Below are positions 1-64,000 of a stretch of 64,000 nucleotides of DNA, in pieces. This DNA is from a bacterium (GTDB lineage Archaea; Thermoplasmatota; E2; JACPAO01; JAHFTW01): the NCBI GenBank assembly GCA_040390065.1, contig JAZJZE010000005.1, positions 341,170 through 405,169 of the forward strand. The letters run 5' to 3'. The notes under the pieces were generated by a model. The model searched no databases. It was not told the origin of the DNA and saw only the letters and a program-made list of their open reading frames with translations. The stretch's first letter is position 1. Each line of letters begins with the position of its first letter. The position numbers were made by a program, and so were the translations under genes.

Positions 1-1
1 G

Positions 2-235
2 CACAAGGCGGCGGTCCTGTCGTTCCACATCGAGGGCATCCACCCGCACGACGTGGGCAGCCTGCTCGACCGCGACGGCATCGCCATCCGCACCGGCCAC
101 CACTGCGCACAGCCCGTCATGGACCGCTTCGGCGTGCCGGCGACGTCGCGGGCGAGCCTGGGACTCTACAACACGCGCTCCGAGATCGACGCGCTTGTCT
201 CGTCGCTGCGCAAGGTGGTGAAGCTCTTCGCATGA
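2..235 (+). CDS. sufS: Cysteine desulfurase SufS, C-terminal part (5' truncated by window)
   Basis: HPHDVGSLLDRDGIAIRTGHHCAQP group II desulfurase motif, RASLGLYNT; ATGA overlap with sufU. Confidence 0.93.
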   Translation, partial: HKAAVLSFHIEGIHPHDVGSLLDRDGIAIRTGHHCAQPVMDRFGVPATSRASLGLYNTRSEIDALVSSLRKVVKLFA

Positions 236-693
236 GCCCCGAGGATTCGCTTCGCGACCTGTACCAGGACGTCATCCTCGAACACAACAAGCGGCCGCGC
301 AACTTCCACGCCATCGAGGACGCGGACGCCAAACTGGAGGGCTTCAACCCGCTGTGCGGCGACCGCCTGACGTTGTACATCAAGTTCAAGGGCGACCGCA
401 TCGCAGACGTCGCCTTCCACGGCGCGGGCTGCGCCATCAGCACTAGTTCCGCGAGCCTCATGACGGAGGCCGTGAAGGGCAAGACGAAGGAGCAGGCGCA
501 GAAACTGTTCGACGACTTCCGGCGGCTTGTCACGCGCGAGCCGCCGGTCCCAACGAAGGCGGACGTGGGCAAACTTCTGGTCTTCTCGGGCGTCGGCGAG
601 TTCCCCGCGCGCGTCAAGTGCGCAACGTTGTGCTGGCACACGTTGCACAGCGTCTTGGAGGGCAAGACCGCACAGAAGGTGACGACGGAGTGA
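232..693 (+). CDS. sufU: SUF system Fe-S assembly protein SufU (NifU family)
   Basis: LYQDVILEHNKRPRN, NPLCGD, GCAIS, FPARVKCATL motifs. Confidence 0.93.
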   Translation: MSPEDSLRDLYQDVILEHNKRPRNFHAIEDADAKLEGFNPLCGDRLTLYIKFKGDRIADVAFHGAGCAISTSSASLMTEAVKGKTKEQAQKLFDDFRRLVTREPPVPTKADVGKLLVFSGVGEFPARVKCATLCWHTLHSVLEGKTAQKVTTE

Positions 694-1241
694 TTGCCGG
701 ATATGTTCCTCTGGCCCGCGACGTCGAGGCCATTTCGATTCCCGACGGCAAGGCCGCGCCGCTTGCGCAGGGGACACCGGTCAAGCTGACGCAGGCGCTC
801 GGCTTCGCGTATACGGTGCAGACGGAACGCGGAGCGAAGTACCGCATCAATGGGCGCGACGGCGACGCAATCGGCAAGCCCGTGGTCGGTGTCCTGCCTT
901 CCGGCGCCGAGGTGCCGCACGACGCGGCTTCACTGGAGACCTTGGCCCGTGAACAGCTGAAGGGTGTCTACGACCCCGAGATCCCGGTGGACATCATCAA
1001 CCTCGGACTTGTGCACACTCTCAAGGTGACGCCCGAGGGTTCGGGTTTCCATGCGGAAGTCCGGATGGGGCTGACGGCGCCTGGCTGCGGCATGGGAGAC
1101 GTCCTCGTGCAGGACGTCGTGAAGGCGCTCGAGGCCATCCCCACGATCTCCTCCGTGGATGCGCAGATCGTGCTCTTTCCCGTATGGAATCCGAATACAA
1201 TGATGAGCGAAGCAGCCAAACTGAAGCTGGGCATGATGTAG
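690..1241 (+). CDS. sufT: Fe-S cluster assembly protein SufT (DUF59)
   Basis: VYDPEIPVDIINLGLV and LTAPGCGMG; N-terminal TQALG..YTV domain; GTGA overlap with sufU stop. Confidence 0.88.
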   Translation: MIAGYVPLARDVEAISIPDGKAAPLAQGTPVKLTQALGFAYTVQTERGAKYRINGRDGDAIGKPVVGVLPSGAEVPHDAASLETLAREQLKGVYDPEIPVDIINLGLVHTLKVTPEGSGFHAEVRMGLTAPGCGMGDVLVQDVVKALEAIPTISSVDAQIVLFPVWNPNTMMSEAAKLKLGMM

Positions 1242-1303
1242 GTTCGCCGGAAATCCACATCATGACCCCAAACGCTTTACGCTCGAAGCCTAGCCTTCCC
1301 ATC

Positions 1304-1768
1304 ATGCGCGTCCTCGCAGTCGCCGCCTTCGTCGCGGCCATGACCCTCGCCGGTTGCTCCGGCAACTCCGACCAGTCCTCCACGACCACGACCAGCCCGA
1401 CGTCGTCGTCGGGCGGTATGGACCACATGATGGCCATGACTTACCAGGTCAGCATGCAGGGGAACGCTTTCGGCAATACCTCGCTCACGGTGATGTCCGG
1501 CGACGTGGTCGTCTGGACGCACAACGACCCGGCGACGACGGCGCACACCGTCACCAGCGACACCGGCGCGCCCGAGGGCTTCGACTCCAACCCCAACTGC
1601 GCCGGCCCGATCCCGGTCAACCAGGGCCCGCCAGCGGACATCTGCATGACGTCGGGCAAGACGTACTCGCACACCTTCATGAAGGAAGGCAGCTACGGCA
1701 TCCACTGCAAAATCCACGGCCAGATGAAGATGACCGTCATCGTCGCGGCCATGAACATGACGATGTAG
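1304..1768 (+). CDS. Plastocyanin/azurin-family blue copper lipoprotein
   Basis: Lipobox-like LAGC, Ser/Thr linker, AHTV and HCKIHGQM type-1 Cu ligands (His, Cys, His, Met). Confidence 0.85.
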   Translation: MRVLAVAAFVAAMTLAGCSGNSDQSSTTTTSPTSSSGGMDHMMAMTYQVSMQGNAFGNTSLTVMSGDVVVWTHNDPATTAHTVTSDTGAPEGFDSNPNCAGPIPVNQGPPADICMTSGKTYSHTFMKEGSYGIHCKIHGQMKMTVIVAAMNMTM

Positions 1769-1802
1769 TCAGGCTCATCACCTGAGGGATGCTTCGTCTG
1801 GC

Positions 1803-2258
1803 GTGAAGCTGGTCGCCGCCTTGGCCGTCGTGGCCCTTCTGCTCGCGGGTTGCGGGGGCACCGGTCCCGTGTCGTCCCACTCAACGCCTCCCAAGGGCGG
1901 CGGTTCGACCGCACCGTTTACGCCCTCGTCGACCACGTCCTCGACGACGTCAAGTTCCACCACGACCAGTCCCTCGTCGTCATCAAGCCCGCCGGCTCCA
2001 GTCGTCCACCAGGTCAGCATCCACGATTCGTCCTTCGATCCGGCGCAGATCACGATTGGACGGGGCGAGGCGGTGCGGTGGACCAATAACGACGGCACCC
2101 ACCATACCGTGACGTCGACGAGCGGCGCACCCGCATCCTTCGACTCGCCGGACCTAGGCCAGGGCGCGACGTTTTCCTTCACGTTCGCTGCGGCCGGGAC
2201 ATACCCATACCACTGCCGCTACCATTCGGGGATGGTCGCGTCCGTCCTCGTCCAGTAA
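1803..2258 (+). CDS. Plastocyanin/azurin-family blue copper lipoprotein
   Basis: LLAGC, Ser/Thr-rich stalk, WTNND..HHTV, YHCRYHSGM ligands. Confidence 0.87.
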   Translation: MKLVAALAVVALLLAGCGGTGPVSSHSTPPKGGGSTAPFTPSSTTSSTTSSSTTTSPSSSSSPPAPVVHQVSIHDSSFDPAQITIGRGEAVRWTNNDGTHHTVTSTSGAPASFDSPDLGQGATFSFTFAAAGTYPYHCRYHSGMVASVLVQ

Positions 2259-2285
2259 TGGGCCCTTCCAGTTCAACGTCATATC

Positions 2286-2315
2286 GAACATGTTCACGTT
2301 TTTCCGACATGTTGG
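2286..2315. promoter_or_regulatory. Pair of ACATGT-centred palindromes, candidate operator
   Basis: GAACATGTTC (2286-2295) and CCGACATGTTGG (2304-2315) in the AT-rich intergenic region upstream of the carboxylase/PKS operon. Confidence 0.35.
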
Positions 2316-2386
2316 GTACTTCGAGGATTGCCAATAGAGGCATTTTCCAGGAGTAAACAAGGGGAGATGGCCCACCCGGACAAGGC

Positions 2387-2394
2387 TTTACATA
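2387..2394 (+). promoter_or_regulatory. Candidate archaeal TATA box of the carboxylase/PKS operon
   Basis: TTTACATA ending 24 nt before ATG 2418, no obvious SD. Confidence 0.5.
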
Positions 2395-2417
2395 TCGGGA
2401 CCTTGGCCGTGGCGCTG

Positions 2418-4097
2418 ATGAATCCACCTGCCCACCCCTCCAAGGCCGAAGCCGTCAAGACGACAGGCCACGGGGAGGCGAAAGCGACGACCACGAAGCC
2501 GGCCGCCAAGGCCCCCGGCGGGCAGACCAACGGCGCCGGCCTCGACCCCGTGTCGCGTCTGCGGGAACGCAAGGCCCAGGCCATGATGGGAGGCGGGTTG
2601 GCGCGCATCGCGGCGCAGCACGAGAAGGGCAAATACACGGCCCGCGAACGCATCGATTTGCTCGTCGACCCGGGCACGTTTGTCGAGATCGACCCGTTCG
2701 TGCGCAGCCAAGCCACGGGTTTCGGCATGGACAAGCAGCGCTTCGACGGCGACGGCGTCGTGACCGGGTTCGGCTACGTCGACGGCCGGATCGTCTACAT
2801 CTACAGCCAGGACTTCACGGTCCTCGGCGGCTCGCTCGGCAACGCCACGGCGTCCAAGATCTGCAAGGTCCAGGACATGGCCGTGAAAAACGGCGCGCCC
2901 ATCATCGGCTTCAACGACTCCGGAGGCGCCCGAATCCAGGAAGGCGTTGCGGCGCTCGCCGGCTACGGGGATATCTTCTTCCGCAACGTCAACGCAAGCG
3001 GAGTCGTACCGCAGATCTCCGTCATCGTTGGCCCGTCCGCGGGTGGCGCAGTCTATTCCCCCGCCATCACGGACTTCGTCCTCATGGTCGAGGACACGTC
3101 CCACATGTTCGTGACCGGCCCCGACGTCGTGAAGACCGTGACGGGCGAGGATGCAAGCCAGGAAGAGCTCGGCGGCGCATCCGTGCACGCCGTCAAGTCC
3201 GGCGTCGCCCACTTCTCGGGCATCGACGAGGACGAGACCATCCAGATCCTGAAGCGCCTCATCGGCTACCTGCCGTCCAACAACCTGTCGGAACTGCCCG
3301 TGACGAAGCCGACGGACGACCGTTTCCGCATGGACGAGGCGCTGGACACGATCGTCCCGGACAACCCGAACAAGCCCTACGACATGCGCAACGTCCTCGA
3401 CATGGTCATGGACAAGGGCTCCTTCTTCGAGATCCAGCCGCGGTGGGCACAGAACGTCGTCATCGGCTTTGCCCGCCTCGATGGCTACCCCATCGGCGTC
3501 GTGGCCAACCAGCCCGCCGTCATGGCCGGCGCCCTCGACATCGAATCCAGCATCAAGGCCGCGAAGTTCATCCGTTTCTGCGACGCCTTCAACTTCCCCA
3601 TCGTGAGCTTCGTCGACGTCCCCGGCTTCCTGCCCGGACTGGGCCAGGAGCACGGCGGCATCATCCGCAACGGCGCCAAACTCCTCTACGCGTACTGCGA
3701 GGCAACGGTGCCAAAGTTGTGCGTCATCACGCGCAAATCCTACGGCGGCGCATACATCGTCATGTCGTCCAAGCACGTGGGCTCCGACATGAACTTCGCC
3801 TGGCCCGGCGCCGAGATTGCCGTCATGGGCGCGGAGGGCGCCGTGCAAATCCTCTACAAACGGGAACTCTCGAAGCTCGCGGAAGGCGACCCCGTCAAGG
3901 CCAAGGAGTTGCAGGCCACGTTCCAGAAAGAGTACCAGGAGAAGTTCGCGAACCCGTACGCGGCCGCCGAGCGCGGCTGGATCGACGACGTCATCGAACC
4001 CAGCGAGACCCGGCCCCGCCTCATCGCGGCGTTGTGGCCGCTCATCAACAAGCGCGAGCTGCGGCCCGCCAAGAAACACGGGATCATCCCGCTGTGA
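2418..4097 (+). CDS. pccB: Acyl-CoA (acetyl/propionyl-CoA) carboxylase carboxyltransferase subunit (PccB-like)
   Basis: GKYTARERI, QDFTVLGGSLG, DSGGARIQEG, VDVPGFLPG, RKSYGGAY, KKHGIIPL; start chosen by TATA spacing. Confidence 0.93.
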   Translation: MNPPAHPSKAEAVKTTGHGEAKATTTKPAAKAPGGQTNGAGLDPVSRLRERKAQAMMGGGLARIAAQHEKGKYTARERIDLLVDPGTFVEIDPFVRSQATGFGMDKQRFDGDGVVTGFGYVDGRIVYIYSQDFTVLGGSLGNATASKICKVQDMAVKNGAPIIGFNDSGGARIQEGVAALAGYGDIFFRNVNASGVVPQISVIVGPSAGGAVYSPAITDFVLMVEDTSHMFVTGPDVVKTVTGEDASQEELGGASVHAVKSGVAHFSGIDEDETIQILKRLIGYLPSNNLSELPVTKPTDDRFRMDEALDTIVPDNPNKPYDMRNVLDMVMDKGSFFEIQPRWAQNVVIGFARLDGYPIGVVANQPAVMAGALDIESSIKAAKFIRFCDAFNFPIVSFVDVPGFLPGLGQEHGGIIRNGAKLLYAYCEATVPKLCVITRKSYGGAYIVMSSKHVGSDMNFAWPGAEIAVMGAEGAVQILYKRELSKLAEGDPVKAKELQATFQKEYQEKFANPYAAAERGWIDDVIEPSETRPRLIAALWPLINKRELRPAKKHGIIPL

Positions 4098-4101
4098 GAC
4101 C

Positions 4102-4794
4102 ATGGTCCAGACCTCCCGCACGTTGCAGATCGAGTTGCCCCCGCCGTTCCCGGCAAACTTCCTCGATTACGTCACGGACGCAGCCCTCAGCCTGCCACAG
4201 ACCTCCGCCACCGTGGAGTTGACGCACGCACTCGCCGCCGTCGGCTACCGCTACCGCGCCATGCACGACGCTCAACGGATGCTGCAGGGCTCGCTCGCAG
4301 TCACAGTGCGCGGCCGCACTCCGGAGGAGAAATTCGTGCAGGACAGCCACCTTATGCACTTCCTGACCGACGGCCTGTCCTCCATCGAAGCCCTGGCTTT
4401 CTCCGCCTACCTCTGCGGCCACCTCACGAACGCGCCGCGCTTTCCCATCCACGCCGGAGCCTTGGCCAAGGTCACGCCGATGTCAGTCGAGAAGCTGTTC
4501 CGCCGCACCTTGCCCCAGGCCGGCCTCACGGCAAGCCTTCGCCGCTTGTGCCGCGCCCGCGAATTCGAGGAATGGAAATCCATGCGCACGACGCTCACCC
4601 ACCGCAGCCAACCCGCCCTTCAGCCCCACCACTTGCTGGTCAGTAAAGTGGCAGAGCTCGACGAAACCTGGCTCCGGCGCAAGCGCGGCTGGCTCGACGA
4701 CCAGATCCTCGTCCTTCTGCGTGAGCTGTTGTCCTTCATGGGCAAGGAAGTCCAGGTGCAGCACGCGCAACCGGTCCACGTGCTGGTGAACTAG
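4102..4794 (+). CDS. Hypothetical helical protein, possible HEPN-like domain (RxxxxH)
   Basis: ORF fills the gap between pccB and the PKS (its TAG abuts the PKS ATG); MRTTLTHR motif. Confidence 0.6.
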   Translation: MVQTSRTLQIELPPPFPANFLDYVTDAALSLPQTSATVELTHALAAVGYRYRAMHDAQRMLQGSLAVTVRGRTPEEKFVQDSHLMHFLTDGLSSIEALAFSAYLCGHLTNAPRFPIHAGALAKVTPMSVEKLFRRTLPQAGLTASLRRLCRAREFEEWKSMRTTLTHRSQPALQPHHLLVSKVAELDETWLRRKRGWLDDQILVLLRELLSFMGKEVQVQHAQPVHVLVN

Positions 4795-13934
<9,140 letters not shown>

Positions 13935-13938
<4 letters not shown>

Positions 13939-13988
13939 CGGCCGATACCGTCAAACGGCTCGCGCCGCTGGCCGGGGTGTCCCCATGA
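13935..13988 (+). other. 17-codon mini-ORF bridging PKS stop and biotin carboxylase start
   Basis: MTADTVKRLAPLAGVSP with an ATGA overlap at both ends. Confidence 0.4.
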
Positions 13989-15580
13989 GCACCTTCTCGA
14001 AGATCCTGGTCGCCAACCGCGGCGAGATCGCCTTGCGCATCATGCGCACCGCGCGCGAGATGGGCATCAAGACCGTCGCCATCCACTCCCCGCAGGATGC
14101 GCGGGCGCCGCACGTTCGCTTTGCCGAGGAAGCCTACCTCATGGGCAACGAGGCGACGGCGACGAACTACCTCAACATCCAGGGCATCGTCGACTTGGCC
14201 AAGGAGGTCGGCGCCGACGCCGTCCATCCCGGCTACGGCTTCCTCTCCGAGCGCGCCGAATTCGCGGAAGCGTTGGGCAAGGCCGGCATCAAGTTCATCG
14301 GGCCGCCCCCCGGACCAATCCGCATCCTCGGTGACAAGGTCGCATCCAAGGTCGCAGCGCGCAAGGCCAACGTGCCCGTCGTCCCCGGCAAGGACGAATT
14401 CGTCAGCACCCTCGACGAGGCCAAGGGCGTCGTCAAGCTCACCGGCTACCCCGTCATCATCAAGGCAGCCTTCGGCGGCGGCGGCATGGGCATGCAGGTG
14501 GTGCAGAACGAGGGCGAACTCGCCGCGGCGCTCGCGGCAACACAGCGCCAAGCCAAGGCAGCCTTCGGTCGCGGCGAGGTGTTCATCGAGAAGTTCATCC
14601 AGCGCCCGCGCCACATCGAGTTCCAGTTCCTCGCCGACGAGCACGGCAACGTCGTGCACTATGGCGAACGCGAATGCAGCGTGCAGCGGCGGCACCAGAA
14701 ACTCATCGAGGAGGCGCCAAGCCCAATCTTGCCCGCTTCCGAACGCGACCGCGTCGGCGCTGCCGTGTGCAAACTCGCAAAGGACGTCGGGTACTGGAAC
14801 GCCGGCACGGCCGAGTTCCTCTTCGACACGGACGCTCCCGGCGGCGGCCAGTTGTACTTCAACGAGGTCAACACGCGCCTGCAGGTCGAGCACCCTGTCA
14901 CGGAGCAAGTGTACGGCGTCGACTTGGTGCGTGAACAGATCCGCATCGCGCAAGGCGAGCCCCTCGGCTACGACCAGAAATGGGTCGACAGCCGCAGGCG
15001 GGGCTGGGCCATCGAGTGTCGCATCAACGCCGAGGACCCGCGCAACAAGTTCATGCCGACGCCGGGGACCATCCACCGGCACTTCCCGCCCAACGGCAAC
15101 GGCGTCCGGCTGGACACGTACCTGTACTCCGGGTTCACCGTGCCAAGCTCGTACGACTCGATGGTGGCGAAACTCATCACGTATGGTCAGGACCGAAACG
15201 AGGCCATCCGCAAGATGCGACGCGCCTTGGCCGAGTACGACCTCGGGAACCTCGTCACGAACCGCGAACTGCACCAAGTCATCTTCCACGACGAAGCGTT
15301 CTGCAAAGGGGAGATGACGACGCGGTTCCTGGACGACCGCAAGATCCTCGACAAACTCATGGGCGTGCAGGCCGCCGTCGACCACGCGACGAAGCAGAAA
15401 CTCGCGGCACTTGCAGCCGCACTTGCCCAGGAACCAGGCGGCATCGACTCCCTCGTCCAGAAATCCTACCAGTTCCAGCAAAGCCAGGCCAAGAATGTCG
15501 GCGTCGACGAATTCGGCCGGCGCAAACTCTCCGCGTGGGGCCGCCGTGGCCGCTACGAGGGCCAGGGCCGGGTGCACTGA
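13985..15580 (+). CDS. accC: Biotin carboxylase subunit of acyl-CoA carboxylase
   Basis: KILVANRGEIA, HPGYGFLSE, KAAFGGGGMG, RECSVQRRHQK, EVNTRLQVEH, YDSMVAKL. Confidence 0.95.
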   Translation: MSTFSKILVANRGEIALRIMRTAREMGIKTVAIHSPQDARAPHVRFAEEAYLMGNEATATNYLNIQGIVDLAKEVGADAVHPGYGFLSERAEFAEALGKAGIKFIGPPPGPIRILGDKVASKVAARKANVPVVPGKDEFVSTLDEAKGVVKLTGYPVIIKAAFGGGGMGMQVVQNEGELAAALAATQRQAKAAFGRGEVFIEKFIQRPRHIEFQFLADEHGNVVHYGERECSVQRRHQKLIEEAPSPILPASERDRVGAAVCKLAKDVGYWNAGTAEFLFDTDAPGGGQLYFNEVNTRLQVEHPVTEQVYGVDLVREQIRIAQGEPLGYDQKWVDSRRRGWAIECRINAEDPRNKFMPTPGTIHRHFPPNGNGVRLDTYLYSGFTVPSSYDSMVAKLITYGQDRNEAIRKMRRALAEYDLGNLVTNRELHQVIFHDEAFCKGEMTTRFLDDRKILDKLMGVQAAVDHATKQKLAALAAALAQEPGGIDSLVQKSYQFQQSQAKNVGVDEFGRRKLSAWGRRGRYEGQGRVH

Positions 15581-16071
15581 TGCGATACTCGTTCCAACTC
15601 AACGGGCGCCGCTTCATGGTCAACCTCGAGGAACATGCTGATGGCCCGCGCTACGTCGTCGAGGACGAGACGTTCGCCCCCAAGGTGGAAGCGCTCGGCA
15701 AGGGCCGCTACAAGGTGACAATCGGCCACCAGCGGTACGAGTTCAGCATCCACAACGGCATCGTCATGGAGGGCCCGCGCAACCTCGACCTAGAGGTCCG
15801 CCGCGAGCGCCCTGAACTGGCACGCAGCAAGTCCGGCGGCCGCAAGAACGACGGCAAGATCAGGCCCCCGATGCCCGGCAAGATCGTCGAAGTCAAGGTC
15901 AAGGAAGGCCAAGAGGTCGCGGAAGGCGACGTCCTCGTGGTGCTCGAGGCGATGAAGATGCAAAACGACCTCAAGTCGCCGATTGCAGGGACCGTCAAGC
16001 GCGTGCACGTGCAGGACGGGGCCAACGTCGAAGCGACGGCTGTGCTGTTGGAGATCACGCCCAAGGCCTGA
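15580..16071 (+). CDS. accB: Biotin carboxyl carrier protein
   Basis: PMPGKIV and LEAMKMQN biotinylation motif; TGATG overlap with accC. Confidence 0.92.
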   Translation: MRYSFQLNGRRFMVNLEEHADGPRYVVEDETFAPKVEALGKGRYKVTIGHQRYEFSIHNGIVMEGPRNLDLEVRRERPELARSKSGGRKNDGKIRPPMPGKIVEVKVKEGQEVAEGDVLVVLEAMKMQNDLKSPIAGTVKRVHVQDGANVEATAVLLEITPKA

Positions 16072-16174
16072 TTCCGGCGGCAGGCACCCGCGGGGGGCCG
16101 GCGCCGCGACGCATCGGGCCCATTCTATCCAATCGCTTACAAGAATTGAAATCCCGGACGTTTCTCCTGCCGGC

Positions 16175-17788
16175 GTGTCGCGAACGCACCGTGGGCATGA
16201 GGCCATCAAGGTCGGGGAAGCGGCATCGCTTGGCGTCGCGGCACCTGCCCTGCTTGACGAAGAACCAGACACCGACGGCACGCAGGCCGTGCTGGTCGTC
16301 CATGGCATGGGTCAAGGCATCCGCCTGTCGACGCTCGAACTTCTGACGACGGCCCTGCAGTGCGCCGACGTGCGGCACCAGGAGGAACTCGGGGAGAAGC
16401 ACGCCGTGCCACCCGTCCCCGTGGCGAGGACCGTTCGCATCGGCGACACCGAACTGCAGCGCGCGGAATTTGCCATCCGTTCCATGGACCGGCATGGCAA
16501 CCCGGCATTGACCAACGTCCACGTGTACGAGGCATACTGGGCACCCGTCACCGAAGGCGCAACCAACCTGCGGGGCGTCATGGCATTCCTGTGGCGGGCC
16601 GGATGGACGGGCTTCTGGCGCTCGGCGCGTTTCCACCGCTGGATGTTCCAGCACCCCGTCCAATACCCCAAGTCCGTCGGATGGCTCATCCGGGCCGCGG
16701 TCCTCTTCACCCTGGCCATCCTGGGCTCGCTCGTCGCCCTGAACACCGTGATTGGCGTCCAGGCGGCCGCCATGTTCGTCCCCGGAGGCAACGGATGGCC
16801 GTCGCCGGCCCAGCTTCGCGACCTGAACTGGACCGCATTGGCAGCGACCTTCTCGATCTTGGCTTTCCTGGCCTTCGCCCTGCCAGCCCATTGGCTGCGA
16901 AAGGGTCGATGGCGACCCGCTGCGGCTGCCATCGGCTGGATTGGCCTCGTGATGTTCTACGTGACGGGCCTGGCCGTCATCGCGGCCGCCGCCGCCAGCA
17001 TCGCCTCGCTGGCTCGGGGTCCGGCTGGCCTGGGACTGTTCCCGCAAACGACGCCGTTGGCCCATCCCGGCCTCTGGCTGTGGCTGCTGTGGATCCCATT
17101 GGTCGTGGCCTCGTATTTCATCCGGCGCTGGATTGTCGATTACATCGGCGACGTCGCCGTGTACGTATCGCCGCAGTACCTGGACGCGTTCGACGAGAAG
17201 CGCGGGGAAATCAAGAAGCGCACCATGGCGGCCGCGGTCGCCCTGTACGCCGCTCGGACGAAAAACGGCGCCCGGCAGTACGAAAGCGTCGCCATCGTCG
17301 GACATTCACTCGGCTCCGTCATCGCCTACGATGCACTCAACGCAATGCTCGCCCGCGACGAGATCGACGGCCATCCGCACGCCGTCCTTGCCCGGACATC
17401 GATGTTCCTGACCTTTGGGTCCCCCCTCGACAAGACGGCGTTCTTCTTCGGTAGCCTGGGGCGTGGAAAGCACCACTTGCGAGAGGGCTTTGCGGCTGCC
17501 ACGCAACCCCTCATCCAGGATTACGCCACGTACCGCAAGGTTCCGTGGGTCAATGTCCATTCTCGCGCCGACATCATCAGCAACCAACTTTCCTTCTACG
17601 ATGTCATGCCCCCGAGGAATGACTTGCAATCGCGCAATCGTGTTCGAAACATTCGCGATCCCCAGGCGTTGGGCCCAATCATGGCGCACAACGAATACTG
17701 GGGAAATGCACGAGTCTGGGACGGACTCCACGTGGCGCTGCGTGGCGACGATGTTCGGGCCTGGGCGGATCCCCTGGCCTCGAAGTGA
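16175..17788 (+). CDS. Membrane-embedded alpha/beta hydrolase (start uncertain)
   Basis: VVHGMG, several TM helices, GHSLG nucleophile, TFGSP, NVHSRADII, AHNEYW. Confidence 0.75.
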   Translation: MSRTHRGHEAIKVGEAASLGVAAPALLDEEPDTDGTQAVLVVHGMGQGIRLSTLELLTTALQCADVRHQEELGEKHAVPPVPVARTVRIGDTELQRAEFAIRSMDRHGNPALTNVHVYEAYWAPVTEGATNLRGVMAFLWRAGWTGFWRSARFHRWMFQHPVQYPKSVGWLIRAAVLFTLAILGSLVALNTVIGVQAAAMFVPGGNGWPSPAQLRDLNWTALAATFSILAFLAFALPAHWLRKGRWRPAAAAIGWIGLVMFYVTGLAVIAAAAASIASLARGPAGLGLFPQTTPLAHPGLWLWLLWIPLVVASYFIRRWIVDYIGDVAVYVSPQYLDAFDEKRGEIKKRTMAAAVALYAARTKNGARQYESVAIVGHSLGSVIAYDALNAMLARDEIDGHPHAVLARTSMFLTFGSPLDKTAFFFGSLGRGKHHLREGFAAATQPLIQDYATYRKVPWVNVHSRADIISNQLSFYDVMPPRNDLQSRNRVRNIRDPQALGPIMAHNEYWGNARVWDGLHVALRGDDVRAWADPLASK

Positions 17789-17852
17789 TTCCGAGCTCTA
17801 CGCCGGCGTTGTCGCGGCCAAAGGCTTCAATCCCGCCTAGCATGCCCAGCCC

Positions 17853-18623
17853 GTGTCCGTCGTCCTGTGCGACATCGATGACAAGGGCATCGCGACCCTG
17901 ACCATCAACCGCCCCGAAGCCTTGAATGCCCTCAACGCCGACGTGCTCGACGTCCTTGGCTCGACGGTCAAGGGCCTACATGGCAAAGCAAAGGCCATCC
18001 TCGTCACGGGCTCGGGCAAGGCATTCGTTGCCGGCGCAGACATTGCGGCGATGGCGAACCTGAACGGCGAACAGGCTGCAGCGTTCTCACGAAAGGGCCA
18101 GGCTGCATTCCAGGAGCTGTGCGATTTCCCCGGCCCCGTCGTCGCGGCCGTGAATGGCTACGCCCTCGGTGGCGGCCTCGAACTCGCCCTGGCCTGCGAC
18201 ATCATCATCGCGTCCGACAAGGCCAGCGTGGGACAACCGGAGGTCTCGCTAGGCGTGGTACCCGGCTTCGGTGGTTCGCAGCGTTTGCCCCGACGCGTCG
18301 GCCCCGGTATCGCGAAGTTCCTCCTCATGACCGGCGACCGGGTCAAGGCCGACGTGGCGCTGCAGATGGGCATCGTCGACCGCGTCGTGCCGCACGACAC
18401 CCTCATCCCGGAATGCCGCAAACTCCTCGAAACGATTCTGGCACACGGCCCGCTGGCGGTTGCATCGGTCAAGAAGCTCGTCGACGAGGGCCTCGAGACG
18501 GACTTGTGGGAAGGCCTTGAGTTCGAAGCGGAGGGCTTTGGCGCGTCGTTCAGGACCGCGGACCAGAAGGAAGGCATGAAGGCGTTCCTGGAGAAGCGGA
18601 CGCCGACATTCACGGGCCACTAG
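17853..18623 (+). CDS. crt: Enoyl-CoA hydratase (crotonase)
   Basis: INRPEALNALN, AFVAGADI, GYALGGGLELALACD, QPEVSLGVVPGFGGSQRL. Confidence 0.92.
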   Translation: MSVVLCDIDDKGIATLTINRPEALNALNADVLDVLGSTVKGLHGKAKAILVTGSGKAFVAGADIAAMANLNGEQAAAFSRKGQAAFQELCDFPGPVVAAVNGYALGGGLELALACDIIIASDKASVGQPEVSLGVVPGFGGSQRLPRRVGPGIAKFLLMTGDRVKADVALQMGIVDRVVPHDTLIPECRKLLETILAHGPLAVASVKKLVDEGLETDLWEGLEFEAEGFGASFRTADQKEGMKAFLEKRTPTFTGH

Positions 18624-19567
18624 ACACGACGAAAGCGCCTTGCGCCGTCCTGCTCGGACCACGCGGCGCGCCCTTCAAGCTCGAGCAAATGCAAGTGCCC
18701 GACGACCTCACACATGCCGAGGAAGCGTTGGTCGTGCGCCAAATGCGGCAAGACCTCCGGCAAGAGTTGCCAAGCCGTCTTCGGCCGGTCGAGGTGCTCG
18801 AGGATCTTGCGGCCGCGCTTCTCGTGTTTGGCGAGGTGGACGTCGAGAAGAGAGTCGGTCAAGGTGAACGGTTCATGGTGGCCCGGCAAGACGTCGCAGC
18901 CGACGAATGCCCGAAGACTGCGCAGCGTCCGGAGATACTGCCCATAGCGGCCGCGGTCGGCATCGAGGAGTTCGATGGCGTTCGACGTGATGTGTTCCAG
19001 CAGCGTGTCTCCCGAGAGCAATTGGTTGTCGTCGGTGAGGATGACGAGGGATCCGGGTGTGTGGCCGGGGGCGTGGAAGGCGGTGGCCTTCGTTTCGCCG
19101 AGCTGGATGCGCTCGCGCGACCGGACGTCGTGGCCGATCGGGCAGTCCTCCAGAAAGCCGTCCATGGCGGCGCCTTCCAGACGCATGACGGCGACGACAT
19201 CAGGCGGCGCGCCGTGGGCCGTCAGCGCCGTGGCAAAGGCGTCAAGGCGGCGAGGCGCATCCTTGCAGAACGTTTCGACGAAACGCGATTCCTCCTTCGG
19301 AGCCCAAAGCGTGGCTCCGAATTCCCGGCGCAGGCGAGCGGCGTTGCCGGCGTGGTCGACGTGGCCGTGCGTCACGACAAGGTGCAGGCCGTTGGCGTCG
19401 GCGCCCGAATCTCCCAGACCTTCGCGCAGCGCTGCGTACCCGTCGCGGGTTCCGATGCCGCAGTCGACAAGGCCAGTTGCATCTGCGCCGCGACCGGGGA
19501 AGACCCAGGCGTTGGCCGTGCGCAGCGGGAAGGGCAAGGGAATCGTGATGCGCGTCGGCGCCGCCAC
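18620..19567 (-). CDS. MBL-fold metallo-hydrolase
   Basis: PLPFPL..AN, VDCG, THGHVDH, PGHTPG, SGDTLL, LPGH. Confidence 0.88.
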   Translation of the reverse strand: MAAPTRITIPLPFPLRTANAWVFPGRGADATGLVDCGIGTRDGYAALREGLGDSGADANGLHLVVTHGHVDHAGNAARLRREFGATLWAPKEESRFVETFCKDAPRRLDAFATALTAHGAPPDVVAVMRLEGAAMDGFLEDCPIGHDVRSRERIQLGETKATAFHAPGHTPGSLVILTDDNQLLSGDTLLEHITSNAIELLDADRGRYGQYLRTLRSLRAFVGCDVLPGHHEPFTLTDSLLDVHLAKHEKRGRKILEHLDRPKTAWQLLPEVLPHLAHDQRFLGMCEVVGHLHLLELEGRAAWSEQDGARRFRRV

Positions 19568-19649
19568 ATCGGCACCGAACCGGCCGGGGCGGAAAAGCGC
19601 GCCCCTTGGCCGAAAAGGCAAAGGACTGCGCCGGAATGCTAGCCCGTCC

Positions 19650-20405
19650 ATGGACGGGCCACTTCGCCACGTCACGTTCCGCGTCAACCACGATTGCCCC
19701 ATGGCCGCCCTCAGCCGCGAGGTCCCCGCTGCAGACTTCCATTGCTGGAGCGGCCACCGCCTGGAGGTCGTGGAGGTGCGTTGTGCTTCAGCCGTCTGGC
19801 CCCTCGTGGCCCAAGCCGCGAAACGGCACTTGGCGCCCGAACGCATCCTGAGCGTGCCGGAAGGCGGCATCGTCGTGTGGGAGCCCGAGCGTCCGCGAGC
19901 GCATCCCGAGTCGAGCATCAGCCAGACGCTGGAGGCGCACCACGTCCTGTGGATGCAGCCCATGCGCGTGCAAGGTGGCTGGGAGCACTACGACGCCATC
20001 TCGTTTGCCTCTGGCGGCGACCAAGCGGCCCTCACTGCGCTGTCCAAGTCGTGGCCCACACAGGTCGTCCGCCGCCGCGACGTCGGTGCCGAAGACGTGC
20101 TGGCCTCGCTGTTCCTGTCGTTGCGGCCCGCCCTCGACGCACCCACGGACAAGCAGGCAGAAGCCCTCCTGGCGGCCAGCGCAGGCGGGTACTACCGCTC
20201 GCCGCGCAATGCCACGACGGCGCAACTCGCCCGGCGACTCGGCATCGGTCGAAGCGCGTTCGAGGAGCGCCTACGCGGCGGGGAGAACCGCGTCCTGGGA
20301 GCCGTCCTGCCGGCCTTGGAGCAGCAGCGCGCCTTGCATCCGGGGCCGAAGCGGAGAAAAGGCCGGCACACGTCGGCACACCGTGGACTTCAGCCTCAGC
20401 GATGA
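19650..20405 (+). CDS. Bacterio-opsin-activator-type (HTH_10) transcriptional regulator
   Basis: C-terminal [10 protein letters not shown]...[31 protein letters not shown]; N-terminal HDCP. Confidence 0.82.
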
Positions 20406-21522
20406 CGAGGCGCTGATTCGCAAGACCGTGCGAGAGCTTGCCCGCGGCCCTATTGCCTCGCGGGCTGCCGCCCTGGACCGTACAGGCACGTTCCCATCGG
20501 AGGCCATGCACGAACTGGCTGGGCTCGGCACGCTCGGTGCACAGATTCCGTCCGAATACGGCGGCTCGCCGGTCTCCAAGGTCGCGTACAACCTCATCCT
20601 CGAGGAGCTCGCCTGGGCCTGTGCGTCGACCAGTGTCACGTGGGGCGTGCACACGAGCGTTGCCGCCACGCCCATCGTGCAATGGGGTTCGCCCGCAATC
20701 AAGGAACGCTTCCTGCCGCGCCTGGCCTCTGGCGAGTGGATCGGATGCTTCGCCCTGACCGAGCCCGGCGCCGGATCAGACGTGGCGGCCATCACGACGA
20801 CGGCGATTCGCGAGCGCGACGATTACCGTATCAACGGCTCGAAGGTCTTCATCACCAACGGCAACCAGGCCGGCAGCGCCATCGTCGCCGCGAAGACGGA
20901 CCCCGCCGCCGGCCACCGGGGGATCAGCCTGTTTGCCGTGGAGACTTCCTGGAACGGGTTCGGACGGGATGGCCACGAAGACAAGCTCGGCCTCCGCGGC
21001 AGCGACACGGCCCGCCTCAGTTTCACGGACCTGATGGTGCCGAAAGAGAACCTTCTCGGTTCCCCCGGCGACGGCTTCAAGCAGCTCATGCACACTCTCA
21101 ACGGGTCGCGCATCGGCATCGCCGCGCAGGCTGTGGGCATCGCCCAGCGGGCCTTCGACGAAGCGACCTCCTACGCGAAGGAGCGGCGCCAATTCGGCAA
21201 GCCCATCGCTACGAACCAGGCAATCCAATGGAAACTTGCCGACATGGACGTGCGCATCGAAGCGGCGCGGCTCCTCGTCCTGCAAGCCGCGTCAGCGCTC
21301 GATATGGGCGACGTTCCGCCTGCCATGGCGTCGCGGGCCAAGCTGTTTGCCAGCGAGACGGCGACTTGGGTGACGCGTGAAGCCGTGCAGGTCCATGGCG
21401 GCAACGGGTACACCACCGACTACGTCGTGGAGCGCCTGATGCGTGACGCCAAGGTCACGGAAATCTACGAAGGCACGAGCGAAATCCAGAGGATGCTCAT
21501 CGCGCGCAGCCTGCTTGCGTAG
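20383..21522 (+). CDS. Acyl-CoA dehydrogenase
   Basis: [57 protein letters not shown]. Confidence 0.94.
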
Positions 21523-21579
21523 CGGCGCCATGCTTGTCCCGCAAGGCTTACGGCTGCCCGGGGACGAATCGTTGGCACC

Positions 21580-22500
21580 ATGGTTGCCGAGGATTTGTAC
21601 GAAAGCGAGGAGAGCATCGCAAGCGAGCCGGCGGAGTTCCAGGACGAACCCCTTGCCGGCGATTGGCGGGCGCGCACCGAGTCGGCCCACGGGACTGCCA
21701 CGAGCGCGCGCCGCATCAATCCTCATCGACCACGCAACCGCTCGTATGCATGGATGGGCGCGGTCGTGCTCGTATGCTTGGCCGCTGCCGTCCTCATGGG
21801 ATTCGCCGGAATACCGGGGCCGGGCATCTTCCACCAAGACGTCGCGTGGGTCATCGGCGTCTGCCTCCTGGCCCTCGCCGTGGGGCTTCTCTACGTCTTG
21901 TTCACCATCCGCGTCGCCATGCGGCACTTGCGCGAGCAGGCCCTCATCCTCGCCCGCGTGGAGCGCGAACGCACGGACGCCTGGGAGTGGACGTACCCCT
22001 CCCCCACGCCGGCGCCGGCACCGGCCGGCCAATCGGCACCGCCCATTCCCAACGTGACGCGTTACAGCCGCCCCGTCGTGGTCGTCGAAGGCATTGGCCC
22101 GACGTACAGCAGGCGCCTCCGAAGGATTGGGGTCACGACGCTCGACGACCTGCGCCGCGCCGACCCAACCGCCGTCGAGGACGCAGTCCAGGCCCGCACC
22201 CCGGTGGCCCGAGATTGGAAGGCCATGGCCGACCTCATGATCCTGGATGGCGTGCATGCCCAGGCAGCCGAGCTTCTCGTGCGCGCAGGCTGCACTTCCC
22301 TCGACGACCTTGCGACGCGCGACCCGGCGGAGTTGCACCGCACGTTGCGGCGCATCAACGAGGCGAACGCCGTACGCATCCATCCTGCGACGCTGCACGT
22401 GAAGGATGTCGAGCGGTGGGTCAACGCGGCGCGCCGCAACGAGAGACGCGACCTCGCATTCCAGAACCCGGACTGGAGCTCGTCCCCCGTCCCGATGTGA
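21580..22500 (+). CDS. Membrane protein with C-terminal DUF4332-like helix-hairpin-helix domain
   Basis: Two TM helices, then VEGIGPTYSRRLRRIGV and WKAMADLMILDGV..QAAELL. Confidence 0.75.
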   Translation: MVAEDLYESEESIASEPAEFQDEPLAGDWRARTESAHGTATSARRINPHRPRNRSYAWMGAVVLVCLAAAVLMGFAGIPGPGIFHQDVAWVIGVCLLALAVGLLYVLFTIRVAMRHLREQALILARVERERTDAWEWTYPSPTPAPAPAGQSAPPIPNVTRYSRPVVVVEGIGPTYSRRLRRIGVTTLDDLRRADPTAVEDAVQARTPVARDWKAMADLMILDGVHAQAAELLVRAGCTSLDDLATRDPAELHRTLRRINEANAVRIHPATLHVKDVERWVNAARRNERRDLAFQNPDWSSSPVPM

Positions 22501-22507
22501 TGTCCGC

Positions 22508-23893
22508 TTAGCGGGGAGGAGTTGGCGGTCGGCGCGTCGCCGGAGGTTTGCTGGCGGGCCGAACACCCGGGGGCCCAGCCGGCGGTGGCGGAATCCGGCC
22601 GAGCGGCCGGGCTGGAGGCGGTGCGCGCGGCGGTCCCGAAGGTCGGGGCGGTGGTCGGGGGGGCGGCGCCCAGGCGGCCGGCCATGGCGGACCCGGGGGA
22701 GGCGCACGCACGGGAGGGGCATACGCGCGCGGCGGGAGCGATGTCTGGTACGATGGAGGATATCCGGGCGGCAGCGGCATCCAGTAGTATCCTCCGGGGG
22801 ATTGCGGCGGCAACGCCGGCGGATAGAACGGGTGCACCGGGGCCTTGGCGCCGCCGCGGAAGATGAATATGGCCGCCACGCCGAGGCAGGCGAGGAGGCC
22901 CGCGATGCCGAGGACGATGCTGAGCAACCACGGGAAGGAGCTGCGCGTTCCCTGGACTTTGTAGGCTTGCGTCTCGACGGGGTTGCTCACGCCGCTGCGG
23001 GTCGCGGCGGACGCGCCGGTGTTTGGCGGGCGTACCACGGCGGCCGTCGACCCGCGAGTGGCGACGACGCATGGCGGGTAGAGCGTGTTGATGGCGGCGC
23101 GGTCGTCGGCGGATGGCGCGGGGCTGAAGTGTCCAAGGAACTCGTAGTTCATGACCGAATCCGCGTTGGCGGACGTATATCTCACGCCCGCCGCGGGAGA
23201 CAAGCAGTCGGGCTCGGCGCCGGCGGTCATGCGCTGCTCCTCGAACGGGTGGGCCAGGCCGAGGGCGTGGCCGAGTTCATGCGTCAACACCGACTTCAAT
23301 TCGGACAGCGACCAGCAGCCCGCCACCGTGGTCGTCGTGCAGCTGGTGCGGGCATAGACGAGCATGTCGCCGCGCCAGAACCGCCCTGAGGTGGCCTGCG
23401 TCCCGTTGGTGAAGGCGACCGTGGTGCCGTCGCGGTAGAGCATCTGCGTGACGGCCCCGACGCCCTGCCCCGTCGTCGAGGTCGATCCGGGGACGGCGAA
23501 GATGTCGAGTTCGGAGCCAGAGCCGACGCCGAATGGCCCGGACGAGTCGCGCGTCGCGTCGACGTCCGTCGAGACGTCCGTGAAGCGGATGCGGGGGTTC
23601 ACTTCCTCCCACGCGGCCATCGCGCCGTACAGGGCGGCAATCAGGTCCGAGCAACCGACGGAGGCGACGAAACCCTTGGCGAGGATCGTGCAGAAGTCTG
23701 GGTCGACGCTGAACTCGATGCCGCCGCCAAGTCCAGGGTCGCCGCCGCTGCGCATGGACGACTCGGTCGCCGCCCAGCGCTGCGCCTGCCAGGCCGCGTG
23801 TGGCGCACTCTGATCGGTGTCGGCAAAGAGCGCGAAGCCCTGCGCCGGCGGGGCCACGAGCAAGGCGCACAACGCCACGAGCCACCACCGCAT
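22508..23893 (-). CDS. Membrane-anchored matrixin-like (metzincin) zinc metalloprotease with Pro-rich tail
   Basis: Signal peptide, [16 protein letters not shown] Met-turn, C-terminal TM helix, poly-Pro tail. Confidence 0.82.
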
Positions 23894-24019
23894 CGCAGGT
23901 TCACCTCCGGTCGCCACAATAAGGGTTTGGCCCGGGGAGGCGGGGGAATGGCCGCGCCTGGCCGCCCCTGTCGCCACGGCTTTCAAATAGGCCCGTCCAT
24001 GGGCCGCATAGGGATTGCA

Positions 24020-26293
24020 TTGGCGACCGCCATCGAGTCCACGCCCGCCTTCGTCAAGTCCACGTATGACGCCATGTCGAAGCGCCTTGCCATTGTGCGC
24101 AAGCGCCTCGGCCGTCCGTTGACCCTCGCGGAAAAACTCGTGTACTCGCACCTGGACGACCCGGCGAAGGCGGAGCTCGTGCGTGGCAAGTCATACCTCG
24201 ACTTGCGGCCCGACCGCGTCACCATGCAGGACGCGACGGCGCAGATGGCCATCCTGCAGTTCCTGACGACGGGCAAGACGCAGACGGCGGTGCCGACGAC
24301 GGTGCACTGCGACCACCTGATTGCGGCCCAGGTCGGGGCCAAGGCCGACCTGCACGAGGCGACGACGGCGAACAAGGAGGTCTACGATTTCCTGCGTACG
24401 GCGTGCCAGCGCTGCGGCATGGGATTCTGGAAACCTGGCGCCGGCATCATCCACCAAGTCGTGCTCGAGCAGTACGCCTTCCCGGGCCAGATGGTCATCG
24501 GCACGGACTCGCACACTCCAAACGGCGGCGGACTCGGGATGTTCGCCTCCGGCGTGGGCGGCGCGGACGCGGTCGACGTCATGGCGGGTTTCCCGTGGGA
24601 AGTGTTGCATCCGACGGTCATCGGCGTTCACCTCAAAGGCAAGATGTCCGGCTGGACGGCGCCCAAGGACGTCATCCTCAAGCTCTGCGGCATCCTCACG
24701 GTGAAGGGCGGAACGAACGCCGTCATCGAGTACTTCGGCGACGGCTGCGCGAGCATCTCCGCGACTGGCAAGGCCACGATCACGAACATGGGGGCGGAAC
24801 TCGGTGCCACGACGTCGGTCTTCCCGCATGACGAACGCATGAACATCTATCTGCGCGCAACCGGGCGAAGCGAACTCGCGATGCTGGCGGACGCGGCGCA
24901 CAAGGAACTGCTGACGGCCGACGCCGAAGTCGCCGCAGACCCGAAGAACTTCTACGACCAAGTCGTCGAGATCGACCTCACGACCCTGGAGCCGCATCTC
25001 GTCGGCCCGCACACGCCGGACCTGGCGCGGCCCGTCTCGGAGGTCGCGAAGGCCGTGGCGACGGAGCATTACCCTGACCACATTTCCGTGACCCTGGTCG
25101 GTTCATGCACGAATTCGTCGTACGAGGACATGGAGCGCACGGCGGACATCGCGGCCCAGGCGTCGGCGCACGGGCTGAAGGTCGTGACCCCGCTCCTCGT
25201 CACACCCGGCTCTGAACAGGTGCATCTCACGATCCAGCGCGACGGCCAGATGGCAACACTCCAGAAAGTCGGCGCCACGGTCCTCGCCAACGCGTGCGGT
25301 CCATGCATCGGGCAATGGAACCGCCCCGAGTCCGAGACGAAGAAGGAGAACACCATCGTCACGTCGTACAACCGCAACTTCCCCAAGCGCAACGACGGTT
25401 CCGCCAAGACGCTCGCATTCATGGGCAGCCCCGAGATTGTCATCGCCTACGGTCTTGCGGGACGGCTCTCGTTCAACCCGATGAAGGACGAACTCACCGG
25501 CAGCGACGGCAAGAAGTTCCGACTCGTCGCACCGAAGCAGGCGCCCGAGGTCCCCGCGAAGGGCTTCGTCGCCGACCCGTCCGGCTACGTTGCGCCGCCG
25601 TCGGGCAAACCCGTCGAGGTCACCGTCGACCCCAAGTCGGACCGCCTGCAGCTGCTTGCGCCCTTTGGCGCATGGGATGGAAAGGACTTCACCGACCTGC
25701 CGCTTCTCCTCAAGGCCAAGGGCAAGTGCACGACGGACCACATCAGCCAAGCCGGCGTGTGGCTCAAGTTCCGCGGCCACCTCGACAACATCTCGAACAA
25801 CTGCTTCCTCGGAGCCATCAACGCCTTCACCGGCTCCGCCGGCGGCGGCAAGGACCAACTCGACGGCAAGACGAAACTGTTCCCCGAACTCGCCCGCAAC
25901 TACCAGAAGGCCGGCCTGCGCTGGATCGTCGTCGGCGACGAGAACTACGGCGAAGGCAGCAGCCGTGAGCACGCCGCCATGGAGCCGAGGCACCTCGGCG
26001 CGGCCGCCGTGATTGCCCGCAGCTTCGCCCGCATCCACGAGACCAACTTGAAGAAACAGGGCCTCCTTCCTCTGACGTTCGCGGACCCGAAGGACTACGA
26101 CAAGGTCCAGCAGGACGACCGCATCAGCATCACGGGATTGGCCGCGATGGCGCCGGCCAAGCCGCTCACGGTCATCCTCAAGCACGCCAACGGCAAGAGC
26201 GAGGCGATCCAAGTGCGGCACACGTTTTCCAAGGACCAGATTGAATGGTTCCGCGCGGGGTCGGCACTCAATCTGTTGCGGAGCAAGAAATGA
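24020..26293 (+). CDS. acnA: Aconitate hydratase, mitochondrial-type (start TTG 24020 or ATG 23999)
   Basis: [60 protein letters not shown]. Confidence 0.94.
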
Positions 26294-27312
26294 GTACGGG
26301 TTTTCGCCACGCCCTTTGGGTGGCCGGCCTTGTGATTGCGGGCTGCCTTGGACCCGGCCACCCGATTCCATCACCAATTGCCCCGGCCGATTCCGCGCAC
26401 TTCGACGGCCACGGATTGGTCTCCGTGGGACCCGACGGTGCCACCATCCGTTTCAATGGCACTGGCGTCGCCTACGTCCAGCTCGAGGCCGCCGCGGGCG
26501 ACCAGGACGTGCGGCTGATCCACGAACTCTATGCGCCCACCGGCCTGCTTGATGAGACCACCGTCAACTCCGGCCAGGCCAATGGAACCTGGCCTTACTT
26601 TGGTTCGAACGCCACCATTCTCTTCGTCAGCGACCAGCAGGGAAAACCTGGTGTCGTGCCAATCTATGGCTTCTACCGTCACATCAAGGCAAATGCCATT
26701 TTCCTTCCAGAGGACCGCGACTTTCCAATCGACCGCCGAAATGTCGGCTATTACTACGGTGATGGCGTCTGGCACACAGACTTGCTTGGCAAGTCCATCA
26801 TCTTCGCCACGACCGTCCCAGGTTGGTCGGTGAGGATTGGAAACGGTGCCGCGCACGTCGACATCACCCCGTCGCCCTTGCCCCTCACCATCGCCCGACA
26901 GCGCTGGAGCACGACGCCGCAAGCGGACGAGCCGGTCACGGCCGTCGCCAACTACGAGTGGAGGGTACCCGTTCCCTCAGCGGACCCGGCCTATGCCGTG
27001 TGGACGGCCAGGGCGACGACGGACAATTGCCACTTGCAGGACTATCAGTGGCGTAGCTCCATCGGCGCTCCCGGCGAGCAGCCGTCCGATCCGTATTTCG
27101 AATACAGCGGCTATAGCTGTGAGCACGCCGGAATGGGTCCCCGGGGGTACGCCGATCATCTCGACTACCCGGGGACCAATGGCATGCCCGGAGCCAGTTC
27201 GCAGGGTGCCAAGGAACTGTATGTGAATGTCAAGGTTCCGTACTCTGTTGGGGACTTCGAGTGGCGAGCGAGCGCCGCCATCTTCCCGTGGCCTGCGGAC
27301 TTTCCCGAGTAG
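26290..27312 (+). CDS. Hypothetical secreted/lipoprotein
   Basis: ATGA overlap with aconitase stop; IAGC lipobox-like signal; beta-rich sequence. Confidence 0.65.
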
Positions 27313-27403
27313 GCCCGGGTGGCGCGACGGTGGCGAAGGTCGACCTTGAGACTTCCACAACCTGACTAGGTTCCTTAAACCCGTCCGGGACTGCCTATCC
27401 ACC

Positions 27404-28249
27404 ATGAATCGGATAGTCTTGGCGTCGCTCGTCATCCTGGTCGCCGCAACCCTGGCAGGATGCAGCGGCAAGTCGGCGCCGACGCACGACGACGTCATCC
27501 GCTCCATTCCCAGTGGCGACGAAGTCGTCGTGCCCGACCCCGTGATTTCCGGGTCCGGCCGCGGCAGCCTCCTCGGCCTCGTCACGAACCCCGCCAACGT
27601 CGCCGTGCAGGGGGCCTCCGTCGAACTGGGCGGCACGGACATCTTCGACATCACGGCCAAGAATGGCACGTTCTTCCTCCAGGACGTCCCCGAAGGCACG
27701 TATGGAATCATCGCCCGCGCCGACGGCTACGCACCCGCAACGGGGACCGTCATCATCCGTGCCGACACGACGCAGCACACGTGGGTGCAACTGGCCCTGG
27801 CGCCGCCGCCTCCGCCCTTTCACAAGACGCTGTTCTACAACGGCACCATCACCGTGACGACGGATCCGATGACCGGGTTTAGCGACTTCAGTTGCGCCGG
27901 CTGCTACGCGAGCCTCCCCGTCGGCAAGGGCGTGAAGACCATCGTCCTCGAATTCACCATGAACAAGGACGGCATCATCCCCGTGCAGCCGTTCCCGGAC
28001 CCGCTGGACCTTGCTAACCGCAGCGTCTACTGGCGCGTCTACAACGGCCAGACGACGGCATGGAGCGGCTCCGGCCCGAACCCCCTGCTGGAGCGAACGA
28101 GCGCCGTCAAGACCGGAAACTACACGCTCAACATCGACCCGACCACGTACCCGTTCCCGGAGACCAGCAAGACGTTCACCATCTACGTCACCATCTTCTA
28201 TTGGACGCCGGCACCGACCATCTGGTCTTACCTGCAGGGCGACCGTTAG
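27404..28249 (+). CDS. Lipoprotein with carboxypeptidase-regulatory-like Ig domain
   Basis: LAGC signal; G.V.....AVQGASV, T.KNGTF, VPEGTY...ARADGY pattern; CTTAAA box at 27374-27379. Confidence 0.75.
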   Translation: MNRIVLASLVILVAATLAGCSGKSAPTHDDVIRSIPSGDEVVVPDPVISGSGRGSLLGLVTNPANVAVQGASVELGGTDIFDITAKNGTFFLQDVPEGTYGIIARADGYAPATGTVIIRADTTQHTWVQLALAPPPPPFHKTLFYNGTITVTTDPMTGFSDFSCAGCYASLPVGKGVKTIVLEFTMNKDGIIPVQPFPDPLDLANRSVYWRVYNGQTTAWSGSGPNPLLERTSAVKTGNYTLNIDPTTYPFPETSKTFTIYVTIFYWTPAPTIWSYLQGDR

Positions 28250-28296
28250 CGGCGGCGACCGTCCCGCTTTTCTGCCGGACCCGTGTCGAGGTCGCC

Positions 28297-29166
28297 ATGG
28301 ACCCTTCACCGCCCTCCCCCGCCGCCCCCATGGCTCGTCCCGGTTTGCCGGGCGCCGTGCCCACGGGCCTGCGCATCGTCGCCTTCGACTTGGAGACCAC
28401 GGGCCTCGACGGCGAGAAGGCGCGCATCGTGGAATTCTGCTTCATCGAGCTCGATGCGGGGCTGGCCGAGATGGGGCGCTGGAGCGAACTCGTCAACCCA
28501 GGCATGCCGATTCCGGAGGAAACCGTGAAGGTGCACGGCATCACGGATGCCATGGTCGCAAGCCGGCCGGCATTTGCCGCCTTTGCCTCGCGCGTGCAGG
28601 CACTCGTGCAGGACGCCGTCCTCGTCGCGCACAACCACAAGTTCGACCTCGAGATCCTGAGTCGTGAGTTGGCCCGCGCCGGCCAGCGCGCCCTCGCCCC
28701 CAACCACCCGTGCATCGACACGCATCAGATCGAGTCCTACGTCAACTCGCACAGTCTCGCGGCGACCTACGAACGCTACGTCGGAACCCCCTTCGACGGC
28801 GCGCACCGCAGCGAGGCGGACACCGCGGCGTGCGTCGAGGTGCTGCGCCGCCAACGCAAGGCCCACGCCGACAAACTACCAGAGGACCTCGACGGCCTCC
28901 TGGTTGCCCACCTCGACCGCCGCCGGAACCCGGAGCGCGCGGAGCGCAACTGGCTGGACCACGGCCGGCGCTTCTACGCGGACGGCCAGGGCATCGTGCA
29001 CTTCAACTTCGGGCCGCACAAGAACCACGCCATCTTCGAGTCGCAAGAAACCCGGTCGTTCATGGACTGGATGCTGCGCCGCGACTTCCCCGAGGACGTC
29101 AAGGCCCTCGTGCGGACGTGGCTCGCCAACCCACCCAAGACGCCGGCGACGGTGAAGCCGCAATGA
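28297..29166 (+). CDS. DEDDh 3'-5' exonuclease (DnaQ-like)
   Basis: AFDLETTG, VHGIT, VAHNHKFD, IDT, AHRSEADT. Confidence 0.9.
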   Translation: MDPSPPSPAAPMARPGLPGAVPTGLRIVAFDLETTGLDGEKARIVEFCFIELDAGLAEMGRWSELVNPGMPIPEETVKVHGITDAMVASRPAFAAFASRVQALVQDAVLVAHNHKFDLEILSRELARAGQRALAPNHPCIDTHQIESYVNSHSLAATYERYVGTPFDGAHRSEADTAACVEVLRRQRKAHADKLPEDLDGLLVAHLDRRRNPERAERNWLDHGRRFYADGQGIVHFNFGPHKNHAIFESQETRSFMDWMLRRDFPEDVKALVRTWLANPPKTPATVKPQ

Positions 29167-29251
29167 AGGTCCTCCCAGCCGGGCCCTTGCGGGCCCTCCC
29201 GTCCGCTGAGGCTAAGGCCCTTCACGCTACTGTGGTCGCGTGAAGGTCCTC
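29164..29251 (+). repeat. TGAAGGTCCTC direct repeat with internal antisense copy; also encodes a 26-codon mini-ORF (29163-29243)
   Basis: Repeat at 29164-29174 and 29241-29251; AGGCCCTTCACGC (29215-29227) pairs with GCGTGAAGGTCCT (29238-29250). Confidence 0.7.
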
Positions 29252-29854
29252 TGCGTAGGCCGCAACTACGCCAAACACGTGCGCGAAATGGGCCAGGCTC
29301 CGCCCGCCTCGCCCATCTGGTTCTGGAAGCCGGAATCGGCCGTGATTGGCGACGGCGATGCCATCCTCCTGCCCGCCGGAATCGGAGCCGTCCACCACGA
29401 GGTCGAACTCGCCTTGCGGATCGGGCGGACGCTGCGCAAGGCGTCTGCGGCAGAAGCAGAGCGCGCCATCGACGCCTTCACCGTGGCCAACGACGTGACC
29501 GCCCGGGACCTGCAGGAAGCGGCAAAGAAGGCAGGCACGCCATGGGCGCAGGCGAAGGGCTACGATACCTTCCTGCCGCTCGGGGAATGGGTGGCCCCGA
29601 CGGGGCATGACCTGTCGCGGCTCGAGTTGCGCCTCACGGTCGACGGAGCAATGCGACAACAGGGAACCACCAAGGACATGACGTGGCCCGCCGCCGACCT
29701 GCTTGCGCACGCCTCGACCTGGACCACCCTCCAGCCTGGCGATGTCCTCCTCACGGGCACACCGGAAGGAGTCGGACCGATGGCGCCCGGCCAGACCGTG
29801 GAAGCCCAAATCGTGGGTGTCGCCCGCGTGCGCAACCCGGTACGCGCCGGGTAG
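29240..29854 (+). CDS. Fumarylacetoacetate hydrolase family protein
   Basis: CVGRNYAKH, HHEVELA, NDVTARDLQ, AKGYDTF, PGDVLLTGTPEGVG. Confidence 0.92.
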   Translation: MKVLCVGRNYAKHVREMGQAPPASPIWFWKPESAVIGDGDAILLPAGIGAVHHEVELALRIGRTLRKASAAEAERAIDAFTVANDVTARDLQEAAKKAGTPWAQAKGYDTFLPLGEWVAPTGHDLSRLELRLTVDGAMRQQGTTKDMTWPAADLLAHASTWTTLQPGDVLLTGTPEGVGPMAPGQTVEAQIVGVARVRNPVRAG

Positions 29855-29883
29855 CCTTTTTCACGGCAGCCCCTCCCCGACGC

Positions 29884-30819
29884 ATGCGCCTGTGGCCATT
29901 GGCCTTCCTCGTCGTGCTCGCCGTCCCCGCCGCCGCGGCCCAGCCAGCCCACCCCGTCGTCGTCGAAGTCGACCTGCTGGTCATCAGCTTCGGCAACTAC
30001 GACGCAAACAAGGGCACCTACACGATGGACCTGTACCTCCACCTGTCGTACGATGCCATGCACAGCGGCGGCATCGACCCGACGCATTTCGAGTTCGTCA
30101 ATGGGCGGGCCGCCAGCAAGGAACTGCAGTCCGACGACACCAACGCCACGACCGGCATCCGCGACTTGTGGTACAGGTTGCAGGTGAACCTGTACGCCGA
30201 GCCGCACTTCGAGAACTACCCGTACGACGCCCAAATCCTCAGCCTCCAACTCGAGGACGCCGTGCACACCGACAGTGAACTCGTCTACCGCGACGCCCTG
30301 ACGGGGACGGGCATCGACCCGGACATCCACGTCGCCGGCTGGCGCATCGACAATGCAGGAGCGACGGTGGCCCCGAAAGTCTACGCGTTCGGCGAGACCT
30401 ACAGCCGCTTCGCGTACCAGGTCCAGGTCAGCCGCGAACCATTGTCGGCGACCTTGCGCGCCTTCCTGCCGCCGCTGGCGTTCATGATCGTGAGCGCCTT
30501 GTCGTTCTTCCTGCACGCCTCGAAGGTCGCCCAGCGACTGACGCTCGGCACGTCGATGCTCATCGCGGCCGTGGGTTTCCACATCAGCCAGACCGTCTCG
30601 CTGCCGACCCTCGGCCGCTTGACCCTGTTCGACCAACTCATGCTGGCAGCCTACGCCTTCCTTGCTGCCAGTCTCGCCGTGACGGCGCTCGTGGCGTACA
30701 ACGAGGATTTCCGCAAGGACGACAAGACGGCAGCCCGGTCGACGCGGATCAACGTCCGCGGCGCCGTGCTTGCCGCCGCGCTTCCCGTGTTGGTCTTCCT
30801 GGCGCTTCGGTTCCTCTAG
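29884..30819 (+). CDS. Prokaryotic pentameric ligand-gated ion channel (GLIC/ELIC-like, Pro-loop)
   Basis: Signal peptide, beta-rich ectodomain, FENYPYDAQ Pro-loop, GW, pre-M1 R, four TM helices with M2 QRLTLGTSMLIA and M2-M3 LP..G.LT..D. Confidence 0.8.
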   Translation: MRLWPLAFLVVLAVPAAAAQPAHPVVVEVDLLVISFGNYDANKGTYTMDLYLHLSYDAMHSGGIDPTHFEFVNGRAASKELQSDDTNATTGIRDLWYRLQVNLYAEPHFENYPYDAQILSLQLEDAVHTDSELVYRDALTGTGIDPDIHVAGWRIDNAGATVAPKVYAFGETYSRFAYQVQVSREPLSATLRAFLPPLAFMIVSALSFFLHASKVAQRLTLGTSMLIAAVGFHISQTVSLPTLGRLTLFDQLMLAAYAFLAASLAVTALVAYNEDFRKDDKTAARSTRINVRGAVLAAALPVLVFLALRFL

Positions 30820-33122
30820 GACGCCGCCACACCGGCTTGGTGCGGCGCCATCGTGCTTGCCAGCGCACTCGGGTGCAGGCGGAGGAACCGCCCATCGCGC
30901 ACGGTGACGACGAGGCCGCCATCGATGAGGCGCTTGACGTGATACGTCACCGTCGATGCCTGCAGGCCGCTGCGCTGCGCGACCTCCTGCGATGTCAAGC
31001 CCGGTTGTGCCGCGACGACGGCGAGGATGGAGCGTGCGCCGTCGGACTTCATGGCGGGGGCGGCCGCAATCTGCATGCGTCCCGCGCCGCGCGGGAAGTA
31101 GCAAGTGTAGCCACCCGATGGCCGCGCCACGACCAGACCGGCCTCCGTGAGCTTCGACAAGTGATGGACGAGCGTGCCGTTTGGCAATCCGCTGCGCCGG
31201 CCAAGTTCCTGGAAGTGGATGCCAGCATCGGCTTCGATGAGCGCGGCCAGCCTGGCCCTATGCGGGTTGTCGAGGAGCTCCGGGTTGCGCAGGCGCGAGA
31301 ACAGGCCGATGGATCCACCCTTCAGGATGGGCCACACCCAGTAGAGCGCGCCGACGAACAAGCCAACGAGGCTGATGCCGGCGGCCTGCGCAGGGTTCGG
31401 CAACCATCCCGGGATGGAGTTCGCGGAGCCTGATGCGGGCGGAATGCCCGAGGGCTTGGTCGCCGCTGCCCCCTGCAGGCCGTTGCGCACACTGCTGTTC
31501 TCCTGCGAGGTTTCGAGGACGGACGGTTCGCCGTTCACCATCGCCAGAGCGCTCATGCGTGTTTCGGCGTCCTCGACGATGGTGGGCGGCGTCGTGGTGG
31601 TGTCGACGCGCCGGCCGGAGGAGGTCGACTCGACCCATCCGGCGCGCGTGAAGCTCACCGCAACCGAGCACGACACGGTCCCGTTCGTGAAGCGGAACCC
31701 GCAGAGTTCGGCGTATGCCAGGTCATTCGATGGATGGGCGCCGTCCGCCGCCGTCGCGTAGTCGCGCCAGCGGTCAGCCAACGAGACCCAAGTGGGCAGC
31801 TCCTTCGGCTCCGGGGGCACGGGCCAATCGAACGACGACGAACCGAAGTCGATGTAGGAGAACACGTGTTGCGGCATCGGCGGCGGCAAGCCGGTTGCAT
31901 GCAGGATGTAGACGATGACCGAGTAGCTGTCGTGGCCGTCGCCTTCATGGAACCACCAGGCGGGGCCACGCAGATCGACGCTGAACGCCACGGTCGTGTA
32001 GGCCTTCGGGTGCGCTGCCCTGAAATCGCGCAAGCCGGAGAACGACGGGTCCGTCATGGCTTGGTTCCACGCCTCCGAGGGCAACAGCGGGACGTTCAGC
32101 CCCTTGTCATCCGGTCCCCAGGGCTTGCTGGGCGCCATGACGAGGCCGGGGATGGGATCTCGCGGCGCTGGGCCCAGGGTCCTTGCCACCGTGCCGGGGG
32201 CGTAGCTGACCAGGACCATCGTGGCGTGGTCGCCGTTGTCGTCCGTGCTGCGGGCCTCCAACTTGAGAGGGGAGGAGATGCCCGAGGCAAACCACACGGA
32301 GACCTGGTACTCCTTCAGCGAGACCTCATCGGACGAGAAGTCCATGACGGCATCCGTCAAGACGCGGCTGGCATCGAAGCGCAAGGCGGGCCGACCGTCC
32401 AGCATGTCCAACGCCTTGGCTTGGTACGTCCCCGCCGGCAGGGTGGCAACCTCGCCAATCGTGCACGTGTCCTCCAGAAGGAAGGAGGCGCCGACGGCAA
32501 ACGTGCGGCCCTGCGCCGGGTTCACGAACAGGCAGAAGGCGTCGCCCACGCCGAAGGAGCGGCTCTGGCTCTTCTCATGCGTGACGATCTGGCTGTGGAT
32601 GACTTCCGGCAGGCCGCCGACCGTGAGAGGAGAGCCCAGCAGGCCGCCGTCCGTCACGTTGCTCGTCGTCCGGTTCGATTCCGATGCCCAGACCTGCGAC
32701 GAGCCTTGCTCGAACAGGATGGCGCCGTGGTACGATTCCCAAGGGTTGTGGTCGGGCTTGCCGTCGAAGTCGAAGTCGAACGTGTTGAGCTCGTCGTAGC
32801 GCATGCCTTCGACGAGCCCGCGGTCCGTGGCGTGCACGAGCCCATCCGCCATGCGCACGGGCTCGCCCTTGCCGAAGCTGAAGTTGGCAAACGGCGCAGC
32901 GCCATGGGCAAACGGTCCATCCAGCCAAGGACCCTTGAGGTCGAGCGAATAGCTGCCCTTGTCGCCAAGGTGCGCAACAGGAACCTGCACGTCGCGGCGG
33001 GCTGCGGACGTCTGCGAATTGGCATTGCCGGCGCCGACCACGCCGACGAGGATCGAACTCGTGAGGATGGCGATCAAGACGGCGGGCAGCAGGCGGCGGC
33101 CCAAGCGGGCAGGTCGGGTCAT
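30816..33122 (-). CDS. Membrane-anchored double winged-helix transcriptional regulator with large ectodomain (paralog 1)
   Basis: N-terminal hydrophobic signal, long ectodomain, TM, KGGSIGLFSR, NPHR, GIHFQEL, HHL, GYTCYFP, second HTH TVTYHVKRL. Confidence 0.85.
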   Translation of the reverse strand: MTRPARLGRRLLPAVLIAILTSSILVGVVGAGNANSQTSAARRDVQVPVAHLGDKGSYSLDLKGPWLDGPFAHGAAPFANFSFGKGEPVRMADGLVHATDRGLVEGMRYDELNTFDFDFDGKPDHNPWESYHGAILFEQGSSQVWASESNRTTSNVTDGGLLGSPLTVGGLPEVIHSQIVTHEKSQSRSFGVGDAFCLFVNPAQGRTFAVGASFLLEDTCTIGEVATLPAGTYQAKALDMLDGRPALRFDASRVLTDAVMDFSSDEVSLKEYQVSVWFASGISSPLKLEARSTDDNGDHATMVLVSYAPGTVARTLGPAPRDPIPGLVMAPSKPWGPDDKGLNVPLLPSEAWNQAMTDPSFSGLRDFRAAHPKAYTTVAFSVDLRGPAWWFHEGDGHDSYSVIVYILHATGLPPPMPQHVFSYIDFGSSSFDWPVPPEPKELPTWVSLADRWRDYATAADGAHPSNDLAYAELCGFRFTNGTVSCSVAVSFTRAGWVESTSSGRRVDTTTTPPTIVEDAETRMSALAMVNGEPSVLETSQENSSVRNGLQGAAATKPSGIPPASGSANSIPGWLPNPAQAAGISLVGLFVGALYWVWPILKGGSIGLFSRLRNPELLDNPHRARLAALIEADAGIHFQELGRRSGLPNGTLVHHLSKLTEAGLVVARPSGGYTCYFPRGAGRMQIAAAPAMKSDGARSILAVVAAQPGLTSQEVAQRSGLQASTVTYHVKRLIDGGLVVTVRDGRFLRLHPSALASTMAPHQAGVAAS

Positions 33123-33235
33123 TTGGACACCACTCGCACCACCTTGGGATGTAGTTAAAGGTAGAGTGGAGCAGGGTTCGAATCCACCGGGCTATCCCTG
33201 GAGGGAACGTCGAATCGACCCGGGATTGGCCGAGG

Positions 33236-34693
33236 TCATCCGCCGCCGGGGGAGACCCGGTCCGCGGAGGGCACGGTCTGCTTCTTCGGGTCTAGTGCGG
33301 CGTCGATCCTGGCCTTCGGCAGGCCGGCGTCGCGGTAGGCGATCTCGCGCACGGTCTTGTGCTCCTTCTGGCTCGTCTTGGCGATCTGCGCCGCCTTGTC
33401 GTAGCCGATGAGCGGGTTGAGTGCCGTGGCCATGGAGACGCTGCGTTCGACCGCGGCGGTGGCGCGTTCCGCGTTGGCCTTCGTGCCGGCCAGGCAGTTG
33501 TCGACGAAGACGCGCGACACGGCCGCGAGAAGGCGCGTGGACTCGAGCAAGTTGTGCGTCATCATCGGGAGCATGACGTTGAGGTCCAACTGGCCCCACT
33601 GGCCGCCGATCCGCACTGCGGCGCAGTTGCCCGTGACGTGGGCGCCTACCATCGTGACGGCCTCGCAGATGACCGGGTTCACCTTGCCAGGCATGATGCT
33701 GGAGCCCGGCTGGATGGCGGGGAGTTGCAGTTCCCCAAGGCCGCAGTCGGGGCCGGAGCCCATGAGGCGGACGTCGTTGGCGATCTTCATGAGGCTCGCG
33801 GCCACGGTGTCGAGGGCGCCGGCGGCAAAGACGTAGGCGTCGCGGCTGGCTTCGGCCTCGAAGTGGTTCTTGGCTTCGACGAACTTGAAGCCCGTTGCCT
33901 CCGTGAGTTTCGCGGCCACGCGGGCGCCGAATTCCGGATGGGCGTTGAGGCCGGTGCCGAGGGCCGTGCCGCCTTGCGCCAATTCCAGCAGGCCTTCCTC
34001 GGCTTGGCGGATGCGTCGGATTCCCAACTCGATTTGGCGGGCGTAGCCGGAGAATTCCTGGCCGAGGCGGATGGGGACCGCGTCCTGCAGGTGCGTGCGG
34101 CCGACCTTGACGACGTCGTCGAACTCCTTCGACTTCCGGACGAGGCAGTCGTGCAGGTACTCGAGGGCAGGGATGAGTTCGTGCTCGAATTGCAGGACGG
34201 CGGCGACGTGCATCGTCGTCGGGATGACGTCGTTGGAGGATTGGCAGAAATTGACGTGGTCGTTCGGGTGAACGTTTTCGCCAAGGATCTGCGTGGCAAG
34301 GTGCGCGACGACCTCATTGGCATTCATGTTGGTGGATGTGCCGGAGCCGGTCTGGAAGACGTCGATGGGGAAGTGCTCGAGGTGTTCGCCCTCGTAGATG
34401 GACAGCGCCGCTTGCGCGATGGCATCGGCCACGGCGGGCTTGAGGAGCTTGAGGTCCTTGTTCGCCATGGCGCACGCCCACTTGACGAGGCCGAGGCTGC
34501 GCACGAACTCGGGGGGCAGGTGCAATCCGGAGATGGGGAAGTTGAGGACCGCCCGCTGCGTGCTTGCGCCCCAGAGTGCGTCGATGGGGACCTCCATCGG
34601 GCCCATCGAGTCCTTCTCCGTCCGCGTCGCGGGGCCTTGGCCCTTCTCGTAGTCGGAACCCGGTTCGGCGGCAGCCACTGCCTTCTTGGCCAT
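33236..34693 (-). CDS. fumC: Class II fumarate hydratase
   Basis: RTEKDSMG, FQTGSGTSTNMN, HPNDHVN, GRTHLQDA, GSSIMPGKVNP. Confidence 0.96.
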   Translation of the reverse strand: MAKKAVAAAEPGSDYEKGQGPATRTEKDSMGPMEVPIDALWGASTQRAVLNFPISGLHLPPEFVRSLGLVKWACAMANKDLKLLKPAVADAIAQAALSIYEGEHLEHFPIDVFQTGSGTSTNMNANEVVAHLATQILGENVHPNDHVNFCQSSNDVIPTTMHVAAVLQFEHELIPALEYLHDCLVRKSKEFDDVVKVGRTHLQDAVPIRLGQEFSGYARQIELGIRRIRQAEEGLLELAQGGTALGTGLNAHPEFGARVAAKLTEATGFKFVEAKNHFEAEASRDAYVFAAGALDTVAASLMKIANDVRLMGSGPDCGLGELQLPAIQPGSSIMPGKVNPVICEAVTMVGAHVTGNCAAVRIGGQWGQLDLNVMLPMMTHNLLESTRLLAAVSRVFVDNCLAGTKANAERATAAVERSVSMATALNPLIGYDKAAQIAKTSQKEHKTVREIAYRDAGLPKARIDAALDPKKQTVPSADRVSPGGG

Positions 34694-34730
34694 GGCGGGG
34701 CCGACGGGGGCAGGGGAGAAAAAGGGTGGG

Positions 34731-36944
34731 TCAGGCCGCCACGGCGGATGGGCCGCCAACCAGCATCAAGCCGGCGAGGTCAGCCCGGAGGATGCCGGCC
34801 TTGCGCAGCCTGTCAACGTGGTAGTGCACGGTAGGCGGGCTGACGCCAAGCCGCCTGGCGACCTCCGCCGATGTCACGCCTGGCTGCCCCCTGGCTGCCG
34901 CCAGGATGGCCTTCGCCACGGGCGATTTGACAAGCGGTGCGGCCTCCATCGCAAGGCGGCCTGTTCCGCGTGGAAAATAGCACGTATAGCCGTGCCGACG
35001 GGAGGCAACGACAGCCCCTGCTTCCGCCAACGTGCGCAGGTGGTGCTCGACGGCGCCGTTGCCGATCCCAACCCGGCGCACGAGCTCCTGCAGGTGGATT
35101 CCTGGTTCGCGCTGAACCAGTTGCGCGATGCGGGCCCGCGTAGGATTGGCGAGCACGTCCTCGGCCTGGACGCGGGAAAACAGCCCGACGGCGCCGCCCT
35201 TGGCTGCAGGCCAGACCCACCACAGGAGGCCGGCAATGATGGCCAGGCCTCCGACGGCCTCGACGGCCGGAACGCTCGGCCATTTCCAGAAACCCGCTGC
35301 GCCGGCGTCAAGCGGCGTGAATGGCTGCTTGGAGGCGGGAAGTTGGGCGGCTGCTGGGGCGACGTCGGTCTTCTCTCCCGACGATACGGTCATGAAGGCG
35401 TGCGGTCCGTCTTCTGGCACGGTCCACTCGAGGTACTGCCCCGATGACTCGGTCGTCTGCAGCGGGTTGAAGCTCCCGAGGCCCGTCAGGTTGTAGTGAG
35501 CCTCTCTGTGTCCCGCCTGGTAGTACGGCTGGGCCTGCGTGCAGGACGCCTTGGTGACTTGATCATCGTAACATCCGAGCCAGAAGTCCCACGCGTTTGG
35601 CGCCGGCCGGACTTCGCCTGGCCGGAAGGCCTGATACTGCGCGAACATCGAGGCTACCGTGGGCGTCATCGCGGGCAGATTGTCCCGCGGTAGGAACCGC
35701 ATTCCGTCGAAGAACTGACCAAACTCCGCATCGCCCTGGAATTCGTCGTGTCCGGCTTGCCGCACGGGCCCGAGCCCTCCCAGGGCGGGCACGGTGCGAA
35801 TCGCATCGAAAGCGAGGCGCGCTCTCGGATCGGCGGCAATCATCCGCCACGTGTAGGAGACCTCCCCGAATGCATTCGTGGATTGCGACAACCGGGCGGC
35901 GCCCAGGTAGGCGGTGGGGTGAGCTGCCAGGAAGGTCCGAACGTCCGAGTAGATCACGTCCGATTTCGCTTCGGCCCACGCCTCGGATAGAGGAAACGGG
36001 TGAACGACGCCGGAATCCTCGACGATAGTCTCTGTCCGCGGCGCCATCTTGACTGGGGGCATCGACGGTAGTGCCACGCCAGACTTGTCGGCGATTGGCA
36101 CGCGTCCGCGCTCGAAGGATACCAACCGATACGAGTATCCTCCACGCTCCGGATTCCACGGGTCGACGACGAACTTCATGCGCACCGGGTATGGAATGTC
36201 CTCCTGGAACCAGAGACGCAGGTCCGTGCCGTTGAATCGTGAACTGAACCAGTCCACGACAATCGTCCGGTGGGGGGCATTGGGAACCTCGCCTCGCGGA
36301 ATGAGGAAGGCTGTGCGCGTCGTATTGATCGTCGCGAGGTCGCACCCGCCTAGTTCGGGAAGCGGCTTCTGCAAATCCCACGTGCGGCCTTGGAGGGCGC
36401 TCCGCCCTCCGCATGGTGCTTGAACGTCGGCGAAGACGGTCTGGTCCCAATCGCCAGTGGTGGAATGGGGCAGACCAGGCAACGGGGTCTCATTGTACGA
36501 GTATCCGCCGGCCGTGCGCAGGTTCCAGGCCGTGCCATCGACGGTTCCCGCAGCAAAGTGTGTGGCGCCGCTGTACCCGAATCCGGCGGCTGACACAACG
36601 GTCGTCCCGCCTGGGTCATCGCCGAGGAGCATGCGGCGCCACGAGAAGCGATTTGCCAGGACGGGGGAGGTCCCCTGGTAGTCGATGACGTCGCCAAGGG
36701 TCTCGAAATCCACGCCTTCGGAAAGCGGGAACCTGTAGGTTCCGTTGCCCTCGAAACGATACTGCCCACGATCGCCGACATTTGGCCACGCCAGGGTGAA
36801 TGGCGCAGGCGGGGCGGAGGACTCGCCGGGGTGTGGAGCCGCGGCGATGACGGTCCCGACACCGCCGACAAGCAGGGCCGTGAGTACCGCGGCGGCGATG
36901 TGCTTGGGCTGCGTGAGTTTGGCGTGCATCGGCTTGTGGGCCAT
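34731..36944 (-). CDS. Membrane-anchored double winged-helix transcriptional regulator with large ectodomain (paralog 2)
   Basis: Same architecture; KGGAVGLFSR, NPTR, PGIHLQEL, EHHL, GYTCYFP, TVHYHVDRL. Confidence 0.85.
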   Translation of the reverse strand: MAHKPMHAKLTQPKHIAAAVLTALLVGGVGTVIAAAPHPGESSAPPAPFTLAWPNVGDRGQYRFEGNGTYRFPLSEGVDFETLGDVIDYQGTSPVLANRFSWRRMLLGDDPGGTTVVSAAGFGYSGATHFAAGTVDGTAWNLRTAGGYSYNETPLPGLPHSTTGDWDQTVFADVQAPCGGRSALQGRTWDLQKPLPELGGCDLATINTTRTAFLIPRGEVPNAPHRTIVVDWFSSRFNGTDLRLWFQEDIPYPVRMKFVVDPWNPERGGYSYRLVSFERGRVPIADKSGVALPSMPPVKMAPRTETIVEDSGVVHPFPLSEAWAEAKSDVIYSDVRTFLAAHPTAYLGAARLSQSTNAFGEVSYTWRMIAADPRARLAFDAIRTVPALGGLGPVRQAGHDEFQGDAEFGQFFDGMRFLPRDNLPAMTPTVASMFAQYQAFRPGEVRPAPNAWDFWLGCYDDQVTKASCTQAQPYYQAGHREAHYNLTGLGSFNPLQTTESSGQYLEWTVPEDGPHAFMTVSSGEKTDVAPAAAQLPASKQPFTPLDAGAAGFWKWPSVPAVEAVGGLAIIAGLLWWVWPAAKGGAVGLFSRVQAEDVLANPTRARIAQLVQREPGIHLQELVRRVGIGNGAVEHHLRTLAEAGAVVASRRHGYTCYFPRGTGRLAMEAAPLVKSPVAKAILAAARGQPGVTSAEVARRLGVSPPTVHYHVDRLRKAGILRADLAGLMLVGGPSAVAA

Positions 36945-36987
36945 GGAGGGACACGGCGCGCCTGGCCTTATCAGGAGCGCGGGGGGA

Positions 36988-37027
36988 TTCTCTAATGGCT
37001 AACGCCCAGTTGGGGCGTTTCTCTAAT
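36988..37027. promoter_or_regulatory. TTCTCTAAT direct repeat flanking an AACGCCC/GGGCGTT inverted repeat, candidate operator
   Basis: Repeats at 36988-36996 and 37019-37027; palindrome 37001-37019; lies upstream of paralog 2. Confidence 0.4.
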
Positions 37028-37048
37028 ACCTTGCTCCAGGCCGACGAA

Positions 37049-39220
37049 TCACCCGGATGCCGCAATCGCCATCCCAGTCTCCGTCGGCTGCAGTGTCCCA
37101 GCAGCCACCAGGCCCGCGGCGCGCAGCCGCTCCAAGTGGTAGTAGACCGTGGCGGGCGCGATGCCGAGTCGGCGGGCGGCTTCCTGCGGCGTCATTCCTG
37201 GGTTCTTCCGCAGGAGGTCGAGGAGTTTCCGCGCCGCCGGTGCCCGCAGCGCCGGTCCGGCCTTGGCGAAGCGGTCATCGGTTCCGGCCGGGAAGTAGCA
37301 CGTATAGCCAGGTGCCCGCACGGCCTTGAGGAGGCCCGCCTCGGTAAGCTTCGCCAAATGGTGCTCCATGGTCCCGTTGGATTCGCCAAGCACCCGAAGG
37401 AGGGCCTGGTAGTGGATGCCGGGCTGCGCTTGCACGGCCTCGACGATGCGCCGGCGAACGGGGTTGTCGAGGAGTTCGTTGTCGCGGGTCTTGCTGAACA
37501 AGCCGACGGCGCCGCCCTTGGCAAGAGGCCACAGGTAGTAGGCGAGGCCGGCCACGAGGGCGCCGAAGGCCACGGTCGTGGCTTGCACCGGGGTGGGCGC
37601 AATCCACGTGGAGGCAGGGACGACGCCCGGTGCGGGGGCGACGGGGGCGGGCGGCGTGGACGCCAAGGGCGCGGCGCCTGCCGGCTGGTCCGTCTGCTCG
37701 GAGCGGTCGAACCGTTTGGCCGTGCCATCCGGTGCCCACGTCATCGTCGTCGCCCGCCACGTCGTCGTATCGGCTTGCAGGCCAGGGAATGCGGCCGTCG
37801 ACGTCGATGTGGCGTCGCCCGCCCAGACCATCTGGATGGGATATCCATCGGCCTGCTCCATGAAGCAGAATCCCCAGTCGTTGCCGACCTGGTTGGGGTC
37901 GCCCCACGGCCGCCACTGGGCCAGCATGCTGGCCACGCTCGGCATCGTCTGGGGCAGTTTGTCGAGGCTGACCGGCTGCATGTCGCTGAAGGGCCGGTCG
38001 GGGTCGACCTTCACGTCTGCTGGGGCGCCGGAGTTGCCGATCTGGTGGGTCCAGCGCCGCTCGATGCCCGTCTCGTGGATGCTGCCGCCGTCACTCACCC
38101 CGAAACTCCACCGTTCCCTGTGCTGGTCGGCGGGCAGAAGCGGCGTTGGGCTGTCGACGTGCCCGTCGAAGGCGATGTGCCGCGCCCACACCATGACGGC
38201 GCCGGGATGCTGGCCGAGGTACGTCGCGAGCTCCGGGTCCACGCCGGTGCGGGCGGACGCGAAGGCCTCCGACAATGGGAACGGGTGGACGACGCCGGTC
38301 TCGTCGGGACCGTCGACGTCGAGCGGCTGGAAGACCCACTGCGTCGGCATGGCCGCGTCCGAGGCGCTGCGCGCAAGGACCGTGCCGCGGGTGAAGCCTG
38401 TCATGGTCCACCTCTGCGTGGGGAATTCCATGGTGACCGGGTACGGGATTCCGGCGCGGTACACGAATTCGCCCTGCTTCGTCGGCTGGTCATCGTACAC
38501 GGCGGGACCATCGGGCACGCCTTGGTTGTAGCCGAGAGTCATCCACCACTCGACGCGCATGTCGCCGCTGTCGATGCGGGCGACGCGCAACTCGACGTCC
38601 TTCGTCTCGCCAGGGTTGGGCAGGTCCGAACAGGGATGTTCATCGGGGACGACCTGCCCGAGCGCGATCTCGCCGCCTTGGAACGGGTTGCGCAGGCCGC
38701 ACGGCAAGGAGGCGGTGCCTTCCATGTAGAACAGGCTCGTCCAATTGTTGGTCCGAACCTGGCCTGACGGGTCGGGGACCGAGCCGGGCGTTGCGTCGGT
38801 CTGCGAACTGCTCACCCGCAGGATGTCGGCGGCCAGGCTTCCGGCTGGAAGGAAGTGGTCCTCGTCGCGCGAGTCGTCGCCGCGGACGTCCTTGGTGAGG
38901 ATATGGTTGGCCCACATGGTCCCGCCGTGCAAGCCCGGGACCTGCTCGTCGGCAAGCCACGTGAAGTCGTAGCCCCAGTCGCCGGAGCCGTGGATTGTCG
39001 CCGGGTTGGGGAAGGTGATTGCGTACGCCGCGCGGTCGCCCACATTGGGCATGGGGATCTGGAAGGCGACGGCCGAATCCGGACCGAAATTGGCGGCGAG
39101 GTCGTGCTGGCCGTTCGCGTTTGCGAGCCCCACGGTCAGCCCGGCGCCTCCTCCCAGGAGGACGACGACGGCGACGCTGGCAAGGATGTGGCGCGGACGA
39201 TGCAGGATGGCGCGGTCCAT
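37049..39220 (-). CDS. Membrane-anchored double winged-helix transcriptional regulator with large ectodomain (paralog 3)
   Basis: Same architecture; KGGAVGLFSK, DNPVR, PGIHYQAL, EHHL, GYTCYFP, TVYYHLERL; CTTAAG box at 39244-39249. Confidence 0.85.
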   Translation of the reverse strand: MDRAILHRPRHILASVAVVVLLGGGAGLTVGLANANGQHDLAANFGPDSAVAFQIPMPNVGDRAAYAITFPNPATIHGSGDWGYDFTWLADEQVPGLHGGTMWANHILTKDVRGDDSRDEDHFLPAGSLAADILRVSSSQTDATPGSVPDPSGQVRTNNWTSLFYMEGTASLPCGLRNPFQGGEIALGQVVPDEHPCSDLPNPGETKDVELRVARIDSGDMRVEWWMTLGYNQGVPDGPAVYDDQPTKQGEFVYRAGIPYPVTMEFPTQRWTMTGFTRGTVLARSASDAAMPTQWVFQPLDVDGPDETGVVHPFPLSEAFASARTGVDPELATYLGQHPGAVMVWARHIAFDGHVDSPTPLLPADQHRERWSFGVSDGGSIHETGIERRWTHQIGNSGAPADVKVDPDRPFSDMQPVSLDKLPQTMPSVASMLAQWRPWGDPNQVGNDWGFCFMEQADGYPIQMVWAGDATSTSTAAFPGLQADTTTWRATTMTWAPDGTAKRFDRSEQTDQPAGAAPLASTPPAPVAPAPGVVPASTWIAPTPVQATTVAFGALVAGLAYYLWPLAKGGAVGLFSKTRDNELLDNPVRRRIVEAVQAQPGIHYQALLRVLGESNGTMEHHLAKLTEAGLLKAVRAPGYTCYFPAGTDDRFAKAGPALRAPAARKLLDLLRKNPGMTPQEAARRLGIAPATVYYHLERLRAAGLVAAGTLQPTETGMAIAASG

Positions 39221-39311
39221 GGGGGCAGACACTCCGGCCGGGGCTTAAGATGAGCCCGGTGCAAACGCTGACGACGGCGGCCAGCGGTGCAATCCTCGAA
39301 GAACTTTCTGG

Positions 39312-39812
39312 CTACAGTTTGTCCGCCGCATGTTCCCGACTGGCCTTGATGATGTCGGCGATGCGCTTGGCCTTCTCCATCTTCTGTTTCTCCTCGGCCG
39401 TGCTGGCGACGACGGCTGGCACGGGCGTCGGCTTGTTGTTGCGGTCGAGGGCGACGAACGTCATGTAGCAACTGGCCGTGTGCCGCACTTCGCCCGTCGT
39501 CGGGCTTTCGGCTTCGACGCGCACGCCGACGAGCATGCTGGTCTTGCCGACGTGGCGCACGGTGGCGTGGATCGTGAGGATGTCGCCGATGTAGACGGGT
39601 TCACGGAAATCCATGCGTTCGAGGCTCACCGTCACGACTTTGGGTACGCGGGCATGGCGCCACGCGGCGACGGCGGCGGCCTCGTCGATGTACTTCAGGA
39701 TGGCACCGCCGTGCACGTTGCCGTAGACGTTCGCCTCGTCCGGCGTCATGAGCTTCGACATCGTCGTCGCGGAACGGCTCATGGGGACGGCTTCGAGCTC
39801 GGCCTTGGGCAT
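39312..39812 (-). CDS. Hotdog-fold acyl-CoA thioesterase (YciA-like)
   Basis: P.EANVYGNVHGGAILKYIDE, VVTVS, F.EPV..GD, GKTSM.V.V, TFVALD. Confidence 0.9.
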   Translation of the reverse strand: MPKAELEAVPMSRSATTMSKLMTPDEANVYGNVHGGAILKYIDEAAAVAAWRHARVPKVVTVSLERMDFREPVYIGDILTIHATVRHVGKTSMLVGVRVEAESPTTGEVRHTASCYMTFVALDRNNKPTPVPAVVASTAEEKQKMEKAKRIADIIKASREHAADKL

Positions 39813-39973
39813 GCATCGAGCAGCGGGAGCAGCGATTTCAGGGTGTCCCTCGCCCCAACACGGCATGAAGACGGTGGGCGTCTCCGTTTGCGCCCTGTAG
39901 GGAAAGTCCAGCAGGAATCCGAGGGCAAAGAGGAGGAGGGAATCATGCGAGTCCGTTGGCACCGGCGGAGGGC

Positions 39974-40201
39974 TTAGCCCTGGACGCAGACGCCGAAGAC
40001 GTATTCGCGGCACGGGTTGCCCTGCTGGCAGTACGAAACGCCGTAGCCACACGTGCAGTGGTCGTCGATGATGCCGTCGCACGGATTGTCGGCGCCGAGG
40101 TGTTGCCCAGCGATCTCGAACGCGCTGGCCGTGGGCGTAAGCACTGTCGCCATCATGACCATCGAGGCTGCCAAAACGAGCATTTTAGTGGTTGTCTTCA
40201 T
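39974..40201 (-). CDS. Small secreted cysteine-rich peptide (75 aa; 48-aa mature part with 6 Cys)
   Basis: GGTGA SD, signal peptide ending ASA, mature FEIAG...CDGIIDDHCTCGYGVSYCQQGNPCREYVFGVCVQG. Confidence 0.75.
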   Translation of the reverse strand: MKTTTKMLVLAASMVMMATVLTPTASAFEIAGQHLGADNPCDGIIDDHCTCGYGVSYCQQGNPCREYVFGVCVQG

Positions 40202-40309
40202 GGGTTCACCTTGTTGTTGTCGCAGTCGCTTGGACTGCTTGGCGTGGCGACCGGCCCATTGCGATGATAGCCATTGGCGCAATTTCCTGAAAGTCCAGCA
40301 TGAATCTCG

Positions 40310-41191
40310 TCAAGCATCCGGAAACAGCGGCGCTGCAGGCCCCCGGGCAAAGCGGGCTCCCGTCTCTGGTCCGCCGAGCGCGGCCGCGACGCGTGGCAAG
40401 GAATCCACCGCGTTGCCTTCGAACGGGTTCGTGACGATGACGAAGCACTCCTTCCATGACGCATCCGTGAGCCGCTTGCGCATCTCGAGGACTTCGCCGA
40501 GGCGGTCGGCGACGGTGACGTGGCGGCCCCGCGTGTTGACGTGCTTGCCCGTGAAGCGCACGTAGCCCCGGGCCGCGGTGCGCCACGGGGGCGCGAAGGC
40601 CTTGGGGAACGTGGACCAGACCAGGGGTGCGTCGAAATCCTCCAGGATGTTCTCGACGGCGGGCACGAACCAGGAAGTGTGGCGAAGCTCGACGGCAAAC
40701 GTACCAGGCGGCGCGCTGCCTAGAATGGCAAGAAGCCGTTCCCAGCCTGCCTCCCGGTCGAGCGTTGGCGCGAATTGCACGAGTGTGGGTCCAAGTTTGC
40801 CCGCGGACCGCAGTGGCTTGAGCGAGACAAGGAACTCCTTGGTCTTCTCTTGGTCTACGTCGGCCTGTCGCTCCTGTGCCTTCGGCGTCTCCGTCAGTTG
40901 CGGGCGCAGCCAGGCGTAGCGCTTGCCGACGCGGCCGCCGCCCTTCATCGTCGGGCCGTGGGTTGCATCCTTGTGCAGCTTCGGCAGGAAAAGGAAGCCT
41001 TCCGGCGTCTGCGCGACCCAGTCCTGGAGCGTGCCCTCCTCGGCGGCCTGGTGGTGCAGGATGTCCGCCTCCACACAGTCGAACTTGGTGCTGTAGCGCG
41101 GAAGATACTCGGCGTGCAGCGTCCGCAGCGGGTACAGCGTGTGCTCGAAGTGCGCATTCGACCAGGCCGCAAGGCCAAAGCGGAGGCGCAT
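40310..41191 (-). CDS. DUF72 family protein
   Basis: G.AAWS, Y..KFDCVE, TPEGF.F.PK....TH, LGPTLVQF, AVELRH.SW, YVRF.G. Confidence 0.85.
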   Translation of the reverse strand: MRLRFGLAAWSNAHFEHTLYPLRTLHAEYLPRYSTKFDCVEADILHHQAAEEGTLQDWVAQTPEGFLFLPKLHKDATHGPTMKGGGRVGKRYAWLRPQLTETPKAQERQADVDQEKTKEFLVSLKPLRSAGKLGPTLVQFAPTLDREAGWERLLAILGSAPPGTFAVELRHTSWFVPAVENILEDFDAPLVWSTFPKAFAPPWRTAARGYVRFTGKHVNTRGRHVTVADRLGEVLEMRKRLTDASWKECFVIVTNPFEGNAVDSLPRVAAALGGPETGARFARGPAAPLFPDA

Positions 41192-41271
41192 CACGGCGCC
41201 ATGGCCAGCCGCGGCATAAGGGCCTCTCCCCAAACGAAAACCGGAATGCACGGCAGAGCCTGGGGCGGCCG

Positions 41272-41652
41272 TTGCCCAACCCGACCGCGGGCGCCGCAGT
41301 CGACGCCTTCCGCCATGAATACGACCGCATCAACGACGCCGTCTACGGCAACACGTTGCCTCCCTTTCCCGGCGTCGACGTCGTGGACCGCACCGACATC
41401 TTCTCCATGACGCGCACGGTCGGCTTGGGGCCGTGGCGGGAACTCCGCCCGTTCCTCCTGTCGCGGCACGTCAAGGGCGATCTGCTGTTGGAAGCAATCC
41501 GTCACGAGGTCGCGCATGCGGCGGCACTCCTCTTCGACGACGACGAGGACCACGGGCCTGCTTGGCGACGGCACGCGGAACTCTGCGGCGCGCACCAGAT
41601 TGCCACCCTCGACGACGGCCATCCCCTCCGCCGCGATTGGCCACGCCGGTGA
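41272..41652 (+). CDS. Small SprT-like zinc metalloprotease
   Basis: HEVAH followed by HGPAW; start uncertain (TTG). Confidence 0.65.
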
Positions 41653-41708
41653 ACCGGGCTTCCAGGTTTTCCCCAACCTTCATCTATTCCCCCCTGTCAG
41701 GGCCAATC

Positions 41709-42951
<1,243 letters not shown>

Positions 42952-42977
<26 letters not shown>

Positions 42978-43060
42978 CGCGCGCAGCGCGTCCGGCCTTG
43001 GGTCGGCGGGCGTTGCTGCTGCACACAAGGGCAGCAGCGCACCCACCCGACCGTCAAGGT
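42952..43060 (+). repeat. 19-bp direct repeat of the icd 3' end with an intervening antisense copy and hairpins
   Basis: CCCACCCGACCGTCAAGGT at 42952-42970 and 43042-43060; CCTTGGGTCGGCGGGCG at 42996-43012; GCTGCTGC/GCAGCAGC stem. Confidence 0.8.
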
Positions 43061-43070
43061 GTCGTAGCGA

Positions 43071-43102
43071 CGAAACGGCCGAGCGCAGCGAGCGGCCTTT
43101 CG
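43071..43102. terminator. REP-like hairpin between convergent genes
   Basis: CGAAACGGCCG...CGGCCTTTCG imperfect stem around AGCGCAGCGAG. Confidence 0.35.
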
Positions 43103-43107
43103 AGGCC

Positions 43108-43347
43108 CTATTCGTTGACGCTCAACTGTCCGTCGTCCTCGTCATCCGCCGGATACGTGTCGGGCCGCATCACGGTCATGGGCACCGGTGCAAGTGTGAC
43201 GACGGTGCCGATGACGATGAGCAGCAGGCCCCAGAGACTGCGGTGGTCGACGAGGGTGACGAGGCCCCCGGCGAAGGTGAAGACGCCCGCGACCTTGGTG
43301 AACAGCGTCAGGAGCTTGTAGTCGCGCTCCGACAGCACCAGGGGCAT
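43108..43347 (-). CDS. Small two-TM membrane protein
   Basis: 79-aa ORF with two hydrophobic helices and an acidic tail. Confidence 0.6.
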   Translation of the reverse strand: MPLVLSERDYKLLTLFTKVAGVFTFAGGLVTLVDHRSLWGLLLIVIGTVVTLAPVPMTVMRPDTYPADDEDDGQLSVNE

Positions 43348-43419
43348 GCTTCGTTCGACGCCCGGGCGCTATTTGTCGGTTGTGGGAGGGGCGGTCCAGG
43401 CCTGCCAGCGGCCTCGGCC

Positions 43420-44211
43420 TCAAACCGGCTCCGCCGGAGCGTGCCCCAACTGTCCGCGCCACGACTTCTTGCCGAGTTCCACGCGGATGCTGGCAAAGGA
43501 CGCGGCCACGACGTCGCGGATGGCCTTGTCCACCTCGGCAGATCCCATGATAGCCACGACCTCGTCGAAGAGAAGGGCTTCTTCGCGTTCGATGTTGCCG
43601 CGCATTCCAGTCAGCTGGACGAGGCGGCCGAGCGTCCCCGTCTTGAGTTGGACTTCGTAGATGCGCTTGAGGATTGGCTCGCGGTTGACGTGCAGCGCCT
43701 CGGCCGCGGTGTGGCCGAAGTCGGCCTTTGCGATTTCCGCCTGCCAGCGGACCAGGACGCGGTCGACGACGCGGTCGCTGAGCTCTTCCTCGAAGGCCGT
43801 CACGAGGACGAGGACTTGCTTGAGTACGAATCCGTCCCCGAGGCTACGGTCGAGCGCGCGCAGGACGCGGCAGCCCAGCACGACCCACAGAATCCATGTG
43901 GGCCAGCCCTGCACGACACCGAGCGCCGCAGGGACCATCGCCACGAAGTCGAACCAGCGCCAACGCAAGTACCGGGCGCGGTGGTTGCGCCATCCCGAAC
44001 GCGTGAAGAATTCGAAGGCGAAGATGACCGTCATGGCGACGTCCACGAAGGCGAGGCGCCACGCCACCTCGCTGCCCACCTGCGCGAACATGGCGACGGC
44101 CTGGACCGCAAGGGCAACCATGCTGAGGAGCCACGCAATCCAGTGGAGGGCAGCGGGGCGCCTGCGACCGATGGGCGTTGGGAGGATGTGGGGGACGCGC
44201 GGCTCGGGCAT
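43420..44211 (-). CDS. Ion-transport family protein, voltage-sensor-like S1-S4 without pore
   Basis: S2 VD..MTVIFAFEF, S3 WFDFVAMVP, S4 RVLRALDR, then a soluble helical C-terminus. Confidence 0.65.
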   Translation of the reverse strand: MPEPRVPHILPTPIGRRRPAALHWIAWLLSMVALAVQAVAMFAQVGSEVAWRLAFVDVAMTVIFAFEFFTRSGWRNHRARYLRWRWFDFVAMVPAALGVVQGWPTWILWVVLGCRVLRALDRSLGDGFVLKQVLVLVTAFEEELSDRVVDRVLVRWQAEIAKADFGHTAAEALHVNREPILKRIYEVQLKTGTLGRLVQLTGMRGNIEREEALLFDEVVAIMGSAEVDKAIRDVVAASFASIRVELGKKSWRGQLGHAPAEPV

Positions 44212-44261
44212 GCGTGGGCATGGGTGGGTCCCGCTTCAAGCAAGCGGTCGCTACAGCCCCT

Positions 44262-44756
44262 TCAAGGCGAGGGTTCGTCGCCAGCCGGCGGGTGTTGTGG
44301 GCGTCCCAGCCACAGGGACCACGCGGCAGCCGCGGCTGCGGCGGCACCGACCCACCAGCCCAGCCCGGGATGCGCTTCGATGACCTGCGCGTCGACGCCG
44401 TCCGCCGCGCCGAACGTCTTGGTCCCCCAAAACGGTGTATCGAGCGGCCAGAACCAGGCCGATGCAAGGGCGCCAATCATGAGGGCCGTGGCGACACCCA
44501 AATCGCGACGCCATGCCTTGGGCTCGTGCACGATGGACCTCGCCGCCAGGCGGACGAAGAGGAACGGGATGGGCAGGATGGCCAGGGCATCCGTCACCCA
44601 GACGGCCTTGAGGTTGAGGTCCCCTGGTGGTCGTGACCAGAGGCCGAAGCCGTCGCTGGCGCCGAATGTCTGGTTCGTGGCGACCCACCACGTCAGGAAC
44701 AAGGCCGTGATCTGCAGCAGCATCGCCATGCCTGCGAGGAAGCTGGCGCGGCGCAT
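44262..44756 (-). CDS. Hypothetical membrane protein
   Basis: Four hydrophobic segments; PGLGWW motif. Confidence 0.6.
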   Translation of the reverse strand: MRRASFLAGMAMLLQITALFLTWWVATNQTFGASDGFGLWSRPPGDLNLKAVWVTDALAILPIPFLFVRLAARSIVHEPKAWRRDLGVATALMIGALASAWFWPLDTPFWGTKTFGAADGVDAQVIEAHPGLGWWVGAAAAAAAAWSLWLGRPQHPPAGDEPSP

Positions 44757-44825
44757 GCGCAGCGGTTGGTCGACAGCGGCTTCGTCCGTGTGTCGGCGAC
44801 GGCGGGCCAAGCCATGACCCTTGTG

Positions 44826-45188
44826 CTAATGCGCAGATTGGACGGCGAGGGCGGCCACCTCCCGACCTGAGACGATGGCCAAGATCTCCGGGCCGTACGT
44901 GGCGACCTTGGCGGGGCCCATGCCGCGGATGGCCTGCAGTTGCTCGAGGTCGGTCGGCATAGCTGCCTCGATGGCGTGCAGCACGGCGTCGGTGGCGATG
45001 ATGTAGGGCGGCAGGCCCTTGCTGCGAGCCTGCTCGGTCCGCCATTGCCGTAGCGCCGCAAACGTCGGGCTGCTGACCTGAGGCGCAGGGCTGGGCTTTG
45101 CGGCACCGGCCCTGAGTTCCTGGAGGGCTTCCTCGATGCGGACGACGGCGCGTTCAATCTCGGGCGCAAGGGTGTATGCTTCACGCAT
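44826..45188 (-). CDS. HRDC domain protein
   Basis: ALRQWR..QA...GLPPYII.TD..L.AI...P....L..IRGMGP.K...YG. Confidence 0.82.
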   Translation of the reverse strand: MREAYTLAPEIERAVVRIEEALQELRAGAAKPSPAPQVSSPTFAALRQWRTEQARSKGLPPYIIATDAVLHAIEAAMPTDLEQLQAIRGMGPAKVATYGPEILAIVSGREVAALAVQSAH

Positions 45189-45259
45189 GAGGAGGACCAA
45201 CGCGCCTGCAACCAAGAGTGGCGACGCTCAGGCCAGCGTGTGGCCGAGTTCGCCGACCT

Positions 45260-46744
45260 CTACGCGTGCACGGGAGCCGGGCCGCCTGCAGGGGGTCCAT
45301 GTGCCTTGCGCAACAGGAGGGCTGCCAGGATGGCTGCGATGGCCGCAAAGACGGCACCGACGAGGAACGCCGCGTGGTACCCCGAGTTGAGCGCCGCTGC
45401 ATCCGAGGCGCCGCCCAGGTCGGCCGTCCGGCTTGCGGCCAGGCTCGCGAGGATTGCAAGGCCCAGAGCGCCGCCCATCATGAACGAGGTGTTGACGAGG
45501 CCGCTTGCTAGCCCACCTTCGTCCGGCTTGGCATCGCCCATTGCGGCAAGGAAGAGGGGATTGAACGCCATGCCCGCGCCGATACCAAGCAGGAGCATGC
45601 CTGGAAGGATGGCCGTGAGGAAGCGGCCGTCCAGCGGAGCCACGGCGAAGAGCAGGAGACCCGCCGCAGCAAGGGTCATCCCCGCGGCCACGGGGGCGCG
45701 GATGCCGAACCGGTGCACCATCTTGGCGGACAGGCCGACCGAGAAGGCGGCCATGACGACGTCGGCTGGAACGAAGGCGAAGCCGGTCTTCTGCGCGTCG
45801 TAGTGCAGAATGTTCTGCATGTAGAGCGAGGACAGGAAGAACCAGGCGAACATGGCAGCAGCCCAGAGCATGCCGATGGCGTTGGAGGCCTGGATGCTGC
45901 GCTTGCGAAACAGTTCCAACGGGACGAGCGGGTTGCGTACGGTGCGCTCGATCCATATGAAGAGGGCAAGCAGTGCCGCGGAGACGCCGAGTCGCAGGAG
46001 CGTGGTGCGCGAGGTCCAACCCAAGTCCTTCGCTTCGACGACGGCGTAGACGGCGAGCAGCAGCGACGAAGTGACCGTGATGGCGCCGGCGACGTCGATG
46101 CGGCCGGTGGCGATGCCTGGCGTGCGGGGCAGGAGGGCGCGCGTGGCCATGAACACGGCGACCCCGATGGGGACATTGACGAGGAAGTTCCAGTGCCAGT
46201 CGAAGTGCGCGGTGATGAAGCCGCCCGCGACGGCGCCGACCGCCCCGCCGCCGGATGCCACGAAGGCGAAGATGCCCATGGCCTTGACGCGGTCCGGCCC
46301 GTCCGGGAACAGGTCCATGATGAGGGCCAGTGACACCGCCGTGACGAGGGCTGCGCCGAGGCCTTGGATGGCCCGGGCCACGATGAGGGCGGTCGACGAC
46401 TGCGCTAGGCCGCAGGCCAAGGAGGCAAGCGTGAAGACGGCGAGGCCGACGAGGAACAAGCGCCGGCGGCCGTACAGGTCGCCCAACCGCCCGGAGAGGA
46501 GAAGGAAGCCGCCAAAGGTCAGCATGTACGCGTTGATGACCCATGCCAGGCCCGCGTCCGAGAAATGCAACGAGTCGTGGATGGGCTTGAGGGCGATGTT
46601 GGCAATCGTCGTGTCGAGCACGTTCATCAGGGTCGCCAGGCAGAGCACGCCAAAGGCGAGCCAGCGCCGCGCGTCGGCGTGGGCCGCGCCGATCTGGGCC
46701 GGGGGGGCAGGAATCGTCTGCTGGGCGGGGTCGGGTGAATCCAT
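45260..46744 (-). CDS. DHA2 (EmrB/QacA) family MFS efflux transporter
   Basis: LDTTIANIAL, W..NAY.L.FGG.LL..GRLGD..GRRR, WNFLVNVPIG, many TM helices. Confidence 0.93.
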   Translation of the reverse strand: MDSPDPAQQTIPAPPAQIGAAHADARRWLAFGVLCLATLMNVLDTTIANIALKPIHDSLHFSDAGLAWVINAYMLTFGGFLLLSGRLGDLYGRRRLFLVGLAVFTLASLACGLAQSSTALIVARAIQGLGAALVTAVSLALIMDLFPDGPDRVKAMGIFAFVASGGGAVGAVAGGFITAHFDWHWNFLVNVPIGVAVFMATRALLPRTPGIATGRIDVAGAITVTSSLLLAVYAVVEAKDLGWTSRTTLLRLGVSAALLALFIWIERTVRNPLVPLELFRKRSIQASNAIGMLWAAAMFAWFFLSSLYMQNILHYDAQKTGFAFVPADVVMAAFSVGLSAKMVHRFGIRAPVAAGMTLAAAGLLLFAVAPLDGRFLTAILPGMLLLGIGAGMAFNPLFLAAMGDAKPDEGGLASGLVNTSFMMGGALGLAILASLAASRTADLGGASDAAALNSGYHAAFLVGAVFAAIAAILAALLLRKAHGPPAGGPAPVHA

Positions 46745-46840
46745 GGTCGTCGGGTCTCGTCGTTGACGCCGTGCTCAGGCATCAGGCCTTGGGTTGTTGG
46801 AGGGGATGGGTGAAAGTGGAGAAGGGAAATGGCCGGTTCG

Positions 46841-47650
46841 TCACAGGCCGAACGCCTCGACCAGCGCGGGCCGGAGCGCCGCGGGCTTGACGCCGTGGTT
46901 CTGCTTGGGCAAGACCTTCGTTGCAGCCCCCGGGATTGCCGCGGCTGCGTCCTGCGCCGCCTTCTGTAGCGACGCCGGCGACTTCGTGCCCCAAAGGACG
47001 ACGACCGGAGTCTTGATGCGGCCGAACCGCGCCGTCGGGACTTTGAACCCGTTCAGGGCAGCCGCATCGTAGGGCAGCGTGTGCGCCGCAGCGACGGCGG
47101 TCTTCCAGAACTTCATCATCCGCATGAAGGGGATCATGAACCCGGGAACGCCGACGGTGCGCATGAACAGGACCACCGCTTGGTCGCGCTTGCCGGCGGC
47201 CACCAAGTCGTTGACCTTGCGCTCGTACTCGGGATCCATGTCCGTGACGTACGGCGGTTCGTGCGCGGCGAGCATGCGCATCGGAACTCCCGCTGCAGCG
47301 GCCTCCAGGGCAAGCGCCGCCCCTGACGACGTGGCGCAGACGAAGGGCTTGCCGCCTGCGGCTTGGCAGATGGCGGCAAGGTCCTCCACTTCGCGCTGCA
47401 CGGCGAACGGCTTGGTGTCACCGGACTCGCCGCGGCCGCGCCGGTCGTAGTCGTAGACCGTGAACGACTTGGCCAGTTCTTCGCGCATGCGGCGGGTGAA
47501 CGGCGAGTCACGCACGCCGAGGGCACCCCAGACGAAGACCAGGGCCGGACCGCTGCCTACAATCTCGTAGGCTAGGCGCGTGCCGTCCTTCGACGTGACG
47601 CTGCGTGACGCCTGCGCGCTTTCCTCCCTCTTGGTGGTGGATTGAGCCAA
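46841..47650 (-). CDS. Alpha/beta hydrolase
   Basis: SKDGTRLAY..GSGP, YDRRGRGESGD, TSSG nucleophile, HEPP, QNH. Confidence 0.88.
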   Translation of the reverse strand: MAQSTTKREESAQASRSVTSKDGTRLAYEIVGSGPALVFVWGALGVRDSPFTRRMREELAKSFTVYDYDRRGRGESGDTKPFAVQREVEDLAAICQAAGGKPFVCATSSGAALALEAAAAGVPMRMLAAHEPPYVTDMDPEYERKVNDLVAAGKRDQAVVLFMRTVGVPGFMIPFMRMMKFWKTAVAAAHTLPYDAAALNGFKVPTARFGRIKTPVVVLWGTKSPASLQKAAQDAAAAIPGAATKVLPKQNHGVKPAALRPALVEAFGL

Positions 47651-47659
47651 GACGTCACC

Positions 47660-48232
47660 TCAGAAGGGCAGCTCGGCTTCGCACAGGTTGGCAAGGTTGT
47701 CGAGGCTCTGGCTCCAGCCGTACGGGGCGCCGTCGGCGGCGGGGCCGGCCGGGATGCCTTCCTGCAGGATGGTGAGTTCGGTGCCGCCCTTGACGGGCTT
47801 GAAGTCGATCGTGACCTGCATCTTGGCGTTGGCCATGACGGGGTCGTCGGACTCGAAGGCGGTGGCGTAGCGGATGCGCTTGCCGGGCACGAGTTCCTGG
47901 TAGGTCCCGGTGAACGAGTGCCCCCACGCGCGGTTGATGGTGGCGAAGCGCATGCGGTAGCCGCCGCCGACTTTCGGGTCGCTTCGGTCGACGTGGCCGG
48001 TGAAGCCGTGCGGCGGCAGCCACTTGACCATGGCATCGGCGTCGAGGAAGCAGTCGTAGATGCGCTGCGCCGGCGCCTTGATGACGCGCACGAGGCGCAG
48101 GCTGGTCGCCTTGCCTTTCGTCACGGTGGCCTTCGTGGCCCCGAGCGTCAGGTTGGTCGTCCCGGTCGGCAACGGCGGCGGGCCCTTGGGCGGGATCATG
48201 GTGCTGGCTTGGGTCTGCTTCTTGGCGGGCAT
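47660..48232 (-). CDS. SRPBCC/AHSA1 family protein
   Basis: RVIKAP..RIY..F.D, WLPPHGF, VGGGYRM, ELVPG, GWSQSLDNL. Confidence 0.9.
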   Translation of the reverse strand: MPAKKQTQASTMIPPKGPPPLPTGTTNLTLGATKATVTKGKATSLRLVRVIKAPAQRIYDCFLDADAMVKWLPPHGFTGHVDRSDPKVGGGYRMRFATINRAWGHSFTGTYQELVPGKRIRYATAFESDDPVMANAKMQVTIDFKPVKGGTELTILQEGIPAGPAADGAPYGWSQSLDNLANLCEAELPF

Positions 48233-48237
48233 GGATT

Positions 48238-48627
48238 TCAGGTCTCCTTTGGTTTGGTGGTCTTGGAACGGCGCCGTGCAGGCGTCGGGGCCGGCGTCTC
48301 GACGGCGGCGGCGATGGCGTCCAGCGTGTCCTCCCAGAACAGGCGGTACTGCACGATCCAGGAGAACGCGGCCGACAAGGGCTTTGCCTTGAGGGCACAG
48401 CGGCGCACCCGGCCGTCCGGCGTCTGCTCCAGCAGGCCCGCGTCCTCCAGCACCCGGAGGTGCTTCGAGATGGCGGGGCCGCTGACGTCGTGCGGTGCGG
48501 CGAGGTCGGCCACGGTGCAGTCGCCCCCCGAGAGGCGCGCCACGATGGAGCGCCGGATGGGGTGGGCGAGGGCCGAGAAGACCGCGTCGAGGTCCGCACG
48601 TTGTTCCTTAACCATCTGGTTAACCAT
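48238..48627 (-). CDS. ArsR/SmtB family transcriptional regulator
   Basis: LDAVFSALAHPIRR, ISKHLRVLEDAGL. Confidence 0.92.
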   Translation of the reverse strand: MVNQMVKEQRADLDAVFSALAHPIRRSIVARLSGGDCTVADLAAPHDVSGPAISKHLRVLEDAGLLEQTPDGRVRRCALKAKPLSAAFSWIVQYRLFWEDTLDAIAAAVETPAPTPARRRSKTTKPKET

Positions 48628-48660
48628 TAGGCAAGGGCAATACTTAACGATTTGGTTAAG
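48608..48660. promoter_or_regulatory. Two TTAAC(C/G)-N4-GGTTAA palindromes, candidate ArsR operators
   Basis: TTAACCATCTGGTTAA (48608-48623) and CTTAACGATTTGGTTAAG (48643-48660) around the ArsR start. Confidence 0.75.
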
Positions 48661-48702
48661 CGATGCGCCACGCGCCGAGCCCTGGGGCCAAGTGGCGTGC
48701 GG

Positions 48703-50043
48703 CTACGGGTCGATGGGCATGCGCGGCCCACTCGTCTGCACGACGACGTGCAGCGGCATCGAACCCGCCGCCAGGACCATCGCCTGGTCGTCGTTGCCCG
48801 ACACGTCGCTCATGATCATGTACGCCCGGCCATCGGGGCCAAGCGCTGCGCCCTGCACGTGGCGCGACGGCTCGGGTCCAGCCTTCGTGGCGAGGTTGAC
48901 GTCCTTCAGGACGACGTGGCCGTTCTCGACGAAGGCGTGACCGAAGTAGTAGTCTGCCTTGGTGCCGTCGACGAGGCCCCAGTACACGAGCGCGCCCGGG
49001 CCCCTGAGGTTGCCATCGATGTACAGAGCGCCGACCGGCTTGGGGAAGACGAAGCGGTCAACCGTGAAGTTGCGCCCGTCGTCCGTGCTGTGGGCCAACT
49101 CCAACGCGCCGCCGCTGGTCTCGTTGTTGTTGAACGCCGCGACGTACATCGTGCCGGCCTTGTCGAACGTGACCTGGCCGGAATCCATGACGGACGAAGC
49201 CGCCGTGCTGTCGAACTTCAGGACAGTGTGCTGTTCGACCGCCATGACATTCGTGGCGTGACCGGTCACGACGACCATCGAGTCGCCCTGGAGCTGCGGC
49301 ACGGCGAAGAACAGGTCGTTGCGCATGCCGGGAATCCCCGGGATACCGCCGTTGCCGTTGCCGGCGCAGGTGTTCCACGTCGGGCCGGTCGCCGGAGTCG
49401 TGAGGCTTGCCGGCTGCGCGGGCGGGACCTTCATGGCGGCGACTTGCACGGGGCCACCGCCTGGGTTGTTGACCATGAGGAGCGTGCCGTTGGCGTACGC
49501 CGCCCACGGGCGGTCGTTGAGACTCGCCGTGCTGCAGGGGGCCATCAGGGCTGCCGCGCGGTCGTACCCGTTCGGGTTGTAGTAGCACTTGTCGGCGCCG
49601 TTGTTGCACCAGCCGTGCACGGGGTAGCTTGCGAGCGTCACGTCGACGCCCCAGGCCGTGCCATCGTTGCCGGCCACGATGAAGATCTCGTCGCTCGGCG
49701 GCGGCGTTCCCTGCTGCGAGCTGGACGGCACCGAACCGCTTGCCGCCACGGGCAGGGTGATCCACGTCTTGCCGTCGTCCTTGCTGTAGTACGCTGGCGC
49801 GCCGCCGGCGTCGACGCCCGTGGTGTGGGCGCTTACGTACAAGACGCCGGAGGGCGACACGTCGATCGTCGGCTCGTACAAGCCGTGGCCTTGGTGGATG
49901 GCTGGCAGGTCGAAAGTCGTGAAGTTCATGGCCTCGACGAGGGGCAGAGGCTGCACCGGGGGCGTGGTCGTCGTGGTCGCGGTCTCCGTCGTGCATCCGG
50001 CGAGGAGCAATCCCATGAGGGCCAAGCCAAGGGTCAGGCGCAT
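48703..50043 (-). CDS. Secreted lipoprotein with BNR/Asp-box repeats (sialidase-like beta-propeller)
   Basis: LLAGC signal; YSKDDGKTW and HSTDDGRNF Asp-boxes; EPTI.V, DRPW. Confidence 0.75.
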   Translation of the reverse strand: MRLTLGLALMGLLLAGCTTETATTTTTPPVQPLPLVEAMNFTTFDLPAIHQGHGLYEPTIDVSPSGVLYVSAHTTGVDAGGAPAYYSKDDGKTWITLPVAASGSVPSSSQQGTPPPSDEIFIVAGNDGTAWGVDVTLASYPVHGWCNNGADKCYYNPNGYDRAAALMAPCSTASLNDRPWAAYANGTLLMVNNPGGGPVQVAAMKVPPAQPASLTTPATGPTWNTCAGNGNGGIPGIPGMRNDLFFAVPQLQGDSMVVVTGHATNVMAVEQHTVLKFDSTAASSVMDSGQVTFDKAGTMYVAAFNNNETSGGALELAHSTDDGRNFTVDRFVFPKPVGALYIDGNLRGPGALVYWGLVDGTKADYYFGHAFVENGHVVLKDVNLATKAGPEPSRHVQGAALGPDGRAYMIMSDVSGNDDQAMVLAAGSMPLHVVVQTSGPRMPIDP

Positions 50044-50104
50044 AAGCGCGCGAGGCCGACTGGCCTGGATGAGGATTGTGGAGCCCCGCTGGCCCCCAGG
50101 GGGA

Positions 50105-51052
50105 CTATTTGGCGAGAGCCAGGGCCAGCTTCTCGAGGTTCTTCGTGACGCCCTGCCGCGAGCCTTCGCTGTGCTCGGCCGTCGCCAGGGGCCCCTGCTT
50201 GAACGTCAGTTTCGTGCCGCCGCCGGGCGTGGGTGCGAGGTCGATGGTGATGGCCACCTTGTAGGGCTTCTCGCCCGGGCCGAGGAAGATGTCGAACAGC
50301 CATTCCTGCGCCAGGCGGCGGTTGGGGACCACTTCCGTGTAGTGGCCGTGGTTGACCAGTGTCACCTTGGCGTCCTTCATCTCGATGGCGTACTCGCCGC
50401 CGACGCGGACGTCCAGCTTGCGCACGGCCAACGCATAGCCCATGTCATGCGCCGCCACCGCCCACCAGGACATGATGCCCTCCTTCGTCGTCCACATCTT
50501 CCACACCTTCTCGGGAGCCGCCTTGAACGTGCGCTCGATGGTGAAGCCCACGTTTGGGCCAGCGGCCTTCGGCAGGGCCGCGCCAGTCCCGAGCAAGCCC
50601 TCGAGGTGGTCGAAGCCTTGGTTCCAACCCTTGGTGGCCATGGCGTGGTATTCGCCGGGCACGCCAGTCACGGTGACGATCATGCGCGTCATCTTGGCTG
50701 ACATCGGCACGAACTGCACCTGGATCAGGAACGACTTGTCGGGCGAGCCCGAGACGATCTCGTTGGGCTTGTCGAGCTTGTGGAAGACGCCTTCCTGCGG
50801 ATTCTTGTTGCCGTCCGGCTGGGGCATGTCGAAGCGGATCTTGCCGCCGACGCGGACGTCGAATTCGTGGATGACCAGGTCGAGCGGCGCGGGGTTGAAC
50901 CATTTGGCGTACTTCTTCGGGTCGGTCCAGTAGGCCCACAGGGTCTCCGGCGTTGCGTTGAAGGCGCGCTCGAGGGTCAGTCTTGCTGCCGGCTTGGCCG
51001 AGCCCGGGGCGTTCGTCTTCGTCGTCTGCTTGGTGGTCGTCGTCATCGTCAT
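50105..51052 (-). CDS. Tandem SRPBCC/AHSA1 domain protein
   Basis: Two ER.F.A.PE..W..WT / DVRVGG repeats; GGAGGA SD. Confidence 0.88.
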   Translation of the reverse strand: MTMTTTTKQTTKTNAPGSAKPAARLTLERAFNATPETLWAYWTDPKKYAKWFNPAPLDLVIHEFDVRVGGKIRFDMPQPDGNKNPQEGVFHKLDKPNEIVSGSPDKSFLIQVQFVPMSAKMTRMIVTVTGVPGEYHAMATKGWNQGFDHLEGLLGTGAALPKAAGPNVGFTIERTFKAAPEKVWKMWTTKEGIMSWWAVAAHDMGYALAVRKLDVRVGGEYAIEMKDAKVTLVNHGHYTEVVPNRRLAQEWLFDIFLGPGEKPYKVAITIDLAPTPGGGTKLTFKQGPLATAEHSEGSRQGVTKNLEKLALALAK

Positions 51053-51366
51053 TCCTCCATGTCTTCGGCGAGTGCTTCTTCGAGGCGGTCGAACGCCGCG
51101 TTCCAGCGCTGCGCGGACTGCTTGATCCAATCGGATGCGCGCTCCAACCCGTGCGCCCGTAGACGGACGTGTCGGCTGCGGCCATGCTTGCGTGTCGCCA
51201 CGAGGCCTGCCTCCTCGAGGACGCGGACGTGCTTCTGCACGGCCATGAGCGTGATGGGCAACGGCTGTGCCAGTTGGCTCAGGGTCTTCTCGCCGCGCTC
51301 CAGCTGCACCAACAGTTGGCGCCGGGTCGGGTCGGCAAGGGCGGAGAAGGTGCGGTCCAGGTCCAC
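51049..51366 (-). CDS. ArsR/SmtB family transcriptional regulator
   Basis: LDRTFSALADPTRR, VQKHVRVLEEAGLV; overlaps downstream SRPBCC start. Confidence 0.9.
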   Translation of the reverse strand: MDLDRTFSALADPTRRQLLVQLERGEKTLSQLAQPLPITLMAVQKHVRVLEEAGLVATRKHGRSRHVRLRAHGLERASDWIKQSAQRWNAAFDRLEEALAEDMEE

Positions 51367-51368
51367 GC

Positions 51369-51384
51369 TAAACCAATAGGTTGA
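51369..51384. promoter_or_regulatory. AACC-N4-GGTT palindrome, candidate ArsR operator
   Basis: TAAACCAATAGGTTGA immediately upstream of the ArsR start. Confidence 0.6.
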
Positions 51385-51472
51385 ATGATAATGTAAACGT
51401 TTCCGCGGGGGCAGACGCGGGGCCACACGCCGCGGCCCGAAGCCTCATAGCCCAACCTCCGCGTCCACGCGC

Positions 51473-51928
51473 ATGGCCAGCATCACGCCGTTTCTGTGGT
51501 ATGACACCCAAGCCGAGGACGCAGCACGCTTCTACTGTGGGATCTTCCCGGACTCCGGCGTCGACCGTGTCATGAAGGGCCCGGACGGCAAGGCGTTCGG
51601 CCTCGAGTTCCACCTGGGAGGCCAGAGCTTCATGGCCTTGAACGGCGGTCCCATGTACAAGTTCACGCCGGCCATCTCCCTCTACGTCAACTGCAAGGAC
51701 CAGAAGGAGGTCGACACGCTGTGGGCGAAGCTGTCCGCCGTGCCCAAGGCGGAGCAGTGCGGCTGGATCGTCGACAAGTACGGACTCTCCTGGCAAATCA
51801 TCCCGGAGGCGCTGCCGCGGCTGCTTGGCGACAAGGACCCGGCCAAGGCCGGCCGCGCCATGCAGGCCATGATGCAGATGAAGAAGATCGACGTCAAGGC
51901 CCTGGAACGGGCGGCCGCCGGCAAGTAG
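51473..51928 (+). CDS. VOC/PhnB-like (3-demethylubiquinone-9 3-methyltransferase family) protein
   Basis: ITPFLW, FMALNGGP, FTPAISL, QCGWIVDKYGLSWQI, MKKID. Confidence 0.9.
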   Translation: MASITPFLWYDTQAEDAARFYCGIFPDSGVDRVMKGPDGKAFGLEFHLGGQSFMALNGGPMYKFTPAISLYVNCKDQKEVDTLWAKLSAVPKAEQCGWIVDKYGLSWQIIPEALPRLLGDKDPAKAGRAMQAMMQMKKIDVKALERAAAGK

Positions 51929-51959
51929 CCGCGGCCAACGGATCCCCGTCCAGGCAGAC

Positions 51960-52397
51960 TCAGGCCCCGGCCGCCTTCTTCACGAGGGCGACGATGGCCT
52001 TCTCCTCGGCCGGCCCAATCCCGGTGAGGCCGAACGACGTCGGCCACATGCGGCCGTCATCCAGCTTGGCATGTTGGTTGAACCCGAGCGTGGCGTAGCG
52101 TTCCTTGAACTTCTGCGCCGCCTTGAAGAACACGACGACGCGGTCGCCGTCGGCGTAGGCCGGCATGCCATACCACGTGCGGCAGGTCAGCCCCGGAGCC
52201 GTCGACCGGACAAGCTTGTGCAGCCGCTCAGCCAGCCCGCGGTCGGCGGGCGCCATGGCCTTGATGGCCGCCATCACGGCCGCCTCACCGTCTTCGCCTG
52301 CGGCCTGGCGCGCCCGTTCGCGCATCGTTTCCTTCATGGCATCCCGTTCCTCCTTCGACAAGCCGACCTTGCCTGCCGCCTTGGCCTTGACCGCCAT
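51960..52397 (-). CDS. DUF1801 (YdhG-like) protein
   Basis: TWYGMPAY, FF..AQKFKERYATLGF, MWPTSF. Confidence 0.85.
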   Translation of the reverse strand: MAVKAKAAGKVGLSKEERDAMKETMRERARQAAGEDGEAAVMAAIKAMAPADRGLAERLHKLVRSTAPGLTCRTWYGMPAYADGDRVVVFFKAAQKFKERYATLGFNQHAKLDDGRMWPTSFGLTGIGPAEEKAIVALVKKAAGA

Positions 52398-52399
52398 GG

Positions 52400-52867
52400 T
52401 CAGGCCTCCTTCAGGAAGGTCGCCAGGTTCTGCATCGCCATGTGGGCGCCGGCCAGTGCGCCGTACTTGACCATGGTGTCGCGGTGTTCCTTCGTTTCGC
52501 AGACGTTGGTGAGCGTGAGGTGGGTCTTTCCCCCGGCTTCGCGCAAGTCGACCGTGGCGGTGACCTTCTGGGGTTGGCCTTCGATCTCGAACGTGTAGAC
52601 CAGGCGCGTCACCGGTTTCACCTCGACGTAGGAACCGTGGAACACCATCTCACGGCCGTCGGGGTTGCGCTGCAGGAAACGCCACGCGCCGCCGGGGCGG
52701 ACATCCATCCTGTCGACGCGGATCGAGCCGCCCTTCGGGGCCCACCAAGCGGCAATCTGCTTGGGATCCGTGTAGGCAGCGAAGATCTTGGCGGCGGGGG
52801 CGTCGAATTCGTGCGTGACGGCAAATTCGCGGTCGGAGAGGACTTTCGTGGTTTGGTTGCTTGACAT
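52400..52867 (-). CDS. SRPBCC/AHSA1 family protein
   Basis: SDRE...THEFDAP...F.AYTDP, WW, DVRPGGAWR, FHGSY. Confidence 0.88.
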   Translation of the reverse strand: MSSNQTTKVLSDREFAVTHEFDAPAAKIFAAYTDPKQIAAWWAPKGGSIRVDRMDVRPGGAWRFLQRNPDGREMVFHGSYVEVKPVTRLVYTFEIEGQPQKVTATVDLREAGGKTHLTLTNVCETKEHRDTMVKYGALAGAHMAMQNLATFLKEA

Positions 52868-52872
52868 GGGGT

Positions 52873-53211
52873 TCACTTCCTTGGATGCTTGCTTCGATTC
52901 TTGGACATTGGCCCATCGACAAAGTCGGCTAGTCGCTCGAGACGCTCGCGCTCCGCGTGGGCGTAACGGCGCACCCAGGCCTCCAGTTCGCGCAGTGGCT
53001 CGGGCCGCAGCGAGTACATGCGGCGCTGGCCATCGGGTCGCGCCCTCACCAGCCTCGCCTCGCTGAGGATGCGCAGGTGGCGCGAAACGCCGGGTTGGGC
53101 CAGGCGGACCTCGGCGACGAGTCCGTTGACGGAACGCTCGCCGTCGTGCAAGATCTCCACGAGGCGCCGGCGCGTGGGGTCCGCGAGCACCGCAAAGAGA
53201 GCAACATGCAC
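52873..53211 (-). CDS. ArsR/SmtB family transcriptional regulator
   Basis: FAVLADPTRR, QPGVSRHLRIL, GQRRMYSLRPEPL. Confidence 0.88.
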   Translation of the reverse strand: MHVALFAVLADPTRRRLVEILHDGERSVNGLVAEVRLAQPGVSRHLRILSEARLVRARPDGQRRMYSLRPEPLRELEAWVRRYAHAERERLERLADFVDGPMSKNRSKHPRK

Positions 53212-53413
53212 AAACGTGTATATGTCTGATAATGAATATGATGTTTTGCCACGCGACGTGCGGGCTGGCCCGCCCATGCCGCCCGTTCAATCGAGCCGAC
53301 GGTTGGCGCGGCTACAGGGACGCAACGGAATGGTCTGCAACTGGTCGTCCGCCCGCGTGGCAAGGGCTAAACGCCATTGGCTGGATTGCGCGGCGACCCG
53401 CGGGAGTCCAATC

Positions 53414-54037
53414 ATGGGAAAACTCGTCGTCGACATGTTCACCACCCTCGATGGCGTCGTCCAGGCGCCCGGCGGCCCGCGCGAAGACACCTCCGGCGGG
53501 TTCCAGCACGGCGGCTGGCAAGGCCCGTTCTTCGACGATGCATCCGGAGCGGTGATGGCGAAAGGCTTTGCAACGTTCGATGCGCTGCTCCTTGGACGCA
53601 AGACATACGACATTTTCGCCGCGTACTGGCCCAAGCAGCCCAAGAACGCGTTCTCCGGGCAACTGAACTCGGTCCCCAAGTACGTCGCGTCCCGCACGCT
53701 CAAGAAGCTGGAGTGGCGGAACTCGCAACTCATCGAAGGCGATGTCGCCCAGGCGGTCCCCAAGCTGACGCAGAAGCACAAGGAGGTCCGCGTGATCGGG
53801 AGCGCCAACCTCGTCCAGACGCTCCTGAAGCACGACCTCGTCGACAGGTTCAACCTCTGGGTGTACCCCATCGTGCTCGGCTCGGGCAAGCGACTGTTCG
53901 GCGACGGCGCCGTCCCCGCCCGGTTGAAGCTCGTCGAGGCGACCTCGTTTGCCGGGGGCGCCGTCCACCTCGTCTACGAAGCGGCAGGGAAACCCACGTA
54001 CGTCGACATGACGACTCAAACCCTGAAGACGGACTGA
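53414..54037 (+). CDS. Dihydrofolate reductase-like (RibD C-terminal) protein
   Basis: TLDGVVQAPGG, LLGRKTY, PKYVAS.TL, GSANLV, P.VLGSGKRLF. Confidence 0.9.
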   Translation: MGKLVVDMFTTLDGVVQAPGGPREDTSGGFQHGGWQGPFFDDASGAVMAKGFATFDALLLGRKTYDIFAAYWPKQPKNAFSGQLNSVPKYVASRTLKKLEWRNSQLIEGDVAQAVPKLTQKHKEVRVIGSANLVQTLLKHDLVDRFNLWVYPIVLGSGKRLFGDGAVPARLKLVEATSFAGGAVHLVYEAAGKPTYVDMTTQTLKTD

Positions 54038-54273
54038 GCCCGGCGAAGGGGAGCAACGAGCCGTACCACGTTTGTGCGGACAGCCTGGAGGCGTTCGCGT
54101 CTGCAAGCACGCGGTTCGCGACGCTGGGCGATTGGACGCAAGGCGAGCAAGGGCACCGTCGTGGTGGCGGGCCAGTCCCAAGGGCGTCGCACCCGCCCGT
54201 GCCGAAAGACCCCGTCGGCAAAACGCCTCGCGCGGTGAAAGTCTAAAGCGGAACGAATGGGTCGTCGCCCCGC

Positions 54274-54741
54274 GTGACGCGAAGCCTGGAACTCTCGGTC
54301 GAATATCCGCACCCCGTCGAGAAGGTCTGGCGCGCCCTCACCGAGCCGGAGCAATTGGGTCTGTGGCTCATGAACTTCGACAACGACCCGGGAGAGATGA
54401 AGACGGATTTCCGTCCCGTCGTGGGGACCGCCTATCGTCTCGAAGCCAGGAAAGGAAGAGGCTGGCGCGGCTACGTCGCGGGCGACGTCCTCGAGGTCGT
54501 CCCGAAGAAGCGCCTCGTCTACACCTGGGCTCACAGCACGTACCAGGATGCGCACCCCGTGCGCGTCGAGTTCACGCTCGAACCTACCTCGACGGGCACC
54601 CGCATCTGCATGGTGCAAAGCGGCTTCGTGGGCGTGAAGGGCTGGTTCTCGCGCAAGGGTCTCCAGATGGGATGGAAGAAGATGCTCAAGTCTGGCCTAC
54701 CTCCCGTGTTGGACGGAACGGCGCCCCCCATCGCGCCGTGA
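54274..54741 (+). CDS. SRPBCC/AHSA1 family protein
   Basis: YPHPVEKVWRALT, WLM, F.PVVG, LEV.P..RL.YTW, GW. Confidence 0.86.
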   Translation: MTRSLELSVEYPHPVEKVWRALTEPEQLGLWLMNFDNDPGEMKTDFRPVVGTAYRLEARKGRGWRGYVAGDVLEVVPKKRLVYTWAHSTYQDAHPVRVEFTLEPTSTGTRICMVQSGFVGVKGWFSRKGLQMGWKKMLKSGLPPVLDGTAPPIAP

Positions 54742-54768
54742 GTGCCGGCGTCCAACCTAGGGTCCGTC

Positions 54769-55641
54769 CTATTTCGTGCCCGCCACGAGGATGAGCTCGC
54801 AGGGCCCCACGAATCCTTCGTTGGTCTCGAACTGGCGCAGCGCCATGCCAATCTCAGCCCACGCCGCCTCTTGGTCCGCCGCGCTGAGCGTGGCCATCAT
54901 CTGATGCAGGGCGCCAAACGATTCGCGGGCGAAGCGAAGGCAATCGGCAGCGGTCGGCAAGCACAGCGGAGCCTGCAACCACAGGGTCTGGACGTCGCGG
55001 AAGCCCGCCTCCTTCACCGCATTCTCAAGGACACCGCTCGCGCCGAGGCTGAACGGACCGGGCTGGCCGGGAAGTGGAGGCGGCGTCCTCGCGCGCCGAC
55101 GGACGATGCCGATAGGCACCGAGAAGAAACCGTTGTTCTCCGGAGTCGAGTAGACGATGGCTGCGAAGCGACCTCCGGGCTTCAGGACGCGCAAGAAGCC
55201 GCGCAGCGCCCGCGGCAGCTCGGGGAAGAACATCAGGCCCAGACGGCAGATGACGGCATCGAAGCTGGCCTCCGGGTGTTCGAGGTTCTCTGCATCCGCC
55301 GTTTGCGTGGCGACGTTGCGGAACCCGGCGTCCAGCGCGCCATGGGCCGCGAATTCGAGGATACGCGGCGAGATGTCGGTCGCCAGAACCTTGCCGGTGG
55401 GCCCGACGCGACGCGCGGCGGCCAGCGTCTGTTCCCCCGCGCCGGCGGCCACGTCGAGGACGGCACCCCCTGGACGCAGGCCCGCCATGTCGAGCATCTG
55501 CTGCGTTGCCGGACCCAACCAGGTGTGCAGCGTCGGGCCCCACCGGGACCACGGCTCGGCGGCCTTTTCCCATTGCGTCTTGGTCGTGGCCTTGTACGTC
55601 TCGGCGTCGAACGCGGTCGTCGGCGTTTCTTGATGCGTCAT
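54769..55641 (-). CDS. Class I SAM-dependent methyltransferase
   Basis: VLDVAAGAGE, ATDIS, DAE, FDAV.CR.GLMF, LKPGG. Confidence 0.9.
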   Translation of the reverse strand: MTHQETPTTAFDAETYKATTKTQWEKAAEPWSRWGPTLHTWLGPATQQMLDMAGLRPGGAVLDVAAGAGEQTLAAARRVGPTGKVLATDISPRILEFAAHGALDAGFRNVATQTADAENLEHPEASFDAVICRLGLMFFPELPRALRGFLRVLKPGGRFAAIVYSTPENNGFFSVPIGIVRRRARTPPPLPGQPGPFSLGASGVLENAVKEAGFRDVQTLWLQAPLCLPTAADCLRFARESFGALHQMMATLSAADQEAAWAEIGMALRQFETNEGFVGPCELILVAGTK

Positions 55642-55775
55642 GGGCTGGCCTCTTGCGGATCGACGCATGCCGTGCTCTTGGCGCGCGTCAACCCGATGGC
55701 CATGTGCCGACGTCGTAGATAGGCCTGCTCCCCGGCGTTGGTGGCTTGCCGGAGCGATGCTCGGCCAGATCATGG

Positions 55776-56219
55776 TCAGGCGAGCTCCTGGGCCAGCCCG
55801 ACCAGAACGCCTTCGGGCCCGCGGATGTAACAGAGCCTGTACGCGTCTTCATACTGGACAATCTCACCTACGAGTTGCGCGCCGCGTTTTCGAAGCCGCG
55901 CAACCGTCTTGTCGATGTCGTCGACGGTGAACATGACGCGAAGGTAGCCAAGGGCGTTCACGGGCGCCTTGCGGTGATCGGCGACGACAGGCGGCGCAAG
56001 AAATCGTGAGAGCTCGAGCCGGCCGTGACCATCCGGCGTCGCAAGCATCGCAATCTCGACGCGTTGACCGTGCAGCCCGGTGACGCGCCCCGCCCATTCT
56101 CCTTCGATCGTGGCCCGACCTTCGAGCCTCAGCCCAAGCTCGGTGAAGAAGGGGATGGCATCATCGAGGGACTCGACCACGATGCCAACGTTGTCCATTC
56201 GCTTGACGCCCATTGGCAT
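55776..56219 (-). CDS. VOC/glyoxalase family protein
   Basis: RMDNVGIVV, FF.ELG, LELSRF, YRLCYIRGPEG. Confidence 0.88.
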   Translation of the reverse strand: MPMGVKRMDNVGIVVESLDDAIPFFTELGLRLEGRATIEGEWAGRVTGLHGQRVEIAMLATPDGHGRLELSRFLAPPVVADHRKAPVNALGYLRVMFTVDDIDKTVARLRKRGAQLVGEIVQYEDAYRLCYIRGPEGVLVGLAQELA

Positions 56220-56309
56220 GCCAAGGCTTGGCGTGCCTTAATCGCTGGCCAGGCGAGCGGGAGGAAGAAGGCGAAGAGGGCCTGAATCTTGGGACGCAAG
56301 ACCGGGGGT

Positions 56310-57137
56310 TCACTCGGCGGTGACGAAGTGCAGCGCCATGCGGTGGCCTTCGCGTTCCACGGGCACGAGGATGACCTGGGTCTTGGCGGTCTTGCCGTCC
56401 TTGCGGCGCCACGTGACGGGGATCTGCCGGGCAGCTCCCTGCTCGACAGCGTTCTGGTACGCAGACACCAGCGTCGCCTGGCTCTTCGGGTCCACGAAGG
56501 CGCGGGTGAACGAGTCCTCGATGGCCGTCCACTCGGCCGCCGTTGCGTATCCGAGCAGTTTGGCGAAGCGGTCGTTGCACCACTTGGTGCGGTCATCCAG
56601 GTAGACGTACATCGCTTGCGACGACGTGTCCCCGAGGCCTTGCAGGTCCGACACCAGCAAGTCCAGGCCGGCCGTGTGGACGTCCGCGCCTCGGCCGCCG
56701 GAACCGGCCGCCGCGTCCGGCGTCGTGGCGTAGTGGCTGGCCCCGAACCAGTCCACCACGACCGCGGGCTCGTTGCCGACGACCCAGGCGTCATGCCCCT
56801 TCGGAAGGCAGGTCACGTCACCGGGCCCTGCGACGAACTCGCGCCCGTCATCCGTGCGGATGCCGAGTCGGCCGGAGACGTGGTACTGGAAGTGCGGCGC
56901 CTCGCAGCTGGCCGTCCGGGCGATGGGCTTGACGTCGTTGGACCAGCGCCAGCCCGGCTGGAACACCAGGCGGCCGACTTCGCCTTGGCCCATCTTCAGG
57001 ATTTCGGCGTGGCCCTTCGGGAATTCCCGACGTTCATCGGGCTTCGCAAAGCTTCCCTGTTCGGTCTGCTGCACCCGGGACATCGGCTGCGGGCTGTTCT
57101 TGGCTTGCTTGGTCTGTGTGGTGGTTTGGGTTGCCAT
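56310..57137 (-). CDS. Cupin domain fused to a C-terminal PAS-like domain
   Basis: PGWRWS, CEAPH.QYHVSG, P.GHDAWVVGNEP; then CNDRFAKLLGY and WRRKDG. Confidence 0.75.
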   Translation of the reverse strand: MATQTTTQTKQAKNSPQPMSRVQQTEQGSFAKPDERREFPKGHAEILKMGQGEVGRLVFQPGWRWSNDVKPIARTASCEAPHFQYHVSGRLGIRTDDGREFVAGPGDVTCLPKGHDAWVVGNEPAVVVDWFGASHYATTPDAAAGSGGRGADVHTAGLDLLVSDLQGLGDTSSQAMYVYLDDRTKWCNDRFAKLLGYATAAEWTAIEDSFTRAFVDPKSQATLVSAYQNAVEQGAARQIPVTWRRKDGKTAKTQVILVPVEREGHRMALHFVTAE

Positions 57138-57246
57138 GTGGGCTCACCGCATGGCCATTGGGCGGTCGGTCAAGGGCCTGCTGGCGCCGGGTGGCCGATT
57201 TCGCGACACTCCAACCCGCCCGATGTCTGGATTCGCAAGTCGTGCC

Positions 57247-58215
57247 CTAGATCTTGGACAACGCCACCGGTTCCGGCTCGTCGCGGGCGACCTGCGCGGC
57301 CCGCTGGATCTCCTCCGTGAGCCACGCCTCGTTGCTGAAGGATTGCGCTGACAGGAGGGCGTCAGCGTCCGCCACGTCGGGAATCGCCCGCAGGCGGTCA
57401 AGCGTATCCTGCATTTGGCCCGGAGAGCGGAAGACCAGGCCCATGACCAGGTTCGCAACACGCCGGTCGGGCGGCGCCCAGCAGAAGGCCCACTGGGAAT
57501 CGAATTCCTCGTGAAGGCGCTGCGTGACGCCCGCGGGGGCCACGTCCTTGAAGCGGATGCCCACGTTCGCCAGAAGTTGCCCCGGCACGTTGCCCTGGTC
57601 GAGCCGCACGACTGTGTCGATCATGCCCTCGGCCCACATTCGCTCATAGCGGCGGCTGACCGTACGTCCACTGACGCCAAGTTCGGCCGCGACATCGGCC
57701 AGCGGTCGCGTCGCCCGTCCCCGCAAGGCATGGATGATCCGCCAATCGAGTCGCGTGGGCTGCCGCGCCACGGGGTTGGAGGGGTATGCGGCGTATCTCG
57801 AATGTCCGGTCGCACCCAGGACCCGCGTGACCAGTTGTACGCGGCGCTCGAGCGCATCGGGGCTCTTCTCAAACAAGTCGACGCGGATGGCGGGACCCAA
57901 GTAGCGCTCGACGACGCCGACGCCGTCGACGGCGCGCAGGTCCGACATGCTCTGCGCCGTGGCGGGCCGCGGCAAGTGGAAGAGGAAGCCCACGCAGACG
58001 TAGCCGAGCAAACTGAAGTTCGGGTAGATTTCGTAGCCTGCGATGACGCCGTCCTTCTCCATGCGGCGGATGCGCGCCTTGGCCGCCTCGCCGCTAAGGC
58101 CCAGCGCCGCTGCCGCGTAGGACGCCTTCAGGTGGTCGCCATCGCGCGGCCAATCGGCGAAGGGCTGCACGCCCATGAGGCGTAGGATGCGCAGGTCCTT
58201 GGCGTCCAACGGCAA
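57247..58215 (-). CDS. Tandem Lrp/AsnC-type transcriptional regulator (start uncertain)
   Basis: LDAKDLRIL...RIRRMEKDGVI.GY and a second HTH RLDWRII..L...A.RPLADVA.ELGVS.RTV. Confidence 0.8.
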   Translation of the reverse strand: MPLDAKDLRILRLMGVQPFADWPRDGDHLKASYAAAALGLSGEAAKARIRRMEKDGVIAGYEIYPNFSLLGYVCVGFLFHLPRPATAQSMSDLRAVDGVGVVERYLGPAIRVDLFEKSPDALERRVQLVTRVLGATGHSRYAAYPSNPVARQPTRLDWRIIHALRGRATRPLADVAAELGVSGRTVSRRYERMWAEGMIDTVVRLDQGNVPGQLLANVGIRFKDVAPAGVTQRLHEEFDSQWAFCWAPPDRRVANLVMGLVFRSPGQMQDTLDRLRAIPDVADADALLSAQSFSNEAWLTEEIQRAAQVARDEPEPVALSKI

Positions 58216-58250
58216 CGGCAGGCACCCGCCTCGTCTTGAGGATTCGCCAC

Positions 58251-58259
58251 CCTTAAAGG
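58251..58259. promoter_or_regulatory. Candidate bidirectional TATA-like box
   Basis: CCTTAAAGG between the divergent Lrp gene and the 41-aa Cys4 gene. Confidence 0.4.
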
Positions 58260-58282
58260 GCCTCGACCTTGATGGCGGAGCC

Positions 58283-58408
58283 ATGAAGCCGCCGCAGGCC
58301 GCCAAGGCCTTCCGCTACCGTTGCCCCGACTGCGGATCGACGAAGGAGTTCGCCACGAAGCCGGCGTTGCCCCCGACGTGTTGCGGCAACGCGATGCAAA
58401 CGATGTGA
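58283..58408 (+). CDS. 41-aa desulforedoxin-like Cys4 metal-binding microprotein
   Basis: YRCPDCG-...-CCGNAM with Cx2Cx15CC spacing. Confidence 0.65.
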   Translation: MKPPQAAKAFRYRCPDCGSTKEFATKPALPPTCCGNAMQTM

Positions 58409-58429
58409 ACACGACGCGGTGACATCACA

Positions 58430-58813
58430 ATGTCCCCCGAACGCAAAGCGATGAACGAGGCGTCGACTGCCCGCGTCTTTGCGATTCGCATGGCGGGGCT
58501 GTACCCCGTCTACATCAACAAGGTGGAACGCAAAGGACGCACGAAGGCGGAGCTCGACCAAGTCATCCGCTGGCTGACCGGCTACACCCAGAAGGGCCTC
58601 GAATCGCACGTGGCGAAAGGGACGGACCTGCAGACGTTTCTCGCCAAGGCCCCGAAGATGAATCCCGCGCGCAAGCTCATCACGGGTGTGGTCTGCGGCG
58701 TGCGCGTCGAGAACATCAAGGACCCGACGATGCAATCCATCCGCTACCTCGACAAGCTGGTGGACGAGTTGGCGAAGGGAAAAAAGCTCGAATCCATCCT
58801 GCGCACCCCATGA
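58430..58813 (+). CDS. DUF2200 family protein
   Basis: YP.YINKVERKGRT..E....I.WLTGY, ITGVVCGVRVE, RYLDKLVDELAKG. Confidence 0.9.
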   Translation: MSPERKAMNEASTARVFAIRMAGLYPVYINKVERKGRTKAELDQVIRWLTGYTQKGLESHVAKGTDLQTFLAKAPKMNPARKLITGVVCGVRVENIKDPTMQSIRYLDKLVDELAKGKKLESILRTP

Positions 58814-58884
58814 CGTTGCGCCCCTGCCCCCGCAGCTTCCAGCGGCTGCCTACGGAGACGTAGAAGAGCACAGGAGACCTCTGC

Positions 58885-59799
58885 ATGACTGTGCCCGGAC
58901 GGTTGACCGCGAAAGACACGGGGCTCCTCGTCCTCGTCGCCGTGGCCTGGGGTTTGAACTTCGTCCCGATCCGCTGGGCCCTCAACGACCTGCCCCCCTT
59001 CATGCTCGCCGCCGTCCGCTTCTTCCTGGCCGCGGTGCCCCTCATGTTCTTCGTCAAGCGCCCGAACCTGCCATGGCGCTACGTTGTCGGCTACGGTCTC
59101 GCCATCGGTGCGGGGCAATTCGGCTTGCTGTTCTTGGCCATCCGCCTGGGCTTTCCCGCCGGCCTGGCATCCCTCCTGATCCAGGTGCAGGTCTTCTTCA
59201 CCATCTTCCTGTCGGCGGTGTTTGCACGGGACCGGCCGCGCCTGCGGCACCTCGTGGGCGCGTGCATCGCCGCCCTCGGCATCGTCGCGTTGGTCGCCCA
59301 ACGGCTCAAGAGTGGCGGCGGAGGCAGCGGCCTCGGACTCCTCGTCGTCCTGGCGTCCGCCATCTCGTGGGCCGTCGGCAACGTGACATCCAAGGTGGCC
59401 GGCCAGCGCTACGCCTTCGACATGTTCGCACTCGTCGTCTGGTCAAGCCTCGCGGCACCGCTGCCGCTCTTGGCGATGTCGTACGGGTTCGAAGGCGGCT
59501 TCAACGCGTGGCACGCATTGGCATCCGCCAGTCCTCTCACGTGGGGCAGCGTCTTCTTCATCACGTACGCCGGCACCATCTTCGGATACGCCGTCTGGAA
59601 CCGCATGCTGTTGCGGCATTCCGCGGGACAAGTGACGCCCTTTGCGCTGCTCGTCCCCATCGTGGGCTTGGCGAGCGCCGCCGCCTTCCTCGGCGAACCC
59701 CTCGAGCTCGTGCAAGCCCTTGCGGCCGCAGTCGTGCTGGCTGGCCTGGCGGTTGCCGTACTAGGTCGGCGCGGCACGCGCACGCCGGTGCCGACGTAG
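58885..59799 (+). CDS. EamA/DMT family transporter
   Basis: WGLNF, PP..LAA.RF, QFGLLF, PAGLASL, PF.LLVP; multiple TM helices. Confidence 0.92.
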   Translation: MTVPGRLTAKDTGLLVLVAVAWGLNFVPIRWALNDLPPFMLAAVRFFLAAVPLMFFVKRPNLPWRYVVGYGLAIGAGQFGLLFLAIRLGFPAGLASLLIQVQVFFTIFLSAVFARDRPRLRHLVGACIAALGIVALVAQRLKSGGGGSGLGLLVVLASAISWAVGNVTSKVAGQRYAFDMFALVVWSSLAAPLPLLAMSYGFEGGFNAWHALASASPLTWGSVFFITYAGTIFGYAVWNRMLLRHSAGQVTPFALLVPIVGLASAAAFLGEPLELVQALAAAVVLAGLAVAVLGRRGTRTPVPT

Positions 59800-59828
59800 T
59801 GGACCTCACGGCCCGGTCGCAGTGCGGC

Positions 59829-60443
59829 CTAGGTGGGGGGCCGCACGAAGCCGAACATCTTCCCTGCAGCGGACTTGCGCACGAGGTTTGCCAGGCGTTT
59901 GCGGAACTCCAGGGAACCGTGTCGCCGGCCGGCCTCCACGTACGCCACACGCAGCCGCCGATACTCCTCCGAGAACGAGCTGAAATTGCGCCATGCGGCT
60001 TCGTCGGCGCGCAAGGCCTCCTCGACATCTTGCTGCAGCTCCAGCGGCTCCTCAGGATCACTCGGGTCGAACCTGCCTTCGACCGCGGCCAGGCCGGCTG
60101 CCCGCATGCGCCCAGTCTTCACGAGTTTGCGCAAGCGCTGCCGGTTGGCCTCCGACACGCTGCTTCCCGCCCGGCGCGGGCTGAAACGCTGAGCCGTTCG
60201 TGCAGCGTCGACGGCCTTGACGGTACTGTCAATCCAGCCAAAGCAGAGCGCCTCCTCCACGGCGTCATCGTACGCAATCCGCGCACGGCCCGAAGACTTG
60301 CGCCAATACACGAGCCAGATTCCAGTCGCCTTGGCGTGATTCCGGCGCCGCCAGGAGCGCCAGGTGCTGCGATCGGCGCCGACGTCCAGGAGAGGGGATG
60401 GTGCACGCGCCCGGGGGGACGCCGTGGCCCGCTTGTCCGGCAT
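59829..60443 (-). CDS. YdeI/OmpD-associated family protein
   Basis: WRSW..RNH, Y.DAVEEALCFGWIDS, FSPRR..S, G.M..AG. Confidence 0.88.
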   Translation of the reverse strand: MPDKRATASPRARAPSPLLDVGADRSTWRSWRRRNHAKATGIWLVYWRKSSGRARIAYDDAVEEALCFGWIDSTVKAVDAARTAQRFSPRRAGSSVSEANRQRLRKLVKTGRMRAAGLAAVEGRFDPSDPEEPLELQQDVEEALRADEAAWRNFSSFSEEYRRLRVAYVEAGRRHGSLEFRKRLANLVRKSAAGKMFGFVRPPT

Positions 60444-60604
60444 CGCTCCGGCATGACCGTATCGCCTGAAAGGCAGTTCGTCTTCGCTCTTGCCAAACGA
60501 GGGTTGACCCCCGGCCCGACGCATGTTCCTACGTTGCCTGGCTCGCGCCACGGCCCGCTGGCAGTCTTGCTCAACGAACTTTGTAGTGGGTCCGGTACCG
60601 GATG

Positions 60605-60626
60605 GCTACAACACGGCTACAACACG
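60605..60626 (+). repeat. GCTACAACACG tandem repeat at the compositional boundary
   Basis: Two copies at 60605-60615 and 60616-60626; TTGTAG inverted partial copy at 60581. Confidence 0.6.
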
Positions 60627-60720
60627 AAGGCCGAGGGGGGCCCTTGGGGCAAGGCTTCAGAAGAAGCGGATTGTCTTAGGGAAAATGCCGTACGCTGAAG
60701 CCAAGGCATCAGAGGCGGCT

Positions 60721-61560
60721 TCAACACGGCTTGGGGACGCCGGCCATCTGAGACATGGCGCGACCTAGCGCCGGCCCCCAGAGAATCAAGTTACTGCCTA
60801 CGCCAGCGCCCCGAACACTTGGGTACTGGAAGCCCGATATGCCTAGCGTCTCAAGAAGGAAGCGAACCACGTGGCTTGGGCGGTAGATTGTTTCGTCCTG
60901 GTTAGCGTCCTGCTCGGCTACGAAGAGGATGGCGTTGAGGTGCGGATGCGTCGCCTCGGCGTTTCGAGGAAGTTCCAGGAAACGTAGTTCAGACAGGTCC
61001 AGCTCGAACGCCTGCATGTAGACCACGTCGGTGGCAGACGCGCGCATCTCGGCTCGAGCGACGGCCACCGTTTCCGCAAGGTAGAGGCATGGCTCCTTTC
61101 GTCCGTTGTATCGGCCTTCGCCGGTCGGCTTCGGGTTGGGCCCGTAGTGCGAGGGGTCTTCCGCTAAAGGCGGAAGCAAGCCGGCTCGAGCGCGAACATA
61201 CCTCCCAGTCCACGTTTGCGTCACCAGGGATTTCGCTTCGTCCAGAATCTGCTTCCCAACGGGCTCTGCCACCAGGGCACCAACCTGCGGGGGCCACACA
61301 TCAGCGCAGGCTGTGTCCAGGAAACCTCGAACGGCGTAATAGGCCGGCGGCGTCTTGGTGTTGATGACGGTCGCCAGTCGCTGCGTCCCGGCATGGGTCG
61401 CCACGCCAACAACGCTGTCCACCATGGTTTCGATTCCCATGCTGAACGTAACGGCGAGATCGCTCTTCATGCAATCCATGCATGCATGCGGGCCCTTCGG
61501 AACGTAGTTCGTTGAATCACCGACCACCCTTCCGCAGTGACGGCAAGTAACGGCAGACAT
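60721..61560 (-). CDS. RES domain protein with N-terminal CxxC/CxxC zinc finger
   Basis: YVRAR, GEGRYN, LYLAE...ARAE, YRPS, GFQYPSVR, NLILW; CRHC and CMDC. Confidence 0.82.
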   Translation of the reverse strand: MSAVTCRHCGRVVGDSTNYVPKGPHACMDCMKSDLAVTFSMGIETMVDSVVGVATHAGTQRLATVINTKTPPAYYAVRGFLDTACADVWPPQVGALVAEPVGKQILDEAKSLVTQTWTGRYVRARAGLLPPLAEDPSHYGPNPKPTGEGRYNGRKEPCLYLAETVAVARAEMRASATDVVYMQAFELDLSELRFLELPRNAEATHPHLNAILFVAEQDANQDETIYRPSHVVRFLLETLGISGFQYPSVRGAGVGSNLILWGPALGRAMSQMAGVPKPC

Positions 61561-61563
61561 CTG

Positions 61564-62133
61564 CTAGAATCCCGCCCGCAACAACTCGCCCGGCAAATCA
61601 ACCACATTGCGGACCTCGAAGCCCCACTTGTCCTGAATCTCTTTGGCGTAGTGCACGAAATGGCCGTCCTTGCTGTAGACGTAGACCTCGCGGCCATTCC
61701 CCACGAGCTTGCCGGCTTGGATCATGATGATGCGATCTCCCGGGTCTGGCATGCTAGATTTGGGCTTGCCCCCGGCATCGGGGAGCTTCTTTCCGACTAA
61801 TCGGAAGTAGTCCTCCGCGTCCTGTTCGTCAGCAGGCGTAACCACGGGATCCTCCTCCTTGGCAAGCTTCAGCGCCACTTCGAGGTCGGCTTGGACCTTG
61901 CGCACCAATCGGTTGAGTTTGTCGTAGCCATGGCCAGCGAGTCGTGTCGGCGCCTCCCGCTGAACGACGGCGCGGCTCTCGGCACGAATAATGGGAAAGG
62001 CAACGAGAACGCCATCCTTGTTGTCGACCATCTGGGCCAGGCGCGAGATATCAATGGCCTCAAAACTGCCATCGCCCCGCGAACCCCGCTCCTTGAACGC
62101 ATGGGCCACGAATGCGCTGCTTTCGGGAATCAC
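61564..62133 (-). CDS. PIN-like domain protein
   Basis: DPGDRII and VYSKDGHF resemble the C-terminal PIN acidic motifs; N-terminal IPESS is atypical. Confidence 0.5.
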   Translation of the reverse strand: MIPESSAFVAHAFKERGSRGDGSFEAIDISRLAQMVDNKDGVLVAFPIIRAESRAVVQREAPTRLAGHGYDKLNRLVRKVQADLEVALKLAKEEDPVVTPADEQDAEDYFRLVGKKLPDAGGKPKSSMPDPGDRIIMIQAGKLVGNGREVYVYSKDGHFVHYAKEIQDKWGFEVRNVVDLPGELLRAGF

Positions 62134-63035
62134 TACGAGAGTTCCGGGGGTTGGGATGCAGCCACCCCCTGGATGATTGCGTCCAAATCGTCGTCCGTCG
62201 GAACGGAGGCGTACCCGTAGACAGTTGCGAGTTCCTCGAGGGCCGAGAGCCGGAGGTCCAATTCTCGTTCGAGCTCTTTGGCTCCCGTCTTGGAGTCACC
62301 GAGAGCATCCTTTGCTCCGACCACGGTAGCGACTTGTTCGCAATTCCAGACGAGGAAGTGTTTGCCGGCGTCCGCGTTGCCATCCTCGTGAACGGCCTGG
62401 CGAACGCCTAGGAGGCACTGGTTGCCGAAGTCGAGGGCCGCGGCAGCAGAGAGGCTCACCTTCTCGCGCATGTTCCACTTACTGGCGGCCGTGAGCTTGA
62501 CTTCGAAATCTTTGCGGAGCGTTTCGTAGTGATCTCGAAACTCGCTTGGATCGTCCAGGGCCAAGATTTCGTGGCTGTACTTCGCTAGCTGACTGCCTGA
62601 GCGATTGAAGCGGTGGTTGATTGGCGCGGTCGCGAGAATTGCGCTGAATTCCTTAGCCTTGGGATGCCGTTCCAAGGTCGGCAATACCACGCGATGCAGG
62701 TAGTCGGATCCCTTGGGAGTAGGCGCAAACAGGACTTGGTCCGAGAGGCCATTCGGCATCTTCACTTTCTCAATCCGGAGAATTCCTGCGCCCTCTCCTT
62801 TGCGGGCCCGGCGCTCGACCTCCATAGTGGCCGGCCCCATCTGGAGAAGCGTGAATTTGTACGGAATCGGGAACCCTTCCATCTGAAGAAGGGCAAGAAC
62901 CTTCGTCGTTTTGACGATGCCTTCGGCCGTGTTTGTGGGATTGAGAGAGGCGGCGAGGAGTGTTTCCCACCCTGGCTCAAGCTTGGAAAGGTCCCCCGGC
63001 TCTGGGCGGCCAGCGTCAACCATTGAGTTGGCCAT
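62133..63035 (-). CDS. Hypothetical protein with N-terminal SocA/Panacea-like winged helix
   Basis: GIVKTTKVLALL....IPYKF....MGP pattern; 1-nt overlap with the PIN-like gene; CTTATA box at 63059-63064. Confidence 0.5.
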   Translation of the reverse strand: MANSMVDAGRPEPGDLSKLEPGWETLLAASLNPTNTAEGIVKTTKVLALLQMEGFPIPYKFTLLQMGPATMEVERRARKGEGAGILRIEKVKMPNGLSDQVLFAPTPKGSDYLHRVVLPTLERHPKAKEFSAILATAPINHRFNRSGSQLAKYSHEILALDDPSEFRDHYETLRKDFEVKLTAASKWNMREKVSLSAAAALDFGNQCLLGVRQAVHEDGNADAGKHFLVWNCEQVATVVGAKDALGDSKTGAKELERELDLRLSALEELATVYGYASVPTDDDLDAIIQGVAASQPPELS

Positions 63036-63254
63036 GGAGTCCATGTGAAGTGAAGGCCTATAAGAGCGTTGATACGAGTTGGGTGAAAGTGAATAGGCAG
63101 GACTCAATAGTAGAAGTTTTGGTCACCTTGTAATATAAGAAGGCAGCCATATTCGAACTGCGAGTCCTCGAATGACTTCACGACGCGGTCCTGGATCCAA
63201 AGGCTCAGCGACTTGTAGCCCGCCTTCGTCGCCAGGTCGCGGCAAATTCCTGTC

Positions 63255-63956
63255 CTAACCCAGCAATTCCGCGCGCAACCGTTTCAGGCTTCCCACAACG
63301 CTGGCGCGGCCTTCGCCCTCTAGCAGAACGCGCACGCCCTCGCGTGCGACGTTGACCTTGACGGGCGGCGTTTTGAGTTCCAGCAAAATGGCAGCTGTGA
63401 AGTCGTACCAATAGTGGTCACGATCTGCCACAGTCAGCAGGGACCACAAGACCGGCGCCAAGGCAGCAATAGACTTTGGTCGATGTTCCGCCAGATCCTG
63501 CACCAGCGACAGAACGCTAGCGGCATAGTAGGGTGCGGGGTGGTCGTGGTCTCGTAGGTCTTCGAGCTCTGTAGAGAGCCACGCTGCAGCTTCGCGCGGG
63601 TGCCGGTCAAGGATGTCCAGCGCTGCGTCGCGAACTTCTTCCGACCCTGACAAATGCATTCCCACGAGGAATGTTGACAGCTTCTCGAGGGCCTCCTCAG
63701 GCTGGATTTCGCCTGCGCCAAGTGCCGTGAGGATTGCCGACGGCGACCGACCGATCTTTAAGTGCCATACCGGCCAAGCCAGTTCGCAGGCTGGGTCCCG
63801 AGCCGGCGGTTTCTTGGCCCCGAAGATGGCGCGGATCTCTGCGGGCAGCAGGTCCGGGCGACTGAACCCGATGTTGGACAAAGCCCACAGAAGCGGAGCA
63901 GGGCGACCGGCCCGCTTCCGAAGGCGTTCGAGCAACGCCGGGACCGTTCCCTCCAC
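63255..63956 (-). CDS. Hypothetical helical-repeat-like protein
   Basis: 233-aa ORF with amphipathic helices (EEVRDAALDIL). Confidence 0.5.
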   Translation of the reverse strand: MEGTVPALLERLRKRAGRPAPLLWALSNIGFSRPDLLPAEIRAIFGAKKPPARDPACELAWPVWHLKIGRSPSAILTALGAGEIQPEEALEKLSTFLVGMHLSGSEEVRDAALDILDRHPREAAAWLSTELEDLRDHDHPAPYYAASVLSLVQDLAEHRPKSIAALAPVLWSLLTVADRDHYWYDFTAAILLELKTPPVKVNVAREGVRVLLEGEGRASVVGSLKRLRAELLG

Positions 63957-64000
63957 TAGCTCCGGGCGACCGTACCCAATCCAGCCGATCGCTCGGATTA

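What the first reader, a model, noticed from the sequence alone, without database searches (positions are those of the whole stretch)
2418..16071. Self-contained type I PKS/FAS operon embedded in an acyl-CoA carboxylase operon of a probable archaeon
Seen: pccB, an unknown ORF, a 3047-aa megasynthase, biotin carboxylase and BCCP are co-oriented and abut, overlap or lie within 50 nt of each other. Established: the carboxylase makes (methyl)malonyl-CoA extender units; archaeal membranes are isoprenoid and ACP-dependent type I synthases are not standard archaeal machinery. Inference: a dedicated, host-integrated pathway for a fatty-acyl or polyketide lipid that carries its own extender supply and ACP activation.
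Basis: partly seen in the sequence, partly recalled or inferred. Interest (0 to 1): 0.92.

Follow-up and report, generated by a model that had tools for sequence, protein, structure and literature searches.

The report
Archaeal lipid megasynthase flanked by carboxylase
A probable Thermoplasmatota archaeon carries a bacterial-style giant fatty-acid/polyketide synthase, with its own activating enzyme, set between the genes that make its malonyl-CoA building block; archaea are not expected to build lipids this way.

Summary
Five co-oriented genes at 2418-16071 are spaced by 4, 0, 46 and -1 nt: a pccB-like carboxyltransferase, a 230-aa ORF, a 3047-aa megasynthase, biotin carboxylase and BCCP.

The megasynthase reads KS-AT-KS2-ACPx3-KR-DH-PPTase, and every catalytic residue checked is invariant in 31 archaeal relatives.

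The host is most likely a Thermoplasmatota archaeon. All taxon-labelled close homologues of the synthase and of an unlinked ICDH gene carry that label.

The synthase is not an archaeal invention. It fits the catalogued but uncharacterised "Type R secondary lipid synthase" (Shulse & Allen 2011), which is widespread in bacteria and usually carboxylase-linked there too.

The archaeal form is one deep clade with three differences:
- the PPTase is fused to the synthase;
- the carboxyltransferase has a separate ancestry;
- the ACAD gene that precedes most bacterial copies is absent.

"Self-contained" is overstated, because no enoyl reductase or release enzyme is encoded. The 230-aa ORF sits in a variable slot and is not part of the pathway.

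Unexpectedly, every ACP in the whole family has Thr where the phosphopantetheinyl Ser should be.

The product is unknown. I lean towards a long-chain fatty-acyl-type lipid.

The parts
2418..4097 (+). Carboxyltransferase (beta) subunit of a biotin-dependent acyl-CoA carboxylase, pccB/AccD-like. The start is uncertain: TTG 2328, ATG 2367 or ATG 2418.
   Evidence: PF01039, E 2.7e-195, residues 97-587 of the 589-aa reading. TIGR01117, 781 bits, below its cutoff of 998.8. It is 72-81% identical to the gene just upstream of the synthase in L001-L004.
4102..4794 (+). orfX, a 230-aa all-alpha protein of an unnamed family with an Rx4H motif (a lead to HEPN only). It occupies a variable slot and is not a conserved part of the system.
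   Evidence: No Pfam hit even at E<=5. 421 representatives at E<=1e-3. R162 is invariant and H167 nearly invariant in A2. AF2 pLDDT 91. 0 PDB fold matches at E<=0.001. No tblastn hit in any of the 80 loci. The slot differs in L001-L004.
4795..13938 (+). 3047-aa iterative PfaA-like type I megasynthase: KS-AT-KS2-ACPx3-KR-DH-PPTase.
   Evidence: Pfam and NCBIfam domains. 28 full-length homologues at 58-83% identity. Catalytic residues invariant.
4816..6348 (+). KS1 (residues 8-518): Cys223, His357, His401.
   Evidence: PF00109, PF02801 and PF16197. The residues are invariant in 31 of 31 archaeal rows.
6655..7611 (+). Acyltransferase (residues 621-939): GHSLGE Ser720, Arg745 and AAFHS His825. This is a malonyl-type motif, recalled rather than tested.
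   Evidence: PF00698, E 5.6e-46. TIGR00128 fabD, 231.9 bits, below its cutoff of 260.9. Residues invariant.
7972..9504 (+). KS2 (about residues 1060-1570). This is the position of the domain that the 2011 catalogue calls CLF, but here it keeps a full Cys1311-His1459-His1499 triad.
   Evidence: Second stretches of PF00109 and PF02801; Thiolase_N and ACP_syn_III hits at 1301-1344. The triad is present in 31/31 archaeal, 8/8 Elusimicrobia-type and 32/32 other bacterial rows.
9757..10695 (+). Three tandem ACP domains with the motif EADLGIDTVKQAELF. Thr1692, Thr1816 and Thr1930 (codons at 9868, 10240 and 10582) occupy the position of the phosphopantetheinyl serine.
   Evidence: PF00550, E 1.8e-18. 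Motif positions. HMMER alignments to solved ACPs put the Thr on their D-S serine.
11365..12033 (+). Ketoreductase (residues 2191-2413): GGAQGIT, Ser2368, Tyr2381, Asn2385.
   Evidence: PF08659, E 1.9e-30. Residues invariant.
12313..13122 (+). PKS-type double-hotdog dehydratase (residues 2507-2776): His2526-x3-Gly-x4-Pro, Glu2698, Gln2702.
   Evidence: PF21089 and PF14765. Residues invariant in the archaeal rows.
13369..13785 (+). Fused Sfp-type 4'-phosphopantetheinyl transferase (residues 2859-2997).
   Evidence: PF01648, 45.8 bits (cutoff 25), and PF17837. It is 37% identical over 174 aa to the separate PPTase gene downstream of a bacterial copy. PF01648 is listed for all 28 archaeal homologues.
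13985..15580 (+). Biotin carboxylase subunit.
   Evidence: PF00289, PF02786 and PF02785. NF006367, 603.6 bits against a cutoff of 597. 83% and 70% identical to the gene downstream of the synthase in L001 and L003.
15580..16071 (+). Biotin carboxyl carrier protein, 163 aa, with the AMKM motif.
   Evidence: PF00364, E 3.9e-20. NF004173 matched over profile positions 7-152 of 153. Sequence read.

Best explanation
This is a chromosomal operon of a Thermoplasmatota archaeon. It couples a three-subunit biotin-dependent acyl-CoA carboxylase to an iterative, PUFA-synthase-like ("Type R") type I megasynthase.

Proposed mechanism:
1. BC, BCCP and the carboxyltransferase turn acetyl-CoA into malonyl-CoA. 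(Inferred from the enzyme families.)
2. The C-terminal Sfp-type PPTase domain arms the three tandem ACPs. It must do this at the invariant Thr that replaces the canonical Ser. (Inferred.)
3. The AT loads malonyl units. (Inferred.)
4. Two complete ketosynthases, KS1 and KS2, extend the chain.
5. KR and DH process each beta-keto group to an enoyl group. (The domains and their catalytic residues are shown; activity is inferred.)

No enoyl reductase or release enzyme is encoded in cis. I lean to a long-chain fatty-acyl-type "secondary lipid", with saturation depending on a reductase encoded elsewhere, rather than a free conjugated polyene.

The synthase most likely entered this archaeal lineage once from bacteria and has been kept since. 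The carboxyltransferase beside it has a different ancestry.
For: Operon anatomy.

Active sites:
- The KS1 and KS2 Cys-His-His triads, AT Ser/Arg/His, KR Ser/Tyr/Asn and DH His/Gly/Pro/Glu/Gln are each present in 31 of 31 archaeal rows (also invariant in A1).
- The PPTase residues D2933, E2935, K2974 and E2975 are invariant in A1.

Archaeal host:
- 28 full-length homologues at 58-83% identity. 7 carry a taxon name, and all 7 are Thermoplasmat*.
- 5 of the 80 genome loci kept are titled Thermoplasmat*.
- In the search with the unlinked ICDH gene (41748-42974), all 12 taxon-labelled hits among the best 47 (77-92% identity) are Thermoplasmat*. Nine contig lengths coincide with those of synthase hits.
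- Three proteins in the window carry PF24266 HTH_HVO_0163_N.

Conserved linkage:
- pccB lies directly upstream in 4 of 4 archaeal loci that reach upstream of the synthase (L001-L004).
- BC-BCCP lies downstream in 2 of 2 loci that reach downstream.
- L003 has a BioY biotin transporter between the synthase and BC.

Single archaeal clade: 31 rows, support 100, stem length 0.47.

Carboxyltransferase ancestry: the window's pccB clade is nested among generic pccBs in a 33-row set (support 96). That set excludes the synthase-linked pccBs of Chloroflexota and Elusimicrobiota.

Fatty-acyl lean:
- The bacterial majority clade has an ACAD directly upstream in 47 of 55 loci.
- EtfA is present in 12 of 37 loci.
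- Acidobacteriota loci also carry a WS/DGAT gene and an AdhE-like gene.
- Shulse & Allen 2011 (PMC3098273; passages read) treat synthases with tandem ACPs as makers of fatty acyl products.
Against: - No ER domain is present, and no ER-like gene is conserved near the archaeal copies. The c0-type ACAD is found in 0 of 6 archaeal sequences including the window. The window's ACAD at 19975-21522 is only 36% identical to it and lacks its extension. Read literally, the encoded chemistry gives a polyene or a hydroxy/enoyl chain.
- There is no thioesterase or acyltransferase for release.
- The ACPs lack the defining serine. Carrier function therefore rests on an unprecedented Thr attachment or on something not understood.
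- The carboxyltransferase is of pccB/methylmalonyl type by NCBIfam. Its preference for acetyl- or propionyl-CoA is untested.
- The window holds no archaeal informational gene, tRNA or rRNA. The host call rests on labels of related MAGs. 19 of the 28 close homologues have no label at all: 7 have a name and 2 more are identical to titled loci.
- The tree root and the donor lineage are unresolved (the branch joining archaea with the Elusimicrobia-type group has support 86, drawn open, and long branches meet there).
- Nothing here shows that the operon is expressed.
Confidence: 0.6

Rival explanations
1. Polyene or specialised-metabolite synthase. With KS, KR and DH but no ER, the enzyme works like the enediyne PksE (KS-AT-ACP-KR-DH-PPTase). 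It would make a conjugated polyene, for example a pigment or antioxidant, rather than a fatty-acyl lipid.
For: Apart from KS2 and the extra ACPs, the domain order is the same as PksE, including the C-terminal fused PPTase (the PksE architecture is recalled, not tested). No ER is present in cis or conserved nearby.
Against: - Tandem ACPs and a second KS are features of Pfa-type lipid synthases (PMC3098273).
- Bacterial homologues at 39-49% identity sit beside ACAD/ETF, WS/DGAT and alcohol-forming reductase-like genes.
- No hotdog thioesterase is adjacent; the nearest 4HBT gene is 25 kb away at 39312-40082.
- No PksE reference sequence was available for a KS phylogeny.
Confidence: 0.25
2. The carboxylase is a housekeeping enzyme, for example for propionate or methylmalonyl-CoA metabolism. 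The synthase merely landed inside its operon and has no functional coupling to it.
For: The carboxyltransferase has a separate ancestry from the synthase-linked bacterial ones and clusters with generic pccBs of mixed archaea and bacteria. Its best NCBIfam model is mmdA/pccB-type.
Against: - The same flanking order is kept across an archaeal clade that has diverged to 58% synthase identity.
- At least 12 pccB hits share a contig length with synthase hits.
- Bacteria have placed three different carboxylase forms next to the same synthase: pccB-BC-BCCP, pccB alone, and a fused 1870-aa ACC.
- No mutase or epimerase gene is present in the window.
Confidence: 0.12
3. The contig is bacterial or chimeric (mis-binned), so there is no archaeal synthase.
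For: The window has no rRNA, tRNA or informational marker. The whole synthase family outside this clade is bacterial. Just below the Thermoplasmat* hits, the ICDH matches Gemmatimonadetes proteins at 75-77%.
Against: - Every taxon-labelled close hit is archaeal: synthase 7 of 7 Thermoplasmat*, ICDH 12 of 12 Thermoplasmat*, pccB 8 Thermoplasmat* plus 1 labelled Halobacteriales.
- These labels occur on contigs up to 585 kb long.
- The clade is separated from all bacterial rows by a long, fully supported branch.
- Three PF24266 HTH_HVO_0163_N proteins lie in the window.
- GC content is uniform across the cluster and its flanks, 0.64-0.70.
Confidence: 0.07
4. The synthase is an inactive relic. Its ACPs have lost the serine and can no longer be armed.
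For: All three ACPs have Thr at the attachment site.
Against: - The same Thr is found in every copy of the motif in the 65 of 80 loci that cover the ACP region, and in 66 of the first 67 database proteins.
- A 9-kb ORF stays intact, with every catalytic residue invariant, across archaea and at least 8 bacterial phylum labels.
- A PPTase always accompanies the synthase: 35 of 37 bacterial loci outside the Elusimicrobia-type group, and fused in all archaeal copies.
Confidence: 0.03

Closest known systems
"Type R" secondary lipid synthase of Shulse & Allen 2011 (PLoS One 6:e20146, PMC3098273), found in Koribacter, Solibacter, Elusimicrobium and Roseiflexus
   Same: One pfaA-like gene reading KS-MAT-CLF(=KS2)-ACP(3-6)-KR with its own PPTase. 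Full-length homologues at 39-49% identity occur in the same bacterial groups: Korobacteraceae, Elusimicrobiaceae and Chloroflexota. An ACC gene in the cluster was already noted for Koribacter. The product is uncharacterised.
   Different: - The host is archaeal.
- The PPTase is fused to the synthase rather than being a downstream gene.
- The carboxylase is split around the synthase (pccB upstream, BC-BCCP downstream), and its carboxyltransferase has a separate ancestry.
- The upstream ACAD of most bacterial copies is absent.
- I also find a PKS-type DH and a complete Cys-His-His triad in the "CLF", neither of which is in the 2011 description.
- That paper does not contain the word "archaea".
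Canonical PUFA synthase PfaABCDE (EPA/DHA)
   Same: PfaA-like KS-AT-tandem ACP-KR-DH. TIGR02813 omega_3_PfaA scores 948 bits. It uses a dedicated PPTase.
   Different: The score is below the model's cutoff of 1010. There is no PfaB, no PfaC with FabA-type DH pairs and no PfaD enoyl reductase in the window. The ACP motif has Thr instead of Ser.
Enediyne polyketide synthase PksE (SgcE/CalE8), architecture recalled
   Same: Iterative KS-AT-ACP-KR-DH with a C-terminal integrated PPTase and no ER.
   Different: The window's enzyme has an extra KS2 and three ACPs. No associated hotdog thioesterase or enediyne cassette is nearby. No sequence comparison with a PksE reference was made.
Three-subunit archaeal-type acyl-CoA carboxylase (BC, BCCP, CT), as in Metallosphaera/Sulfolobus (recalled)
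   Same: Separate BC, a small BCCP with an N-terminal extension (NF004173 matched end to end) and a pccB-like CT.
   Different: The genes are interrupted by a 9-kb synthase. Substrate preference is untested.

Membership tests
Type R secondary lipid synthase (Shulse & Allen 2011) | Single pfaA homologue with KS-MAT-CLF-ACP(3-6)-KR | tested here: met
   The order KS, AT, second KS-like domain, 3 ACPs, KR is seen. Among the 29 archaeal proteins, 24 have 3 ACPs and 5 have 4. A DH follows the KR, which the paper does not list.
Type R secondary lipid synthase (Shulse & Allen 2011) | PPTase encoded directly downstream | tested here: met
   The PPTase is present but fused to the C-terminus (PF01648). 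It is homologous to the separate downstream gene of a bacterial copy, at 37% identity over 174 aa.
Type R secondary lipid synthase (Shulse & Allen 2011) | The proximal KS groups with the named Type R members in a KS phylogeny | not tested
   No sequence of Koribacter, Solibacter, E. minutum or Roseiflexus was in hand. Only relatives from the same families or phyla were treed.
Canonical PUFA synthase (Pfa) | PfaC (KS-CLF-FabA-type DH x2) and PfaD (ER) partners | tested here: not met
   No such domains appear in the 46 ORFs of the window scanned with Pfam or the 25 reading frames scanned with NCBIfam. TIGR02813 scores 948 bits, below its cutoff of 1010.
Acyl carrier protein (PP-binding, PF00550) | Conserved Ser in the (D/E)xGxDS(L/I) motif that receives 4'-phosphopantetheine | tested here: not met
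   Thr is at that position in all three ACPs. HMMER aligns it to the D-S serine of PigH (both domains), 6lvt, 4dxe, 2lte and CurA 2liu. The Pfam domain itself is matched at 67 bits.
Sfp-type phosphopantetheinyl transferase | ACPS domain with metal- and CoA-binding Asp/Glu and the W/FxxKE(A/S)xxK motif | tested here: met
   PF01648 at 45.8 bits (cutoff 25) and PF17837. GIDLE (D2933, E2935) and WAAKEAALK (K2974, E2975) are invariant in A1. The motif names are recalled.
Biotin-dependent acyl-CoA carboxylase | BC (ATP-grasp), BCCP with a biotinyl-Lys in AMKM, and a carboxyltransferase | tested here: met
   The BC exceeds the NF006367 cutoff.
Enediyne PksE | A single ACP, associated hotdog TE and enediyne cassette genes, and a PksE-clade KS | tested here: not met
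   There are three ACPs and an extra KS, with no adjacent TE or cassette. The KS clade was not tested.
HEPN superfamily (for orfX) | Rx4-6H motif within a four-helix HEPN fold | tested here: inconclusive
   The Rx4H motif is conserved. One of 48 family members gives a weak PF18730 hit. The Atlas search gives a lead only. There is no PDB sequence or fold match.

The most novel reading that the evidence does not exclude
This whole synthase family, bacterial and archaeal, carries its growing chains on phosphopantetheine attached to a threonine instead of the universal serine. A co-travelling dedicated PPTase, fused to the synthase in archaea, would install it. In a Thermoplasmatota lineage the machine, fed by its own carboxylase, would give an archaeon an ACP-dependent route to bacterial-style acyl lipids. 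That would be a natural breach of the lipid divide.
Probability: 0.3. Interest if true: 0.88.

Novelty: new variant of a known kind. Interest (0 to 1): 0.7.

Why it matters
Archaeal membranes are isoprenoid, and archaea are generally held to lack ACP-dependent fatty-acid or polyketide machinery. Here a deep Thermoplasmatota clade keeps an intact 9-kb bacterial-type lipid megasynthase with its own PPTase and malonyl-CoA supply. That gives a concrete, clonable test of whether some archaea make acyl lipids and what those lipids are for.

It also draws attention to a large family whose product is still unknown. The family is widespread in Acidobacteriota, Chloroflexota, Actinomycetota, Elusimicrobiota and other phyla. 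Its invariant Thr at the carrier-protein attachment site would, if it is used, be new carrier-protein chemistry.

Tried and rejected
- A full-length homologue search of the 3047-aa protein timed out and was not counted. I replaced it with the C-terminal 598 residues.
- Haloarchaeal origin is rejected. Twelve window proteins have D+E of 5-12% and pI of 5.3-9.95.
- The tRNA and Rfam scans found nothing.
- The sigma-70 promoter scan found 0 sites against 1.3 expected, and 7 terminator-like sites against 11.9 expected. This is uninformative.
- orfX as a pathway enzyme is rejected. It has no hit in any related locus and sits in a variable slot.
- A HEPN assignment for orfX could not be confirmed.
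- The window's ACAD (19975-21522) is rejected as the orthologue of the bacterial synthase-linked ACAD. It is 36% identical and lacks the C-terminal extension. ECH, ACAD and the alpha/beta-hydrolase-like ORF downstream are not conserved in L001 or L003.
- Co-transfer of pccB with the synthase is rejected by the pccB tree.
- The donor lineage of the synthase is not resolved.
- The PDB sequence search of the whole synthase gave only generic PKS and FAS KS-AT hits.
  - Nothing on a Thermoplasmatota type I synthase (passages checked).
  - Nothing on Thr-linked phosphopantetheine.
  - Nothing on a characterised Type R product.
  - Subscription-only papers and supplementary files were not seen.
- Not done:
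  - A KS phylogeny against PfaA, HglE, PksE or FAS-I references, because none were available.
  - A GTDB placement of the host.
  - Complex prediction, which could not address the Thr question.

Full report
**1. Observation**

ORF listing, third-position GC and domain scans confirm five co-oriented genes on the + strand:
- a carboxyltransferase at 2418-4097 (PF01039, E 2.7e-195);
- a 230-aa ORF at 4102-4794 with no family hit;
- a 3047-aa megasynthase at 4795-13938;
- a biotin carboxylase at 13985-15580 (three BC domains; NF006367 above its cutoff);
- a 163-aa BCCP at 15580-16071 with the AMKM motif.

Read directly from the sequence, the junctions are 4 nt, 0 nt, 46 nt and a one-base overlap.

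**2. Anatomy of the megasynthase**

Pfam and NCBIfam, together with an alignment of 29 homologues (A1), give this domain order:

| Domain | Residues |
|---|---|
| KS1 | 8-518 |
| AT | 621-939 |
| KS2 | about 1060-1570 |
| Three tandem ACPs | about 1655-1967 |
| KR | 2191-2413 |
| PKS-type DH | 2507-2776 |
| Sfp-type PPTase | 2859-2997 |

- There is no enoyl reductase, methyltransferase or thioesterase domain.
- Both KS domains keep Cys-His-His.
- AT Ser/Arg/His, KR Ser/Tyr/Asn and the DH His-x3-Gly-x4-Pro and Glu-x3-Gln residues are present in 31 of 31 archaeal rows. With few exceptions they are also present in 8 Elusimicrobia-type and 32 other bacterial rows.
- The AT motifs GHSLGE and AAFHS are of the malonyl type. 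That reading is recalled, not tested.

**3. Host**

The window has no tRNA, rRNA or other Rfam match. Its proteins are not acidic, so it is not a haloarchaeon.

- *Synthase.* A search with the C-terminal 598 residues found 67 proteins. The best 28 (P0002-P0029) are about 2750-3180 aa long and 58-83% identical over their full length. All list a PPTase domain. Seven carry a taxon name, and all seven are Thermoplasmatota or Thermoplasmata archaeon. In the tree, P0006 and P0027 are identical to loci L001 and L003, which are titled the same way.
- *An unlinked gene.* ICDH lies 28 kb away at 41748-42974. All 12 taxon-labelled hits among its best 47 (77-92% identity) are Thermoplasmat*. Nine contig lengths coincide with contigs of synthase hits. 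The window's own ICDH and synthase are both listed on a 449,520-bp contig. Bacterial labels (Gemmatimonadetes) start at 77% identity.
- *pccB.* Among its best 49 hits, 8 are labelled Thermoplasmat* and 1 Halobacteriales. The Halobacteriales hit lies on a 3,848-bp contig, the same length as L004, which is titled Thermoplasmatota.
- *Other signals.* Three paralogues with PF24266 HTH_HVO_0163_N lie at 30816-39232. L001 shares the NifU and FeS-assembly genes found upstream of pccB in the window. GC is even across the cluster and its flanks.

I put the archaeal host at about 0.9. No marker gene lies in the window itself, and 19 of the 28 close homologues are unlabelled.

**4. The family is bacterial and already catalogued**

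The genome scan with A1 confirmed 591 relatives and kept 80 loci. Five are Thermoplasmat*. The other 75 are bacterial: Chloroflexota, Acidobacteriota, Actinomycetota, Myxococcota and "delta proteobacteria", Elusimicrobiota, Gemmatimonadota and others. Where the contig allows, the match is full-length at 32-53% best-segment identity.

The architecture and the taxa fit the "Type R secondary lipid synthase" of Shulse & Allen 2011 (PMC3098273; passages read). That type is KS-MAT-CLF-ACP(3-6)-KR plus a downstream PPTase, described in Koribacter, Solibacter, Elusimicrobium and Roseiflexus. Its product is uncharacterised, and an ACC gene was noted in the Koribacter cluster. The word "archaea" does not occur in that paper. 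I did not tree the named Type R members themselves.

**5. Gene context across the 80 loci**

These counts come from tblastn and a crude ORF clustering of my own.

*Carboxylase genes near the synthase:*
- 28 of 37 bacterial loci outside the Elusimicrobia-type group that have at least 5 kb on both sides;
- 2 of 2 Elusimicrobia-type loci;
- 2 of 2 archaeal loci, plus the window.

*Carboxylase forms differ between groups:*
- Chloroflexota have synthase-PPTase-pccB-BC-BCCP.
- Elusimicrobia-type loci have synthase-PPTase-pccB.
- Acidobacteriota and Actinomycetota have a fused ACC of about 1870 aa (BC-BCCP-ACC_central-CT).

*ACAD and associated genes:*
- A roughly 560-aa acyl-CoA dehydrogenase with a C-terminal extension lies directly upstream of the synthase. 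It is found in 47 of 55 bacterial loci outside the Elusimicrobia-type group with at least 2 kb upstream. It is found in 0 of 10 Elusimicrobia-type loci and 0 of 6 archaeal sequences.
- Acidobacteriota add EtfB, EtfA, an FeS/CCG oxidoreductase, WS/DGAT and an AdhE-like gene.

*Archaeal order:* the order is pccB, a variable slot, synthase fused to PPTase, BC, BCCP. L003 carries a BioY gene before BC.

**6. Evolution**

- In a FastTree of 74 rows and 2241 columns (ACP repeats and the PPTase region removed), the 31 archaeal rows form one clade. Its support is 100 and its stem length 0.47. Its internal depth is comparable to that of bacterial phylum-level groups.
- Its sister group is unresolved. 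The branch joining it with the Elusimicrobia-type rows has support 86 and is drawn open, and the program warns of meeting long branches.
- In the pccB tree (IQ-TREE quick, 46 rows), the window's clade has 11 rows and support 100. It nests among generic pccBs, whose labelled members include Methanobacteriota, Kariarchaeaceae, Zixibacteria and Anaerolineae. That 33-row set has support 96 and excludes the synthase-linked pccBs of Chloroflexota and Elusimicrobiota.
- I infer a single old acquisition of the synthase by a Thermoplasmatota lineage. Its PPTase gene then fused to it, and it became associated with a carboxylase of different ancestry. The root and the direction of transfer are inferred from distribution, not shown.

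**7. The unknown ORF and other neighbours**

*orfX (4102-4794).*
- It has no hit in any related locus.
- The pccB-synthase spacer is 123 nt in L003. It is 675 nt without a similar ORF in L001, about 2.6 kb with other ORFs in L002, and 800 nt with a different 259-aa ORF in L004.
- orfX is nevertheless a real gene. It has 421 representatives at E<=1e-3, an Rx4H motif and an AF2 pLDDT of 91.
- It has no Pfam, PDB-sequence or PDB-fold match. The Atlas search gives only a weak lead to HEPN_Cthe2314.
- It is a passenger in a variable slot.

*Downstream genes.*
- A 529-aa membrane protein with a GHSLG motif and sub-threshold lipase/esterase hits lies at 16199-17785.
- It is followed by an enoyl-CoA hydratase, a metallo-beta-lactamase-fold gene on the opposite strand and a generic ACAD.
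- None of these has a counterpart in L001 or L003 (tblastn for the hydrolase-like ORF, the hydratase and the ACAD; Pfam scan of their flanks).

**8. An unexpected feature**

- Every ACP of the family reads EADLG(I/V)DTVKQAE.
- The motif was found 1-6 times in each of the 65 of 80 loci that cover the ACP region, and always with Thr, although the pattern also allowed Ser, Ala or Cys.
- It was also found in 66 of the first 67 database proteins.
- HMMER aligns this Thr to the phosphopantetheinylated D-S serine of six solved carrier domains.
- Two literature searches found nothing on this.
- The ORFs are intact, the catalytic residues are invariant and a PPTase always accompanies the synthase. Loss of function is therefore unlikely. 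Attachment to Thr by a dedicated PPTase is the simplest reading, but it is untested.

**9. Mechanism and limits**

*Shown:* the genes, domains, catalytic residues, conserved linkage and clade structure.

*Inferred:*
- the carboxylase supplies malonyl-CoA;
- the fused PPTase arms the ACPs;
- iterative KS, KR and DH cycles build the chain.

*Unknown:* enoyl reduction, chain length, release and cellular role.

I lean to a fatty-acyl-type secondary lipid because of the bacterial context (ACAD/ETF, WS/DGAT) and the tandem ACPs. A PksE-like polyene remains a serious rival.

**10. Verdict**

This is a real and correctly described operon in a probable archaeon. It is a new archaeal variant of a catalogued but uncharacterised bacterial family. 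It is not fully self-contained, and its product is unknown.

Noticed in passing
window 9868-9870, 10240-10242, 10582-10584; also the ACP regions of 65 loci among L001-L080: Thr replaces the phosphopantetheinyl Ser in every tandem ACP of the whole synthase family, bacterial and archaeal (motif EADLG[IV]DTVKQAE).
   Followed up: partly
L005, L023, L027, L038, L052, L057 and others, about 8160-9950: In most bacterial relatives a roughly 560-aa acyl-CoA dehydrogenase with a C-terminal extension lies directly upstream of the synthase (47 of 55 loci). In Acidobacteriota, EtfAB, an FeS/CCG oxidoreductase, WS/DGAT and an AdhE-like gene lie further upstream. It may be a flavin-based stand-in for the missing enoyl reductase. 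It is absent from archaeal and Elusimicrobia-type loci.
   Followed up: partly
window 4102-4794: orfX belongs to an unnamed family of about 230 aa (421 representatives) with a confident all-alpha model, a conserved Rx4H motif and no PDB match. It sits in a slot that holds different genes in related archaea.
   Followed up: yes
window 16199-17785: A membrane-spanning alpha/beta-hydrolase-like ORF (GHSLG, sub-threshold lipase/esterase hits) lies just downstream of BCCP. It is a possible release or lipase enzyme, but it is not conserved in L001 or L003.
   Followed up: partly
window 30816-33122, 34731-36944, 37049-39232 (- strand): Three paralogous proteins of 727-768 aa have a C-terminal HTH_HVO_0163_N domain plus winged-helix domains. 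A fumarase/aspartase gene lies between the first two.
   Followed up: no
window 29683-30819: An ORF matches the neurotransmitter-gated (Cys-loop) ion-channel transmembrane region (PF02932; TIGR00860, E 1e-17). This is unusual in an archaeon.
   Followed up: no
window 23798-26293 and 41433-42977: The aconitase matches the mitochondrial-type model TIGR01340 at 1088 bits (cutoff 825). Outside the Thermoplasmat* clade, the nearest labelled ICDH relatives are Gemmatimonadetes at 75-77%. This suggests bacterial-like central-metabolism genes in this lineage.
   Followed up: no
window 47660-51426 and 54274-54741: There are repeated pairs of ArsR-type HTH and AHSA1/SRPBCC genes.
   Followed up: no
window about 2387-2417: A TTTACATAT element lies 22 nt upstream of ATG 2418, in an otherwise GC-rich region. 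It would fit an archaeal TATA box with a leaderless pccB transcript. This is speculative.
   Followed up: no
L003 19545-20423: A BioY biotin-transporter gene lies between the synthase and the biotin carboxylase in one archaeal relative.
   Followed up: no
window 60001-64000: GC falls from about 0.66 to 0.59-0.62 at the end of the window, and few confident ORFs were called there.
   Followed up: no

Follow-up and report, generated by a model that had tools for sequence, protein, structure and literature searches.

A 3047-aa protein encoded in the Thermoplasmatota genome GCA_040390065.1 (G000) belongs, by its domain order, to the bacterial Type R class of lipid synthases, a class itself uncharacterised, and is probably an ACP-dependent, fully reducing iterative fatty-acyl synthase whose candidate product feeds ester glycerolipids. 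What is established here is that the genes are present with catalytic residues intact, and how they are linked and co-occur; enzyme activity and product are predictions. The window analysed, 64,000 nucleotides of contig JAZJZE010000005.1 (C5), holds the synthase in a five-gene array, given below with the synthase domains.

2418..4097, + strand: carboxyltransferase of the PccB/AccB family (pccB-type), 559 aa; PF01039, E 2e-195
4102..4794, + strand: orfX, hypothetical helical protein, 230 aa; no Pfam or NCBIfam match
4795..13938, + strand: Type R iterative type I synthase, 3047 aa; Pfam domains, TIGR02813 (PfaA) at 948 bits against a cut-off of 1010
4816..6348, + strand: KS1, PfaA/PKS-like ketosynthase; C223, H357, H401, triad in 113/113 long homologs
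6655..7611, + strand: malonyl-type acyltransferase (AT); GHSLG with S720, R745, AFH motif with H825
7945..9660, + strand: KS2, FabF-like ketosynthase; C1311, H1459, H1499, full triad in 113/113
9778..10695, + strand: three tandem ACP domains; T1692, T1816, T1930, codon ACC
11365..12033, + strand: ketoreductase (KR); S2368, Y2381, N2385, S and Y in 112/112 aligned homologs
12313..13122, + strand: PKS-type dehydratase (DH); H2526, Glu2698 replacing the usual Asp
13369..13785, + strand: fused Sfp-type phosphopantetheinyl transferase (PPTase); H2916, D2933, E2935, K2974, E2975
13985..15580, + strand: biotin carboxylase (AccC), 531 aa; Pfam/NCBIfam
15580..16071, + strand: biotin carboxyl carrier protein BCCP (AccB), 163 aa; Pfam/NCBIfam

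As the first-pass annotation had noted, the five ORFs all lie on the + strand and abut, overlap or stand less than 50 nt apart, with successive spacings of 4, 0, 46 and −1 nt. Its attribution to an archaeon is also borne out: C5 carries TFB, ribosomal L21e and archaeal AlaRS above NCBIfam cut-offs (RpoF, Cdc6/Orc1 and proteasome beta are best families but below cut-off), relatives are mostly labelled Thermoplasmatota or Thermoplasmata (two are labelled Halobacteriales), and the 16S region of G000 on contig C1 matches two archaeal primer sites without mismatch. The contig is thus Thermoplasmatota and not bacterial. Metagenome-assembled genomes are the sole material, which leaves room for an error of binning or assembly, or for a bacterial island acquired recently, but such an origin is barely credible: G000 is 89% complete with 0.3% contamination, the archaeal markers share the contig with the synthase, GC3 of the synthase (0.861) is close to the genome mean (0.867 ± 0.045), and the same gene order recurs in independent genomes of three families, a synteny that contradicts this explanation. 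The host integration first proposed is supported too, as a long-term one. With a counterpart in 1/19 orthologous loci, orfX is a lineage-specific passenger outside the conserved pathway; in the Atlas its neighbours are bacterial clusters with no name, in one of which 26% of the members have PF18730, there is a weak HEPN (Cthe_2314)-like lead, and a single-sequence fold model (pLDDT 34) was of no use. A promoter/terminator scan, with a sigma-70 model that does not fit archaea, gave a result below chance.

Pfam places the synthase domains in the order KS1-AT-KS2-ACPx3-KR-DH-PPTase, with the PPTase at the C-terminus. Conservation extends beyond the ketosynthase triads: AT S720 and AFH are kept in 113/113 long homologs (R745 was read from sequence), the DH His in 112/112 and Glu in 110/111, and the PPTase residues in all 62 homologs having a detectable domain. 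KS2 is a divergent domain whose AlphaFold2 model (pLDDT 82) shows a helical insert and has FabF as its top Foldseek matches (E 4e-25). By position KS2 corresponds to the domain named CLF in 2011. A Pfam scan of the 3047 residues returned no ER and no thioesterase domain, and the 89% complete G000 showed no further ketosynthase-length match and no FabZ/FabA (no PF07977 match). Judged from their motifs, KS, malonyl-AT, ACP, KR, DH and ER are all encoded with catalytic residues, the ER being FabI in trans. The operon is hence not the self-contained one first described, as FabI lies on another contig and a release domain is absent; the suggested activation of the ACPs, here in cis through the fused Sfp-type PPTase, is supported.

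The FabI candidate of G000 (G000:C17:32249-33154, on contig C17) has FabI as its best family, yet falls below each equivalog cut-off; the Tyr/Lys motif is present. Counted at E<=1e-45 among 401 phylum genomes, FabI occurs in 105, of which 104 are synthase-positive, and in family f13 both occupy the same 14 of 39 genomes; related genomes are not independent, so such counts are overstated. The gene adjoins the synthase in G047, from the host's family, and in five f30 and two f14 loci annotated. Lineages without FabI mostly have an acyl-CoA-dehydrogenase/ETF partner or a fused FabK-like domain: the FabI-less synthase genomes G063, G116 and G175 encode a 543-aa acyl-CoA dehydrogenase with 57-61% identity to its Chloroflexota counterpart, whose gene precedes the synthase there, and Asgard-labelled homologs have a fused NMO/FabK-like domain. 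G083 (f32) showed neither FabI nor dehydrogenase partner.

Other reductases were considered for the host and set aside. For PfaD/FabK, the PF03060 matches were no more than weak and partial in 5/5 genomes (best E 1.5e-7), and the Chloroflexota 543-aa dehydrogenase found only ordinary paralogs in G000 (33-37% over ~380 aa). An acyl-CoA dehydrogenase (20383-21522) and a crotonase (17853-18623) in the window, together with an MDR gene upstream, belong to ordinary families, and FabI fits better. A polypeptide without ER, its C-terminal fused PPTase and a fabI on a separate contig would also suit a polyene synthase that reduces only in part, as enediyne PksE does, and to which FabI would be unrelated. 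We consider this highly improbable, given the adjoining fabI in relatives, the 104/105 co-occurrence, the reductase-type partners of other kinds in other lineages and a neighbourhood with neither thioesterase nor enediyne cassette.

PlsC-family acyltransferase genes are present in 127/127 synthase genomes of the phylum sample (n = 401), and a strong synthase match in 0/238 PlsC-negative ones; another 36 PlsC-positive genomes are without synthase, so PlsC does not need it. In two f14/f32 loci examined plsC adjoins gpsA, and GpsA of G000 is above cut-off; family f22 has the synthase in 15/15 genomes and a GpsA match at E<=1e-40 in 0/15. PlsY was rejected as first acyltransferase (0/5 genomes), so the initial acyl transfer would fall to a PlsC-family paralog. 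In G000 the second acyltransferase matches DAGAT weakly and sits beside a lipase gene. In myxobacterial PUFA synthases, a PlsC-type (AGPAT) domain is reported to terminate the chain (PMC8436480). G000 also keeps the archaeal ether-lipid genes for G1PDH, GGGPS, DGGGPS and CarS; G1P dehydrogenase is absent from three MGII-type genomes tested. Of the fatty-acyl or polyketide lipid suggested at first inspection, a fatty-acyl type of product is likely.

The carboxylase genes linked to the synthase would give it an extender supply of its own, as proposed initially. At the position equivalent to Streptomyces PccB residue 422 (PDB alignment), the C5 carboxyltransferase has Ile, as do 16/16 orthologs from the order's loci, and the C6 paralog has Asp. 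Presumably Ile at this position marks the acetyl-CoA-accepting type. From the (methyl)malonyl-CoA originally suggested, malonyl is then the more likely extender and methylmalonyl the less likely. What was first described as embedding in an archaeal carboxylase operon is no such insertion but a trait of the synthase family: the acc link is also found in Chloroflexota loci and was noted for Koribacter in 2011 (PMC3098273). A tblastn search of G000 for bioY gave no match.

In the route that we propose, the operon carboxylase would make malonyl-CoA, as its family and Ile residue suggest, the fused PPTase would arm the three Thr-type ACPs and the AT would load malonyl. Two apparently active ketosynthases would lengthen the chain, possibly at different chain lengths, KR and DH would work in cis, and FabI from its separate gene would close each cycle, in line with gene linkage and co-occurrence. 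As there is no thioesterase, PlsC-family acyltransferases most likely carry the saturated chain from ACP to glycerol phosphate, with G3P presumably supplied by GpsA, and the outcome would be ester glycerolipids alongside normal archaeal ether lipids.

Arming of the ACPs is the most unusual step. All three carry Thr where the phosphopantetheine Ser normally sits, as aligned to the Ser of solved ACPs, and the residue is nearly invariant among homologs, with all four Thr codons used; the synthase thus departs from the Ser-linked phosphopantetheine of fatty acid synthases. To our knowledge, phosphopantetheine attached to Thr would break with usual carrier-protein chemistry. The S36T variant of E. 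coli ACP cannot accept phosphopantetheine (PMC3340395), and our literature search returned no description of a natural Thr-linked phosphopantetheine or Thr-ACP, both of which would agree with unmodified, structural Thr-ACPs in an enzyme that uses CoA esters or another carrier. We give this little credence: Thr is almost never replaced while its codon varies, ACP-family matches lie only inside the synthase in both G000 and the single-contig MGII genome G077, leaving no other ACP, and in archaeal and most bacterial loci examined the PPTase is intact, either as a fused domain or from a neighbouring gene.

The synthase occurs in 37/38 genomes of the host order, in 62/62 of f30 and in 127/401 of the phylum, Marine Group II included, and Asgard-labelled homologs exist. 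In 201 Chloroflexota genomes of at least 90% completeness it is patchy (8/201), and a FabZ/FabA match is found in 7/8 synthase-positive genomes vs 98/201 overall; G448 and G583 (flagged unpublished) are within both the 98 and the 201 and are synthase-negative. Type R as the primary fatty acid synthase of Chloroflexota, a candidate when 3/3 genomes were without FabZ, was rejected at 7/8 with FabZ, so the synthase does not replace type II synthesis there. In an unrooted KS2 tree (42 rows chosen from 88, with row L162, which has stops, left out), p-AU was 0.27 for the host order as one clade and 0.078 for all archaeal rows on one side; bacterial sampling is biased to nearest matches, and no donor is therefore claimed.

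Since the synthase coexists with FabZ in Chloroflexota, its product may instead be a specialised, "secondary" lipid, though still a reduced one: a chain that is very long, oxygenated mid-chain or condensed head to head, the last with KS2 joining two chains. The proposed use is as a minor envelope lipid, storage lipid or in protein acylation, not as bulk phospholipid. Besides the FabZ matches and the patchy Chloroflexota distribution, this draws on the divergent KS2 and its insert, the full ether pathway kept by the host, the DAGAT-like acyltransferase with its lipase neighbour and the classing of the family as secondary lipid synthases by Shulse and Allen (PMC3098273). We regard it as unlikely, though a serious contender, given near-universal retention in the order and f30, in genomes of ~2 Mb, the invariable presence of PlsC alongside the synthase in the phylum sample, and archaeal loci in which, among those examined, no conserved tailoring or export genes occur.

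A fatty-acyl synthase for ester glycerolipids would matter in view of a 2024 preprint according to which archaea seem to possess neither of the classical fatty acid synthases and, in nearly all cases, no ACP (bioRxiv 10.1101/2024.07.05.601840). For one archaeal genome still holding the ether pathway, every gene of a complete candidate acyl route can be named, and this offers a candidate, open to direct test, for the way in which some archaea might produce fatty-acid lipids besides isoprenoid ones. Going further, we tentatively suggest, at less than even confidence, that Thr-phosphopantetheine, two-KS type I synthases are the source of ester-glycerolipid acyl chains in many Thermoplasmatota (host order, Marine Group II and others) and in Heimdall/Thor-type Asgard archaea, that genomes like G000, with G1PDH-GGGPS-DGGGPS-CarS plus GpsA-PlsC-synthase-FabI, build natural mixed ether/ester membranes, and that, on the archaeal side, fatty acid synthesis could be older than the eukaryotic cell. 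A possible point against ester lipids is that lipidomics of the cultured Lokiarchaeon found archaeal lipids only (cited in PMC13400652).

Among known systems, the archaeal fatty acid synthase complex of Schmerling et al. (bioRxiv 10.1101/2024.07.05.601840), with ketothiolase/DUF35 acting on CoA, shares de novo archaeal fatty acid synthesis with the predicted host route but is ACP-independent. Mixed membranes proposed for Marine Group II and Asgard archaea likewise combine G3P dehydrogenase with ester-forming acyltransferases, although the relevant passages name no ACP-dependent acyl source (PMC6461757, PMC7852524, PMC13400652). In Poseidoniaceae, T1PKS/HglE-KS clusters have been listed but not analysed, in a paper now retracted, and T1PKS is the second archaeal cluster class in a marine survey. 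Type R secondary lipid synthases were catalogued in bacteria by Shulse and Allen in 2011, with no archaea mentioned and no product given in the main text (PMC3098273). Our literature search turned up neither an account of Type R pathways in archaea nor a characterised Type R product, so the locus does not match an already characterised pathway, an outcome that the first-pass annotation had named as one that would refute it. The host shares with Type R a single PfaA-like gene, the KS-MAT-(second KS-fold domain)-ACP3-6-KR order (here ACP3) and a PPTase partner, downstream in Type R and a fused C-terminal domain here; it differs in its archaeal setting, the DH, FabI as trans reductase and a "CLF" that keeps Cys-His-His, the full KS triad (PMC3098273). 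A Roseiflexus-labelled protein has 45% identity to the synthase over the first 983 aligned columns, with the same Thr-ACPs and KS2 motifs; this comparison bearing on common origin covered Roseiflexus sp.-labelled proteins in place of the Koribacter, Solibacter, Elusimicrobium and R. castenholzii proteins of the five strains named for Type R.

Pfa/PUFA synthases (PfaA-E; myxobacterial Pfa1-3) and HglE resemble the host in PfaA-like KS-MAT, tandem ACPs, KR, PKS-type DH, a reductase in trans and the lack of a TE, and the TIGR02813 score is near its cut-off (948 vs 1010 bits). In contrast, G000 has neither PfaB/PfaC, with no PfaC-type KS-CLF and FabA-like dehydratases as in Pfa Type A/B/L, nor PfaD/FabK, and carries Thr for Ser and a second active KS in the same chain. 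Enediyne PksE, of KS-AT-ACP-KR-DH-PPTase order, has a single KS, a single ACP and linked thioesterase and cassette genes, whereas the host has two KS, three ACP and neither thioesterase nor cassette neighbours. Fungal/mycobacterial FAS I and PksE are single-chain iterative enzymes with a C-terminal fused PPTase. From these the host differs in domain order, in having no MPT and no cis ER, and in its two KS, but it shares their single-chain layout and C-terminal PPTase and, by prediction, their iterative mode, and fungal FAS alpha is a weak match.

The first-pass annotation had described five co-oriented, tightly packed ORFs, and this is borne out: a pccB-type carboxyltransferase, orfX (230 aa, no family), the 3047-aa synthase (window 4795-13938), the biotin carboxylase gene accC and the BCCP gene accB are all encoded on the + strand, the successive intergenic distances being 4, 0, 46 and -1 nt. 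The window covers positions 341170-405169 of host contig C5 (genome G000). Domains detected by Pfam in the synthase are listed in residues of the protein.

Pfam domains of the synthase
aa 8-518, + strand, first ketosynthase (KS1)
aa 621-939, + strand, AT
between AT and KR, + strand, second ketosynthase (KS2), then three ACPs
aa 2191-2413, + strand, KR
aa 2507-2776, + strand, PKS-type DH
aa 2859-2997, + strand, PPTase

Of the proposed self-contained type I PKS/FAS, one protein combines KS, AT, ACP, KR, DH and PPTase, but self-containment is not supported: the Pfam scan of the protein found neither an ER nor a thioesterase domain. The suspected archaeal origin of the contig was confirmed by TFB, L21e and an archaeal AlaRS above NCBIfam cut-offs; RpoF, Cdc6 and proteasome beta are also best families on this contig, yet below cut-off. 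Relatives are mostly labelled Thermoplasmatota and the GC3 of the synthase is host-like.

In most genomes of the host family, a suf operon (sufS end, sufU, sufT-like) and small cupredoxins lie upstream of pccB (window 1-2258 and upstream). After accB, a crotonase, a metallo-beta-lactamase-fold protein, an HTH_10 regulator and an acyl-CoA dehydrogenase (window 17853-21522) follow in an order identical in the relative G006, the crotonase recurring after accB in several other genomes. Three proteins of 720-770 aa end in HVO_0163-type double HTH domains (window 30816-39220); their long N-terminal regions lack annotation and resemble secreted or membrane proteins. From window 60721 to 64000 and onward on the contig, a GC drop to 0.59-0.63, a RES-domain gene and orphan ORFs suggest a mobile island.

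KS1-AT matches occur in 30 of 31 genomes of the host's order and in none of 10 genomes that belong to the same class but to different orders. KS2 matches 37 of the order's 38 genomes, two weakly (G003 and G030, both strong for KS1-AT), and only G013 (85% complete) returned none. A phylum sample of 401 genomes gave 128 matches, 127 after removing one at E 3e-5; by family, the synthase is present in f30 (62/62), f13 (14/39), f22 (15/15) and f14 (8/8), and was not found in f4 (0/59), f10 (0/48) or f5 (0/16). We take f30, and probably f13, to be Marine Group II (MGII), since the FabI adjoining an f30 synthase shares 92% identity with a Ca. Poseidoniaceae-labelled protein and G1PDH is missing from 3/3 f30/f13 genomes checked. 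Homologs labelled Heimdall, Thor and Asgard show ~55% KS2 identity.

Synteny was compared across archaeal genomes: in 19 orthologous loci of the order, pccB is directly upstream in 16 and accC downstream in 12 (one clearly lacks it, six end at contig ends), with bioY between synthase and accC in 10 of those 12 and orfX in one of the 19. The common order in 39 bacterial-dominated loci is dehydrogenase-synthase-PPTase-pccB-accC-accB. The supposed embedding in an acyl-CoA carboxylase operon therefore holds as a linkage, but as a family trait shared with these loci. A host-family genome, G017, has a separate modular NRPS-PKS cluster (C-A-PCP-TE, A-PCP, KS-AT-ACP; L031:10354-19999).

Catalytic residues were checked in 113 homologs >2600 aa, some counted twice (protein and locus), using motif assignments from general knowledge of these families that were compared with alignments. 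The KS1 and KS2 triads, AT serine and AFH motif are present in 113/113, KR Ser and Tyr in all 112 aligned homologs, and DH His in 112/112, with Glu in place of Asp in 110/111; PPTase residues are kept in 62/62 homologs with the domain detected. The predicted KS2 fold (pLDDT 82) is nearest to FabF, which sets KS2, as modelled, apart from typical chain-length factors.

All three host ACPs read LGIDT, and in alignment the Thr falls where solved ACPs carry their phosphopantetheine Ser. A search with a profile of these ACPs returned 650 domains, spread over 228 sequences with some redundancy. Of these domains, 633 have Thr, 8 are truncated and 9 are others (three clear Ser domains from f22, the remainder degenerate). 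All four Thr codons are in use at this site across homologs. The f22 synthases at loci L204, L205 and L213 have Ser in the first ACP and Thr in the remaining ones, so that nature supplies an internal control on the Thr question in one protein. Since E. coli ACP S36T is not modifiable, according to PMC3340395, modification of Thr would presumably require an adapted cognate PPTase. The family is not uniform in domain order: some members have extra ACPs N-terminal to KS1 (L209/L210 in f14, L211/L212 in f38, and proteins P0053, P0104 and P0105).

That the synthase has three alternative reductase-type partners across lineages favours a saturated product. The host FabI, on another contig (C17) and flanked by pheS and two PAP2 genes, shares 51-55% identity with FabIs adjoining the synthase in other Thermoplasmatota; the host-family genome G047 has the order pccB-synthase-fabI, and at the eight remaining fabI loci examined in the order the gene is separate from the synthase. 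FabI (E<=1e-45) occurs in 105/401 phylum genomes, 104 of these 105 synthase-positive, counts that are not independent tests because kin share genes; most telling is the split within f13, where FabI and synthase occupy the identical 14/39 genomes. Of 23 synthase genomes lacking FabI, four were checked: three have the 543-aa acyl-CoA dehydrogenase that precedes the synthase in Chloroflexota (57-61% identity), and it was not found in the fourth, G083. In G130 this dehydrogenase gene is close to the synthase, together with etfB and etfA; acryloyl-CoA reductase is its best NCBIfam family, at a score far under cut-off. A fused NMO/FabK-like domain is frequent in Asgard-labelled proteins, and f22 and G026 synthases retain worn remnants of this N-terminal region. 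The two PAP2-family genes after the host fabI (L228:9217-10691), with PAP2-like neighbours also in G002, G005 and G006, are possible phosphatidate phosphatases. Both genomes of genus g100 carry a FabI match with one in-frame TGA (G098:C39:18644-19435; G353:C14:6076-6864).

At the Streptomyces PccB-422 position the operon carboxyltransferase aligns an Ile, versus Asp in its host paralog on contig C6; by the rule for this position, Ile predicts acceptance of acetyl-CoA. In G094 (f22), the synthase is directly followed by a multi-domain acetyl-CoA carboxylase of at least 1703 aa (BC, BT, BCCP, ACC_central; L213:10890-15998), a layout familiar from eukaryotes but here in an archaeon.

PlsC-family genes are found in 31/31 genomes of the order versus 1/10 outside it. 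Across the phylum they accompany the synthase in every one of its 127 genomes; a further 36 genomes contain PlsC but no synthase, and 238 lack both. GpsA is present in 5/5 order genomes and 43/151 phylum genomes and was not found in f22 (0/15), which could be explained by PlsY and PlsC taking both glycerol-phosphate forms, as the accessible part of PMC13400652 reports. The host has EgsA and GGGPS above cut-off and DGGGPS-, GGR- and CarS-family genes; G1PDH matches strongly in 28/31 order genomes.

On balance we lean towards an ACP-dependent, fully reducing fatty-acyl synthase, which would build a fully reduced chain on ACP, PlsC-family enzymes then moving the finished chain to glycerol phosphate. 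That the product is a reduced acyl chain is very probable; given such a chain, a glycerolipid is its probable destination. The main rival, a specialised lipid, draws on the rarity of the synthase in Chloroflexota (8/201, FabZ being kept in 7/8 of these) and seems to us rather unlikely. A polyene product and carriers left unmodified fit worse than either and are each quite improbable, and an artefact, likewise a poorer fit, is scarcely credible.

The synthase is real and archaeal, from a family known beforehand but uncharacterised, and bears directly on the lipid divide. In an unrooted KS2 tree the Asgard rows form one branch and the MGII rows another, adjoined by a branch with 10/12 bacterial rows; the tree does not reject placing the order on one side, nor placing every archaeal row there, and we claim no donor lineage. 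As P0051 (Zixibacteria label) and P0062 (Bathyarchaeia label) are both placed within the Asgard branch, these two may have been misbinned or mislabelled. A literature search over passages from the main texts of mostly non-subscription papers found neither an archaeal version of the pathway nor a Thr carrier; antiSMASH-level T1PKS mentions in archaea do exist in such texts, including the retracted PMC10434046. By their membership criteria the host synthase is neither a PUFA synthase nor a PksE. Roseiflexus-labelled proteins have the Thr-ACPs and KS2 histidine motifs in common with it, and, judged by its sequence, it matches the Type R class that Shulse and Allen defined in 2011 (PMC3098273), which comprised five bacterial strains, with the second KS named CLF, a separate PPTase and no product given.
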